Source: Octopus sinensis (taxonomy: Eukaryota). Taken from it: a stretch of 64,000 bases of DNA. Within the stretch, counting starts at the first letter, position 1. Every line of letters begins with the position of its first letter. The notes under the pieces were generated by a model. It made no database searches and was not told the DNA's origin. It worked only from the letters and a program-made list of their open reading frames with translations. Shown here piece after piece: positions 1 through 64,000 of this stretch. A program made the translations under genes and the position numbers. The stretch covers positions 108,902 through 172,901 of the forward strand of contig NW_021832532.1 in assembly GCF_006345805.1 (NCBI RefSeq), given 5' to 3'.

Positions 1-197
1 CAATGTAAGACAAATATTAAACAAATCATTGCATGTACTTTAAGGCAACTAGGACTGTGGTTGATTGTGCCTTGAAAGCAAGTTAAAAAAGACTACTGAA
101 ATATTAATAATGATTAACAAGTAAATACACACATTATTAAACAAATAAATAAAAACAAATAATGAAACTTAAACATTTCATTTTCTTTTTCTTGTAG

Positions 198-314
198 AAT
201 TCAAAAGGAATTGAAGACTACATGAAAATTGATAAATATAAAGGTGTCATCACAGTAGTAAAAGCACTGGACTATGAAACAAGAAACTTTTTTGAATATA
301 CAGTACAAGTATCT
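198..314 (+). CDS. Cadherin-repeat gene, exon 1 in window
   Basis: ttcttgtAG acceptor and GTAAGT donor; 117 nt, phase 0/0; NSKGIEDYMKIDKYKGVITVVKALDYETRNFFEYTVQVS contains the cadherin LDYE motif. Confidence 0.92.
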
Positions 315-504
315 GTAAGTATTTAAACTTAAATTATCTTTTCGTGGGTTTCCATTCTTATTGAAATGAAATGGTAACAGTATAATATATATACACATTC
401 ATACACACATGTCACATCTGTAGTAAGTTCTTAAGTTTTCTATATTTATTTTATGGTTTTAAGTTGAAATTTTGTAGACCAGCCCACTCAACGGAATATT
501 GATT

Positions 505-640
505 TTAAGAAGGGCATCCAACCATAAAAACCATGCCAAAACAGCACACAGAAGCATAGCACAGGCTCCAGATTCACCAGCTCCAGTCAAACCGCCCAAC
601 CCATGCCAGCATGGTAAGAGGACATTGAACAATGTCTGTC
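505..640 (+). mobile_element. RTE-type 3' tail fragment (short non-autonomous repeat)
   Basis: agggcatcca...ccagtcaaaccgcccaacccatgccagcatgg matches copies at ~36480-36610 and ~48190-48330. Confidence 0.55.
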
Positions 641-994
641 TGGTCAAACAAATCAGTTCCTTTCTCTTTATTCTTTCTGCTTGCACCAAAAGTATATGAA
701 TTTCAATGAGAAGCTCAACTCTCACATATTTTCAAAGAAAATAATTTTGCAGTTTCTTTAGCAACAAATAGTTTGGACATGCTTTGCTAATGGCAGCAAA
801 GATATCAAGAAAAAGGGAAATATGAACTCACTTCCATACATTCACACAAACACATACTTATACATCATCATCATTTAATGTTCATTTTATTTGCTGGTAT
901 AGGCTGGACAGTTTGACAGTAAGTTCCAATGTCAACTTTGGCATAATTTCTATGGCTGGATACCCTTCCTAGTGTCAGTCACTTTACAGTGTGT

Positions 995-1397
995 ATTACT
1001 CTTTTACTCTTTTACTTGTTTCAGTCATTTGACTGCGGCCATGCTGGAGCACCGACTTTAGTCGAGCAAATCGACCCCGGGACTTATTCTTTGTAAGCCC
1101 AGTACTTATTCTATCGGTCTTTTGCCAAACCGCTAAGTGACGGGGACGTAAACACACCAGCATCGGTTGTCAAGCAATGCTAGGGGGACAAACTTAGACA
1201 CAAAAACACACACACACATACATATATATGTTTATATATATATATACGACAGGCTTCTTTCAGTTTCTGTCTACCAAATCCACTCACAAGCATTGGTCGG
1301 CCCGGGGCTATAGCAGAAGACACTTGCCCAAGATGCCACGCAGTGGGACTGAACACGGAACCATGTGCTTGGTTAGCAAGCTACTTACCACACAGCC
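995..1397 (-). mobile_element. tRNA-derived SINE (family with ggctgtgtggtaagtagc head)
   Basis: tRNA-like head with box-B-like gttcagtccc; internal (CA/TA) microsatellite; (AGTAAAAG)n tail; related copies at 18830, 33242 and 40480. Confidence 0.75.
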
Positions 1398-1914
1398 TTT
1401 TATGGCACAACCAATGGTGAAGTTGCCAAGTTACTTGCAAGACAAAAAAGAAAACAAAGAAAATGTCCCCTCGACTGAGTGGACATGTATTTGAGAAATG
1501 AGGTGACTTTATGGCTGGTATTGGAGACAGAAGTATGATAGAGTGACAAGCAGAGGTATTTTGCTATAGAGGAGATACATGGCTACCCTATATCACATGA
1601 GGGTGAGTGATAGTAGGTGGGAGATAAGGATGGTGGGGATGAGTACCAGAGTGTACTCTCAAAATATAAGAAGGTAAATATGAAGGAGAAAATAGGTAGT
1701 AGATCAGGAGGGAAGAGGACCAGAAGGGTAATTTCATAAGAGTATGAGAGAATATTGATAGGTAGAGATGGAGCTGGAATTAGCTGTAGTGAGTGATGAA
1801 CAAGGGTGGAGGTGTAGCTGATAGTAAATATCAGTATTGAAGTGGGAGAGTGAGAGAAATAGAAGTGGCTCAGAAAGGAAGAGTGATAAGCAGCAGCATA
1901 GGAGGTGTGGAGAG

Positions 1915-3170
1915 TATCATCATCATCATCATCATCATCGTTTAACGTCCGTTTTCCATGCTAGCATGGGTTGGATGGATCAAATGGGGTCTGGGAAAGC
2001 CAGAAGGCTGCGCCAGGCCCAGTCTGATCTGGCAGTGTTTCTACGGCTGGATGCTCTTCTTAACGCCAACACTCTGTGAGTGTAGTAGGTGCTTTACATG
2101 CCACCTGCACAGGTGCAAGACGAGGCTGGCAAACGGCCATGATCAGATGGTGCATTTTATGTGCCACCGGCACGGAGGCCAGTCGGGGCAGTGCTGGCAA
2201 CGGCCACGTTCGGATCACAGCTGCAATTTCCATTGATGTTTATTGATTTTGATTTTGATTTTGATTTTCCTTTTCACTTGCCTCTACAGGTCTTCACAAG
2301 TAGGGATTGTGTCACAAGAAGGAAAGGTATACATAAGTGGGTTGGCTACGTCCCAGGTAGCCATGGGTTATGGTCTCACTTGTCCTGCCAGGTCTTCCCC
2401 CACACAGCATACTTCCAAAGGTCTCGGTCTCTGGTCATTTCTTCGGTGAGACCTAATGTTCGAAGGTCGGCTTCACCACCTCATCCCAGGTTTTCTTGGG
2501 TCTACCTCTTCCACAGGTTCCCTTAACCACTAGGATGTGGCACTTTTTCACACAACTATCTTCATCCATTCTCACTACATGACCATACCAGCGCAAACGT
2601 CTCTCTTACACACCACAACTGATGCTTCTTATGTCCAACTTTTCTCTCAAGGTATTTATACTCTGTCGAGTATGAACACTGACATTACACATCCATCGGA
2701 GCATACTGGCTTCATTTCTTGCGAGCTTACACATGTCCTCAGCAGTTACAGCCCAAGTTTCACTGCCATGTAGCATGGCTGTTCATACACATGCGTCATA
2801 CAGTCTGCCTTTTATTCTGAGCGAGAGGCCTTTTGTCACCAGCAGAGGTAAGAGCTCTCTGAACTTTGCCCAGGCTATTCTTACTCTAGCAGTTACACTT
2901 TCAGCACACCCACCCCCGCTACTGACTTAGTCACCTAGGTAACGGAAGCTATCAACTATTTCTAGTTTTTCTCCCTGAAACGTGATAGAAGTTGGTCTCA
3001 GAGCATTTTCAGTGTTTATTGCTCCTGAGCATCTACCACATACAAAGACTATCTTCCTAGTTAGCCTTCCTTTGACATTGCTGCACCTCTTATGTGTCCA
3101 TAGCTTACATTTGGTGCATCTTATAGAGTTTCTACCTATGCCTTTTCTACAGATCGAGTAGGCCATCTAC
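1915..3170 (-). mobile_element. RTE-clade LINE, 3' portion, degraded
   Basis: (GAT)n tail at 1915-1940; ORF 2927-3166 has a Cys/His finger followed by GEKLEIVDSFRYLGD. Confidence 0.75.
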
Positions 3171-3219
3171 CTGAAGCATTTTAAGCATTTCAGCAGTAAT
3201 TCTTAGAAAAAGTAATCTT

Positions 3220-3560
3220 TGTATATGGAAGATGCACTGGGAACACAAATGCTAAGGGCACACAGGAAACAGATTTTCTCAAATGCCAAGGAGGTTCTCT
3301 AGAGACAAAGATAATCTCTGCTATCTTGGTGGCTAAACTAGCAGTGAAGCAAGATATTTTGAATGTTTAATTATTAGAATAAGAATAGGACAGAGAATGT
3401 TCAGAGGACTATTAACTACCAGAGTGAAAGTCAGATTGTATGATGCTTGGGCATGAAATGCAATGCTATTTGGTATGAGATGTGGGCACTGAACACAGAA
3501 GACATGTGAAGACTGGAGAAGAATGGAGGGAATATGCTCTCTTGGATCTACATCAATGTA
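3220..3560 (+). mobile_element. RTE fragment, opposite orientation to the neighbouring copy
   Basis: Similar to the RTE at 34900-35250 (gatgcttggg/catgaaatgc...gaagacatgtgaagactggagaag). Confidence 0.55.
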
Positions 3561-3729
3561 GATATCTTTTTTCAACCCCACTCATATCTGTTATTGATGA
3601 CAGCCCCAACTCCCTAATCACTTCTGTCTTCCCACTCACTTTAGCCTCTAACCTCCATCTCTACGACTGTCACTTGCCTTCCATCCCCATCCAATTTCAA
3701 AATTTGCACAGCATCTTATTACTTCTGAT

Positions 3730-4071
3730 TTGTCCAGTGTGTGAGAGAGAATCGTGATGTGGTAGGGGAGAAATGTGTTCGCATGGATGATGGTTCACTT
3801 GCACTGAATGAGGATGCAAAGAGAGAGGTATGGAGACACCATTATGAGAAGCTGCTAAATAAGGAAAATAAATGGGATAAAGAGAGTCTGCCAAATGTCG
3901 CCCCAACAGAGGGACCAGCTATCCGAGTTGACAGTTCCTTAGTAGTTAAGGCAATTAGAAGCATGAAGACAGGGAAAGCCCCAGGCCCATCAGGTATTTC
4001 TGCAGAGATGCTTAAAATATCTGGTAGTGTCGGCTATAGCCTAGTCACCCGTATAGTTAACCAGTTTACAA
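3730..4071 (+). mobile_element. RTE ORF fragment upstream of the RT domain, truncated at ~4071
   Basis: REVWRHHYEKLLN...KAIRSMKTGKAPGPSGISAEMLK is a typical pre-RT segment. Confidence 0.8.
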
Positions 4072-4197
4072 AGGTAAAGGTGACGCACACTCCGTTGACT
4101 CAAACCTTGCTTCTATTGTGGCGAATTTACCGCCTCTGATTAGATACCTTTCATGGTCGCACCAAGACACTTTTCGAAGGTGCTTTCCGCCATGTTG
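4072..4197 (-). pseudogene. Host element E: C-terminal half of a split, degenerate L1/Tx1-like ORF1 fragment
   Basis: NMAESTFEKCLGATMKGI then (frameshift) IRGGKFATIEARFESTECASPL aligns to EKCLG...RGKKFGTVEVR in the ORF1s of units A and C. Confidence 0.75.
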
Positions 4198-7045
4198 TTT
4201 TATTATTACCCACAAGGGGCGAACATAGATGGGACAATACAATCTGATGATGGAGTCAGATACACGAATGGGTTTTACAACAAAGCGAATTTTAAAAATT
4301 TACAAAAAATTACAAAATATAAAAAATCGAATGGAGAACAGACCGGAAGACATTACGGATGGAGTGGGAGCGGGTTTAGCTCGGACCCCACGAGCCCCGC
4401 CTCCCCACTGATACTTTGGTTTCGTCTGGTTTTACATTTATGTGGTATCATCCATTCGCAACTTTCGTGCTAGATTTTTCCATCGTTCTTCATACACTCT
4501 CCTAGTCAGGCATATTCTCTCCAGCCCTATCTTCCTTTTCAGGTGAAAGATGAAATAATTCATCAACCAGGGCCGGAGATGAACTTGCCTGACTGTAAAC
4601 CTTTCATTCTCGTCTTCCATATCACCTCTTTCGCAATTGCTACTACAACGAGAAAACGAAACTTACCTTCCTTCACGAGGAAATCCGGTGGGTCAATTTT
4701 TGTAATCAACTCAGTCGACAGCTGTACTCTTCGTGTACTTGACAACAGCTGTTCGGCATAAACCCACACCTCAGACACGTCCGGACAATGAACAATAGCG
4801 TGCGGGACGGTTTCCCTATCCCGCCCGCATCTTGGACATATCGGGCTGTCTTGGCCACCGTGCCTTGCGAGTTTATCCCGAACAGGTAGAGCTCATCTGT
4901 ATTATTGCCATGCCAGAGACTTCTGGAAGTTGTCCAGTGTCTTCGGCTTGAACGTACATCGGAACAGACTGGCCAGCTGATTATCGTCGAGACCTAGGGT
5001 TTCCCCCAAGGTATCTTCACATTCCGCCTCTACCAAACCTCTATAGAAGAATGTGGTGGAACCCCCACCGCAGGCGTTGCCCGAGCGACGGAATAGCAGG
5101 AGAACCTTGCGACACTCCGTGTACCAAGTACCAAGTTTCGATCTACGATTCAGCCAGGTTTCCCATCCACCGAAACTAGTGAACTTGGGAAACATCAGTT
5201 TTGCTAGCGGAGACCTCACCGTTCACCATCCAGGTAGAGCCACAGATGTCTTAACCTCAGCGTATGTCTGCGCATCATCAGCCAAGGCATCCCTAGCCCA
5301 CCCTTTAACGGTTGTTGACAGCAAGTAGAGTGTTTCACAAGTGGTTTCCCGCCCTTCCACAAGAAGTAGAAGAGCTGTCTTTCCAACTTGATCAACCACG
5401 AATCAGGGCAAGGAACGACGGAAAGGCGGTAGGTGATAACCGATGCGATAAACACATAAGCCACCTCCTGTCACCGTCTCGTAAACCTCTATGGCCTTGC
5501 CTACTTTACGTAGGTGGTCCATTTCGGTTACAATGATGGTGATGTCATCCGCGTACGCTGACACCGATTTTCCACTACCTGGCTGTCTCGGGATACCGCT
5601 CAGTTTTCGCAGTAATGGCTCAAGAGCCATCACATACAAAAGCGGAGAAAGCGGACACCCTTGACAAGCCGACCGCTTGAACGACAGGAAGCCGTTCACC
5701 CGAACTACCGAGTCGATGTTATCGTAAATTTGTATAATCCACCTGAAGAAGCCAAGGCTCAGCCCGAACTGTACCAGGGCAGATACCAGGTAACGATGGT
5801 CGACCCTATCAAATGCTTTAGATTGGTCTAAATGGACCAGTGCCCCACCCTTGCCAGAATCGCTATTAAACCCCTCTATAGTGTACCGCATAAGATGGAG
5901 ATTATCCTGAATGGTTCTGCCAGGAACAGCACATGTCTGTGCCTCCCCGATCAGACCATCCGCGACACGCGCCAATCTTTTCGATAACACTTTGGCCAAA
6001 ATCTTCAACTCTGTGTTTAGCAGAGTGATGGGCCTGAAATTATCAATGCACTCCCCCTTGCTCGGGTCCCTTCTGACGAGTGTCACTACTCCCCGGCGCA
6101 CAGATCTGGGTATAAGCCCGTTCTGTTGCCAGTTCGCATAGACCTCCGCCAGTAGGTGCCCGAACAAGTCTGGCATACTCTTATATAACTCATAGGGTAG
6201 ACCATCCAAACCCGGCGCCTTGCCCGCGTCGCAGTCCGCCATTGCCTCAACCACCTCCTCAGGCGTGTTTGGCCCTTGACAGCCCTCCGCATCTCGCCGC
6301 GATAAGCGCGGCAGCCCGTCGAGTAGGTCCGTAAAGGCCCCCCTCCTATCCAGTCCGCCGCACTCACCGAAAAGCTGAGCGAAGTGCTCCTGAAAGGCCT
6401 CACACATCTCCTCGGGCTCGTTTATCAACTCACCTTGTGGTTCGTCATAGATCGAATCGTGGCATCGTTCCCATGCTGAGCTTCCACCACTCGGGCCCGG
6501 TTTCTTTTTATTAGGACCAACACCCCACTCCCGCCAGTAGGACTGCCAGGAGACAAAAAACACTCGTAGCCGTCAAACAGCGGGAGTAGACCTCTTGGCC
6601 CCTCTAACCGGGTTTCTGTAGCAACAATAACATCTAAATTACGCGACCTGATATCATGCAGGAAGCGACTTTGCTTCCAGCTTGCTCCCAGGCCGTGCAC
6701 ATTCAAACAACCAACATAAATGTAATCCATTACTTACCTTTATATCAGTGGTTCGGTTTTTTCTTTTTATTCTTTGTTTATCTCTTTTTCTGGGACTCGT
6801 GGGGAGTCTGACGTAGGCCCTCGAATATATATGGAGATGTTAAATCCATTCTGAGCGGGCCTACGTCATGAAAGAATTCGGACTTTATCCGCCCGTAATC
6901 CTTCCGGCCTATTCTGTAAACTATATAGTCATTCATTTTTCCTATTTTTTCCACTTTGGCCATAGCTGCCAACACACAGTATAATATAACGGAGAAAATA
7001 TACACTAAGGAAAATTGTAATAACTCACTACACACGCGATTTGCG
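4197..7045 (-). mobile_element. Array unit D: internally deleted L1/Tx1-like element
   Basis: Near-identical to unit B in ORF2; most of ORF1 is missing; deletions in EN and RT; shared 3' tail at 4198-4244; 12-bp flanking repeat ttccgccatgtt (4185-4196 / 7046-7057). Confidence 0.9.
4438..6730 (-). pseudogene. Unit D ORF2 (APE-RT), disrupted
   Basis: MDYIYVGCLNVHGL start; KAPGLDG, LDQSKAFDRVDH, QGCPLSP and YADD motifs; ends RMDDTT*. Confidence 0.88.
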
Positions 7046-7057
7046 TTCCGCCATGTT

Positions 7058-8967
7058 ATTTTATTATTACCCACAAGGGGCCAACATAGAGGGGACAATA
7101 CAATCGGGAAAATGAATAATGAATTATGAAGTTTGTACAATGTGGTGTAATGCCCACTCGATCCCCGAAATCGAGCGGTTACATTTCGTCATTTGTTTTT
7201 TATTCGTCAACAATATCTTCCAAATAAAAACATTTTACACATTTTCAACATACATTTCAAAAATTTTACAAAGTTCAACATTTTTTTTTTTTTCAGAATT
7301 TAAAGTTCCTTTTATCATTTCCAATTAAAGTTTTCACAATACCTTTTCTTTTATATATACTCCATTATCTCTACCAAATCTTGGTAAATTTCCATCGTTC
7401 GTGGCCATCTTGTAAGTCGGCATTTCATATGTTTTGTCACGTTCTTGCCAGCTGCCTCGATGAACGCCTCAGCGTCGTTCTCGTGGACGAGTGCACCTGT
7501 TTCTTTCCATTCGGTGCCCATCCTGACCCACGTATACCCATTTGTTACGTTTATTAAATCTTCCATCTCCTCACAGTGCCTGTGATGGATCAACGTTCCA
7601 TAGTATTTGAATTTTCTATTCGTACCTACGTTTTCTCTAGTTTTTCTCTTAGGACTTACTTCCTCTTTTTTCTCCTCCCTCGGTTTCTCTCTTTTCTCTT
7701 TTTGCTTTCTCTTCTTTCTTTTTCCTTCTCTTGTCTTTTTGGCTCTTTGTCTGCCGTCTCTCTACCTGTGCCTTATGTTCCTTTCCTGTTGTTTCTTTTC
7801 CTTTTCGCATACCATCTTTTCCTTTCTCTTGGTTCTGTTCCTTCTCTTGTTCTTTTCCTGCTTTTTCTCTTTCCTTTAATGTACTTTCCTTTTCTTTCTC
7901 TTGCTTCTGCCTTGGCTCCTTCTCCACTACTTCTGCACCCTGTGAATTTTGCTCCTTTTCTACTCTCTTCTTCCCTTTGTTTTCATTTTCCTTCAGTGCG
8001 CTGTTACTTCCCTTCTCTTGTTGTTTCTCCGTTATTTCCTTTTCCTTGTTTTCGCTGTTCTTTCCTTCGTGTTCGTTTTCCTTCTCTCCACTTTGTGTCT
8101 CTTTTTGCTCCGCTGTGAATTCATACAGCGGACATTCCTTTTTTATGTGCCCTCTTGATCCGCACAGGTAGCAATTCGGTTTTCTGCCCTCCACTATTAC
8201 ACTAATTGTTTTCTCGTTTTCTATTTCTATTTGGAAGGGAAACCTTTCGATGTCTTCCATTGTGGCCATCAGCCACAACTCTACTCCGAATCCCTTCCAA
8301 TTTACAACGTTCGTCTCCATGATTGACCCTATTTCAACTTCCTCCTTGCTGCCCCAATAATGGCTGTTACCAGCATTTCTGTTTTAATATCTGGGGGCAC
8401 CTTTGGGACTCTTACCCGTACCCCTCGTCTTCCTTTATACGTCGCCACATAGTGAAATTTTCGGCTTTCAGGACAGTGGAAGCCAATGAGGCCGCCACTT
8501 CCTTTGTTGCGCATCTCACCTCCACCGTACCATATTTCTTTCCTCTGTCTACAAAAGTAGCTTTTTTCATGATGTCCCCCAGACATTTCTCTATTTCTTC
8601 AATCGTCACTCTCACCAGTTTTCTCGTGTTTCTATCTTGCGTTCTATACGTTATCGTCTTGTTATTTCTCTCCTCTATTGTTTCAACAGGCGGGACCAGC
8701 TTCACGCTGTCACCCTCCCTTTTGACGAAATTCTCGTATTCCTTCAATTGTTCTTTTCTAAAGAACACTTCTCTTATTCTAAGAGACTCGTCACTTTTTG
8801 TTGTGGCGACCCCCGCGTAAGTCTCCATGACTTGCGGGTCGACACACCTTCTATAAAAGGTTCAAACACGCAGCGGCAAACGCCTCGCGCGATTCAATTT
8901 TTTTGATAATTTTTAACAGTTTTTTTTTTCAAATTTTCACATACAAAATAACTCAAACACACGTGGA
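7058..8967 (-). mobile_element. Array unit C: ORF1-only (HAL1-like) non-autonomous retroelement
   Basis: 5' UTR, one gag-like ORF, short 3' UTR and shared tail (7059-7105); no EN or RT; 17-bp flanking repeat with 1 mismatch (7041-7057 / 8968-8984). Confidence 0.85.
7351..8828 (-). CDS. Unit C ORF1-like protein (RRM-like region, CCHC knuckle, K/E coil, C-terminal domain); frameshifted
   Basis: METYAGV start; CYLCGSRGHIKKEC fits CX2CX4HX4C; split over the 8412-8828, 7649-8320 and 7351-7593 ORFs. Confidence 0.8.
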
Positions 8968-9229
8968 TTGCGTTCCGCCAGGTTGTTTTATTATTACCCA
9001 CAAGGGGCGAACATAGATGGGACAATACAATCTGATGATGGGGTCAGACACACGAATGGGTTTTTACAATAAACGAATTAAAAAATTTTCATGAAATTAC
9101 AATAAATGGACAGAAATCGAATGATGTAACAGACCGGAAGACATTACGGGTGGAGTGGGTGCGGGTTTAGCTCGGACCCCACGAGCCCCGCCTCCCCACT
9201 GATACTTTTGGTTTCGCTTGGTCTTACAT

Positions 9230-12200
9230 TTATGTTGTATCATTCACTCGCAACTTTCGTGCTACATCTTCCCAACGTTCTTCATACACTCTCCTAGTCA
9301 GGCATATTCTCTCCAGCCCTATCTTCCTTTTCAGGTGAAAGATGAAATAATTCATCAAACCAGGGCCGGAGATGAACTTGCCTGACTGTAAACCTTTCAT
9401 TCTCGTCTTCCATATCACCTCTTTCGCAATTGCTACTACAACGAGAAAACGAAACTTACCTTCCTTCACGAGGAAATCCGGTGGGTCAATTTTTGTAATC
9501 GACTCAGTCGACAGCTGTACTCTTCGTGTACCTGACAACAGCTGTTCGGCATAAACCCACACCTCAGACACGTCCGGACAATGAACAATAGCGTGCAGGA
9601 CGGTTTCCCTATCCCGCCCGCATCTTGGATATATCGGACTGTCTTGGCCACCATGCCTTGCGAGTTTATCCCGAACAGGTAGAGCTCCTCTGTAGCATTG
9701 CCATGCCAGAGACTTCTGGATGTTGTCCAGTGTCCTCGGCTTGAACGTACGTCGGAACAGACTCGCCAGCTGATTATCGTCGAGACCTAGGGTTTCCCCC
9801 AAGGTATCTTCACATTCCGCCTCTACCAACCCTCTATAGAAGAATGTGGTGGAACCCCCACCGCAGGCGTTGCCCGAGCGACGGAATAGCAGGAGAGCCT
9901 TGCGACACTCCGTGTACCAAGTACCAAGTTTCGATCTACGATTCAGCCAGGTTTCCCATCCACCGAAACTAGTGAACTTGGGAAACATCAGTTTTGCTAG
10001 CGGAGACCTCACCCGTTCACCATCCAGGTAGAGCCACAGATGTCTTAACCTCAGCGCATGTCTGCGCATCATCAGCCAAGGCATCCCTAGCCCACCCTTT
10101 AACGGTTGTTGACAGCAAGTAGAGCGTTTCACAAGTGGTTTCCCGCCCTTCCACAAGAAGTAGAAGAGCTGTCTTTCCAACTTGATCAACCACGAATCAG
10201 GGCAAGGAACGACGGAAAGGCGGTAGGTGATAACCGATGCGATAAACACATTGGCCACCTCCGCCCTCCCTTTCAGGGACAGCCACCGCCAAGACCAGGT
10301 CTTGGTTTCTGCAGCCGCCTTGCTCGATACCTCGCCCCAATTCTTCTCTATTTGGAGGTCTGGACCGAACCAGATCCCTAGCAATTTAATCGGACCCTCC
10401 GTCCAACGTTCCACGACGCTGTCAGGAGGCATCGACTTGCCTCTCCAGGTGCCGAGTTGCAAGCCGACTGACTTTTCGCGATTAACTTTTGCTCCTGTCA
10501 CCGTCTCGTAAACCTCTATGGCCTTGCCTACTTTACATAGGTGGTCCATTTCGGTTACGATGATGGTGATGTCATCCGCGTACGCTGACACTGATTTTCC
10601 ATTACCTGGCTGTCTCGGGATACCGCTCAGTTTTCGCAGTAATGGCTCTAGAGCCATCACGTACAAAAGCGGGGAGAGCGGACACCCTTGACGAACCGAG
10701 CGTTTGATTTTGAACGGCTTCGAAAAGAAGCCGTTCACCCGAACTACCGAGTCGATGTTATCATAAATTTGGATAATCCACCTGAGGAAGCCAAGGCTCA
10801 GCCCGAACTGTGCCAGGGCAGATACCAGGTAACGATGGTCGACCCTATCAAAAGCTTTAGATTGGTCTAAATGGACCAGTGCCCCACCCTTGCCAGAATC
10901 ACTATTAAACCCATCTATAGTGTACCGCATAAGATGGAGATTATCCTGAATGGTTCTGCCAGGAACGGCACATGTCTGTGCCTCCCCGATCAGACCATCC
11001 GCGACACGCGCCAATCTTTTCGATAACACTTTGGCCAAAATCTTCAACTCTGTGTTTAGCAGAGTGATGGGCCTGAAATTATCAATGCACCCCCTTGCTC
11101 GGGTCCCTTCTGACGAGTGTCACTACTCCCCGGCGCACAGATCTGGGTATAAGCCCGTTCTGTTGCCAGTTCGCATAGACCTCCGCCAGTAGGTGCCCGA
11201 ACAAGTCTGGCATACTCTTATATAACTCATAGGGTAGACCATCCAAACCCGGCGCCTTGCCCGCGCCGCAGTACGCCATTGCCTCAACCACCTCCTCAGG
11301 CGTGATTGGCCCTTCACAGCCCTCCGCATCTCGCCCCGATAAGCGCGGCAGCCCGTCGAGTAGGTCCGTAAAGGCCCCCCTCCTATCCAGTCCGCCGCAC
11401 TCACCGAAAAGCTGAGCGAAGTGCTCCTGAAAGGCCTCACACATCTCCTCGGGTTCGTTCAGCGACTCACCTTGTTGGTTCGTCAAAGATCGAGTCGTGG
11501 CATCGTTACCATGCTGTGCTTCCACCACTCGGGCCCATCTCGCGGCGTTGATTCCTTCACATCCCATATGGCGGATTCTAGCCCTGACAATGCAGCCCAT
11601 GTGTTTGGCCTCGAGGCGCTGGTTTAACACCATTCTCTTGGACGCCACCTGAGCCGCAGAGCCAGTTTTCAAGGCTTCCTCTAATTCCTTAACTAGAGTA
11701 GTCCATTCCCTCTCTAGCTACCACTACTCCTATGCTATATCTAATTGACTCAAACTTGATGGCTCGTTTGAGGGCGTACCACCATTTGTTATTAATGATG
11801 GTACCAGATCGTGCCCTCTGAATTATGTCCTAATCCGGTCTTTGTACTCCTTAATCGCCAAAAGGGACGTATTAAGTTTCCAGTAACCGGATCCTCTATT
11901 TTTAACCTTATCTATGTCAAGCTTACAAGTGACCATTTTATGATCACTGTAGCTGATCGCGTAAAACTGTGGACACTTAGCTATTTTACTGTCTACTTTT
12001 CTAATTAGTATTCTATCTAAATATGACCTGGAAGATCCGTCGCTGTTTGACCATGTCCACAATGGAGCGTTCGGAAATTCCAGCCTATAAGGATCTGCTA
12101 GCTCAAAGCGGCTTAGCAGTTCCATGAAGCCACTGTTACCTTTTCTATCTGGACGCGAGCCAACACAATCTAAATCCGCTTTGCAAATTGTGTTAAAGTC

Positions 12201-12618
12201 TCCTAGCACAACTAATGAATGCGAAGTACCAAGAAAGTTTTCTAGTTCACGGAAATAATCACTTTGCCCTGTATGGTTGGTGCGTAAATTGCAACCAGTC
12301 TGATAACTTTACCATTACTGAACGTCAAATCCATGACGACCAGCCTGCCTTCTGGATCTGCAAAAATTAACTTTTTCTCAGAAACCCGGTTTCTTTTTAT
12401 TAGGACCAACATCCCACTTCCGCCAGTAGGACTGCCAGGAGAGAAAAAACTCTCGTAGCCGTCAAACAGCGGGAGCAGACCTCTTGGCCCCTCTAACCGG
12501 GTTCTGTAGCAACAATAACATCTAAATTATGCGACCTGATATCATGCAGGAAGCGATCTTGCTTCCAGCCTGCTCCCAGGCCGCGCACATTCAAACAACC
12601 AACATAAATGCAATCCAT
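9230..12618 (-). CDS. Unit B ORF2: AP endonuclease + reverse transcriptase + C-terminal zinc motif; frameshifted
   Basis: MDCIYVGCLNVRGL, GDFN, YLDRILI, SDH, YWKLN, KAPGLDG, RQGCPLSP, YADD, PRCGRDRETVLHAIVHC. Confidence 0.92.
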
Positions 12619-12627
12619 TACTTACCT

Positions 12628-14002
12628 TTATATCAGTGGTTCGGTTTTCTCTTGTTCTTCTAACTTTTTTTCTGGGCCTCGTGGGGGAGTCTGACGTAGG
12701 CCCTCGAATATATGTGGAGATGTCACCTCCAATCTAAGTGGGCCTACGTCGTGGAAGAATTCGGATTTTATCCGCCCGTAATCCTTCCGGCCTATTCTGT
12801 AGATTACAAAGTCATTTTTCTTTTCCACTTTCTCCACTTTGGCCATAGCAGCCAACACGTTTCCTAGTCTGCTATTTGCTGCCTTTACGACCATATATGA
12901 GTCCATTGTCTCTCTCTTCTTTTAAAATTATTCTGGGAGGGGTGGTTTCCGTTTTTTTTTTTTCGGTAATTTTTTTCCACCCCTCCTCATTTATCTTATC
13001 CTCGCTCTTATTCTCCTCCGCCGCTGGTTCTGCTGTCACCGTCACCTCCACACCTTCGGTCTTCCCTTTTGGGCCGTCCGACGCTGCTTCTGGTGACACA
13101 TTTTCTTCTTTTTTTCTCTTGGCTTCGGTGCTTCCAGCGGTTTGGGGTGGGGTTGGCATTCCGCCCTTACATGACCCTTCTTGCCGCAGCCGAAGCACCT
13201 CGGCTTCCTGCCCTCCACGAAAACTGTTATTTTTTCATCTTCGCTGATTTTACCGTTTCTGGAATTTCTTCCAGTGTTTGTGCCTCCGCCTGAATGGCTA
13301 TCACTATTTTTTGTCCTTTCCAGAACTCCTCTTCTTCCACTGTGGCCTGGAGGATGTTTATTTTTTCCTCCAGGCCTACCATCACTGCTGCCACCAGACA
13401 TTCTGCATCTGCTTCTGGCGGTATGTTGTTCATTGTGATTTTTGACGTCCGCTTTCCTCTATATAATGGTAATAAAACAATGTTTTCTGCTTTGATCGTC
13501 TCCATCGATAGTTTTTTCGCCATCTCTTCAGTGGTAAAACGCACCTCCACTGTGCCGTATCTTTTTCCTCTGTTTATGTAGGTTATTTTGTCCATTATCG
13601 GTTTCAGACAAAACTCTATTTTTTTTTCCTCGATTTTCTGTATCATTCTTGTTGCTGTGTTGTAGGTTTTATATATAATTCTTTTCTTCTCTATATCGTC
13701 TTGTTTCTGTATGTTTGTGACCACAGTCACCTCTGTGCCCTCTTTCTTTACACTGTCTGCAAATTTTTCCAGATTTCCAATATTTATTGTTTTAATCTTT
13801 TTCCCAGCTACTTCAGCGAATTTTTTCGCTGGAGTTGATGCTGGTACTGGTTTTTCTATTTTCTTGGGCGACGCCGCCTCTTTTTTCTTCAGGCGACAAC
13901 GCCTCTTTTTTCCTTGGCGACAGCGCCTCTTTTTTTCCTGGCGACAACGCCGGGTATTCGTCCTCGCTCGTCACAGGCGAATAAGAGATGGGGGGACTCC
14001 AT
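12628..14002 (-). CDS. Unit B ORF1 (gag-like), several frameshifts
   Basis: RGKRYGTVEVRF and GRKPRCFGCGKKGHVRAEC; ends EPLI* at 12628; start at 14002 assumes a homopolymer frameshift. Confidence 0.8.
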
Positions 14003-14221
14003 CTTGAACAAATGGCTTTAACAAGCCTTTGGAATTCCAAATTAATTGTAGTTTTCCCCACCACGGGGGGAACACCAACGCGAAGTCCTCGCGCGAAGGC
14101 TGACTTCAGTTAAACAACAATAAACAAAACAGGTAGACAGACAATATAGAAAACAGAGATAATACTATGAGAGCAAAATATATAAACTTACTAATAAATG
14201 CAATTAGCTTGGAGCCAGGTG

Positions 14222-15987
14222 ATTTTATTATACCCACAAGGGGCGAACATAGAGGGGACAATACAATCGGGGAACTTAAAATAAGAAAGCGAATGACAAG
14301 AAAAGGAAAAAATAAAAGTAAAAAATGACATATGAAAGAATATTTACAATGAGATGTAAATGCCCACTCGATCCCCGGAATCGAGAGGTTACATTTTCGT
14401 CACATATATTTCACAATTTTTCTTTTTTCTCTTCTTTCTTCTCTCTCTTCTCACAATTCTATACATATTCCATGATAGCTTTCAATTCTCTAAAGTCCAT
14501 CACTGAGCCCTCAGGCAGCCGCTCTCTCACTCGAACACTCGTGTAAAACGTTACACTCTCTCCGGCAGCTCTGAGGAACTCAGCGACTCTTTCTTCGGGG
14601 ATTAGAGCAGTCTCCTGCCACTGATCGGTCATCCTGTTGACCCATATATGTCCCTCCGTATTACATGTCAAGTCTTTCATTTCAGGGCAGAAATGGAAGG
14701 TTACTAACTTGTAGAAGCAGTAATCTTGTTTCCGTCCTACGTTTTCCTTCATTTTTCTTTTCGGGCTTATTTCTTCCTTGTTCTCCTCTCTTTGTTTCTC
14801 TCTTTCTCTCTTTTTGCCTTCTTTTCTTTCTCCTTCTTTCTCTTGTCTTTTTGGTTCTTTGTCTGTTCTCTCTTTCTCTCGTGTTTTATGTTCCTTTTCT
14901 TTTTCTTTTTGTGTGCCATCTTTTCTTTTCGTTTGATTCTGATCTCTCTCTTGTTTTTTTCCTGTTGTTTCTTTTTCCTTTTTTTTTCCTGACTCTGTTT
15001 TGGTTCTATTTCTTTCTTTTCTTTTATTTCTTTTTCCTTCATTGACTTATTATTTCCTTTCTCTTGTTGTTTTGTTTCCTTTTCTATGTTTTCTTTTTCA
15101 TTTACCGTATTCTTCTTTTCTTCAAGTTCCTGCTCGCACTCCGCTACGAATTCGTATAACGGGCATTCTTTTTTAATGTGCCCCCTTGTCCCGCACAAGT
15201 AACAGTTTGGTTTTCTTCCCTCTACAATTACACTGAGGGTTTTTTTCATCTTCAATTTCTATTCTGTAGGGGAACCTTTCAATGTCCTCTTTTGTGGCCA
15301 TCAAACACAGTTCTACCCCATATCCTCTCCAGTTTACCGCGTTGGACTCCTTAAAGGATTCCACCTCCACTTCCTCTTCTGCTGCTCCTAGAATAGCTGT
15401 TGCCAGCCATTCTGTTTTCACTTCTGGGGGTATATTCGGGATTTTAACCCGGACCCCTCTTCTTCCCTTGTATGAGGGCCACATTATAAATTGTTCGGCT
15501 CTTAGTACAGTGGTAGCCAGTGAGGCTGCAATTTCTTCCGTTGCACATCTCACCTCCACCGTACCAAATTTCTTGCCTCTACTCACGTAGGTTGATTTCC
15601 CCATTATGTCTCCCAGACATTTTTCGATTTCGGCTATCTCCACTCTTGCCAGTTTCTTCGTATTTTTGTCTTGGGTTCTATATGTCACTGTCTTGTTTTC
15701 TTTGTCCTCTTTTGCTTTCGCGGGGGGGGGTTAGCTTCACGCTATCACCCTCCCTTTTGAAGAGCTTTTCATATTCTTTGAGTTTACTCTTCTCAAAGAA
15801 AACATCCTTCACGATTATCGATGAATCATTATTTTTTTTCCCGTGACCCCCGCGTAAGTCGCCATGACTAGAGGGTCAATTCACCTTCTTCGGAACGTTT
15901 CCACACGTGGAGGCAAACGCCTCGCGCGATAATAATCAATTTACACAGAACAAAGTTTCACTGTCTAGTCACAGATAACAACACGTA
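14222..15987 (-). mobile_element. Array unit A: ORF1-only (HAL1-like) element with an exact 17-bp TSD
   Basis: tagcttggagccaggtg at 14205-14221 and 15988-16004; shared tail at 14223-14268; no RT. Confidence 0.88.
14459..15865 (-). CDS. Unit A ORF1-like protein; frameshifts at homopolymer runs
   Basis: MATYAGV start; CYLCGTRGHIKKEC; ends IMEYV*; collinear with the unit C protein. Confidence 0.8.
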
Positions 15988-16002
15988 TAGCTTGGAGCCA
16001 GG

Positions 16003-16070
16003 TGTGAAAATCTTTTTTCTCTACATTGTATACTTTATAGACAATAGTCTTTCCTTTAATTTAATTTTTT
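16003..16070 (-). pseudogene. Host element E: N-terminal half of the split ORF1 fragment
   Basis: IKGKTIVYKVYNVEKKDFH aligns to KTVTYRTQD (A) and KRIIYKTYN (B); joins 4197 in frame. Confidence 0.7.
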
Positions 16071-16344
16071 ATTATCCATCTGGACTATTCCATTTCTGCA
16101 CGCTATTTTATTTTTAATTTATTACCATTCATGTGAAACCACTTATTCAAGTTCAAATCATTGATGCAATTTTATACCAATTGCTATTTTTACTTTTGTT
16201 ATGTTACGATTATATTATACTTCAGTTTGATTTTAATTATTACTTACTACATATATTAAATTGGTATTATTATTTTCATTGTTAAAGTGAAAGTGTCTGA
16301 CATAAAATAGAGAAACATTTTGTTTCACTTTTAACATGTAATAC

Positions 16345-16690
16345 TGATATAGTGGAGAAGATATGATATTACTATGGGCTCGCTCTAGTCAAGAAGTTGA
16401 ACATTTTTTTGCCCATGAAACTACATGGACCCTAAGTAAGGCATGTGTAAAATTTGAATGGAATTGATTGTGTAGTTCTCAAGTTTTAGGGAATCGTAGT
16501 GGAGAAGATATGATATTGCTGTAGGCTCGCCCTAGGCAAAAAGTTCAAAATGCTTTTGCTGATGACACTCCCCGGACCCTAAGTAAGGCATGTGTAAAAT
16601 TTGAATGAAATTGGTTGTGTAGTTCTCAAGTTTTAGGGAAACACACAGACAGACAGACACACATTGTCAGTTTTTTATATATAAAGATAT
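16345..16690. repeat. Two ~147-bp tandem copies followed by (CAGA)n and a TA-rich end; possible Helitron/Helentron-associated MITE
   Basis: tagtggagaagatatgatatt starts at 16350 and 16497; ends acagacagacagacacacattgtcagttttttatatataaagat. Confidence 0.5.
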
Positions 16691-16790
16691 ATATATATAT
16701 ATTATATATATATGTGTGTGTGTGAGTGTGTGTGTGTGTGTGTGTGGTGTGTGTGTGTGTGTGTGTGGTGTGTGTATGTGTTATGATGTG
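16680..16790. repeat. (TA)n/(TG)n microsatellite
   Basis: Visible directly in the sequence. Confidence 0.95.
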
Positions 16791-17254
16791 GTTATACACA
16801 TCTGGTGTGAAATGATAATATAAAAATAAATAGTTAGTTGTGGTTATCTTAAACTATCGCAGAAATATTCGTTAACACAGAATGCACTCTGTAAAACTTG
16901 AGCGTAGGTGTGATACTTGCTAGTCACTGTTAACTACCAACTGTTAAACCAACACGATCAAACTAACACTTGTCAAATACTACCTGACATTTCAATTAGT
17001 TCTTAATTATTGTTATAGATTAGTTCACCTTCTGTCATGTGGGTCTTTTCAGGTTTCTTCCATAACATTTCCCCTTTGATAGACTGCTTTGATGATGTAT
17101 CTGGATATAATTATCATCATTTAACATCCAGTTTTTATGCCAGCATTTGTTGAATAGTTTGACAGGATCTGACAAGCCATAGGACTATGGTTTCTATGGC
17201 TGGATACCCTTCTTAACACCAGCAACTTTACAGTGTGTATATGTATAGGTATAA

Positions 17255-17405
<151 letters not shown>

Positions 17406-17630
17406 ATACATCCATACACATTACTGTTTTAATAACCTTAATATTTTCATACTGGTCTGTTGTACAGTTTATCATACCACTATTTGTATCAGTTTCCTTT
17501 CTTTCCTCACCTGGGATGTGCAACGTACTAAAAGGAATGTTAGGAAAAATAGAAATGTAATACTGTGTACATAAATTATATTTTACAATGAATTGAAGAT
17601 AAAGTAAAATAATTTTAAACTTAATTTCAG

Positions 17631-17746
17631 GATGAAATGTTTACAGCAAATGCTTCTGTATGGATCCAAGTTAAGGATGTTCAAGATATGCCACCAGCAT
17701 TTATACATTCCTGTTGTGTTGAGAAAATCAAGAAAATTCAAACAAG
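17631..17746 (+). CDS. Cadherin-repeat gene, exon 2 (116 nt, one base short of frame)
   Basis: tttcAG/GTAA; DEMFTANASVWIQVKDVQDMPPAF; the DVQDxPP linker resembles Cad87A/CDH23-type cadherins. Confidence 0.88.
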
Positions 17747-17809
17747 GTAATACATTACATTTCCAGTTCAGTTTTTATTGTTATTGTTTTGGAGAGAAAT
17801 AATTACAAA

Positions 17810-18400
17810 AACTGATTATCATTTAATGCCTGTTGTCCATGCTGGCATGTGTTGGATGGTTTGACCAGGGCTGATAATCTAAGGTGTTGCATCAGAATCC
17901 TGTCTGATTTGGCATGGTTTCTACGGCTGGATGCCCTTCCTAACACTGACACCTCTGAGAGTTTAGTGAGTGCTTTTATATGTCGCTGGCACAGGTACCA
18001 GTTGTGTGACACCAGTATTTTCCACGACTATGATTCCACTTGGTCTGATGGCTCTTCTCAAACACAGCATATTGCTAGGAATCTCAGTCACTAGTCATTA
18101 CCTCTGTGAGATCCAACATTTGAAGTTCGTGCTTCACTACCTTGTCCCATGTCTTCTTTGGTCTACCTCTACCACAGATTCCATCTACAGTTAGAGATCA
18201 GCACTTCTTTACACAGCTGTACTTGTCCATGCACATCACATGACCATACCCGTGCAGTTGTCTCTCTTGCACATCACATCTGATGACTTTTATGACTTAC
18301 AAGACATCAACACTTTGTTGTACATGGACACTGACATTATACATCCGAGGAAGCATACTAGCTTCATTTCTTTCAAGCCCATGCATGTCCTCAGTAGTCA
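17810..18400 (-). mobile_element. RTE 3' end, degraded
   Basis: Similar to 1915-2760 (ttctacggctggatgccctt...atgaccatacc). Confidence 0.6.
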
Positions 18401-18765
18401 CAGTCCATGTTTATCTATGTTTATGTATAAATTCATGTTTAATTGTTCTGTATGTATCTCTGCGTGTTTGTATATTATGCATACATGCCCACACCATCAT
18501 TTGATCTTCACATTTCCATGCTTGCATTAGTTGGATGAAATTTATGGAGGTAGATTTTTTTTTTTTACAGCCAGATACTCTTCCTGATACCAACCTTCAC
18601 CTTGTTTCCAAGTGAGGTGATATTCCCTGTGGCCAGACATGTATTTCTGTCGAAGACTGGAAACAACTACATGGCTTGTATGATGGTGTTGATCATTTAC
18701 AATCTTCATGTGATGTCAGGACAAGGGTATACACATACACACATACACACACATGAAGAAACGTC

Positions 18766-18828
<63 letters not shown>

Positions 18829-18829
18829 A

Positions 18830-18985
18830 TATAATGGTCTTCTTTCAGTTCCCATCTACCAAATCCACTCACAAGGCTTTGGTTAGCCTTTGACAACTGT
18901 AGAAGACACTTGCCTTAGATGCCACAACATAGAACTCGACCCAAAACCACATGATTGGGAAGCATGCATCTTAGCCACATCACCA
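18830..18985 (-). mobile_element. SINE fragment (ggctgtgtgg family)
   Basis: ctttcagttcccatctaccaaatccactcacaagg...gaagacacttgcc matches 1255-1397. Confidence 0.65.
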
Positions 18986-20199
18986 TGTTTGTGCCTATAT
19001 ATCTATACATACATGCACATACACAGCCATGTCTGTGCATACACACACACACACACAGATAAGTTTATGTGGGTGTGGGTGTGAGTGCATGTCTACATAT
19101 ATCTATGTATATATGTTTATATATATATACCTGGGTATTTTCTGTGTGTGTTTATGTCTTTATGCATATGTATGTCTATATGTGCTGTATATATCTGTGC
19201 ATGTGTATATATCTATGTTTACCATTCAATATATGTGAAAGTGGTTATTGTGCATATAGTTGGTACATGTTTGAGTGAGTATGTATATCTTGGCGTGTAT
19301 GTATATATATATATTATATATATATATATATGATATATATATGATATATATATATAATATATATGTATATATATATATATATATATATGATATAATATAT
19401 ATATGATATATATATATACATATATATATCTACTATATATATGGAAATCTGTGGGTGTGTTCGTTTGTGGCGTTGTTATCTAACGCCTCCTACATCATTT
19501 TATTGATTTTGACGAAACTTGAAACGTAAGTAGAACTCAAGTCTGGAAAATTAGTTACATACTTAGATTGTTGAAAAATATCGACAATAGGGCCCCTGGA
19601 AGGCTTTCTTATATCTACTATATATAACTAATATATTATTTTTAAACATCTAAGGAAAATGACCCATTTGCTCCTGAAACGTAGCCTTATATATAACCAA
19701 GGGAAATAACCCATTCATGTTTGTAGATTTTTTCGTATAAATGAAATTGAGTATGTTTATTTCTTAGTATTTGAACTATTTGTGTTATTTTCGCAATTTA
19801 TCCAGTACAACTCTTAAACAAGTAATTAGTATTTTCCTAAACAACAGATTTACTTATTTCAGTTAGTGACTTATTCACGAATATACCAACACTAGCACTG
19901 CTGAGGGTAATATTATTGTGAATGCACAAAAACGTTTTTCAGAGTTATTTAATTTGAATTGTTATTATCTCATATCTGATTAGCCTGTTATTACATAACA
20001 TGCTTCACGATTTTAGTATACATGATGTTCTAACAGCAAAAGCAATGCCTGGTTCTTCCTTGCAGCCCTCAGATCTTCCACTCCAGCAAAAGGTTTAACC
20101 ACCTGTGAATTCAGAATATTGACCTTCACTGAGCAGTTGTGTTTCAGATAAGGCAACAATATCTATGCTATATCTATCCAGCTACTTGGCTATAACTGC

Positions 20200-20850
20200 A
20201 GATCATTTTCGAGGAAGTGTTTCTGCTGACTCAACATCTAACAATGTGCGGATGTTCCAACAACCAATGTTTAGTGGTTTAAACCTCCTCCCTCTTCTCC
20301 TTGCTGTAACATGATGATGACCAGGCACACACCGTGGTGCCATGGGACATCTGCCAGAGCAGACCCCATCACATGTTCCAGAGCCCTTATTGCCATTTAC
20401 ATCAGTACAATTTCTACTTGGCATTTGAATAATTGTCTTTTAAGGTTTCAACCAGTCATTTTTGTGATAGGTTTTACTTTTTGAAGTGATGTCTGTCCAG
20501 GATAATTTTTATAATGGGGAAAGGATTTTCAGAAATCCAATCCCACTCTCTGAATATGGACAACATATACTCGAAAATAAGAACTAGTCTACATCATAGA
20601 ATATTATCAGTGTCACAGGTTTTCTCTGAGTTTCCCTCTCCAGAGAGATGCTGTTACAACAGAGGGGCCTCCCAGTGGGCCAACCATGTACCTGGACACC
20701 AACCCAGGTATTCCCTGTTCCCACATATACATACATGCATACATACACATTTTTTTTTCTCCTGCAGGGTGTCCAACAATTGCCTCCCTCACCAAGCAAG
20801 CTTGATGGGTTTGCCAATTTAGTTGCTGATGACCCAATCATGCAATAGGT
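20200..20850 (-). mobile_element. RTE-like LINE 5' fragment including the endonuclease N-terminus
   Basis: KPLNIGCWNIRTLLD is an APE motif I. Confidence 0.6.
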
Positions 20851-20916
20851 TGTACTGTGTTACATGTTACCAGTAATGCCCAAGAGCAATCTGACATACA
20901 TACGTACATACATACA

Positions 20917-20950
<34 letters not shown>

Positions 20951-20974
20951 CATACATACATACATACATACAAA

Positions 20975-21720
20975 CAACTGGGAACTTCCACAGAAAGAGT
21001 GGAAGAAGAAATGAAGGTAGAGGCCTGAGATCTGTTCAGACAGCCTTCGAATGCTGTGTGGTTTCACTCAGGTACCACCTGTTGAACAACAGCAGCAAAA
21101 ATAAATGTATAAATGAGGTGCTGAAAGGTGAAGTGAGCAAAATTGTATGAATTGGCAGTGAGCTGCTCAAGAAGCACTCTCTCCCTGATGATCTCGTATA
21201 CAGCCCCAAAACAGCTGGGCTCTCTTACCTCAGAGAAGACCTGGGTTGAAAGCACTCAGTATAGAAAAAAAAAGACCATGCATGGGTATGAAGAAGACAG
21301 TAGAATTGACATGAAGTGCAGCCACTCTTGGACACAAGACCACTACATCACATCACTTTGAAGGCTATGCATTTGCAATCCAGGAACAGAAGATTGCCAC
21401 AAACTACCTGATGAACAAGAGAGACAGTGATGCTCTTGTAATCCCCAGGTGCAACTGCATGTGTAGGCTATGTTATGTTTCTGTGGAAGACATCTCGCAT
21501 GTGATTAGCAGCTGTCTTAAAATGTCATCACAGAACTACCTCCCTATGCAACATGATGTTGCAAAAACAATTTACAATGCCATTAGTATGAAAGACTGTC
21601 CTGAAATAAGCTTAGAAAATACCTCTGCTAAGAAATACATTCATAAACACCAACTCAAGAAATACTTGTGGAATATTCCCATCAAAACTTCTGTCAAATG
21701 TAAACATAACATATTTACAT
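20975..21720 (+). mobile_element. RLE-type (R4/Dong-like) LINE fragment
   Basis: MHGY, HFEGYAFAIQEQ and CRLCYVSVEDISHVISSC...HD motifs; preceded by (CATA)n. Confidence 0.75.
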
Positions 21721-22796
21721 TTGATGGATATTTGTCATCATCTTGTTCTCATTCCTAAAGTATTTTTTAATCTTCTTCTTCTTCTTCTTCTTCTTCTCCC
21801 CCGCCTCCCTCCTCCTCCTTCTTCTTCTTCTTCTTCTTCAAGTCACTGTCTGAAATCGAACTCAGAATCTTGGGGTTAAAGGCCCACGCTCTTAACCACT
21901 ATGCAATATGCCCACGAGCATATGGTGTAGTGGTTAATCACTTATTTTACCATAGTGCAGGAATATTTCAAAATGTTCTCTCTCTATGCACTTGCGGAGG
22001 AAAACACAAGCACATTACCATTGATTTGAATGAAACTTACATCAATGAAAATATCCTTTTCTTCCCTCTTTTTAAAGCCTAGGATCTTTATTTCTATTGA
22101 AAAGAAACCCATATATATTGCTAATGATGCTTTTTTGGTTTAGCCTCCAGTCATCCCCAGTTCAACAGACCTATAAGCAAAGGCATGACCATTCTATCTT
22201 AACTTCAGAAGTAGTGTATCTTGGACTGGTTTACAGGGTGGTAGCACTAGGTAATGATATGTATAAATACAAAGTTATTATTAGTTCAAATATACTTGGT
22301 ACACATTCGAACCCATAAAAAAGCCTTTCACTCTACTTTGTGATGGAGAATATTTCTCACTGTAGACAAATGGCGTAAATACACCAAATTCATCTTGCAG
22401 TGCCTACAGCAAGAAATTTTCTCAATGACAAAACAGAATGAATAGCTTTCTTATTGGTTCAAATGTGCTCCAAATATTTTTGAGTTGGTAATAACCGTGC
22501 CCTTGGACTAGTTTATCTAATGTCTCTTTCCATTTTTTGTAAGATGTTAGAGTGAAATTTGAAGGTTATTAGGTTGTTATTTCTTTCAGGCCAAATGATA
22601 AGGTTGAGTTTGTCATCTTTTTTGTTTGCTTATGGCTTGGATAATGGGAAAAGTATCAATTTAAGAAATTTTGATTTTTTGCTTAGTAACATTTTGCACC
22701 TTCACAAAAACTCAAAGGAAACCATTATTATAACCTTTTAATACATTTTGGAATTATTTTTGCTATTCAATCACTTCAGTTATTTTTATTTCACAG

Positions 22797-22875
22797 GGAA
22801 CTCTCATCACTAAAGTGACAGCTGAAAGCCGAGACAGAGGCATACCGAATGATATTGGTTATGAAATTATTAATG
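22797..22875 (+). CDS. Cadherin-repeat gene, exon 3
   Basis: tttcacAG/GTAT; GTLITKVTAESRDRGIPNDIGYEIIN; phase 0/1. Confidence 0.85.
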
Positions 22876-23389
22876 GTATAATTTCCATGATTTATTCTCT
22901 AAATCTTGAAATAAAACAAAATGCAATACTGTGCTTGATTCATTCAAAGAATTTAGTATATATGTACATATATACTAAATGTATCATATAAGTAAGGATG
23001 CCAGTGGAACCTGCTTTAGATACCAGGGCAAACAATGTAACAGAATATGGAGAATTTATGATAAAGGAAACAGAACGAAGACGTTGTGCAAGACAGATAC
23101 ATTTCAAGGGATGATGTTTGTAGAGACTATACTATGTAGGGAGTTAGTCAGGAGGGTTAGGAAGGCTCTGAGGAACACCAAACTTAATTTTGAGCTTGTT
23201 GAGAAATCAGGTCCTTTGACAAGACCACTTGCTGCAGCATGACCTGCGTGGTATTTATCTTTAGCCCCAGTATTAACTGTAAGACCAAAGAATGTGGTTT
23301 GCATCATAAAGTGCATGGAGGGGGATTGTAAGAACTGGAATACAACATACATCTGGGAGACTTCTAGGAATTTACAAGAAGCTATCAGA

Positions 23390-24210
23390 CATTAACACAG
23401 GTTCTTGTCATCCAGCCATCGTTTTCAAGAAACTGGTAAAGGACATCAGCAGAAGAATATCTAGTCTATCTTCAAAGAAAGAGATTTTTTATGCTGCCAC
23501 CCGATACTACAGTGAAGTTCTGGCTGCCAGTGGTTTCAAGGATAGGATTAGTTACATGCCAGAACTTAGTCCCACCAAGAGAAAGCGCCAGTGGAAAGTG
23601 TTGTGGCTCAAATAATCCTTCTCTTTAAAGGTTAAAACCTGAGTAGGTAAGATTTTTCTTGGCTTAGTTGATAAAGACTTCCCCCATACAAGTAGATTCA
23701 GCAAAATATTCAATAGGCATACCCTAAGAATTTTCTCTAGCTGTGCACCTAGTGTAAAAACGATTTTTTAGGCCCACACCCAAGACAGGCAGGATGCTCA
23801 AAGAGGTATAACACAACATGGCCACTGCATGGCTGCTGCAACACGGAGACTGTCATATATGAGGCAGAAGTAACAGTCAAAGGACCTAATGAGCAACCAG
23901 ACATTTGAAAATATGTAGGAGCAACCAAAGGCCCCTTCAGAACCCTCTTTTGCAATCATAAGTCCTCTTTCAACATCCCGGAGACATACCATCCCAACCC
24001 TGGCCAAGCACATTTGGTGTTTGAAAGAAAATGCCTCCAAATATAGTATAGATCTAAGAGAAATGTAAACCATACTTTAATAGCAGCAAGAAGTGCAGTT
24101 TATGTCTGGCTGAGAAAAGAGGGATTTTAAAGAGCACCCAACACCCAGGCTTTTCCCTGAATAACAGAAACGAAGTGTCTAATCCTTGCCCACATGAAAG
24201 GAAGTACATC
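23390..24210 (+). mobile_element. Penelope-like element fragment (RT thumb to C-terminus)
   Basis: SCHPAIVFKKLVKDISRRISSLSS, KIFLGLVDK, LAKHIWCLKE and KKCSLCLAEK motifs. Confidence 0.65.
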
Positions 24211-24909
24211 CTATCATATCTGTCTGTCCCATTATGCTTACTGTCATCAGTCCCCCAGCCTCGACTTTCCACCAATACTCTAACTAAGAATTTGACCAGA
24301 ACATTCACAAATTCACCCACATACAAACACACACACTCCAACATGGCAAACACCTAACAAACAGACCATTTCCCACCAACTCCAATATAAGCCTCACCAT
24401 CAATTGTACCCCTACATACACTGCATGCACACATAAGCCCCCACGACCTTAACCAGTACAGAAAGAAAATGCACTGGCAAACACAGTAATGGATGCCTAG
24501 ACCCCCTACAAAAGTTATACATACTATACCACTACACATATGCCACTCCCACAAGAACACCAACCTGAAAGACGAACACAATTTCCACAGACACTTCATT
24601 ATGGCTCTTTCTGACTTACAGCATAACCAGCCATGTGATGATGTCTCAGTACCAATGGACTATACTTTTAACTAAATCCCCTACTTGGTTTGTTTCATAG
24701 TCTTTTCACAGCAACCACAAACCAAATGTGTCCTTTCACCTCCAACAATAGAGAGCATTCACCATATTTCATCCTATAGTGGCTACCTCTGATGAGCATA
24801 GGGTTTTATAATTGGATTGTTACCTAACATTCAATTGTACCTTTAGCTGATTGGCAAGATTGGCTATGGTGGTTATATAATATTGTACACTTCAGATATT
24901 TTATATGTT

Positions 24910-24962
<53 letters not shown>

Positions 24963-27340
24963 CTGTGTGTGTGTATTGGGTCATCCCATAGATAATATGG
25001 TTTGTTTATACTTCTTTTATTTTCAAAATTAAGATAAGTTCTTTTTTAATCTAAAATATACTCTCCTTGATTTTCTATAATGTTCTTCCACCTATCTAGT
25101 AGATTTGCAATGCTCCTTTACTAAAATTCACTTGTCTGTGATGAAAAATACTCCTCTAGTACTGTTTTGACCTTGTCTACAGAATTCATATTATTTCTGT
25201 CCAAATGATTTTGAAAACTGCTGAATAAATGATAATCAGATGATGCAGTGTCTGGTGAATATGGTGGGTGGGACATCTTTTCCCATTCAAACTACTCTAG
25301 CGTTTGGAATGTCATCTGAGCATTATCCTGATGGGAGAACACCTTTTGTCTTGAAACAAATGATGGTCACTTGTCTTCTGGTGCTGACTTAAACAACTAG
25401 TTGAATGACTAAATCCAAGATCTTCTGTTCGTTCCTCAACTGTTACGATAGGATTTAGTTCCCCCGGGGTTTCCAGATGTCCTCATTGAGCTCTACAGAT
25501 CTTCCAGAATGAAGCACGTCTTCTAGGCTGTAGTTCCTAGCCCAGAATTTCTGGCATCCCCGTTGACACTGGCTTATGAATATTGTCCGATCCCTATATA
25601 TGCATTAATATTCCTCATATTTTCTGTTGCACTGTGCCTTTATTGAATTCATAAAGCAAACTATGCCAAATATGCTCCTTTGTCACTTCCATTATCGCTT
25701 TGAAAAGATAACTGTTAAAATCGAAATTCACTCTTCAAAATTTGCACTAAGAATAAGGACAAGGTAAAATTACTACCAGCTTTTATAACAAGTTGATGCA
25801 GGTAGTTTATCTTGTCCCTCTGTGACTTTTAGCTCATGCAATTGGAAAACTGCATTATTTATGGAATGACCCAATGTTGCTATTATGTTAAACTGTCATG
25901 TGTCCAAATTTGGCTAAATATGTTTTATTCAATATTTATTTTTGTTTGCAATAGCCAGGTCTTTTGGTCAAACAATTGTATCTCCAGCTGCTTCAAATGC
26001 CAAGATATCAAACATTGTAAAAGTATAGTCCAACAGTTTTGCTATGGAATGGTGAACCTATTATTGGTTTTCTGGAAAAGCAACATTTTGGACTTACAAC
26101 ACTTTTGCATAATAGTATCGATATATATATGATAATAATAATTGCTTTAGTAACGAGAAGATGAATTTGGTATTAATCTTTATTTTGTACAATGGTTATT
26201 TTGACCCATTCTGCTACTGTCCTTTATGGGTGGGACTCCTTTCAACATGTTGCATTGCATCAGTTTTGCTGTCTGGGTCTCATCAGATACATCTACACAT
26301 AAAGATGTGTCTCACTAAAGATCCCATGTTTTGGCTGTCATGTTGTAATATGCCTGTCTGGTTAGGAAACTGTGCCAGTGCACTACTCAACAAATTACCA
26401 CACTAATCAACACATACCCATTAGTCAAAATTTATATATACTTATATTAAACTTTTTAATACTTTTTGATTGTTATATATATTTAGAAAAAAAATTATAA
26501 ATATAAATTAATAATTTTAATTTTAAATTTAAATTTAAATAATTTAAATTTTTAAATTTTATATTTTATATATTTTGTATATTATATTAATTATTTTTAT
26601 TATGTTTTGGTTTATGTTTTTCACTGTTTGATTTACTTAATAGGGGTTTTATCTCTATATTATAATTCTGAAATGCGAAAAGTTTGTTTGTCTGGTTTTG
26701 GCATTGAAACGTGTTAAAGGGTACTAGATTTCGTCGGATTGACTCCAAAATTTACAGGGACATGTAAAATGAGGTGAGGATGTGAGTGGGCTAGGTTAAA
26801 AATCCCTATCTTAAAGGTGTGGTTACTAGGGCAAAAAAAACGCACACTTTCACAAGTCATCTCTCATTCTCTGATCTGCCTGTCTTCCTCTGTCTCTCTC
26901 TCTCTTTCCTCCATTCCTTTCACTTTCTCTCTATAACATCGTTTGACAGCATCTACTATCTTTCCCCCGCCGCCTTCACTCTTTTTCCCACATCCCCTCT
27001 CTCTCTCTCACTCTAGGTCTGTCTGCTTTCATAGAGAGAATTATTATCACCACCACCACTACACAATCATGAAAACAAATATTATGAATCAGATATTTAT
27101 TGGGTTAATTTATATATGTGTGTGTGTTCTATATATAAATATGTATATATAATGTATATATACAAAGTGTATATATCTATATTTATATATATATGTGTGT
27201 GTGTATATATATATATATATTATATATATATATATATAATATATATATATATATAATTTGTATACATTTGTATATATATAGCGTACACACACACACACAT
27301 ATATATAATGCGTATATATATACATATATAAATTTAATGC

Positions 27341-27373
<33 letters not shown>

Positions 27374-28234
27374 GTGTGCATTATGTGGTTGGTTGACGTG
27401 AAAATATGCTCACCTATATTAAAAGTGCTGGCAAGTTTGCATGGCAACTATTTTTTTCCTAGGACAAAATTCCTCATCTTATAAAATGTGGCCCAAGCAG
27501 ACCCGAATGAAATTGGGTTATATTAACCAAAATGTGAAAAGGGGTCTAAATGGGGCTGGAAGGGGATTAAAATTTACATGAGCAGGTGCTTAGGAATTCT
27601 CTGTTACATCAAGCTAAAAAATTTGCGCCAGCCTTTTAATCGTCAATGTGTTGCCATCCATGATGAAGAAGTTTTGAATGCTTGCCACGGTGAGTCTACT
27701 GTCGTGAGAAAGAATCAGTTCAAAACTTGGTGTTTAGGAATTTTCTTTTACATCAAGTTCAAAATTTTATGCCAGCCATTAAACTGCCACTACATTGCTG
27801 TCGTCATTAAGAAATGCCAGCCATGGTGACTCTACTATCCTCAGATTCTATCCCTTCAAATTTTGGTTTACAATATTTTTTTTACTTTTATTCAGCTCGC
27901 AAGTTTGTCTGTCCTTTTTAAATGTTAGTGTTTTGCTGTTTGCCTTGAAGCAGATCTTTCTATTGTCACTGCCTGATATTTACGATTGATCTTTCAAAAT
28001 ATTTTCTTTCTCAACTTACTCAAGATCTTTTGTTGTTTATAAATGGGAGAGAGAGAGACAGAGAAAGATAGAGAGTAAGAGAAAGCGAGGGAGTGTCCAA
28101 GAGAAAGGAAGAGTAAGAGAGTGAGAAAGTGAGAGAGAAACAAAGAGGGAGAATGAGGTGATAAAAAACAAAAAGGAAGCAGCAGAAAGTAAGAACCACA
28201 CTCTTACCCCCGCATAGAGTGGGTCACCTTAAGC

Positions 28235-28281
<47 letters not shown>

Positions 28282-28319
28282 ATATATACACATACATATA
28301 CATATACATATATTACCAT

Positions 28320-28890
28320 TGTCATCATCATTTAATATCCATTGTCTATGCTGGCATAGTTTGGACGGTTTGAACTGGCAAGCTGGGGAGCTGAACCATA
28401 CTCCAGTTTAATTTGGTATGGTTTCTATAGCTGGATGCCTTTCCTATTGTCAACCACTTTGCAGAGTGTACCGGGTGCTTTTACATGGCACCACATGGGC
28501 GATTTTACATGGTGTCACACAGACACTATTATCTGGTGCCACAAGGGCACATTTATGTAGTACTGTCATGACAGCTTTTTATGTGGCACTAGTAGAGAAC
28601 TCTTGCAGGTCGATCCTCACCACCAGGGGTGCCGGTCTTAACACTTCTGCAGCAGGGCATGGGTATTCTTGAGCACAGCAAGGTGCCAGGCATCTCGGTC
28701 TTTTGTCATCTTACATGAAAGTTTCAGCATCCTGAGGTCGTTCTTCAGTACTTTGTTCCATGTCTTCCTGGGTCTCCCACTTCCACGTGTTCTGTCTACT
28801 TTGAGAGATTGACACTTCTTTATGGAACTGATGGCATCCATCCGCATCACATGACCAAACCAGTGCAGTCTTCTCTCTTGTACACTGCAA
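28320..28890 (-). mobile_element. RTE 3' end
   Basis: RRLHWFGHV and RGSGRPRKTWNKVLKNDLR, plus (GAT)-type tail. Confidence 0.7.
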
Positions 28891-29040
28891 CTAATTCCTA
28901 ATATACAATATATATATGAATATGTATATATATATATATATATATTTCAACAATTGAGGGCAAAATTAATTAATTATTAATCAATTTCACCAAGTGTTCA
29001 GTATGCAAAGGGACCATTCAAGGCGAATTCAAATTATTAC

Positions 29041-29408
29041 ATTATATAAAAGGGCTTAGTAAAATAAATTACTTTGCCGCATACTGAACTCATTAGAAAT
29101 AGCAGCTAAAAAACTTTTTTAAAGCTATTTCTAATACTTAAAGAAAATCTCTCTCATATATAGTGTTTGCTTAATTCAACTCACAAAAGTTTGGGGGTAA
29201 GGACATCGAAAAATCAAATGCTAACCTTAGCATTTGATTTTTCGATGTCCTTACCCCCAAACTTTTGTGAGTTGAATTAAGCAAACACTATATATGAGAG
29301 AGATTTTCTTTAAGTATTAGAAATAGCTTTAAAAAAGTTTTTTAGCTGCTATTTCTAATGAGTTCAGTATGCGGCAAAGTAATTTATTTTACTAAGCCCT
29401 TTTATATA

Positions 29409-29410
<2 letters not shown>
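29041..29410. repeat. Perfect inverted repeat: 184-bp arms, 2-nt spacer
   Basis: 29041-29224 is the exact reverse complement of 29227-29410 (checked by eye). Confidence 0.95.
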
Positions 29411-29478
<68 letters not shown>

Positions 29479-29479
<1 letters not shown>

Positions 29480-32061
29480 TCCAACCCCAAAAAGTTCTAC
29501 CAAGAACTTGGCAAAAATAAAATAGAAGTCACTGCAGCACCAACGGCAGAAGAATTGGAAGAATTCTGGAGAGAAACATGGTCGGCGAACGAACAACCAA
29601 ATAAAAGGAGTATCAAAATAACAAACTCAGCATCTGAACAACTTTGGACCCCCATAACAACTGAAGAGGTCACCTAGGCACTGCAAAGACTAAGCAACTG
29701 GAAGGCACCTGGGCATGACAAGATCCCCAACTTCTGGTTGAAATATCTAACAGGAATGCACAAAAAGCTGGCTGAAAACTTTAACAGCATACTAGCAGAG
29801 CCAGAGACAATGCCTGAATGGCTCACGAAGGGGAAAACCATCTTAATTCCCAAATCAAATGAGACAGCAAAACCAGAAAACTACAGACCAATAACCTGAC
29901 TCCCTACTATGTTCAAGGCATTTACTGCAGTGATATCGCAAAGGTTGAACAAGCACCTGGACGAAAACAAACTGTTCCCAGAAGAGCAGAAAGGATGCCG
30001 CAAAGGCTCATATGGCTGTAAAGATCAACTAATGATTAATAAAGCCATAACTGAAGACAGCCACAGAAAGAAGAAAGGCCTCAGTATGGCCTGGATTGAC
30101 TACAAAAAGGCGTTTGATAGCATCCCCCACACATGGATCCTCGAAACACTAGCTATTAACAAAGTAGCACCAACAATCATAAAATTCATAGAGCACTCTA
30201 TGAATAAATGGCAAACAGTCCTACACCTCCAAACAAAAGAGGGACTCATGAAAACCAAAGACATCCCCATTAGAAGAGGAATATTCCAGGGACACACGCT
30301 CTATCCACTCCTTTTCTGCTTGGCACTGTCACCTCTATCTGATATGCTAAATAGAACTGGATGCGGATATAAATGTTATGGCAAAATGATCAGCCACCTT
30401 TTATATATGGATGACCTAAAACTATACGCTGCAAATGACAAACAGCTGGAAACACTATTAAAGACAGTTCATGGATTTACCAAAGAAATAGATATGAAAT
30501 TTGGATTAAAAAATGCGCCAAAGTAACCATGAAAAGAGGAAAACTAGTTAAGAGTAGCAACATCACACTAGATAAAACCAATGAAATAAAAGAATTAGAC
30601 CAAAGCCAAACTTACAAATACTTAGGAATCCATGAACTAGATAAGACACAACACACACAAATGAAAGAGAAAATAAAAAAAGAATATTATAGACGAGTTA
30701 GATCAATACTAAAAACAGTGCTCAATACTAAAAACAAGATAATAGGTATCAACACTTTAGCTGTCCCAGTTATAAGTTACAGCTACAATATCCTTAACTG
30801 GACACGAAATGAACTGACCAAAATAGATAGGAAAACAAGAAAAATAATGACAGGATCTAGAATGCATCACCCAAAATCTGACATAGAAAGAATATATATA
30901 CAACGTATAGAAGGTGTTAGAGGCCTTATACAGCTGGAAAACTACTATAAAATAACCACCATAGGACTGCAAAAATATCTACTTCAGAAGGAAGGAAAAC
31001 TGATACAAATAGCGGCAAAACACGAGCAAAACAAAAAACTGTTCTCAGTATTTAAGGAAGCTGACAAATGCAAACAAGAAATCATACCACCTAATAAACA
31101 TGAAGAAGAAGAAGAAGAAGCTGAAGAAACAACAAAAGCTATGAAACAAATGAAATCCAAACTAAAAATAGAACAGCAACGTACCATGATAAAACGATGG
31201 CAAGAAAAGCCCCTTCATGGTAAATACTGGACTAAACTAAACGCAAAAGAAATAGACAAAGAAAAATCCCAGCAATGGTTAAGAAGCTCAGGACTCAAAG
31301 CAGAAACAGAAGGATTTTTAATTGCAGCACAAGACCAAAGCCTCCCCACCAGAAATTACCAAAAACATGTAATGAAAAGAAATATTACAAGTAACTGCAG
31401 AATATGTGGAGATGGACAAGAAACAATAAATCATATTATCTCTAGCTGCCCAGTCCTGGCTAAGAAGGAATATATTCACAGACATGACAGAGTTGGAACC
31501 TACATACATTGGAAGCTATGCCAACATTATGGAATAACAACAGAAAAAGATGGTATAGGCACACACCAGAAAAGGTCACAGAAAATGAGAAAGCAACCAT
31601 ACTCTGGGATATGCCGATACACACAGATAGAGAAATTAAGGCCAACAGACCAGATATAGTTGTCAGAGATCATGAAGAAAAAAAATGCTTTCTAATTGAT
31701 GTATTAATACCGGCAGATGACAACGTGTCTCTAAAAGAAATGGAGAAACTCTCAAAATACAAATACCTGGAAATAGAGGTAACTAGAATGTGGAATCTGA
31801 AAACAGAAACAATTCCTATCATAGTAGGTGCATTAGGCATGATAAAAAAATATTTAGACAAATACATAACAAAAACACCAGGACATACAAACACATATAA
31901 CATACAGAAAATTTCACTACTAGGTACTGCACACATCTTACACAGAACACTTTCCATACAATAACCATCAGAGCATCACAACAAATCACAACACATACCC
32001 AAGGCACACAGAACTGCGCTCGGTAGTGAAGTGAAAGCACGCTATAAAAATAAAACTACTG
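29479..32061 (+). mobile_element. 5'-truncated R4/Dong-like RLE LINE within (AAT)n
   Basis: RT (EEQKGC, YKKAFDS, YMDDLKLY), GLKAETEGFLIAAQDQ, CRICG..ETINHIISSC, RHDRV and RPDIV RLE motifs; (AAT)n on both sides. Confidence 0.9.
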
Positions 32062-32183
32062 AATAATAATAATAATAATAATAATATTAGGGAGTATAAC
32101 TCCAAACTTACAGGGTAAAATTCAATTTAGTATTAAATCAAATTTCACAATATAAATATATAAAATATAAATCAGTGATAGAA

Positions 32184-32295
32184 TCACTATTATGCAACTC
32201 AAACAGTGATAGACATAAACCAATACATAAATAACAAGTAATATATATAATAATTTTTTTTATGTCTATCACTGTCTGAGTTGCATAATAGTGGT
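32184..32295. repeat. Imperfect inverted repeat (~37-bp arms)
   Basis: atcactattatgcaactcaaacagtgatagacataaa versus tttatgtctatcactgtctgagttgcataatagtggt. Confidence 0.7.
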
Positions 32296-32308
32296 TTTAT
32301 CTCTAATT

Positions 32309-32353
<45 letters not shown>

Positions 32354-32595
32354 ATATATATCCAGTGATCATATATCCTATCATCAGCATTGCTTTACAC
32401 CTTAACAGAAAAAAATAAACTTTTAACTTAGACTCAATCTACACACCTGTTAAAAAAATACCATGAACAAGTATAGGGTAGGCTCTGCTGTCAGGCATAA
32501 TTTAATTATAGATGATTTTTAACTGAATCCTATCTGAAGCATTAATAAAAAAAGAAAAGAAAACTCTTCTTTCAAACTTTTGTTTTATTTTTCAG

Positions 32596-32717
32596 ATTCT
32601 TGTTCAGCCTTTTCTATTTCCAATAACAGTGGTGAAATCAGAATTGAATCTGATAATCTTGACCGAGAAGATCCTGTAATTGATAAACTGAATGGCGTCT
32701 GTACTGTTGAAATAAAG
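32596..32717 (+). CDS. Cadherin-repeat gene, exon 4
   Basis: tttcAG/GTAT; (D)SCSAFSISNNSGEIRIESDNLDREDPVIDKLNGVCTVEIK with LDRE motif; phase 1/0. Confidence 0.92.
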
Positions 32718-32819
32718 GTATTTTCATTTATATACTATTCTTCATTGTTTTTTACAGGATGAAGCAATAAATTAACTCTTTGTTTCATTTTAGCTACCTA
32801 GCTATTAATATTGGTTTCA

Positions 32820-32960
32820 AATTTTGGCACAAAGCCAGCAATTTCAGGGAAAGGGGCTAAGGCATTTACATCATCCCCAGTACTCAACTGGTACTTATTT
32901 TATTGACCCTGAAAAGATGAAAGACAAAGTCAACTTAAGTGGAATTTGAACTCAGAACAT
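32820..32960 (-). mobile_element. SINE fragment (ggcgg-head family, alternative tail)
   Basis: gaccctgaaaagatgaaagacaaagtcaac...gaatttgaactcagaac matches 52970-53020. Confidence 0.65.
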
Positions 32961-33241
32961 AAAAACAGAAGCATCTAGATATTAGTATTAATGGACAAAT
33001 AGTCAATAGATAGAGAGAATCATTCAAACATTGGACAAGATGCTCTGCTCTATTTGGTTACAACTTTGCAGTTTCTGAGTTCAAATTCTGCCAGAGTCAA
33101 CAACTTTGCATTTCACTCTTTCAGAGTAGAAAAATAGGTACCAGTCAAGTACTGGGGTCAATCTAATGATCTATATCCTCTGCAAAATCTTACGATCATG
33201 CGAAAAGAAATCAATGTAATCCAACAGATAGGTGCAGGAGT

Positions 33242-33350
33242 GGCTGTGTGGTAAGTAGCTTGCTTACCAACCACATGGCTCCGGGTTCAGTCCCACTGCA
33301 TGGCACCTTGGGCACGTGTCTTCTATTAGAGCCTCAAGCTGACCAAAGAT
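33242..33350 (+). mobile_element. SINE 5' part (ggctgtgtgg family)
   Basis: ggctgtgtggtaagtagcttgcttaccaaccacatggctccgggttcagtcccactg. Confidence 0.7.
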
Positions 33351-33547
33351 ATCTAAATTCAAAGGAATATAGTATGGAATCTTCAATAATATCATTGTAA
33401 AGAAAAAGAACAAAGAAAAACGAAAGTAAAAACTCACAAAAAATGCTGTTGAGTGCATTATGAAAATATTTAAAAAATAAGTTATTTCATCTTTATTTAG
33501 ACTTAGGCTTAAAATCATCGACCAATATTTTCTCTTGTATTTTATAG

Positions 33548-33736
33548 GCTTATGAAATAAAAAATAACCAAAAAGGTGATAGTGTCACGAAAAACATCAC
33601 AATATTTGTAGAAGATGTGAATGACAATGATCCCTTGTTCAATAAAAAATCTTTTACTGCAAAGGTCAATGAAAATACTACAAAGGATAATCCAGTAACA
33701 ATAAATGAGATTATAACTGTAAAAGACGAGGATACG
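33548..33736 (+). CDS. Cadherin-repeat gene, exon 5
   Basis: ttatAG/GTAC; 189 nt; AYEIK...VEDVNDNDPLFNKKSFTAKVNEN...VKDEDT with DxNDN motif. Confidence 0.93.
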
Positions 33737-34169
33737 GTACTGAATTTTTGCATTTCTCACATATTTTATTCTTCTTCTTCCTATCATATCTTTTGTATTA
33801 TTTATAAATATTTCAGTGTTTTAATCTTCCATTTTTTAGAAATAGCATTGTGCTGAGCCCTCTCAAATAAGAAAATTGAGTGTGAAAATTCGTTTTTGTG
33901 CGGATATTGAGTTTAAAATAGTGTTGCTTTCGGTTTTTGGTTGTTTGTATGAAAACAACTTGAGCAGGTATATTTTTAAAAATTGTGCATTGAATATTTA
34001 GATGCAATTGATAAATATTTCACTCCTGATACATACAATAGTTAGGTTTGAATTAGAATTGTATAATAAACAGCTGTGTTGTAGTTTGTTGCATGAGTAT
34101 AACATAATAGAAGAGACATGTATTTATTTTGTTATCAATTTAGTTACAATAAAATTGAAGGGTCTATTG

Positions 34170-36610
34170 GCAGCTGAAGTAGAAACAAGAATAGTGGGAC
34201 TATTCACAGCAATCTGAATTAGTTACAGAGGGAATTATAGCTCAGTTGATTAGGAATAGAATTAACCTAGATGAGACACAGTTTGGTTTTGTACCTGGGA
34301 AGAGTACCACAGATGCCATCTTCCTAGTGAGACAGCTGCAGGAAAATACTTGACCAAAAGTAAGCCATTGTACTTAGCCTTCACTGACCTGGAGAAAGCT
34401 TTCAACAGAGTTCCCTGCTCTGTTAAATGGTGGTTTCTGAGGAAGTTAGGAGTAAAGGAGATGTTGTCAGTAAAGTGAGAGTCGGGCATAAATACAGTGA
34501 TGAATTTAGCGTACAGGTAGGAGTTCACCAGGGCTCAGTTCTTAGTTCACTCCTATTCATCATAGTGCACCAGGCCATAACAGAGGAATTCAAAACTGGA
34601 TGCCTGTGGGAACTACTGTACACTGATGACCTCACCTTCATTGCAGAATCTGTAGCAGAATTGGAGAAGAAATTCCTGGTATAGAAGCAAAACCTGGAAT
34701 CAAGGAGCCTTAAAGTTAACCTTGCTAAGACCAAAGGTGTTGCTAGCAAGAACACAGATAAGACTCTCTTTCCATTAGGTAAGTGGCTCTGCTCAATTTG
34801 TAGGAAAGTGATTTCATTCACTGCACGAAATGTAGGTTATCAACCTATAAGAGATGCAGTGGAATCACAGGTAGATTAACAGATAAAGTCATCTTTGTAT
34901 GTGGCAGATGTGCATAAGCAATAAGCACTAAGAGCACACCGGACTTACACACTCTCAAATGCCCAGGATGCTCTCTCGAAGTAGTAGATAGCTTCTGTTA
35001 CCTAGATGACCAAATTAGCAATGGTGATGGATGCTCTGAAAGTATTGCTTCTAGAATAAGAATAGGATGGAGGAATTTCAGAGATCTATTACCTCTGTTG
35101 GCAACAAAAGGACTCTCTCAGAGTGAAAGGTAGATTGCATGATGCCTGTGTATGAATGGCTATACTCTATTGTAATGAAACATGGGCTCTGAATGCAGAA
35201 GACGTGTAGATAAGAGAGAAATGAACACATTATTCTCAGCTGGATGTTACAGCAAAATGCAAATGTGTTGAGAGAAACGTTGGGCATAAGAGGAATCAAA
35301 TGCAGCATGCATGAGAGAAGATTACATTGGTTTGGATATGTGATGCATATAAGACAGTTGCATAAAGAAGAGCCAGTCACTGAATGTGGATGGCACCTAT
35401 GGAAGAAGGCAACCCCAGGAAGACATGAGATGAAATGGTGATCTCTGATCTCAGGATGTTGGGGCTCATGGAGGAAATGACAATGGTCCGAGATGTCTAG
35501 TGATATGAGGATGTAGAGAAGATCACCCATGCCAGTGAATCTGATCCCAAACTGTTTCTCTTCTCTTCCTCACATTTCCTCTTCATAGCTATGATTATCT
35601 CCCACTCACCAATCTAATCCTTTCAACACTGCCCACTCTATTATTGCTCTCACTTGTCCCCTCCCCCTCTATACCCAGATTCTCACCAGTTACAGCATTA
35701 CAACATTCCCCACTCACACATCCTACTTCTTGGCAACACTCTACCTGCACCTGCCATCATTCATTTCTTTCTTCTTTCCTCTACCATCCCATCTATGCCC
35801 TGATCTTTGTTCCTTGCAAGCATACCCTAGCACTAACTGCCATCCCTCTCTTGTTCTTTCTGTCTCCTACTTTCTCTCTCTCCCTTACTCTTCCTTCTTG
35901 TTGAATAATCATGAATTTCCTCTACAACAACAAACTTGTTTCTGTCCTCATTCTTGATCAATCTCTCTCCCTCCTTCTGTTTAGGTAACCATGTCTCTCC
36001 TGTACAGCAGCACATCTCTTTCTTGTTAACTCCCCCTCTCTCACTAGGTTACCATGTCCTACATCTTCAGCAGCACACCTGTTTCTGCTCTCATTCTCGT
36101 TATTTCTCACTCTCTTTCTGTCCTCTTCCTCTCTTTCTCTTTCTCTCTCTCTCCCTCCCTCTCTCTGGCTTGGTAACCATTTACCTCCTCTGCAGCAAGA
36201 CATCTATTTCTGTCTCCCTGTTACAGTCTAACCTTTCATCATCTGACACAAGAACACCTCCTCCAATGCCCCCTCAACTTTTAAAGATTCCTTGTCTTTC
36301 AAAATTACTTAGTGTCCCTGCTTGTACAGGTGCCACTTAAAAAGCACCCACTCCACACTGTAAAGTGGTTGATATCTGGAAGAGCAGCTAGCTGTAAAAA
36401 TCATACCAAAACTGACCTTAATTCTGCTGATGTCACATAAAATGCACTCAGCCCACTCTGCAGAGTGTTTGGTGTTAGAAAGGGCATCCAGTCATAAAAA
36501 ACCATGCCAAAACATACACAGAAATATGACACAGACTCCTACTTGGCCAGCTCCTGTCAAACTGTTCAACCCATGCCAGTATGGAAGGAGAGCATTAAAT
36601 CATGATGATG
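34170..36610 (+). mobile_element. RTE-clade LINE: RT through CT-rich 3' UTR and tail; degraded
   Basis: FGFVPGKSTTDAIF, DLEKAFNRV, GVHQGSVLS, LLYTDDL, Cys finger and RRLHWFGYV; (GAT) tail near 36600. Confidence 0.85.
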
Positions 36611-36754
36611 ATCATGCAAAATGTTGCTAGAAATCCAGAACTATTTTGAGATTTGCTTTTTAACATGAATTTAATGGAAGAAAGAAAGTTTCTCCCTGAG
36701 GTCGTCTCTAGAAAGAAGGACTATAAACTATAAGTAATATTTGTTAAGGGACTA

Positions 36755-36965
36755 AGGCAGCAAGCTGACAGAATCGTTAGCATGCCATGCAAAATGCTTG
36801 GTGGCATTTCGTCCATCTTCATGTACTGAGTTCAAATTCTGCTGAGGTCAACTTTGCTTTTCATCCATTTGGGAGTTGATAAAATAAGTACCAGTTGAAC
36901 ACTGGAGTTGATGTAATTTAGTTAACCCCTCCCTCAAAATTGCTGGCTTTGTGCCAGTTTTTGAA
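36755..36965 (+). mobile_element. tRNA-derived SINE (ggcgg-head family, alternative tail)
   Basis: ggcagcaagctgacagaatcgttagc...gagttcaaattc (box B-like). Confidence 0.7.
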
Positions 36966-37689
36966 AATAATATTTCTTGAGAGACTGGGACAGAGACAAA
37001 GAGAGATAATGGTAGCAGTAAGAAATAGAGAAACACTACAATATGTATGAATTATAATGAAGTATAAGGACCAGGTTTAGTTAAAGAGTCTGGGCTACTG
37101 TCTCTTCAATTATGAGTCAAAATTTACTGTTATTTATATGTTTGCCTCTTAACTCTTAAATGGTCAAGTACCACACTGAGCATAAAGACTACATTCTCAA
37201 GAATGATTCTTGCAATGATTAGAAGTTGTGACTGCGTCCTACATATTTTTTTAATGATTCCATTAAAACAAATTATAGAAGGAGAAAAAATCTTTTTACC
37301 ACTAGTTTAATTTTCTGTGATAGAATAAGAATGATTTTCATTATCACTAAGGCAGTTTTTTGCCAAAAAGTTAAAACTCATAAAAACGTTCATTTCAAGG
37401 TTAAAACCAAAGATAAAAGGTATTTTTTAAATGATTAATCATTGTAACAAATCACTTTTTAAAGTTAATAAAGTTAAAATCAAGTAAAAAAAAGTTAAAA
37501 CAAGGTTTTAAAAAAGATGAAATTTCTCTAAAAAGTAATTTCTTTTTAGATTCTGAAAAGAATAAATAAATTTATTGATATATATATTTATGTATTGATT
37601 AAACCTAAATTTGATATATATTTCTGCAAATTTTTAGTAGAACTGTTGTCTGGGGCTATCACTTTGGAGCTCTTTTTAGCACTCCCTAT

Positions 37690-38110
37690 GACTTGTCCTA
37701 CCTTTCAATTTTTTTTTTATTCTCAACTCATTTGTTTCTGTAATAGTAATTGTTGTTGTTGCTTCTACTTTTGTTCTTGCAGTTGTAGCTGCTGCTGCTG
37801 TTGTTCATTCAGTTGTTGTTGTTTCTGCCATTGTTCTGGCAGTTGTAGCTACTGCTGTTGTTGCTTCTGCCGTTGTTCTGGCAGTTGTAGCTGCTGCTGT
37901 TGTTCTTTCAGTTGCTGTTGTTGCTGTTTTTGCAGCCCGAGCAAACCAGCCAACAAATTTTCCCAAATTTTGCAATTTTTATTTTCCGTAAATTCACACC
38001 AAAAAAGCTTTTGTGCGTTTGTTAATTCCTCATTGACACTGTTTTCATCCTTAATGTTGGATTGTTATAATATCCACTCAGGTATAGTAGCATAGTTAGT
38101 AAGACAAGTA
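37690..38110 (-). mobile_element. Gypsy-like gag N-terminal remnant with poly-Gln tract
   Basis: ENLLAGLLGLQKQQQQ...; ttggctggtttgctcgggctgcaaaaacagc matches ~55060-55085. Confidence 0.45.
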
Positions 38111-38309
38111 AGACTACAACTATCTATGACCATATATTTCATATTCTCTCTCAACACTGACAGACATCCTCTTATTTATAATGACTACCACATACCATTT
38201 GTCATGTGGGATGGGTGAACGATTATTATTCTTATCCCCACAACAAGAATACTCATACATCACAAAGTAATTAAAACTAGAGAGAGCTCCTAAATGTTTA
38301 TGGATATAT

Positions 38310-38375
<66 letters not shown>

Positions 38376-38711
38376 GCTTAAAATGAAGTTAAAATGTGTC
38401 AAAGTAAAAAAGTAAGATTTAAAAATTATGAAAATAAGGTTAAAATCAAGTAATTTTCAAGGTTAAAAAATGTTTCTTGACAATTACTCATATAAACAAG
38501 ACAATTCCAAACATTTTTCTATAAATTTTAAGAAAGACAAAAATTCCCTGAAAGGATAGCTTTTATATTAAATTGTTTAAGAATTAAGTTTAGATCAACA
38601 GTCTAGAAAATTATAACTTTATATACAATTTTGTCTAAGAATATATATTTTTTCTTCTCATTCTACTAACATAATGAAGTACATTTTTATGTACTACTTC
38701 ATTTGTTTTAG

Positions 38712-38876
38712 GTGGAGTACAGTAAATTCAGTCTTAGCTTGAAAACTTTGGATGGTAAACCATTCACTGCTCTTAAAGTTATTCCAGTAGAATCAGTAAT
38801 AGAAACAACTATAGCTCTGAGTGTTAATAATCCTGATGAACTTGATTATGAAAAGGAAAAACAAATGACATTTAAG
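38712..38876 (+). CDS. Cadherin-repeat gene, exon 6
   Basis: ttttAG/GTAG; 165 nt; VEYSKFSLSL...NPDELDYEKEKQMTFK. Confidence 0.9.
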
Positions 38877-40477
38877 GTAGGTATGTTCTTGAGTTTAATT
38901 TGAATGAATGTAACTTGATATAAGCATGGGATGAAATTTAGTATTGTACAAATAAACTTCAAATCTGTTGCTATCCCCTTCATATTTTATACATTATCCT
39001 TTAACATAGCTTACTGTCATTTAAAAATATGGTAAACAAGTTTTCCAATTTTAACATATAGTGTGCAGTGCAGTGAGATAAAGGAGTTCACTTTATTATC
39101 ACACAGTCTTAAGTGGTATCTCAACTTTACCCATAGGTATAGGAACCCACAAATTACATTAGTGGTCAGTTTTCTTTTGCTTCCACACACTGTGTGTCTT
39201 TCTAGCAAGCAACTTTTCCTAACACTCTCCTAAGGTCACACAAGCTTCATTTTTGTCATTCTGCTTCTACCACTAAACTGCTGACTACTACTATAACCTT
39301 GTCCACTGACCCTGCATGTGAATAAAAGCTGTAAACAATATTTTTCTTTCCCATGTTTAATTATTACACTTGTTATTACACAGAGTTTGAACAATTTAAC
39401 CATAACATAACTTATTACAGTTGTGTTTCGGTGTTATCACTTTCCCGCATCTGCATTTATCACTCTTTGATACACTTTATCTCGCCAAGTTTGTTGAGGA
39501 CATCACAGGATGCATGATTCGTAAAACTTAGTTGTGATGTACTCCGTTTTGATATTTCATCCCAATTCATCTCTCTGTCAGTTAGGTACTTTTCTTCTCT
39601 TGTCATTTGTCCATGTTGAGAAGCTCTCTTTGAAAAACATTGAGGGAATAAATAAAAGAAGGAAAATGGCAGTGATTATTTGTTGATGCTAATAAATTGT
39701 CCCATATCTCTGCACTTTCAAAGACAACTGGGCTAAAATATCTTTACTTGAAAAAATAAGTAAGGTTTAACAACAGGAAGAGCATCTGACTGTAAAAATA
39801 GTTCCTCAATAAATATTGAATCCATGTGAGACTGGAAAAGCAAACATAAAATGAAGAAATGAAGAAACAAATGTTCAATTCAACAGATCATATCTTTATA
39901 TGTATGGTACAGGATTGAAGCATATTAGATTTGAAATCTAATAATTGTAAAATACCACATGGCACATATGTATATAGGTGAAAGCCATGAGTATTCAGGG
40001 TTGGTTACAGGATTTCTGTAATGTTGTGTTTCTTCTTAAACTTCTAACAGATCTTTTTGAAGAGTGTCATTTTGTTAAAATATACTTACAAATTTTCTTG
40101 TGTGCATTTTCACTAAGTTTTGCTATGAGCTCAGAGGAATTGTTTTATCTATCCAGCCAGTATTTAAAGCAATTAAAATTTAATTATTATCAAAATATAG
40201 AGATAAAAAGGGCACGTGGAATACTTTGTGATGTCCTAGTTCAGTGGCCTATTATTTTGAACCTCTTGAGTTATGATGAAGTCAACCAATAGGATTTTAC
40301 TTCAGGTTTTACATTTCTCAATATTATAATGATAATGAAGGGAGAGGAGAAGTTTTTGAAGTCAAAGCTGAACATAGCAACAATGATAATAATGAGGATG
40401 TTGATAGCAACAATGATGACGACAACAATGATAAGAGATTAACATTTTTTCGAAAATGAATTACATACTTTGTTATT

Positions 40478-40775
40478 GTTGTGGTTGGTCTCAGGTTCAG
40501 TCCCACTGCATGGCATCTTGAGCAAATGTCTTCTACTATAGCATCAGGTTAACCAATGCCTTGTGAAATTCCGTCAGTGGAAACTGTGTGGAAGCCCATC
40601 GTGTGTGTGCATGCGTGTTTGTTGTCCCCTCACTGCTTGACAACTGGTATTGATTTGTTTATTTCTAACTTACCAGTTTTTTGGGGGGAAAAAACGATAG
40701 AATAAATACCAGACTTGAAAAAATAAGTAATAGAGTCAATTTTTTTTATCAGACCCTTGAAGGTGGTGCCCCTTT
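40478..40775 (+). mobile_element. SINE (ggctgtgtgg family), degraded
   Basis: ggttcagtcccactgcatggcatcttgagcaaatgtcttctactatagc. Confidence 0.65.
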
Positions 40776-40795
40776 TTTATTTATGAATTTTCCAG

Positions 40796-40951
40796 ATTGT
40801 TGCTGAAGATAAAGCTTCATCTAAAGCCAGTGAAGCTAATGTTACTCTAGAAATATTGCCTGTGGATGAATTTCTTCCCCAATTTTCTCAGCAAAAATAT
40901 CAAGTAAATGTCTCTGAAGATAAAACTGTTGGTAATCTGATCACCATAACT
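40796..40951 (+). CDS. Cadherin-repeat gene, exon 7
   Basis: ttccAG/GTAAGT; 156 nt; IVAEDK...LPVDEFLPQFSQQKYQVNVSEDKTVGNLITIT. Confidence 0.92.
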
Positions 40952-42706
40952 GTAAGTATGAAATAATTTCCCTTTAAATATTTAAGACAAATTGTTAATA
41001 ATTCAATAATTTTATAGACAATTAACATCATCTTTAAAATGCATATATACAGTCTTTATATCTCTACCATGTTTTTAATTGTTTGATCACTGATCATCTC
41101 AGGTACATTTTCTCGGATATGTACATACTGACCACTGTACATGCAGCAATAGCCTATGGATAAGGACTTTATCCTGAGCTTAGGAAAAATGGTTTTGAAT
41201 CAAATCTAGCATGGTATCATGCATATATCAAGTGGTATAATAAATGATTATGAGCAGAAAGCAGCCTAATCAGAACATTGTGTACATATAAAAATATACA
41301 TCTAAATAAGAAAATGTATAATCTTATTAAATTCACTTTATTTTTCAACCACAATTATTCATGAGGCCAATTTAGGCTCTTTTGTATTAATGTGATCAGA
41401 GATGCATTTTCTGTTGTATAAAAAAGTTGTCTTTAGATTTTTCCCATGGTGGGATTTGAATTTATAATTGTAGTCATTTCTAAAGTTCTATCTAACCAAC
41501 AGTAGTTACAGAGTTAGTTTCTGAGATAACTATCACAACCATTTTGTGCTGGTTTATCCATATTTGTATGAGTTAGAAGTGTTTTCCACAGTACAAAATT
41601 TCCCTCTTGTTTTAGTTCTTTATTGTCCCCTTGGTGAGCGGTTCCATCACTTGAGATCGATCAACAAATTGTTGATCATGTATAATTGGACCTTACTTTG
41701 CATTTTGAAGATCTGTAGGGTCAAATGAGTGTGCTGGGGTTGCTTAGGTTTAATTTTTGGATGCTGATAAATGAAGTTACACAGTACCATGAGATGGTCT
41801 TGGAAAGAAATGCTTTTCAATTGCAGTAGTACTAGCATGGTTGTTTAACACAGAATCCAGAGAACTTTTGCTGTGTCTTGTTGATTTGGCTATAAGATGA
41901 GGCAGAAAAAAAATGTTCTTAATGTTGAAAAGTGTCTTTTTTTATGCTTTATCCAGGGTCAAGATGCAAATTCTATATTCCAAAAATATTTATAGATTCT
42001 TTCACATACTTGTTCTTTCCCTTGCTCACTCACTTACTTCCTTCCTCCTTCCCTCCCCCCTTTCTTTAACTCTGTGGAGGAGTGAAGGGAGACATCAGAA
42101 TCGGAAGCAAGGGAAAAAGAGTGATGTCAGGACTGGAAGTGAGAGGAAATGGCATCATGTCAAAAGTGAGACATTTGAAAAGCTACTTTCTTCATCAAGA
42201 TGTTGATGGGGACAGACATATGGAAGGGATCTCAGAGGGAGAGTAGTTTCTGGCCAGGAGTTGGGGTAGTGTACACATGTAGGTATGGCCAATGAATTCC
42301 ACTGATCCTTGTGAAGTGAAACTTGATACACTTTTCTGATTTTCTTTTGAGGTAAGAGCATTCTAATTTTTTCCTTTCCTTCTAGGAATTTGCAATTTAT
42401 TTATCAACAACAATATTACATACCCACATCCATAGATATGTATACGTGTATGTCAACATGACCAAACAGTCTGAGCTGACATTCCTGAATCATATAAGTA
42501 ATAGATTGCATCACAGTTTCTGTGTATAGTCCTTGGTTGGATATAAAATTCAACCAGTGGACCCATAATCTTGCAAAGTGTCCTGGTACCAAAGGAATTC
42601 AGGCTGCTCCTTCTAGTTTTAAGTCCTAAAATTCATCATTAATTAATTTGTAGTATAATATCTTAGCTAATTTTTTCAGTTATGGAAATATTTATTTATA
42701 TTTTAG

Positions 42707-42768
42707 GCTACTGATGATGATTCAGGCAAAGATGGAGAAGTGACATATGCAATATTTGGAGACAATAG
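42707..42768 (+). CDS. Cadherin-repeat gene, exon 8
   Basis: ttttAG/GTGAGT; ATDDDSGKDGEVTYAIFGDN with AxDxD motif; phase 0/2. Confidence 0.92.
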
Positions 42769-43613
42769 GTGAGTAAAAAATATTCAGATTGTGATTTTAT
42801 TTGCATATGAAAGTTGAAATTGTATCTAATTGCTGGTTCCTTTCTTTGTATCTTACATTTAGCATTGCTTTATATCATAAATTTTAATTTGTTGATTACA
42901 TTATAAAGTAAAATGCTAGACATATACTTATAGATGCATGAAAAATCAATCTTTCTTTCAAACAAAAACATAATTATTACATAGCAATGAAATATTATCA
43001 TAACACCACCTAAAAATAAAGATAAAAGTGTATAGCACACAACTAGAATTTTAAAATATGCTCCAAATACTAGGCCTTGCTATCTCTGAGGTAGGGTAGG
43101 TTTTCCTTGTCAAAAACACATACTCAATATAGTAAAGATTGCATCAAATAGACTGACCTTCCCTTTCAGGCACCCCCGCCAAAAAAAAAGAAAATACTTC
43201 ATTCTCCAAAAATTATTTACCTCGTACTAAGTTGAAGAAAACCTCACAACTGTGTGTTGTGCCTATATTGGATTACATAATTTTTTTTTTTATATTTTAC
43301 TTAATTTTTTTGTCTTAAGTTCAAATCTTGCCAAAATCAATTGTACCATTCTTTCTCTGGGGTTGATAAAATACGTTGTAGTCATGTTTAAATGAATTCA
43401 AATATATGTGTATGCAATCTTCATGCATAATGCATTGTAGTGACATGGTTAACAATGAAACCTTCATTTTGTAATTATATCTTTGTTTTGAAGTATATTG
43501 TCTTAGAAATAGTTGACTTTACTTTTCAGAAATTAAGCTATTCAGTTTCACTTACTTTTGCTTTTTCTAGTTTTGTATATACTTATGTCTTCTCATTTTC
43601 TCTTCTGAAACAG

Positions 43614-43851
43614 TTTCACTATAGACAGCAAAAGCGGTACTATATCAGTCTCAAAGAAGCTGGATTATGAAAAAGTAACTTTTTATAGTTTACTTGTTGA
43701 AGCCACTGATGGAGGTAATCGAAAAGCGACTGTTGATTTAGATGTTTTTGTGAAGGGCATTAATGATAATGCCCCTATATTCAGACCAAAATTCTATACT
43801 GGACTTCTGAAAGAGGGCAAAACCAGTTTTGAGTATGAAATCACTGTTCAA
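43614..43851 (+). CDS. Cadherin-repeat gene, exon 9
   Basis: aacAG/GTAAGT; phase 2/0; FTIDSKSGTISVSKKLDYEK...ATDGG...GINDNAPIF. Confidence 0.94.
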
Positions 43852-44559
43852 GTAAGTTATTCATTGTCTGTATTTTATTCCATTGTCTTGACGTGCTTGC
43901 ATGAAATAGATTTCACTGTAGTCTCATATAATTACAGAAATTATTCTTGTCAACACTTTTTAGCATTCAGCTTTTTATCCAATGGATTAAACCAGGCTTT
44001 ATTTCTTTTTCTGTATTTTTTATTGTTGTTTGTGATGAGAGAAAACTAGGTTCTTGCACATAATTGCTTGAAAAACACAGTAATGTATTCTATAACCTCT
44101 ATAGATAGCAAAAATCTGCACTGGAGATTAAAATATAATCTAGAACAATCTGCCATTTAACTAAAATATTATAACATCTATGATGAAACAACTCTTTTCT
44201 TTAGTCAAGAGATCCTTCTACAATGATAAACTTCAAATTGAACAAAAATAATAAAAATTCCATAAGACCTATAAAAATCATTTCATCGCATAAACTTAAA
44301 ATCTTTCTAAATGATATGAACCAAATGAAAAATAGATGTAATTATTAAAATAAGTAATCTATTCCTCTGGATAATCAGTGTGCAAGTTAAATACATTGCA
44401 TATCAGACAAATACAATTGAGAACAGAATTTGCTGTGCTGTATTAGACAGGGTGTTTGTGGGTAAATTTGACAGCTTGCACAAAAGGAAAACAAAACAAA
44501 ATATCTCATCTAAAAATATCAACTAGATTATAACTGCAAGATAACAGTTTATACAAAGT

Positions 44560-45330
44560 AGTCACTCTTAGCTTCCAGCACAGCCTCAAAGGGATTCCAG
44601 AACCTGGTTCATGCATTCCTCACTGTGTCCCTGAGAAGATCTTCAAATACCACCTTCATCTTGGCTACCAGCTCAGCCTTGATGTTGCAGGCAGAGTGGT
44701 TAGTGTTTTTCACAATCATGCTCTGTGAGATTACATATGGGAGGAATTAGTTGACCGGAAATTGGGGCTTTTGATGTAGAAATTCTCTGACAACCACTTC
44801 TGACTCTTTCTGGAGGTATGGCAGGGAGCTGAAATCTACTACCACACATATGGCCTTCCAGCAGCAATACTCTCTAGCCAAGGATTGCCCACTGTCTCCA
44901 GTAGCTTTACATAGCTGTCTGAATTGAGCCTAAGGCCTTGTTCAGAGAAGTGGGTTGACATGATGTCACCCTCACTGAAGATACACCCAAAGACCATCAC
45001 AGTTTAGAGGAACTGGTTTTCATATGTAGAATATCACATGAATTGTAGGCAAGATACCTGGTGTTCTGGATGTTGTGTAACTAGTTTTGGCAGAAGTTCT
45101 TTCCATCTGAGGAGAACCAGATCATCCCTGGCTCAACATGATACCTCAGCATTTTCAGGAGCTTTTTTGCCTTTATCAAGCAGTTCTTGGTGGTGAGTCT
45201 AATGCCCATTTCTCTTGCCAAAGTCCTGATTCTTTTGCTCAGATCTTCCATTATCTAGTCCAGTAGTTTTGGGATTAATCATGGAATGCAGACACAATCA
45301 GAATGCCTGTTGTGTCCCTTCCTACTGACC
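44560..45330 (-). mobile_element. Tc1/mariner (maT-like) transposase remnant
   Basis: KKLLKMLRYHVEPGMIWFSSDGKNF, VMVFG and YVKLLETV motifs; similar to 48700-49330. Confidence 0.7.
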
Positions 45331-48174
45331 ACGCAACTGTCCATGTCACATCTTACAGCCTTTACAGTGTTCACAGAGCATTGAGCAACAGTCATGGTAT
45401 CAGCATTTTCTTACCTGGTGTGGACCATCATGATACAGGTAAATTTTTCCAATATTCAGAAAGCGTCCAGTCCTCTGTGTCAGTTATCTTTTTCTCAACT
45501 ACAGCTTTAATCTTAATGCTCTCTCCAACACCAATGACTGTTCACCAATACATCAAGATGTTCCTGATAAAAGGAGATATAAAAAGTGTCAAATTTAGCC
45601 CAGACATCCCGTGCATAGGCTTAAAAAACCCCACAAATTTAAGAGCTGACTATGCCAACAATGAGTTCATTCAAGAGCCATCACAAAGAAAATTATGCAT
45701 CATTCTGAAAACAAATTTGGCAAAGAAAAGATATGGGTGAGTGTATTGATATTGTATAAACTCTCTTGGGCAGATCAAAATGCTGCTGTTAATGTTTAAC
45801 TGAGAAATATCATATTGTAAACTACCCAACCCAGTATTGAAAAACAGAGCCAATGATAATTTTGGTCAACAAAGGCAGGATTGGCAGTAATATTTATATG
45901 CATCCACTACTGGTTGAATATTTTTCACTTTTTACGTATTCCCAATATTACAGTTATTATATAATTCCAAGCTCCTAGCAGCAGCTATCAGACCTGAAAT
46001 ACCATGCCTCCTCCCCTTAGTTTTATGTACCTTTTATACTTCATGTAAATTTGTTCTGTAAATATACAAGTATTTATGTTCTTATACACGAATGTTCATC
46101 TTCTGAATATATATACGTGTATATATATCTATAAGCATGTATGTATGTCTCTATAAATACAGTCATCGGTGTGTGGGCTTGTATGTGGTGTGTGTCTCTC
46201 TCTACACATACACATATAGGCATTCATGCAAGGTCAAAATCATGCATAACTACATCCAGTGGGAGCAAACAACTAAGTCTGTATGTATAAATTTGTATGT
46301 AAGTATTTGTCATAGCACTAGTATTAGTGTGAACCCAAATAGTGATTAATGTGCAAGCAGACATAAGTGTGTCTGTGCTCTCGCATGTGTGTATATATGT
46401 ATATGTGCCTGTATATGTGTATGTGCATGTTTATGACTATATATGTATATGTGGATGCATACAGATCTATCTGCCTATTGATGTAAAAAAATATTGATAA
46501 GTCTGTGTATGTATGTGAAATGGTGCACATGCATGTATAAATGTGTGTGTGTGTGTGTGTGTGAGTGAGTACATATTTGTGTAAATAGGCGTATGTTGGG
46601 ATATAGATGTGTGCCAAATAGTAAGTGTTATGACCTTACCACCACCCGGAATGATGTCTGGCCATATGATGTCATGTTGGCAAGGACGGCTAACTATCAA
46701 AGGATTTATTACCACCAGCTCATTTCCAGAATAGCAAGACAGATATTGACAGACTTAATGGATTTGTTTTATTTTAATTTATTGTATGCTTTATTTTCCT
46801 TAATCTTTACATTGTATTATTTTCTTAATTACATCCTGTTTGTATCCACAGCTTAGCACTTGATTTATTCTTTGCAGTTCCTACTCAATGTATCTTAAAT
46901 ATGACTGCTATCAACATGCTCTAGTTGATATGAAAAGTGAAATATTACTTATGTAATGAGAAACTGTGTTGCATCACCTAAAGAGATACTTCTGCCCCAT
47001 GTGGTGCATCATATTTCATTGTATAGTCTCCCAGCTGTATGGGAGAGTTGCATGATATGTTGAAACGATCATTGTGACAATAAAGTTTCTAGTATATTCT
47101 ATCTTTCGCATCTATTGTTTTTACTGAGGAATTCCTGACATAGAGCCAGCAATGATTGTGCAATTATCATGGATGACACCAGGTAGCCATAGGCAGTGAA
47201 CATTCTTTATCAGCATTCTACTAGAGAAACAGCTAACACAAAGTTTAAATTTTGAATTTAAATTTAAACTTTACTTTTAAAACACACACACATACACACA
47301 CACACACACTCATACACATATATATGTATGTATATGCATTCACTTTGAAAATGTCATAAATGATAGACCCTTGAGGAAATTGCAACAACTAGGATGCATA
47401 ATTGCATACAGAGCAATGTGCAATTTCTGCAGTAGAGACATATGTAGGTCATGGTTATATAATTTCTTGAAACTTATTGATATTTGAATTCTTGACTATG
47501 AACTTTAGAGCCTTCCATTCTTGCCAGTGTAACATAATTTGCATATGAGCTTTGAAAATATATTAAAAAATAAAAGAAATTCTCTTCCTTTTTTAATCTA
47601 TCAAATTACTATTATGTAGGATTTCATCATGAAGGAAACCATCCTAATGTGGGGAGGGCATTATGTTTCTGTATATGAAACACTTTAAACGCCATTTATA
47701 CATTTAATGTACCCCTAAAATTTACCTGAATTTATATATTTTTACCAAATTTATTTACCCCTGAAGTTAAAAATTTTGAACTCTTATCCAACAATTCACA
47801 TAAACATCAAATTCTTAATTGATTGGAACCATTCCTTTTGGAAGCTTTTACCTTGGAGCTTTGTCTCTTTATTTGTCACTTCTCCATTTGGTACCTGAAC
47901 CCAACGTACATATTGCATGGTTTTTACATATAACTTTTACATGTAATTTTATTCACTTATTTATATAAATTTATATGTATATTTATTTATTGTGTGCTTT
48001 AAATTATACTTTGAAATTTTTATTGATTACCTAGATGTGTTCCTTCTATAATTTCTCTTATCCTTTGATTTAGCTCGCAATGAGCACTTCTTAATAAAAC
48101 CCATATATTGTGAAGCAGGATTAAAAACATGCTTTATAAGAAAATTTAACTTAAAATATATATATACTACACTC

Positions 48175-48660
48175 ACGGAGTAGTTGGCGTTAGGAAGGGC
48201 ATCCAGCTGTAGAAACACTGCCAAATCAGACTAGAGACTGGTGCAGCCTCCATGGCTTACCAGACTCCGGTCGAACCGTCCAACCCATGCTAGCATGGAA
48301 AATGGACGTTAAAGGATGATGATGATGATAATCATCATCATCATCATTGTTTAATGTCCGCATTCCATGGTGGCATGAGTTGGATGGTTTGACTGAGGGC
48401 TTGCGAGCCACAAGGCTGCACCAGGCTCCAGTCCAATCTGGCAATGTTTTTACAGCTGGATGCCCCTCCTAACACTAACCAATCCTAGAGTATAGCAGAT
48501 TCTTTTTATGTGCCACTGGCTCAAGGGCCAGTCAGGTGATATTGGCATTGGCCATGCTTGAATGGTGCCTTTTACATGCCACCAGCATGGGAGCCAGTCA
48601 GGCGGCACTGGCAACGACCACACTCGAATGGTGCTTTTACATGCCACCAGCACAGGGGCC
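48175..48660. mobile_element. Two RTE-type tails joined tail-to-tail
   Basis: The + copy ends in gatgatgatgat and the - copy begins catcatcat at ~48335. Confidence 0.65.
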
Positions 48661-48689
48661 AGTCAGATACAAATCTTACGTAATGAGGA

Positions 48690-49340
48690 GAGGTCAATTC
48701 ATGTCAGAAAAAACAAAAGAAAACTGTTTGATCAGATCCAAAAGGTTTTTGAACAAACTTAAAATCCATCAGAAGATGGTGTGATTTGGTTTTTCTCATA
48801 TAAGAAAAACTTTGACCAAGACCAGAAAACTAACAGAAGAAATGACAGATGGCTATATGCAAACCCTTCTGAGGTTTCAAGAGTAATGCACACAAAATTT
48901 CTTGTAAGTGTCATGGTTTTGGGTGTTGTTTGCAATGAAGGACATGTGATGCCTCCTCACTTTTTTCCACAAGGCCTTATGGTTAATGCTGCTGTGTATA
49001 TTGAAGTTCTGGATAAAGTTGTTAAGCCTTGGATCAAAAGTGTATGCAATGGAAGGCCTTATGTCTTTCAGCAAGATTCTGCATCATCACACAAGGCTCA
49101 AATGACACAAGAATGGATGGCCAACAATTTGCATGATCACATCACTCCCACCATTTAAACTCCTAATTCTCCAGATCTCAATCTGCTGGACTACTGTGTA
49201 TGGAGTATCATTGACAAAAATCTCGATGAGCACCTCCATAGGACTTAAAATTCTTTGAACGGCGCCATAGTTTAAGTCATGTCTGATATGAACAGGGACA
49301 ACTTAATCCGAGCTTGTAAATGATTTTGACTCCACGTAGA
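48690..49340 (+). mobile_element. DD37D (maT) Tc1/mariner transposase remnant
   Basis: VMVLGVV, VFQQDSA...SPDLNLLDY; 37 residues between the 2nd and 3rd Asp (one is a stop codon). Confidence 0.85.
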
Positions 49341-49669
49341 GACACTTATTGATGCTTATGGTGGTTTTATTAGATGAAATTATTAAATTGATAAGTTAGC
49401 TTTATGTTGATGTTATTTTCATAAAAATACAATTTTTTTCTGTTACCAATTTTGAAACCACAAAATCTGTCCTCAAATACTATCTACCTGCACATGCACA
49501 CACACACACATACACACACACACACATGCTGGTTTTCCTCTTCTAAAGTGGTTGTAACTCATGAGACAGATCAGTTTTGGGGAATTCTCTATTGTAATTA
49601 TTATATATTATTTTTGTAAAAGTGGTTGGTTTGAAGAGTAATTTCTTGTTGATTTCTCTTTCACTATAG

Positions 49670-49903
49670 GCAACTGATGCTGATAAAGAGAATTCAGGTA
49701 ATTCTCAAGTAAAATATTCAATAGTAAATGCTAGTCAAAGCCTTTCAAACAGTTTTTCCATAAATGCACAAAATGGAATTATTACTCCATCAAATATAGA
49801 TTATGAAAGCCTGACTCATAATGTCATCCAGTTAGTAGTCAAAGCTGAAGATAATGGTAAACCAGTCAAGGAAGATACTGCCATTGTTAATATCACTGTA
49901 TTG
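49670..49903 (+). CDS. Cadherin-repeat gene, exon 10
   Basis: ctatAG/GTGAGT; 234 nt; ATDADKENSGNSQVKYSI...IDYESL...AEDNGKP...VNITVL. Confidence 0.94.
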
Positions 49904-51694
49904 GTGAGTACTAAAAATCTAATATTTCTAACATTTTGACATTGTAAAAATATTGAATTAAGGGTAAAGTCGTTAATTATATTAAATCAGGATTGAATCT
50001 TGTACTTAGGTCATGGAGCTATATTTGTGTAGCTGTCGACATCTTTGGAATGACATATAGATTAGTTTGGAATGATATCTCAAAAATCAAAGAAGTTATT
50101 TTAAAAAGAAATCCAATATTTTATCTTATGATATATTTTGCCAAGAGTAAGACAAGTGAATAGTTTTGTAACATATAAAAGAGTATTTTTTATTTAGCCT
50201 TAAGTTTCAGAATGTGTTGAGGAATCAGTCTTTAGTTACCTTTCTAACTTCTCAAGCATAAAATGCATAGCATTTTTTCTATCATTTGCTAGAATTTATA
50301 TTTCAATTTTTGTTAAGATAAACGAAATCTGTTTCTCTCTATAAACAGATACAAAATTTCATTAGTAGGCTGGTCCAAATTGTCAACATTAATTGGAGTT
50401 ATAAAAGAAATTTTCTCTTAATTAATAGTCAAGAAAAGGATAATCTTTATGTACCATGTTCACTCATCTTTTTGCATTCAATTTGTGTATTCATGTTATT
50501 TAGAATATTAACTGAGTTAATACTTAATCTTTGTCTGAGTCTTTCTTGCATTGTTATAATTTCAAAGAAAATGCCTTCTGTTCAAACACAGATTTGTAAC
50601 TATTGTTTTAATACCAAATTATCCTTTTTGCTACAGTATAGAAATGTAGATAATAAATTTAATAGCTTCCATTTGGAGAAAGTTTCTTCTTGTGATTAAT
50701 TTGCCAATTAAATAAAAGGTGTTATGTTGGGTTGAAGAGTTTTATAATATGTATGGCTTCTTGGGAAATACTTCTTAACTAACATCAGGAATAACATCAA
50801 TGTCAGCTACTCATGTGTCTAGATAATATAGCTTTAAACATTGCATGTCACAATAGGCACAAACACACAACTACACAGCCTCCAACCTACACCTGTGACT
50901 TAGAAATTCTGCCAACTTCTTGCTGAAAGGATCATACCAATCTAAAAAATCACTCTCACACTATCCAAAGGGCATTGTAAGACACTATATATGGGCATGA
51001 CAGCCTACAACTTTATTGTTGCCACTAGAAGTATGCCTGCTTTATGAATTTCAAGTTGTTAGCCACATAAAACCCAAATCTCCCATTCTAGGTTTTGCTA
51101 CCGCATACACACAAGGGAAGGATATTTTATTCCTACTGCCCATATAGGCTACAACCCACCATGTTGATCACACATCATCAACGTAAAACTGCTGCCAATA
51201 TGTTCAAACTCCACTGAATGATTACTGGACTTGTGCCAACATCTTACCCTACAACATGCAGTACTCAGTTCACAGAATTGATGTCATTTAATATACTATG
51301 CCACAGCCCATTATCAAAGGGACACTAGCATCTTGCTGACATCATATCCAAACACATGGACCTTAGAAAAAATAACTGGTGTTAATTTGATAGCACTAAT
51401 ACCATGTGATACTAACTGAACAATAGCGGCCTAAACACTTAGAAGCCATCTTGAATTTCTTTCAAACCCACCACTCTGCCTCTGATTGTTGAGAGAATGT
51501 ATCCTCCTATCCATGAAACTCATGTGGAACTGAGTCAAACTATTATGAAGTATATGTGATTCCAAACAAATGTGCTGGGTGCTACTTTCTATCATTTGCT
51601 TACTCACCATACATACATACACTCACACATGCACACACACACACACACACACACACACCACACACACACACACATACACATTCAGTCACACACA

Positions 51695-53795
51695 CCCTTC
51701 ACCTTGCTAAATTTCCAGTGAGCATAATCAAAGCCATGACTTCATTGTGGACCACAATCTTGAAATTAAACACAAAATATGACTGTATTATCACTGATAG
51801 AATGCAGTATCACAAAGGCATATTCTAAGGGGACAGTCTCTCTGTGATGTTGTTTATACTTTCTGTAAACCCCTTGTCATTCATGTTAAGGAAGTTTGAA
51901 GGGTATCTCACTGATTCATGAGGAAACAGAAATATCAAAATTACACACTGTTTCTTTGTGGACAACTTAAAACTTTATGCAAAGAATACACTTGAGATGA
52001 AAAAGAGCTTTGAACTATTTACAATATTCTCAAAGGATGTAGGGTTGGAGTTTGATCAGGATAAATGTTGTTATATGGTTGTGAAAAGAGAGAAGACTGT
52101 AAACCAGACAAGTAACATCTCCAGCAATGATTTGACTGTTTCCCCTATGTCTGATGAGGAATGTTACAGGTACCTCAGGTGGAATAAAACATATCCTACA
52201 ATGACGCTTGAAACATTGATGAATGTTACAGCTGAATAAAGAAAATTTGAACCTCAGAACTCTACATTCAATAAAACAGTGGTCCACAATGTGTTTTTGG
52301 TGCCAGTATGCATACCAAAATTTGGGCTGCTTGGTTGGATGCTTGATGAGATCCAAGCCTTTGATGTGAAGACCCCAAAAATATTAACAGGCACACATAA
52401 TTTCCACATAAACTGTGATATAGATCACCTCTACCTAAAATGAAAACAAGGCAGCAGAGGCTTAACATCGATCCAAAATGTCTTTGAATGTCATATCATA
52501 TCCCTTCAGCAACATCTTTTAACAACCAAGTGTTGAAGTGCATCCCTTGACCAAGTTTGCGTACTTGAGGCTGATAACATCATAAAGCAGCTCCATGAGC
52601 AATATTCCTTGTCTGATAACCTTAAATTATCATGCCCAAAGAAGTTGCATGACACTACTGTAATGTATCATTAGATGAAAGGATGATCATATATGAGCAG
52701 AAGACTATGCATGGATATGTTAGTAGAAATCTCTGTGATGATAGTAACATTGATCATCAAAGCAGTCTGTCATGGACTAATAGCTGGATTACTACCTCCC
52801 ACTTTGAAGAGTATGTATTTGCAATCCAGGAACAGGAAATATAAACTAAATACCTATTTCTTTACTACCCACAAGGGGCTAAACACAGAAGACAAACAAG
52901 GACAGACAAACAGATTAAGGCGATTATATCGACCCCAGTGCGTAACTGGTACTTATTTAATCGACCCCGAAAGGATGAAAGGCAAAGTCGACCTCGGCGG
53001 AATTTGAACTCAGAACGTAGCGGCAGATGAAATACTGCTAAGAATTTCGCCCGGCGTGCTAACGATTCTGCCAGCTCACCGCCTTATAAACTAAATACCT
53101 GATGCATAAAAGGGATACAGATGCAGGAAACCAGTAAAATGTGACAATCGATGCAGAATTTATGAATATATTACCCACATCATAAGCAGCTGTCCAAAAG
53201 TATCGTCACAGTATTATCTACCAATGAGACATGATGTTATAGCTAGAACACTATGTAATGAAATCCTTCAGAAGGATAACCCCAAGGACAAAGAAATAAG
53301 AACCTACAGCATAGTACAAGCCATAGCCACTCAAAATAAAAAGAAGTACTGATGGAATGTCTCAGTAAAAACCTCAAAAAATGTAAGCACAACAGACCTG
53401 ATATAATGATTTGGGTAGAGAAGAGAAATTGTGTGCAGTTGTGGAAATTAACTCTCCAGCGGATGTTAACATAAAGCTGAAGATCAGTGAGAAAGAAAAC
53501 ACCTATGCTGAACTATTAAGAAATCTGCATTGATTCTATCCATATTACAAGTTCAGATTTATACCTGTAATTATTGGGGCTTGTGATATGTAACACACTG
53601 CCTAAATACCAACCTTGAGAAATTAGGCTTCTCAAAATGAGAAAGGTGAAAGCTAATTCGAAGACTACAGATCCACTCCATCACTGGAACTGTAAAAATC
53701 TGTAAAACTTACCAGAAGTTTATCATTGAAATATATATGAGCATGTCAAGATATGCAACTATATGCATGAGAATACATACATAAAACATACAAAT
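51695..53795 (+). mobile_element. RLE-type (R4/Dong-like) LINE, degraded, interrupted by a SINE
   Basis: KGIF*GDSLS, VDNLKLYA, MHGYV and HFEEYVFAIQEQ; same family as 20975-21720. Confidence 0.78.
52856..53084 (-). mobile_element. Full-length tRNA-derived SINE with 16-bp TSD and Tx1-like tail
   Basis: TSD tataaactaaatacct at 52840-52855 and 53085-53100; head ggcggtgagctggcagaa; box B-like gagttcaaattcc. Confidence 0.92.
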
Positions 53796-54130
53796 CTGCA
53801 TATACATACATACATACATACATACATACATGAGTGCATGCATGCATACATACATACATAAATACATACACACACACACACATGCATACACACACACACA
53901 CACACACACATACATACATACATGCATACACACATACATACATGCATACATACTACATACATACATGCATACATACATACACACACACATGCATACATAC
54001 ACACATACATACATACATACATGCATGCATACACACATGCATGCATGCATACATACATACATACATACATACATGCATACATACATACATACATACATAC
54101 ATACATACATACATACATACATACATACAA
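53795..54130. repeat. Compound (CATA)n/(CA)n microsatellite
   Basis: Visible directly in the sequence. Confidence 0.95.
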
Positions 54131-54229
54131 AAATACCCCATTGTTGATGTTGAAATTCCAGCGAAGGAGCCTTGGATCTAGGTTAGAAACTGACTTTTTC
54201 TTTATTGGCAAGAAATCTTTAAATAAAAC

Positions 54230-55250
54230 TGAATAATGACATACATACTGTTGTAATCCAATGTCTTGCCATCTTGGTTTTATAGTGTGCTTTTACGTGT
54301 CCAAATTTTCCACAATGGAAACATTCCTCTTTCTTAAAGGGGCAGTTATTTATCAGGTGTAAACCTCCACATGCAAAACATGGGTTTGTTTCCTGATTTT
54401 TGTCCTGTTTGTACTGTATTTTAGTACACATTTGATTTCTATTCTGCCTGGTTTACTCTCGTTTCACTTGGGTGCCATCTTTATGTTCAATTTTGTTTGT
54501 GTTGTTACTTAAATTTACTATTCTTTCAGACTCTTCTGACACTTGTTGTAAGGTTACAGCTTGATTTTGTTCCGGCTAAGAAAGAATTCTTGTTCTTCTG
54601 TGTCTTTTCCTGCAGTTAGTCTCTGAGTAAATCAGGCACTTGAACATATCAGGTGTTAATTCACCCAGTCTGAACTTTTCACATTCTCTGTTAACTCTTC
54701 CAGCATATGTGATGTAGTCCTTATTCTTTTTTAGATTCAAATATTTCCAGCTAGTAATGAACAAGAAGCTTTTTGTGCTAAAAAATTTACACAATATGTC
54801 TATTGTATTTTTAAAGTTTCTGTCAAAAGGTTATTTTGGGAGTACGTAATTGATGTAATGCTCATGTTCTGCTGCACTCTTGATTGAAAATTTTTTTGTA
54901 TCTTCTATAATATACCTCGAAGGTGACTCCTTTGTCTGCTTTATACTTAAATTCTATTACTGAGTGTGCAACATAATCTTTTCAGCCTTTTGTGATGACT
55001 TATTCATTAATTGTAGCATTTGTTGCTGTAATAGTAATTGTTATTGTTTGCTGTTTTTTGCAACTCAAGCAAACTGGCCAACAAATCTTTCATAATATTA
55101 CGATTCTGTATACCATAAAATTTGCATGATAAATCCTTTGTGAGTTTCACAACTCCTTGTGAGTTTGTTTAATTCTCATGAGTTTGTTAATTCCTCATGA
55201 GTTTCTTAATTCCTCAATGCCACTATTGTGATCCTCTGTTCCACTGTTAT
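54230..55250 (-). mobile_element. Gypsy-like gag remnant with zinc knuckles
   Basis: CFACGGLHLINNC..CFHCGKFGH and YAGRVNRECEKFRLGELTPDMFKCLI. Confidence 0.6.
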
Positions 55251-55309
55251 CTTTATAAAAAACAGATATATGATAACAGATAATAACTTTATTTTTCAAA
55301 AAAATGTTA

Positions 55310-55990
55310 TTCAATAAAGCCACCTTCAACTTCAATAACTGAGATCTAAATATGGAATCTAAATCATCTACATGCTCGAATCAAGTGGCCCTGATTCATT
55401 TTATACATTACTCTGACTATGGCAGCTTTCATAGAATCTTTGGTATTATGGGCATGTTCATTGACCTCTCTCTTTCAGCAATGCTCCACGTGTAATAATC
55501 CAATAGATTGGGGAATTAGAAGGCCAAATATTAGGGGTTATGTAATCATGAAAAATTTCAGCCATCCATTCCTCTGTTACTAGAGCCATATGTGATAATG
55601 CAGAGTCTTACTGAAACAGATATGGCTTTCCATTGCATACACTGTCTATCCAGGGCGTAACAATTATTTCCAGGACTTCAATGTAGGTGGCAGAGTTAAC
55701 TCTAAAGCCTTGTGGAAAGAAGTAAGGAGGCATCACATGACCTTTATTGCTGACAACCCCTAAAGCCATGACAGTTGCAGGAAATTTGTATGCATAACAG
55801 TTAGAACTTCAGAAGGGTCTGCACATAACCATCTGTCATTTCTTCTGTTAACTTTTTTGACACTGGTCGAAGTTTTTCTCATTTGAGAAACACCAAATCA
55901 AATCTTCTTCCACTGGATTTTTTCAGTTTGTTTAAGAGCCTTTTAAATCTGATGTAGTGATTTTCTTTTGCTTTTTCGGACAAATTAACC
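55310..55990 (-). mobile_element. maT (DD37D) transposase remnant
   Basis: Reverse complement is collinear with 48700-49330 (RLLNKLK, FSNEKNFDQ, VMPPYFFPQG). Confidence 0.78.
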
Positions 55991-56289
55991 TTTCCTCATC
56001 ATATAAGACTTATATCTGATGTCTTCGTGGACAAATTTTCTGATTGTAACTTCTGGTACATGGAGATCTTTTGCAGTTGACCACATGGACTTTCTAGGAG
56101 TGTAATCAATGCCCTGTTGAACTTACTGGAAAAATTAGGTGTTCTGATACCTCCATACCACTGAGTCTGGTATAATGTCATGCCAGTAAAGATCTTTGGA
56201 TAATCAGGAAACAAAAGACTTGCACTTGATAATTATAAAACTGACTTATATTTCTTAGGACTAGTATTGCATATTAATATTGTTTTGTT

Positions 56290-56450
56290 TTTAATCTGAG
56301 ATACAAGGCCAGCAATTTTTGATGGATGGGGTTTATTGATTATTTTGATGCCAGTATTTGAGTGGTACTTCATTTTATTAATCTCGGTGGAATAATAGGC
56401 AAAGTTAACTTCAATAGGATTTAAACTAAGAATGTAAAGGGCTGGAACAA
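56290..56450 (-). mobile_element. SINE fragment (ggcgg-head family, alternative tail)
   Basis: caaggccagcaattttt...agtggtacttcattttattaatctcgg...aggcaaagttaac. Confidence 0.55.
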
Positions 56451-56868
56451 ATATCACATGGTACTTTTTCCAGTGCTGTGATCTTGTTTATAATAGATCA
56501 TAATGAATCTTACATTGCTATTAAGTTGTTTTCTGTATAAGATATACCACAATTGAACTGAGAATATGTTTTAAAACACGTCATTTCAAAGACTGGTGCA
56601 CAACAAAATTATGTTATATACACAAAATTATATATTTTCATATACGTCATTCCTAGTATAATATTCCTTTAAAGAAATGTTCCTAGATAATTCATATCTG
56701 ATGCATTGACATGAAGATTTAAACTGTTGCACAGTCAAGGTATAAAATGTGCCAATGGTATGTTTGTTGTTTTCATAATGTAAGATATTGTTATTGCTGA
56801 ATGCTTCCTCTTAACAAATCTTTGCTTACTTTTCTAACTGTGTTTTTTACCTCTAAACTGTTCTGTAG

Positions 56869-56941
56869 GATGTAAATGACAATGGGCCTCAGTTCCAAGA
56901 AAGTTTTTACAATATATCAATAAAGGAAGATTTAACTGAAG
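56869..56941 (+). CDS. Cadherin-repeat gene, exon 11
   Basis: ctgtAG/GTTT; DVNDNGPQFQESFYNISIKEDLTE; phase 0/1. Confidence 0.92.
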
Positions 56942-57519
56942 GTTTGTTTATATTTATTAATTATATTTTCATTGTTTTTAATTTTTACACTATTAATTTT
57001 GAAATGGCGTTTCCTTCTAACCAAGCATAGCTTGGTTTTTGGAAAGGAGGAATATAGTGAGCAGAAGTGATACTAGTTTATTGCATGGTCTATTTTATAG
57101 AACTTTTAGTGATGTCTTTTATTAATTAAGGAAAAGTAGCATGGCAGACCTTTTAAAAGGATGCTGACAGGAAATTTATGTTCAGAGACTTACGCTGAAT
57201 GCTTTCAACAGAAAGGACTCAGCTAAGGATACCCAAGAGCTTAATCCAGGTGACTTTAAGTTTACTACCCCATTATGATGGACTTCTGCACAATTTTCAT
57301 CTGTTATTCTTTTACTAGTTTCTGTAAATAAACTGCAGTCAGTCTGGGGCACTGCCATCAAAGGTTTTACACAACTGCATTGAATTCAGGAATTATCAAA
57401 CAGCTCAGTTAACTTTTTGAAATAACGGGACGCAACTTGACATGCTGAGTTTGCATCAGTATACACAACACACACACACACACATATTACAGGTATGATT
57501 GGACAGATCCATAAAATGA

Positions 57520-57990
57520 TGAGTTTTTATAATTTTTTTGCAATATCTTGCATGGTATTCCTCTTTCATAGTTTTATTCCACTCAAGACATTCTGGCAAT
57601 TCTAAACCTATCTGTTATCCTCCATATGCATGTCTGTACCAACACAGTTGTCATTCTTTCACACTACAAGATATTCTTTTTATACCTAGTTTATATCTCA
57701 ACTCAGCTGTACCATGCATACTAACATTACACATACAGTGGATCATGCTCGCTATATTTTCTATCAGTCTTTGCACATCTTCTGTATTAAGTGCCCAAAT
57801 CTTTCTACCATGCAATATTTTACTTCATACACAAGCCGCATGCAATCTACTCCTTGCTAGAAGAGAGAATCCTCTTGTTGCCAAAAGAGATAATAGTTCC
57901 TTGAAAATTTTCTACTCTGTTCTCATTTTGGGTACTGTATTTTCGGAGCATTCTTCTCCACTGCTGATCAAGTTTCCTAGGTAATAGAGG
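57520..57990 (-). mobile_element. RTE 3' fragment
   Basis: LLSLLATRGFSLLARSRLHAACV...; homologous to 35080-35350. Confidence 0.6.
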
Positions 57991-59689
57991 CTTTCAAGCA
58001 TTGAAAAGAATTTATTTTGTTATTGTTATGACTACTAACCACTCTTGTATGCAGGCTACATACAAAGATTTTATTCACTGCCAACCTGCCTGTGAATCCA
58101 GAACACATTTTTGCATCCATAGTTCTCATGTACACCATATAGAGACCCTGCCTGGTGAAGTATGGCTCAAGCTAGTCACTTATACAATCAACCAGGTTAT
58201 AAAGGGAGGTGTCATACCCAGTAACTGGCATAGCTATATAGTTATCAACTGGTACAGGGACAAAGGAGATGCTTTGGGAAGAAGTAACTACAGAAGCTTC
58301 TAACATATATTAGGTTATTAAAATAATGGAAACAAATACTAACACAGTTAGTAAGAGAATCAGCTTAAATGAATTTGGAATTATGTGATTACAAATCAGC
58401 TTCTTAACCATGTAGCCATTTGGCTATAAGGTTTTGAACTCAGTCTGGAAATCTTAACAGTGTGCCCATATCCTTATTAGAATTCTGTTTGACAATCTAT
58501 TGTTTCTGCTAATTCATTGCCCTTTTGAATTTTAAATATAAAGTCATAATATTTTTAATTTCTTTATGTAAGAAAGTATTAATAACAATCTGTAACCCTG
58601 AGTAAGTCATTGGGTTACTACTGAAACCTTCCTTCAATTTATTTTGAACATCATTCTGTATGAAATAGGCACATGGAACAATTCTTAATATATCTTTGTT
58701 GTGATGAAATTTGATTTGATTCACTAATTCAGGAAGCTTGTGACACTGTTCCAATTACAAAACGAATGTGTTAGAGTAGTAAATGATTACCATTTCTATA
58801 TGCATTGTTTCTGAACTTATTACAACTGAAAATGGGTATTTTAGTGAGATATTCTGCTTGAAGTAGACTGTTATGTCGTCTTATGTTGATGATAACGTCA
58901 TGGTGATTGTAATTGAAGTTAGATATGTTAATCTTAGTGCAGTACTTTGATTGACACACAAGAAAAATATAAAATCTGTACCACTAGATAATTAATTCTG
59001 CACATTTGTAGTTTATGTATAATCTGACTGGGAAGTATGTACCATTAATTATACAAACACTGAATTTTATCTCCATGAAATTTAAAATTCAAATTCTCTG
59101 ATTGTCATCCAGGTTGTCCTGATTCCTGTCACTTCTAATCCAGAATTATTATCCTCTACATTTCACTCAAGTGTTCTATGTTTGACATAGTCTTTGTGGA
59201 TGGATGCCTTTTCTAACACCAAGTGCTTTACAAAGTGTAGTTGGTGCATTTTTTCATGGCATCAACATTAGAGAAGTTGTCTTCTCAACTGTTTATTGTC
59301 TCTACTTGTTTACCACCCATTTCACTGAATTTTCTGGGTGCATAATATTGTGACACCAGCAGTAGTGAGTTTGTCTTGTGCCTCTTCAAGATACTTTGCA
59401 TCCTTGCTACTCTACTGTATCACCATTCGTTCTAGGCAATGTGACCAAGGCTGATAGGAGAAAAAGTGATAACAGAAGAACCAGGATGAGTGGGTAAAAG
59501 AAGCAAGAGTATGATGGCAGAAGCAGAGTGATAATACAATGACTAGCAGAGAGGAGGAAAGGGGAGAGGATTAGCAATACTAAGAGCAAATGATAATGGA
59601 ACCTATCAAACAAGCTGCCCCAGTATCCACTTTCATATCTTATGCCTCTGTTATTTATAAAGCACTTGCAAAAACCCATGTTATTTGCA

Positions 59690-59950
59690 CTCGCATTGTT
59701 GTTCACGTTTAGCAACAAACTGTTGACAGATCCAGTCTTGCTCAGAGATACATTTATTTTGTCCATACAGCAATCATTTCTGTATTGGCAAAATCTTGTA
59801 AAATGCCCTAATTTACCACATTTATTATAATTTTTCCCATATGCTGGACATGCATGAACTTTGTGTCTATGCCCACAATTTTGACATTTCACTATAATGT
59901 CATGACTGCTACTGGGGGTATTCTTATTTACTAGTACTTTGTACTTGTGA
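59690..59950 (-). mobile_element. Gypsy-like gag zinc-knuckle fragment
   Basis: CQNCGHRHKVHACPAYGKNYNKCGKLGHFTRFC. Confidence 0.65.
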
Positions 59951-59959
59951 TGGCTTTCA

Positions 59960-60800
59960 CCCTGGGTGGGTTGAGCCAGCTTCTTCTCTGGTCCTGACGG
60001 CATCACGAACCATGGCAGCCCACACTTGACGGTCCTGTGCGAGGTCACTGGAGATATTGAGCCATTCACAGTTCCATCTGTGCAGACTGACCACCAGAAG
60101 ACCTGAGAGTTCGGAGAAGTCCTCCTTTATCGTCATTGCCAAGGTCTTCAGCTGCCTGCCTGTGCATTTGCACCAGTTGGGAAGTGGAGGTGGGAGGAGG
60201 ACATCACAAATTATCTCACACTCTGGACTGCATAACTGAACCACCCTAAATGCCATTGTAGAAGCACCACAGGGAGGGGCTGGAGATTCAGGCAATGATG
60301 AAGACTGGCTGTAGGAACCTGATCAATGCGTTGGCAGTAAAGAATGCGGCAGAGACAGTCATTGTCGAACACCTCCAGTCTTTGCTGATCGACTACCCTC
60401 ATAGGCCATGTTTCACAACCATAGAGGAGGTTAGTACGAACGATGGCCTGGTAGATTTGCCCTTTGGTCACCGAGGAGATCTCTCTTCTGTCCCACAGGC
60501 ACCACTGGAGGTGCACGAATGTGGATCTGGCAGCACCTATGCGTTGCTCAACCTCAGCTGCGCCCTAGCCCTTTGGAACCACATCCTCCAGCTCCACACC
60601 CTCACAAACGATTGGCTACCAGTCATCTGCTGCGACCAGAGACATCATCACTTTGGTTTTGCCAGCATTGATCTGAAGACCAACAGCAGCTTCTACCGCA
60701 TGCACCCTTTTGAGAGTATCTTGGACATCTGCCTGGTTAGAGCCCAAGCGTGTGATGTCATCTGCATAGGCCAACCTTAAAGTCCAACCCCTCCTCAAAG
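59960..60800 (-). mobile_element. RTE (BovB-like) RT 3' fragment
   Basis: LAYADDI, GLQINAGKTKVM and YQAIVRTNLLYGCETW. Confidence 0.8.
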
Positions 60801-61279
60801 CGGTAGAGTGGTGTAAACGGGCAGTGTCAGAGCTATGCTGTCAGGAACTTTGGTTCCTGGGTGGGAAACCCAAGGCAGATTGGTCTGGCACCGAGCGGTA
60901 TTAGGGCCACAGCCTGGGCAATGGGGCTCTGGTGAAAATTCCAAGAGGCGTCTGATCAGCAACAGGCAGCTTCGAATTCGATCTATCCCTGTGTCTGTAG
61001 AGACTCCGTGGCAAACAGGGCGTCCCGTCACTTGGGATATGCATGCGGGATGTCGGGGACCGCTTGTGAATTCATTATTCTCACGAAACTTCTTCTATGA
61101 ATCCTACTACTACCATGGGGGTATTCTTGTTGACATTAAAGTTTGTTATTGTTTGTCAACTACTCACAAACAGTGTTTCTGATTCTATGGTGGATGTAAG
61201 AGCAGTTCTTTCAGTGTATTTCATTTTAGACTGAACCTAACCCTGACTCTAACTGTAACTGATTCAAAATTTCTAACTT

Positions 61280-61860
61280 TACCTCTGCTGACAATAACCC
61301 CGCAATGAAAATGAGTTACATGATCTCTTCTTCTGGATTTTCTATCAACCTATTCAAATGGCAGAAAGAAGCTTGAAAATTAATCCAAAGAAGGGAGTTA
61401 TTGGTTGACTCATTTTCCAGTTGCTTCAGTTCCAATAATTTTAATCTTTCTGCAATTAACAGTTTCTCCTTTGGCTTTACTAGTTGTTGCAATGCATTCA
61501 TTGTTTGTTGGTATGTTGCATTCTGAAGGGTTACTGGGAAAAGAACATTCTTTAACTTCATTATGGCTCCACAGTTAGAAAGAAATGTTGGCTTCTTTTT
61601 AACATCTTCAATGTCATTGCATTAAATTTTTGCTTCAAACTGTATCAGCCAGGCTCTAGCTTCCTCCAAGTTGTTCAAGTTTGAATGTTTTCCAGTTGTC
61701 ATCCTCATCACAATGTGTTATGTTTCACTCTTATAAGACAAATGTTGAATGTTCATAACTGCAATTTACACAGCTCACTTTTCGAGAATCCCGCTGTACT
61801 GTTTCTAGTAGTGTTCTCAGTTCTTTGTGTTTTCCATCACAGCATGTCGAAATCTTTAAA
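61280..61860 (-). mobile_element. Gypsy-like gag N-terminal remnant
   Basis: ORF 61316-61561 (MNALQQLVKPKEKLLIAERLKLLELKQ) resembles a retrotransposon gag. Confidence 0.4.
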
Positions 61861-61950
61861 AAAAATCTTCTAATGTATCATATAGAAGTATTTTTGAGGC
61901 TGAATCTGAATTTTTTATTAATTTATTCCAGAAAAATTTTGTGAAAATGT

Positions 61951-62110
61951 TACAGGTGTGCAAAATTTGATAATTTTTCAGAATTTTCAGCCAATCAGTA
62001 AACAGTGTGTTCACTATCTCTTCCATATCTAATGATGGAAGAGATAGTGAACACACTGTTTACTGATTGGCTGAAAATTCTGAAAAATTATCAAATTTTG
62101 CACACCTGTA
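61951..62110. repeat. Perfect inverted repeat: 76-bp arms, 8-nt spacer
   Basis: 61951-62026 is the exact reverse complement of 62035-62110. Confidence 0.95.
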
Positions 62111-62159
62111 GCATGGGGTGGGGTGGGGGGCATGTCAAGACATTAAAGTAGCTACAGTA

Positions 62160-62395
62160 AACATTAAAACATTAAAGCATTAAAACATATGCGAGCAAAT
62201 TGAATATTTCAAAGCTATGAACAGACCAACAGGACTTGCTAGAAATAAGAGTCAAAACATTAAAATATACACAAGCAGAGTTAACAGTGAAAACAGTAAA
62301 AACATTAAATCATTCTCGAGCAAATTAAATATTTTAAAGTTGTGAACAAACCAACATGAGTTGCTAGAAATAACTGTCAAAACATTGCTTAAAAC
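62160..62395. repeat. Diverged direct duplication (~90-100 bp, two copies)
   Basis: cgagcaaatt.aatattt.aaag...ttgctagaaataa..gtcaaaacatt occurs twice. Confidence 0.7.
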
Positions 62396-63422
62396 AGACA
62401 TTTATTAGTTAAAAAATTCAAGAACGAAAGTTGCGGCCATCTTGTTACTGTTCTAAAATCTCTATATCAGTCTAGAAATGAATTCCTTCTGTTACGAAAA
62501 TAAACTCCTTGTGCACACATGCACCATCATTACTTACTATGGAAACAAAGTACTTTGCAATCAGCTATGGAACACTTAGTGCTTCTTTGCTTTCGGTACT
62601 ATGGAAACACAGTTCTTCACCATGGTCATGTGTAAAATACTCACTTCTGGTAGACTAAAATAAACAAATTTTGCAAATTTTAGAAGCTAATAACTTTTTA
62701 ATTATGGATTTATAGGGAAAATGAATATCATTTTCATAATTAGTATACAAAATTTAATCCATATACCAAATTTGAAAATAATTGGAACAAGATTGTAGAC
62801 AGTGATGAAATCTACAAAGATCCATGTTGTCCTGTAACACTCCTTTTTATGGCTGCTAGCTCTCTCATTTCTCATCATATGATTTCCATTTGGTTGCACG
62901 AGGCTTCCTTTGAGCGTTCTATACACATATCAAGACATCAGATCAGCAACCCAATGCAACTATCACAGTATACACTTCTACTAATCAGTTATTTCCAAGC
63001 TATGCTCATGGTAGTGTCTACCTTCCATGCTTTTAAGTGAATGAAACAATCACCAATTATCTAATAAAGATGGTTACGTTACAAAACTGGCAGGGTGTCA
63101 AATAAAGGCCTTATGGTATTTAGTTAGATCCCTTTGATTGTTTCTTCTCATTATATTTGTGGCTTTGCTAGAAGCCAGTTATTTAGTTATAGGTGAAACA
63201 TTCATCAATAGGTACTGCTGCATATAATATCTATTGACATCCCGGTAGACTGCATAAGCAAGTGTTATCTGTCTTGGCCATGGAGACAGCATAATGTCAG
63301 TAACAAGGTACAAATTGTTAACTCTGTGAAAAGAAGGTTTACAATATCAGTCCATTGTAACATCTAGTAAATGAAACATGTAAAAATTGTCTTCTTATAT
63401 TCTCTAATTATATTCCTTGCAG

Positions 63423-63859
63423 ATAGTTGGCTTTTAAACATTACTGCAAAAGATAATGATAAGACAAGTCCATTCAATCGGGTGAACTTCCGTCTAAAAA
63501 CACAAACCAGTGTCTTTCGCATAAATTCAGAGGATGGAAGTATTTTTCTCAGCAGTAAATTAAACCATGAAGATAAATCCTTTTACAATCTCACCGTTCT
63601 TGCCACTGACGGAGGAACTCCATCTAAAACAGCCACTACTGAAGTAAATGTCATTGTAGAAGACGTTAATGATGAAACACCAGAACTGATACTGGGTAAA
63701 ACAAATATAGAACTTTATGAAAACATAACCGTTAATTCTTATATTACTTCAATAAAAGCTACAGACAAGGACTTGAATAGTAAGCTGATTTTCAATATTT
63801 CACAAGAGACAATTGAAATAAATGGAAAAGGAAGAGAAGTCAATAAAAATACTATCGTG
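63423..63859 (+). CDS. Cadherin-repeat gene, exon 12 (gene continues beyond window)
   Basis: ttgcAG/GTAAGA; phase 1/0; AKDNDK, LNHEDK, ATDGG, EDVNDETP and ATDKD motifs. Confidence 0.94.
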
Positions 63860-64000
63860 GTAAGACATTTTTGGATTTTTTTGCTTGAAATAGAACTTGT
63901 TTTTCAGAATGTTTAGCAAAGTTTTTATGGCCTACTTCTCACTAATTTTTATATTTTTCAAATTCAAAACACTTGCATAGTTGGAGTGTATTTTACAGCC

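What the first reader, a model, noticed from the sequence alone, without database searches (positions are those of the whole stretch)
4185..16004. Stack of four L1/Tx1-like retroelements inserted serially at one site
Seen: units D (4197-7045), C (7058-8967), B (8985-14213) and A (14222-15987) lie head-to-tail on the minus strand with no spacer. Each ends in the same tail (+ strand ttttattattacccacaaggggc.aacataga.gggacaatacaatc). The right boundary of each unit repeats its own left flank: D ttccgccatgtt (12 bp exact), C ttgcgttccgcca[t/g]gtt (17 bp, 1 mismatch), B gccaggt (7 bp), A tagcttggagccaggtg (17 bp exact). A's head matches neighbour B rather than its closer relative C, which favours TSDs over family-conserved 5' ends. 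Established: Tx1-clade APE elements can be sequence-specific (Xenopus Tx1L into the Tx1D transposon; Keno into U2 snRNA), and target-primed reverse transcription creates TSDs. Inference: each insertion rebuilds the site GCCA[T/G]GT(T)G|TGAAAATC on its 5' side, so autonomous and non-autonomous members keep piling up there.
Basis: partly seen in the sequence, partly recalled or inferred. Interest (0 to 1): 0.92.

Follow-up and report, generated by a model that had tools for sequence, protein, structure and literature searches.

The report
Octopus LINE stack in a Helitron-like repeat
Four retrotransposons of one octopus L1/Tx1-type family sit head-to-tail because each inserted at the same nick in a repeated, Helitron-like host sequence and rebuilt that site; this is real and recurs at seven or more other loci, but it is a new example of behaviour already known for Tx1-type elements.

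Summary
Four minus-strand units, D, C, B and A, share a 47-nt 3' tail, and each is bracketed by its own direct repeat of 7-17 nt.

The repeats are target-site duplications, not 5' UTR. In seven further Octopus vulgaris loci the repeat sequence follows the locus, while the element body follows its subfamily.

The stack's flanks are not unique DNA. They are the two halves of a ~1.2-kb non-coding repeat, here called H, which has Helitron-like ends:
- Five loci, including the window, are split at exactly the same position (..GATTTGAAC|ACATGGAGGAAAGC..).
- Three loci are split at the equivalent position of a deletion form of H.

Stacks hold 2 to at least 9 units. A B- or D-type unit lies next to the downstream half of H in all six loci where that end was read (the L005 and L007 stacks are interrupted before it), with ORF1-only A/C units upstream.

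Nested duplications give the window order D, then C, then B, then A. B copies at different loci are 99.5% identical while their H hosts are about 94-97% identical, so the insertions were independent and came after H had diverged. One intact autonomous copy exists (ORF1 324 aa; ORF2 1129 aa with APE, RT and zf-RVT).

The closest precedents are Tx1L in Tx1D and crocodilian Tx1/SINEU-3 in Mariner-N4_AMi. I class this as a new member of a known kind. Which bases direct the nick remains open.

The parts
4085..4197 (-). Downstream half of the host repeat H, cut to 113 nt in this copy. Its first bases (sense ACATGGCGGAA, + strand 4185-4195) are the original target copy retained 3' of unit D.
   Evidence: It is 94% identical to L002 19761-19873 and L006 16298-16409. 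In L002, L003 and L006 the homology continues to about 515 nt.
4198..7045 (-). Unit D: a B-lineage element with three internal deletions (no ORF1, gapped APE/RT) and a C-like 5' UTR. It is the oldest insertion.
   Evidence: block structure. D is 95-96% identical to all B copies, against 98-99.5% among the B copies themselves. The 11-13-nt duplication matches the start of H-down.
7041..7058 (-). Junction between C and D: the duplicated target (sense ACATGGCGGAACGCAA), which includes 5 nt of D's 5' end.
7059..8967 (-). Unit C: an ORF1-only non-autonomous element (RRM-like region by eye, CCHC knuckle by Pfam, Lys/Glu-rich tract) with a broken frame.
   Evidence: It is 92-95% identical to the C units in L008 and L009.
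8968..8985 (-). Junction between B and C: the upstream copy of C's duplication, carrying an A-to-C change that the B and A duplications then inherit.
8986..14204 (-). Unit B: a full-length (5.2 kb) autonomous-type element with ORF1 (RRM-like region and a CCHC knuckle, both read by eye) and ORF2 (APE, RT, zf-RVT). It is inactivated by several frameshifts and stops.
   Evidence: Pfam; ORF map. It is 95% identical over its full length to the intact L006 copy.
14205..14222 (-). Junction between A and B: the downstream copy of A's 16-17-nt duplication. It consists of 7 nt of target plus B's own 5' end, CTCCAAGCTA.
14223..15987 (-). Unit A: an ORF1-only non-autonomous element and the youngest insertion. 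Its frame is broken.
   Evidence: 98% identical to O. vulgaris proteins. It is 97.9% identical to L006_A.
15988..16004 (-). Upstream copy of A's duplication. This is the rebuilt target at the 5' edge of the stack.
16005..16687 (-). Upstream half of the host repeat H, containing a 147-bp internal tandem duplication. Its 5' end is A|TCTTTATATA.. next to (TA)n.
   Evidence: It is 90% identical to L006 8625-9291 and about 95% identical over its last 239 nt to five other loci.

Best explanation
The window comes from an octopus, either O. vulgaris or a close relative. It holds one copy of a ~1.2-kb non-coding repeat, H, whose termini look like those of a non-autonomous Helitron.

A family of L1/Tx1-group LINEs, together with ORF1-only satellite elements that share its 47-nt 3' tail, inserts by target-primed reverse transcription at a fixed position in H. 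In the element's sense strand that position reads ..GAAGATTTGAAC|ACATGGAGGAAAGC...

The proposed mechanism is as follows:
1. The bottom strand is nicked at the bar.
2. The top strand is cut 7-19 nt downstream, most often 16-17 nt.
3. The stretch between the two cuts is therefore duplicated on both sides of the new copy.
4. The upstream flank plus the upstream duplicate restore the nick site at the 5' edge of the newcomer, so the next element uses the same nick.
5. The next duplication then takes in a few bases of the resident element's 5' end.

In this window the order was D, then C, then B, then A.

Shown here: the anatomy, the nested duplications, the recurrence at the same host position in other loci, and the independence of the insertions.

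Inferred: the strand-nicking steps (from the established target-primed reverse transcription model), that the shared tail is the RT recognition signal, and that the specificity lies mainly in the H sequence upstream of the nick.
For: Anatomy and duplications.

Domains: B has APE, RT and zf-RVT. An intact relative, L006_B, has ORF1 of 324 aa and ORF2 of 1129 aa with APE, RT and zf-RVT.

The same host and the same nick recur:
- L002: Hup | A x4 | B | Hdn.
- L003: at least 8 A | B | Hdn.
- L006: Hup | A | B | Hdn.
- L007: Hup | A x3 | B.
- L005, L008 and L009: Hup joined to Hdn position ~307, with C/A units and a B-type unit.
- Together with the window these lie on at least 5 chromosomes of GCA_951406725.2.

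The heads track the locus and the bodies track the subfamily. L007_A1 is 98.3% identical to L002_A2 but 92% identical to its own neighbours L007_A2 and A3, yet it carries the L007 head.

The insertions are independent and post-date H divergence. B 3' halves are 99.5% identical between L002 and L006, while their H halves are 94.1% (Hup) and 96.6% (Hdn) identical. B 5' junctions differ between loci: AGGAAATCAA, CTCCAAGCTA and TCTGAAATCAA.

Order of arrival: A's duplication contains B-specific bases and C's contains D-specific bases. A single A-to-C change in C's upstream copy is inherited by the B and A duplications. D is the most diverged B-lineage copy.

Family habit: the Argonauta hians relative has a 17-bp duplication, and the SINE that shares the tail core has a 15-bp duplication.

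Precedent: Tx1/SINEU-3 in Mariner-N4_AMi, with a 16-bp TSD and tandem copies sandwiching a TSD (PMC4494074).
Against: - The loci were found through A/C-type ORF1 proteins, so the 8-of-9 association with H is an ascertained sample, not a census.
- No empty H copy was seen, so the fraction of H copies that are filled is unknown.
- The bases around the nick show no strong shared motif across targets: GAAC|ACAT, TAAC|ATTC, GTAG|CAGA.
- Two elements of related families reuse one nick inside a SINE copy (L004). Sequence specificity for H therefore cannot be the whole reason for stacking.
- Some neighbouring A units are 99.0-99.4% identical with identical heads. They could be local tandem duplications rather than separate insertions.
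- L002 and L003, and L005, L008 and L009, share junction types. Some loci may therefore be copies of one another.
Confidence: 0.8

Rival explanations
1. The repeated heads are conserved 5'-terminal sequence of the elements (5' UTR) rather than target-site duplications. The units would then simply abut.
For: The C and D heads are nearly identical and are followed by related 5' UTR sequence. B heads at different loci resemble each other, and part of each head (CTCCAAGCTA or ..AATCAA) is indeed carried by B itself.
Against: - A-type units with 98% identical bodies carry different heads in different loci, each matching the local neighbours.
- In L005, L008 and L009 the heads are ATTCCAGTCT.., which is internal H sequence.
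- In L004 the heads are SINE sequence.
- The Argonauta relative has a different 17-bp repeat.
Confidence: 0.03
2. Hitchhiking. One or a few insertions into H were then multiplied along with H, either by Helitron transposition or by segmental duplication. The recurrence would then not reflect target choice.
For: L002 and L003 share the B junction and the A-head variants. L005, L008 and L009 share the Hup-to-Hdn307 join and the C head ATTCCAGTCTTCATTGA. A B-type unit lies next to H-down in every locus where that end was read.
Against: - Stack compositions differ at every locus.
- There are at least three different B 5' junctions at site 1 and three different B-type 5' ends at site 2.
- B copies are 99.5% identical against 94-97% for their hosts.
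- The same young A subfamily sits at the 5' end of the stacks in L002 and L007.
- In the window, B sits 5' of C and D rather than next to H-down.
Confidence: 0.12
3. Concerted insertion. The stack was laid down in one episode, with successive particles priming from the not-yet-sealed nick left at the 5' junction of the previous insertion, or by template jumping. Nick reuse would then need no sequence specificity.
For: - Two different ORF1-only elements reuse one nick inside a SINE copy (L004).
- Tandem SINE copies with the same tail core occur in L006 and L010, but their insertion order and origin are ambiguous.
- The whole L002 stack must be younger than its B copy, which is still 99.5% identical to L006_B.
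- Mismatches between duplicate copies could be polymerase errors.
Against: - Each duplication has its own length and reaches into double-stranded 5' sequence of the resident element.
- D is clearly more diverged than B.
- The positional gradient of subfamilies repeats across loci.
- Simple template jumping would leave no duplicated target between units.
Confidence: 0.1
4. The long, homogeneous A arrays grew at least partly by unequal crossing-over or tandem duplication of an [A + junction] unit, not by separate insertions.
For: L002_A1 and A2 are 99.0% identical, and L007_A2 and A3 are 99.4% identical with identical heads. L003 has at least 8 units with a period of about 1780 nt. In the L010 SINE array the junctions share their right end, not their left end, as expected for duplication of a unit.
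Against: This cannot explain mixed stacks such as A|B|C|D in the window. Arrays also contain units only 92-96% identical to each other, some of which have closer relatives at other loci.
Confidence: 0.3
5. The stack is an assembly artefact: collapsed or mis-joined repeats.
For: None was found. Repeat-rich regions are generally prone to such errors.
Against: The four units are all different, so they cannot be collapsed copies. The junctions are precise. The same architecture occurs at seven or more loci of an independent chromosome-level assembly.
Confidence: 0.01

Closest known systems
Crocodilian Tx1 LINEs and SINEU-3 targeting Mariner-N4_AMi (Kojima 2015, PMC4494074)
   Same: - Retroposons mobilised by APE-type L1/Tx1-group LINEs insert at one position of an abundant DNA transposon.
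- The TSD is about 16 bp.
- Tandem copies 'sandwich a TSD' and are attributed to sequential insertion.
- Copies of different families are stacked on one another.

   Different: - Here the host looks like a non-autonomous Helitron, not a mariner.
- The non-autonomous partners are 1.8-1.9-kb ORF1-coding elements rather than snRNA-headed SINEs.
- Stacks reach at least 9 units.
- The animal is a cephalopod.
- Two positions, or a deletion form, of the host are used.
Xenopus Tx1L inserted in the Tx1D transposon (composite Tx1 elements)
   Same: A LINE that resides at a specific site inside a DNA-transposon-like repeat, giving composite elements.
   Different: As I recall, Tx1L makes a short (4-bp) duplication and is not described as forming long head-to-tail stacks. 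Its relationship to the octopus family was not tested.
R1 elements of insect rDNA and their tandem arrays
   Same: An APE-type, site-specific LINE whose 14-bp target duplication allows the site to be reused. Tandem R1 arrays separated by short 28S segments are known in Drosophila (own knowledge).
   Different: The target is a functional multicopy gene and the clade is different. There is no ORF1-only satellite partner.
HAL1 ('half-L1') elements of mammals
   Same: Non-autonomous LINE derivatives that keep only an ORF1-type gene and presumably depend on a partner's ORF2 protein. Units A and C fit this description and share the partner's 3' tail.
   Different: HAL1 elements are dispersed and not site-specific. 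There is no sequence relationship.
Stringent-type LINE/SINE pairs with a shared 3' tail (eel UnaL2/UnaSINE1)
   Same: LINE, ORF1-only elements and a SINE share a conserved 3' end with a small hairpin followed by an A-rich end. The pairing is kept between octopus (CCC/GGG) and Argonauta (GCC/GGC).
   Different: The hairpin has only 4 bp and there is one compensatory change in 10 sequences. Recognition by the RT is inferred, not shown.

Membership tests
L1 group of non-LTR retrotransposons (L1/Tx1) | ORF2 with an N-terminal APE-type endonuclease followed by a reverse transcriptase | tested here: met
   Pfam gives Exo_endo_phos 1.8e-11 and RVT_1 2.5e-31 in the intact L006 ORF2. Fragments of both are present in window unit B.
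L1 group of non-LTR retrotransposons (L1/Tx1) | C-terminal Cys/His zinc-binding motif after the RT | tested here: met
   Pfam zf-RVT: 1.3e-06 in window B and 1.5e-08 in L006.
L1 group of non-LTR retrotransposons (L1/Tx1) | A separate ORF1 encoding a nucleic-acid-binding protein (RRM and/or CCHC knuckle) | tested here: met
   Pfam zf-CCHC in window unit C's ORF1 and in the L006 A unit. CFGCGKKGHVRAEC is read directly in B's ORF1. The RRM-like part was judged by eye only, with no Pfam hit.
Tx1 clade specifically | RT phylogeny places the element with Tx1 and Keno rather than with L1 proper | not tested
O. vulgaris repeat annotation lists 13 'L1-Tx1' families (PMC13282606), but that paper does not link them to this family.
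Tx1 clade specifically | Target-specific insertion into a repeated sequence | tested here: met
   8 of 9 octopus loci holding A, B, C or D relatives are in H at one of two positions. The sample is ascertained through ORF1 proteins and is not a census.
Target-primed reverse transcription insertions | Direct repeats of target DNA flank each copy and differ between insertion sites | tested here: met
   The heads are locus-specific: ACATGG.. (H site 1), ATTCCAG.. (H site 2), CAGAAACG.. (a SINE) and TATTTTTAAAATTTGTA (Argonauta).
Helitron (host repeat H, non-autonomous) | 5'-TC and 3'-CTRR termini, a GC-rich hairpin about 10 nt before the 3' end, insertion between host A and T, and no TSD | tested here: inconclusive
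   Three 5' ends read A|TCTTTATA... Three 3' ends read GACCCG-GCAACGA-CGGGTC-TTT(A/G)ATG-CTAG|T. However, most copies lie in (TA)n, which makes A|T flanks uninformative. No Rep/Hel partner was looked for.
HAL1-like ORF1-only non-autonomous LINE (units A and C) | Encodes only an ORF1-type protein and shares the 3' end of an autonomous partner | tested here: met
   An intact 379-381-aa ORF with a CCHC knuckle is present in L002_A1, L006_A and L007_A1. No RT or APE is present. The 47-53-nt tail is shared with B and D.

The most novel reading that the evidence does not exclude
Nick reuse may not be explained by endonuclease sequence specificity at all. A resident copy, or the H sequence just upstream of the nick, may itself recruit the next particle to its 5' junction. 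Possible routes are local reinsertion of nascent transcripts or a DNA-binding activity that reads H-up and cuts at a fixed distance. Any first insertion would then seed a growing head-to-tail array. This would account for reuse of one nick at unrelated sequences (H site 1, H site 2 and a SINE copy in L004) and for arrays of at least 9 units.
Probability: 0.15. Interest if true: 0.8.

Novelty: new member of a known kind. Interest (0 to 1): 0.55.

Why it matters
This is a clear invertebrate (cephalopod) case of an APE-type LINE with strong target preference for another transposon. An intact autonomous copy and an ORF1-only partner are available for study.

Such systems show how retrotransposons find 'safe harbours' and how target-site duplication alone can turn one site into a growing array. 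They also explain a class of tandem-looking repeats that annotation pipelines may merge or misclassify in the very repeat-rich octopus genomes.

Site-specific LINEs are also of practical interest as insertion tools, as the current work on R2 shows. An APE-type enzyme with a defined nick position would be a different starting point.

The basic phenomenon is already documented in Xenopus and crocodilians, so this extends a known principle rather than changing it.

Tried and rejected
**Searches that found nothing**
- Rfam at gathering threshold on the whole window gave no hit. A permissive scan of 4000-16800 found no ribozyme, snRNA, rRNA or tRNA at the junctions, only (TA)n noise. So the target is not a known RNA gene, and there is no sign of a 5' self-cleaving ribozyme.
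- ARAGORN found no tRNA gene.
- A search for the tail in JGI metagenome contigs gave 0 hits.
- Exact look-up of eight window ORFs in the protein collection found none, so the window's own assembly could not be located.

**Searches of limited use**
- The RT protein search gave only 58-61% relatives (Argonauta hians and unnamed contigs) and no O. vulgaris model. B-type loci could therefore be reached only through neighbouring A/C ORF1 proteins.
- No empty H copy was found in the window or in the fetched loci.

**Models considered and rejected**
- 'Tail homing', meaning new insertions added 3' of a resident tail. This is rejected because A's and C's duplications contain bases from the 5' ends of B and D.
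- H-up as a fifth retroelement inserted at the same nick. This is rejected because no copy of the duplicated target lies upstream of it.

**Technical note**
- When two encoding-contig runs were issued together, the second locus (L003, L005) was not written to the script folder. Those two loci were therefore analysed only with pattern searches and sequence reads.

Full report
**1. The observation**

The tail motif occurs at 4198, 7059 and 8986. A copy with a 1-nt deletion lies at 14223. A diverged copy at 52857 belongs to an unrelated SINE. None were expected by chance.

BLAST of the four minus-strand units against the window shows:
- D is B with three internal deletions, at about 95% identity. 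Its first 83 nt are not in B and resemble C's 5' UTR.
- A and C are 71% identical.
- The two lineages share only the last 47-53 nt.

Pfam finds RVT_1 and zf-RVT, plus a weak APE match, in B fragments, and a CCHC knuckle in C's ORF1. All four units have broken frames.

Read on the element strand, the junctions are:
- ..GATTTTCAC|ACCTGGCTCCAAGCTA|[A]..AAAATC
- |ACCTGGCTCCAAGCTA|[B]..AAAACA
- |ACCTGGCGGAACGCAA|[C]..AAAATA
- |ACATGGCGGAACGCAA|[D]..AAAACA
- |ACATGGCGGAA|AGCACC..

**2. Organism**

The RT's best relatives are Argonauta hians (57%) and a cuttlefish. A's ORF1 is 98% identical to annotated Octopus vulgaris proteins. The window is therefore from O. vulgaris or a very close relative. Its own ORFs are not in the protein collection.

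**3. Other loci**

I used the O. vulgaris ORF1 proteins as handles and fetched nine loci of assembly GCA_951406725.2.

The window's flanks turned out to be the two halves of a repeat, H. Window 16005-16687 (H-up) and 4085-4197 (H-down, truncated here) match the flanks of similar stacks elsewhere.

| Locus | Layout |
|---|---|
| L002 | Hup \| A x4 \| B \| Hdn |
| L003 | at least 8 A \| B \| Hdn |
| L006 | Hup \| A \| B \| Hdn |
| L007 | Hup \| A x3 \| B (interrupted) |
| L005 | Hup \| A/C-like \| A \| C \| D-like B (interrupted) |
| L008 | Hup \| C \| B-variant \| Hdn 307-517 |
| L009 | Hup \| C x2 \| B-variant \| Hdn 307-517 |

In L002, L003, L006, L007 and the window the break in H is at the same nucleotide (..GAAGATTTGAAC|ACATGGAGGAAAGCACC..).

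In L005, L008 and L009, H-up is joined about 7 nt after GAAGA to H-down position ~307 (..GCTAAC|ATTCCAGTCTGTTATAT..). This is either a deletion form of H or a second site. The stack sits at the equivalent distance from H-up.

H is about 680 + 515 nt and has no ORF. It starts A|TCTTTATA.. and ends with the hairpin GACCCG-7 nt-CGGGTC followed by ..CTAG|T, usually inside (TA)n. These are Helitron hallmarks, but the evidence is limited to three or four copies.

**4. Duplications, not UTR**

The heads differ between loci and match the local neighbours:
- CTCCAAGCTA-type in the window and L006.
- TCTGAAATC-type in L007.
- AGGAAAT-type in L002 and L003.
- ATTCCAGTCT-type in L005, L008 and L009.

The bodies group by subfamily across loci. 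L007_A1 is 98.3% identical to L002_A2 but only 92% identical to L007_A2 and A3.

A more distant pair of ORF1-only elements (L004) is stacked inside a SINE copy, with the SINE's own sequence duplicated: CAGAAACGT.., 15 and 19 nt. The Argonauta relative is flanked by a 17-bp AT-rich repeat.

The duplication length is 7-19 nt and most often 16-17 nt.

**5. Order and independence**

A's duplication contains CTCCAAGCTA. This is B's own 5' end, because it is also present on L006_B, which abuts H-down directly. C's duplication contains CGCAA from D. So each newcomer entered on the 5' side of the resident element.

An A-to-C change in C's upstream copy is inherited by the B and A duplications. The most economical order is therefore D, C, B, A.

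D is the most diverged B-lineage copy, at 95-96% against 98-99.5% among the B copies.

B copies at L002 and L006 are 99.5% identical, while their H hosts are 94.1% and 96.6% identical. B 5' junctions also differ between loci. B therefore entered H copies that had already diverged.

Some loci may still be copies of each other (L002 with L003; L005, L008 and L009). Some near-identical neighbouring A units (99.0-99.4%) may be local duplications.

**6. Activity**

L006_B is intact, with ORF1 of 324 aa and ORF2 of 1129 aa carrying APE, RT and zf-RVT. Several A units keep a 379-381-aa ORF with a CCHC knuckle. The family therefore was, or is, recently active, even though the window's four units are dead.

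**7. The shared tail**

Ten tails were aligned: window units A, B and C, the window SINE, four elements from O. vulgaris loci, and two Argonauta tails. All keep a 4-bp hairpin before an A-rich end, with one compensatory change, CG to GC. This is thin evidence. It is compatible with a 'stringent' RT that recognises its own 3' end, which would explain why ORF1-only elements and a SINE carry the same tail.

**8. What is not settled**

The bases at the nick show little in common across the three kinds of target, and the sequence downstream of the nick can be entirely different (site 2). Recognition may therefore lie in H-up, or reuse of a nick may be favoured by the resident copy itself.

Tandem SINE copies with the same tail core occur in L006 and L010. 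They are ambiguous as to insertion order and may be unit duplications.

No ribozyme or RNA gene is detectable at the junctions.

**9. Comparison with what is known**

Kojima (2015) described crocodilian SINEU-3 and Tx1 elements that insert at one position of Mariner-N4_AMi with a 16-bp TSD. They are often in tandem 'sandwiching a TSD', and copies of different families flank one another. He excluded hitchhiking by analysing truncated copies (PMC4494074). Tx1L in Tx1D is the classical case.

The recent O. vulgaris repeat annotation lists 13 L1-Tx1 families and 8 Helitron families but says nothing about target specificity (PMC13282606). A full-text search for octopus together with target-specific non-LTR elements found nothing.

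**10. Verdict**

It gains a concrete target (H) and independent replicate loci. It is a new member of a known kind of system. It is of solid interest to transposon biologists and to anyone annotating cephalopod genomes, but it is not a new principle.

Noticed in passing
window 52857-53085 (minus strand): A SINE of about 230 nt with a tRNA-like head by eye (ARAGORN calls no tRNA). Its 3' end, GCCCCTTGTGGGTAGTAAAGAAA, shares the tail core of the stacked LINE family. It is flanked by a 15-bp duplication, AGGTATTTAGTTTAT, at a site unrelated to H. It is a solo copy.
   Followed up: partly
window 29909-32090 (+ strand): Another LINE, with RVT_1 and zf-RVT by Pfam, that is only distantly related to unit B. 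It ends in a (TAA)n run, as (TAA)n-associated LINEs do. It is not stacked.
   Followed up: partly
window 63371-63916 (+); also about 190-320: An ORF with a Pfam Cadherin domain (3e-18). A cadherin-like exon by eye lies near the start of the window. The stack may therefore sit within or beside a (proto)cadherin gene region.
   Followed up: partly
window 3741-4095 (+ strand): An N-terminal RT fragment of an unrelated LINE (..KAIRSMKTGKAPGPSGISAEMLK.., then VYKGKGDA in another frame) abuts the point where this copy of H-down is cut off at 113 nt.
   Followed up: partly
window 16350-16640: A 147-bp tandem duplication inside H-up (87.5% identity between the copies). A similar duplication is present in the L006, L007 and L008 copies of H.
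   Followed up: partly
L004 8600-12310: Two different ORF1-only elements (X 8615-10262, Y 10282-12284) are stacked at one nick inside a SINE copy. The SINE sequence CAGAAACGT.. is duplicated, 15 and 19 nt. Each upstream copy carries a base change that the next duplication inherits.
   Followed up: yes
L006 about 490-930 (minus strand); L010 17380-18330: Tandem SINE copies with the same tail core: a pair in L006 separated by 23- and 32-nt repeats of flank, and four copies plus an X-like element in L010. In L010 the junction repeats share their right end rather than their left end, which looks more like duplication of a unit than repeated insertion.
   Followed up: partly
L005, L008, L009 (H-up joined to H-down position ~307): A form of H lacks about 300 nt between the usual insertion site and an internal sequence, GCTAACA|ATTCCAGTCT. 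It is unclear whether this is a deletion subfamily of H, a second target site with an associated deletion, or whether the 300 nt is itself an old insertion.
   Followed up: partly
L001 6885-12650 (Argonauta hians): A full-length relative is followed by about 130 nt of other sequence and a second copy of its last ~250 nt. The whole is enclosed by a single 17-bp duplication, as if two templates were copied in one insertion event.
   Followed up: no
L007 8436-8563: The last ~130 nt of H, in inverted orientation, lie about 40 bp upstream of the 5' end of the H copy that holds the stack.
   Followed up: no
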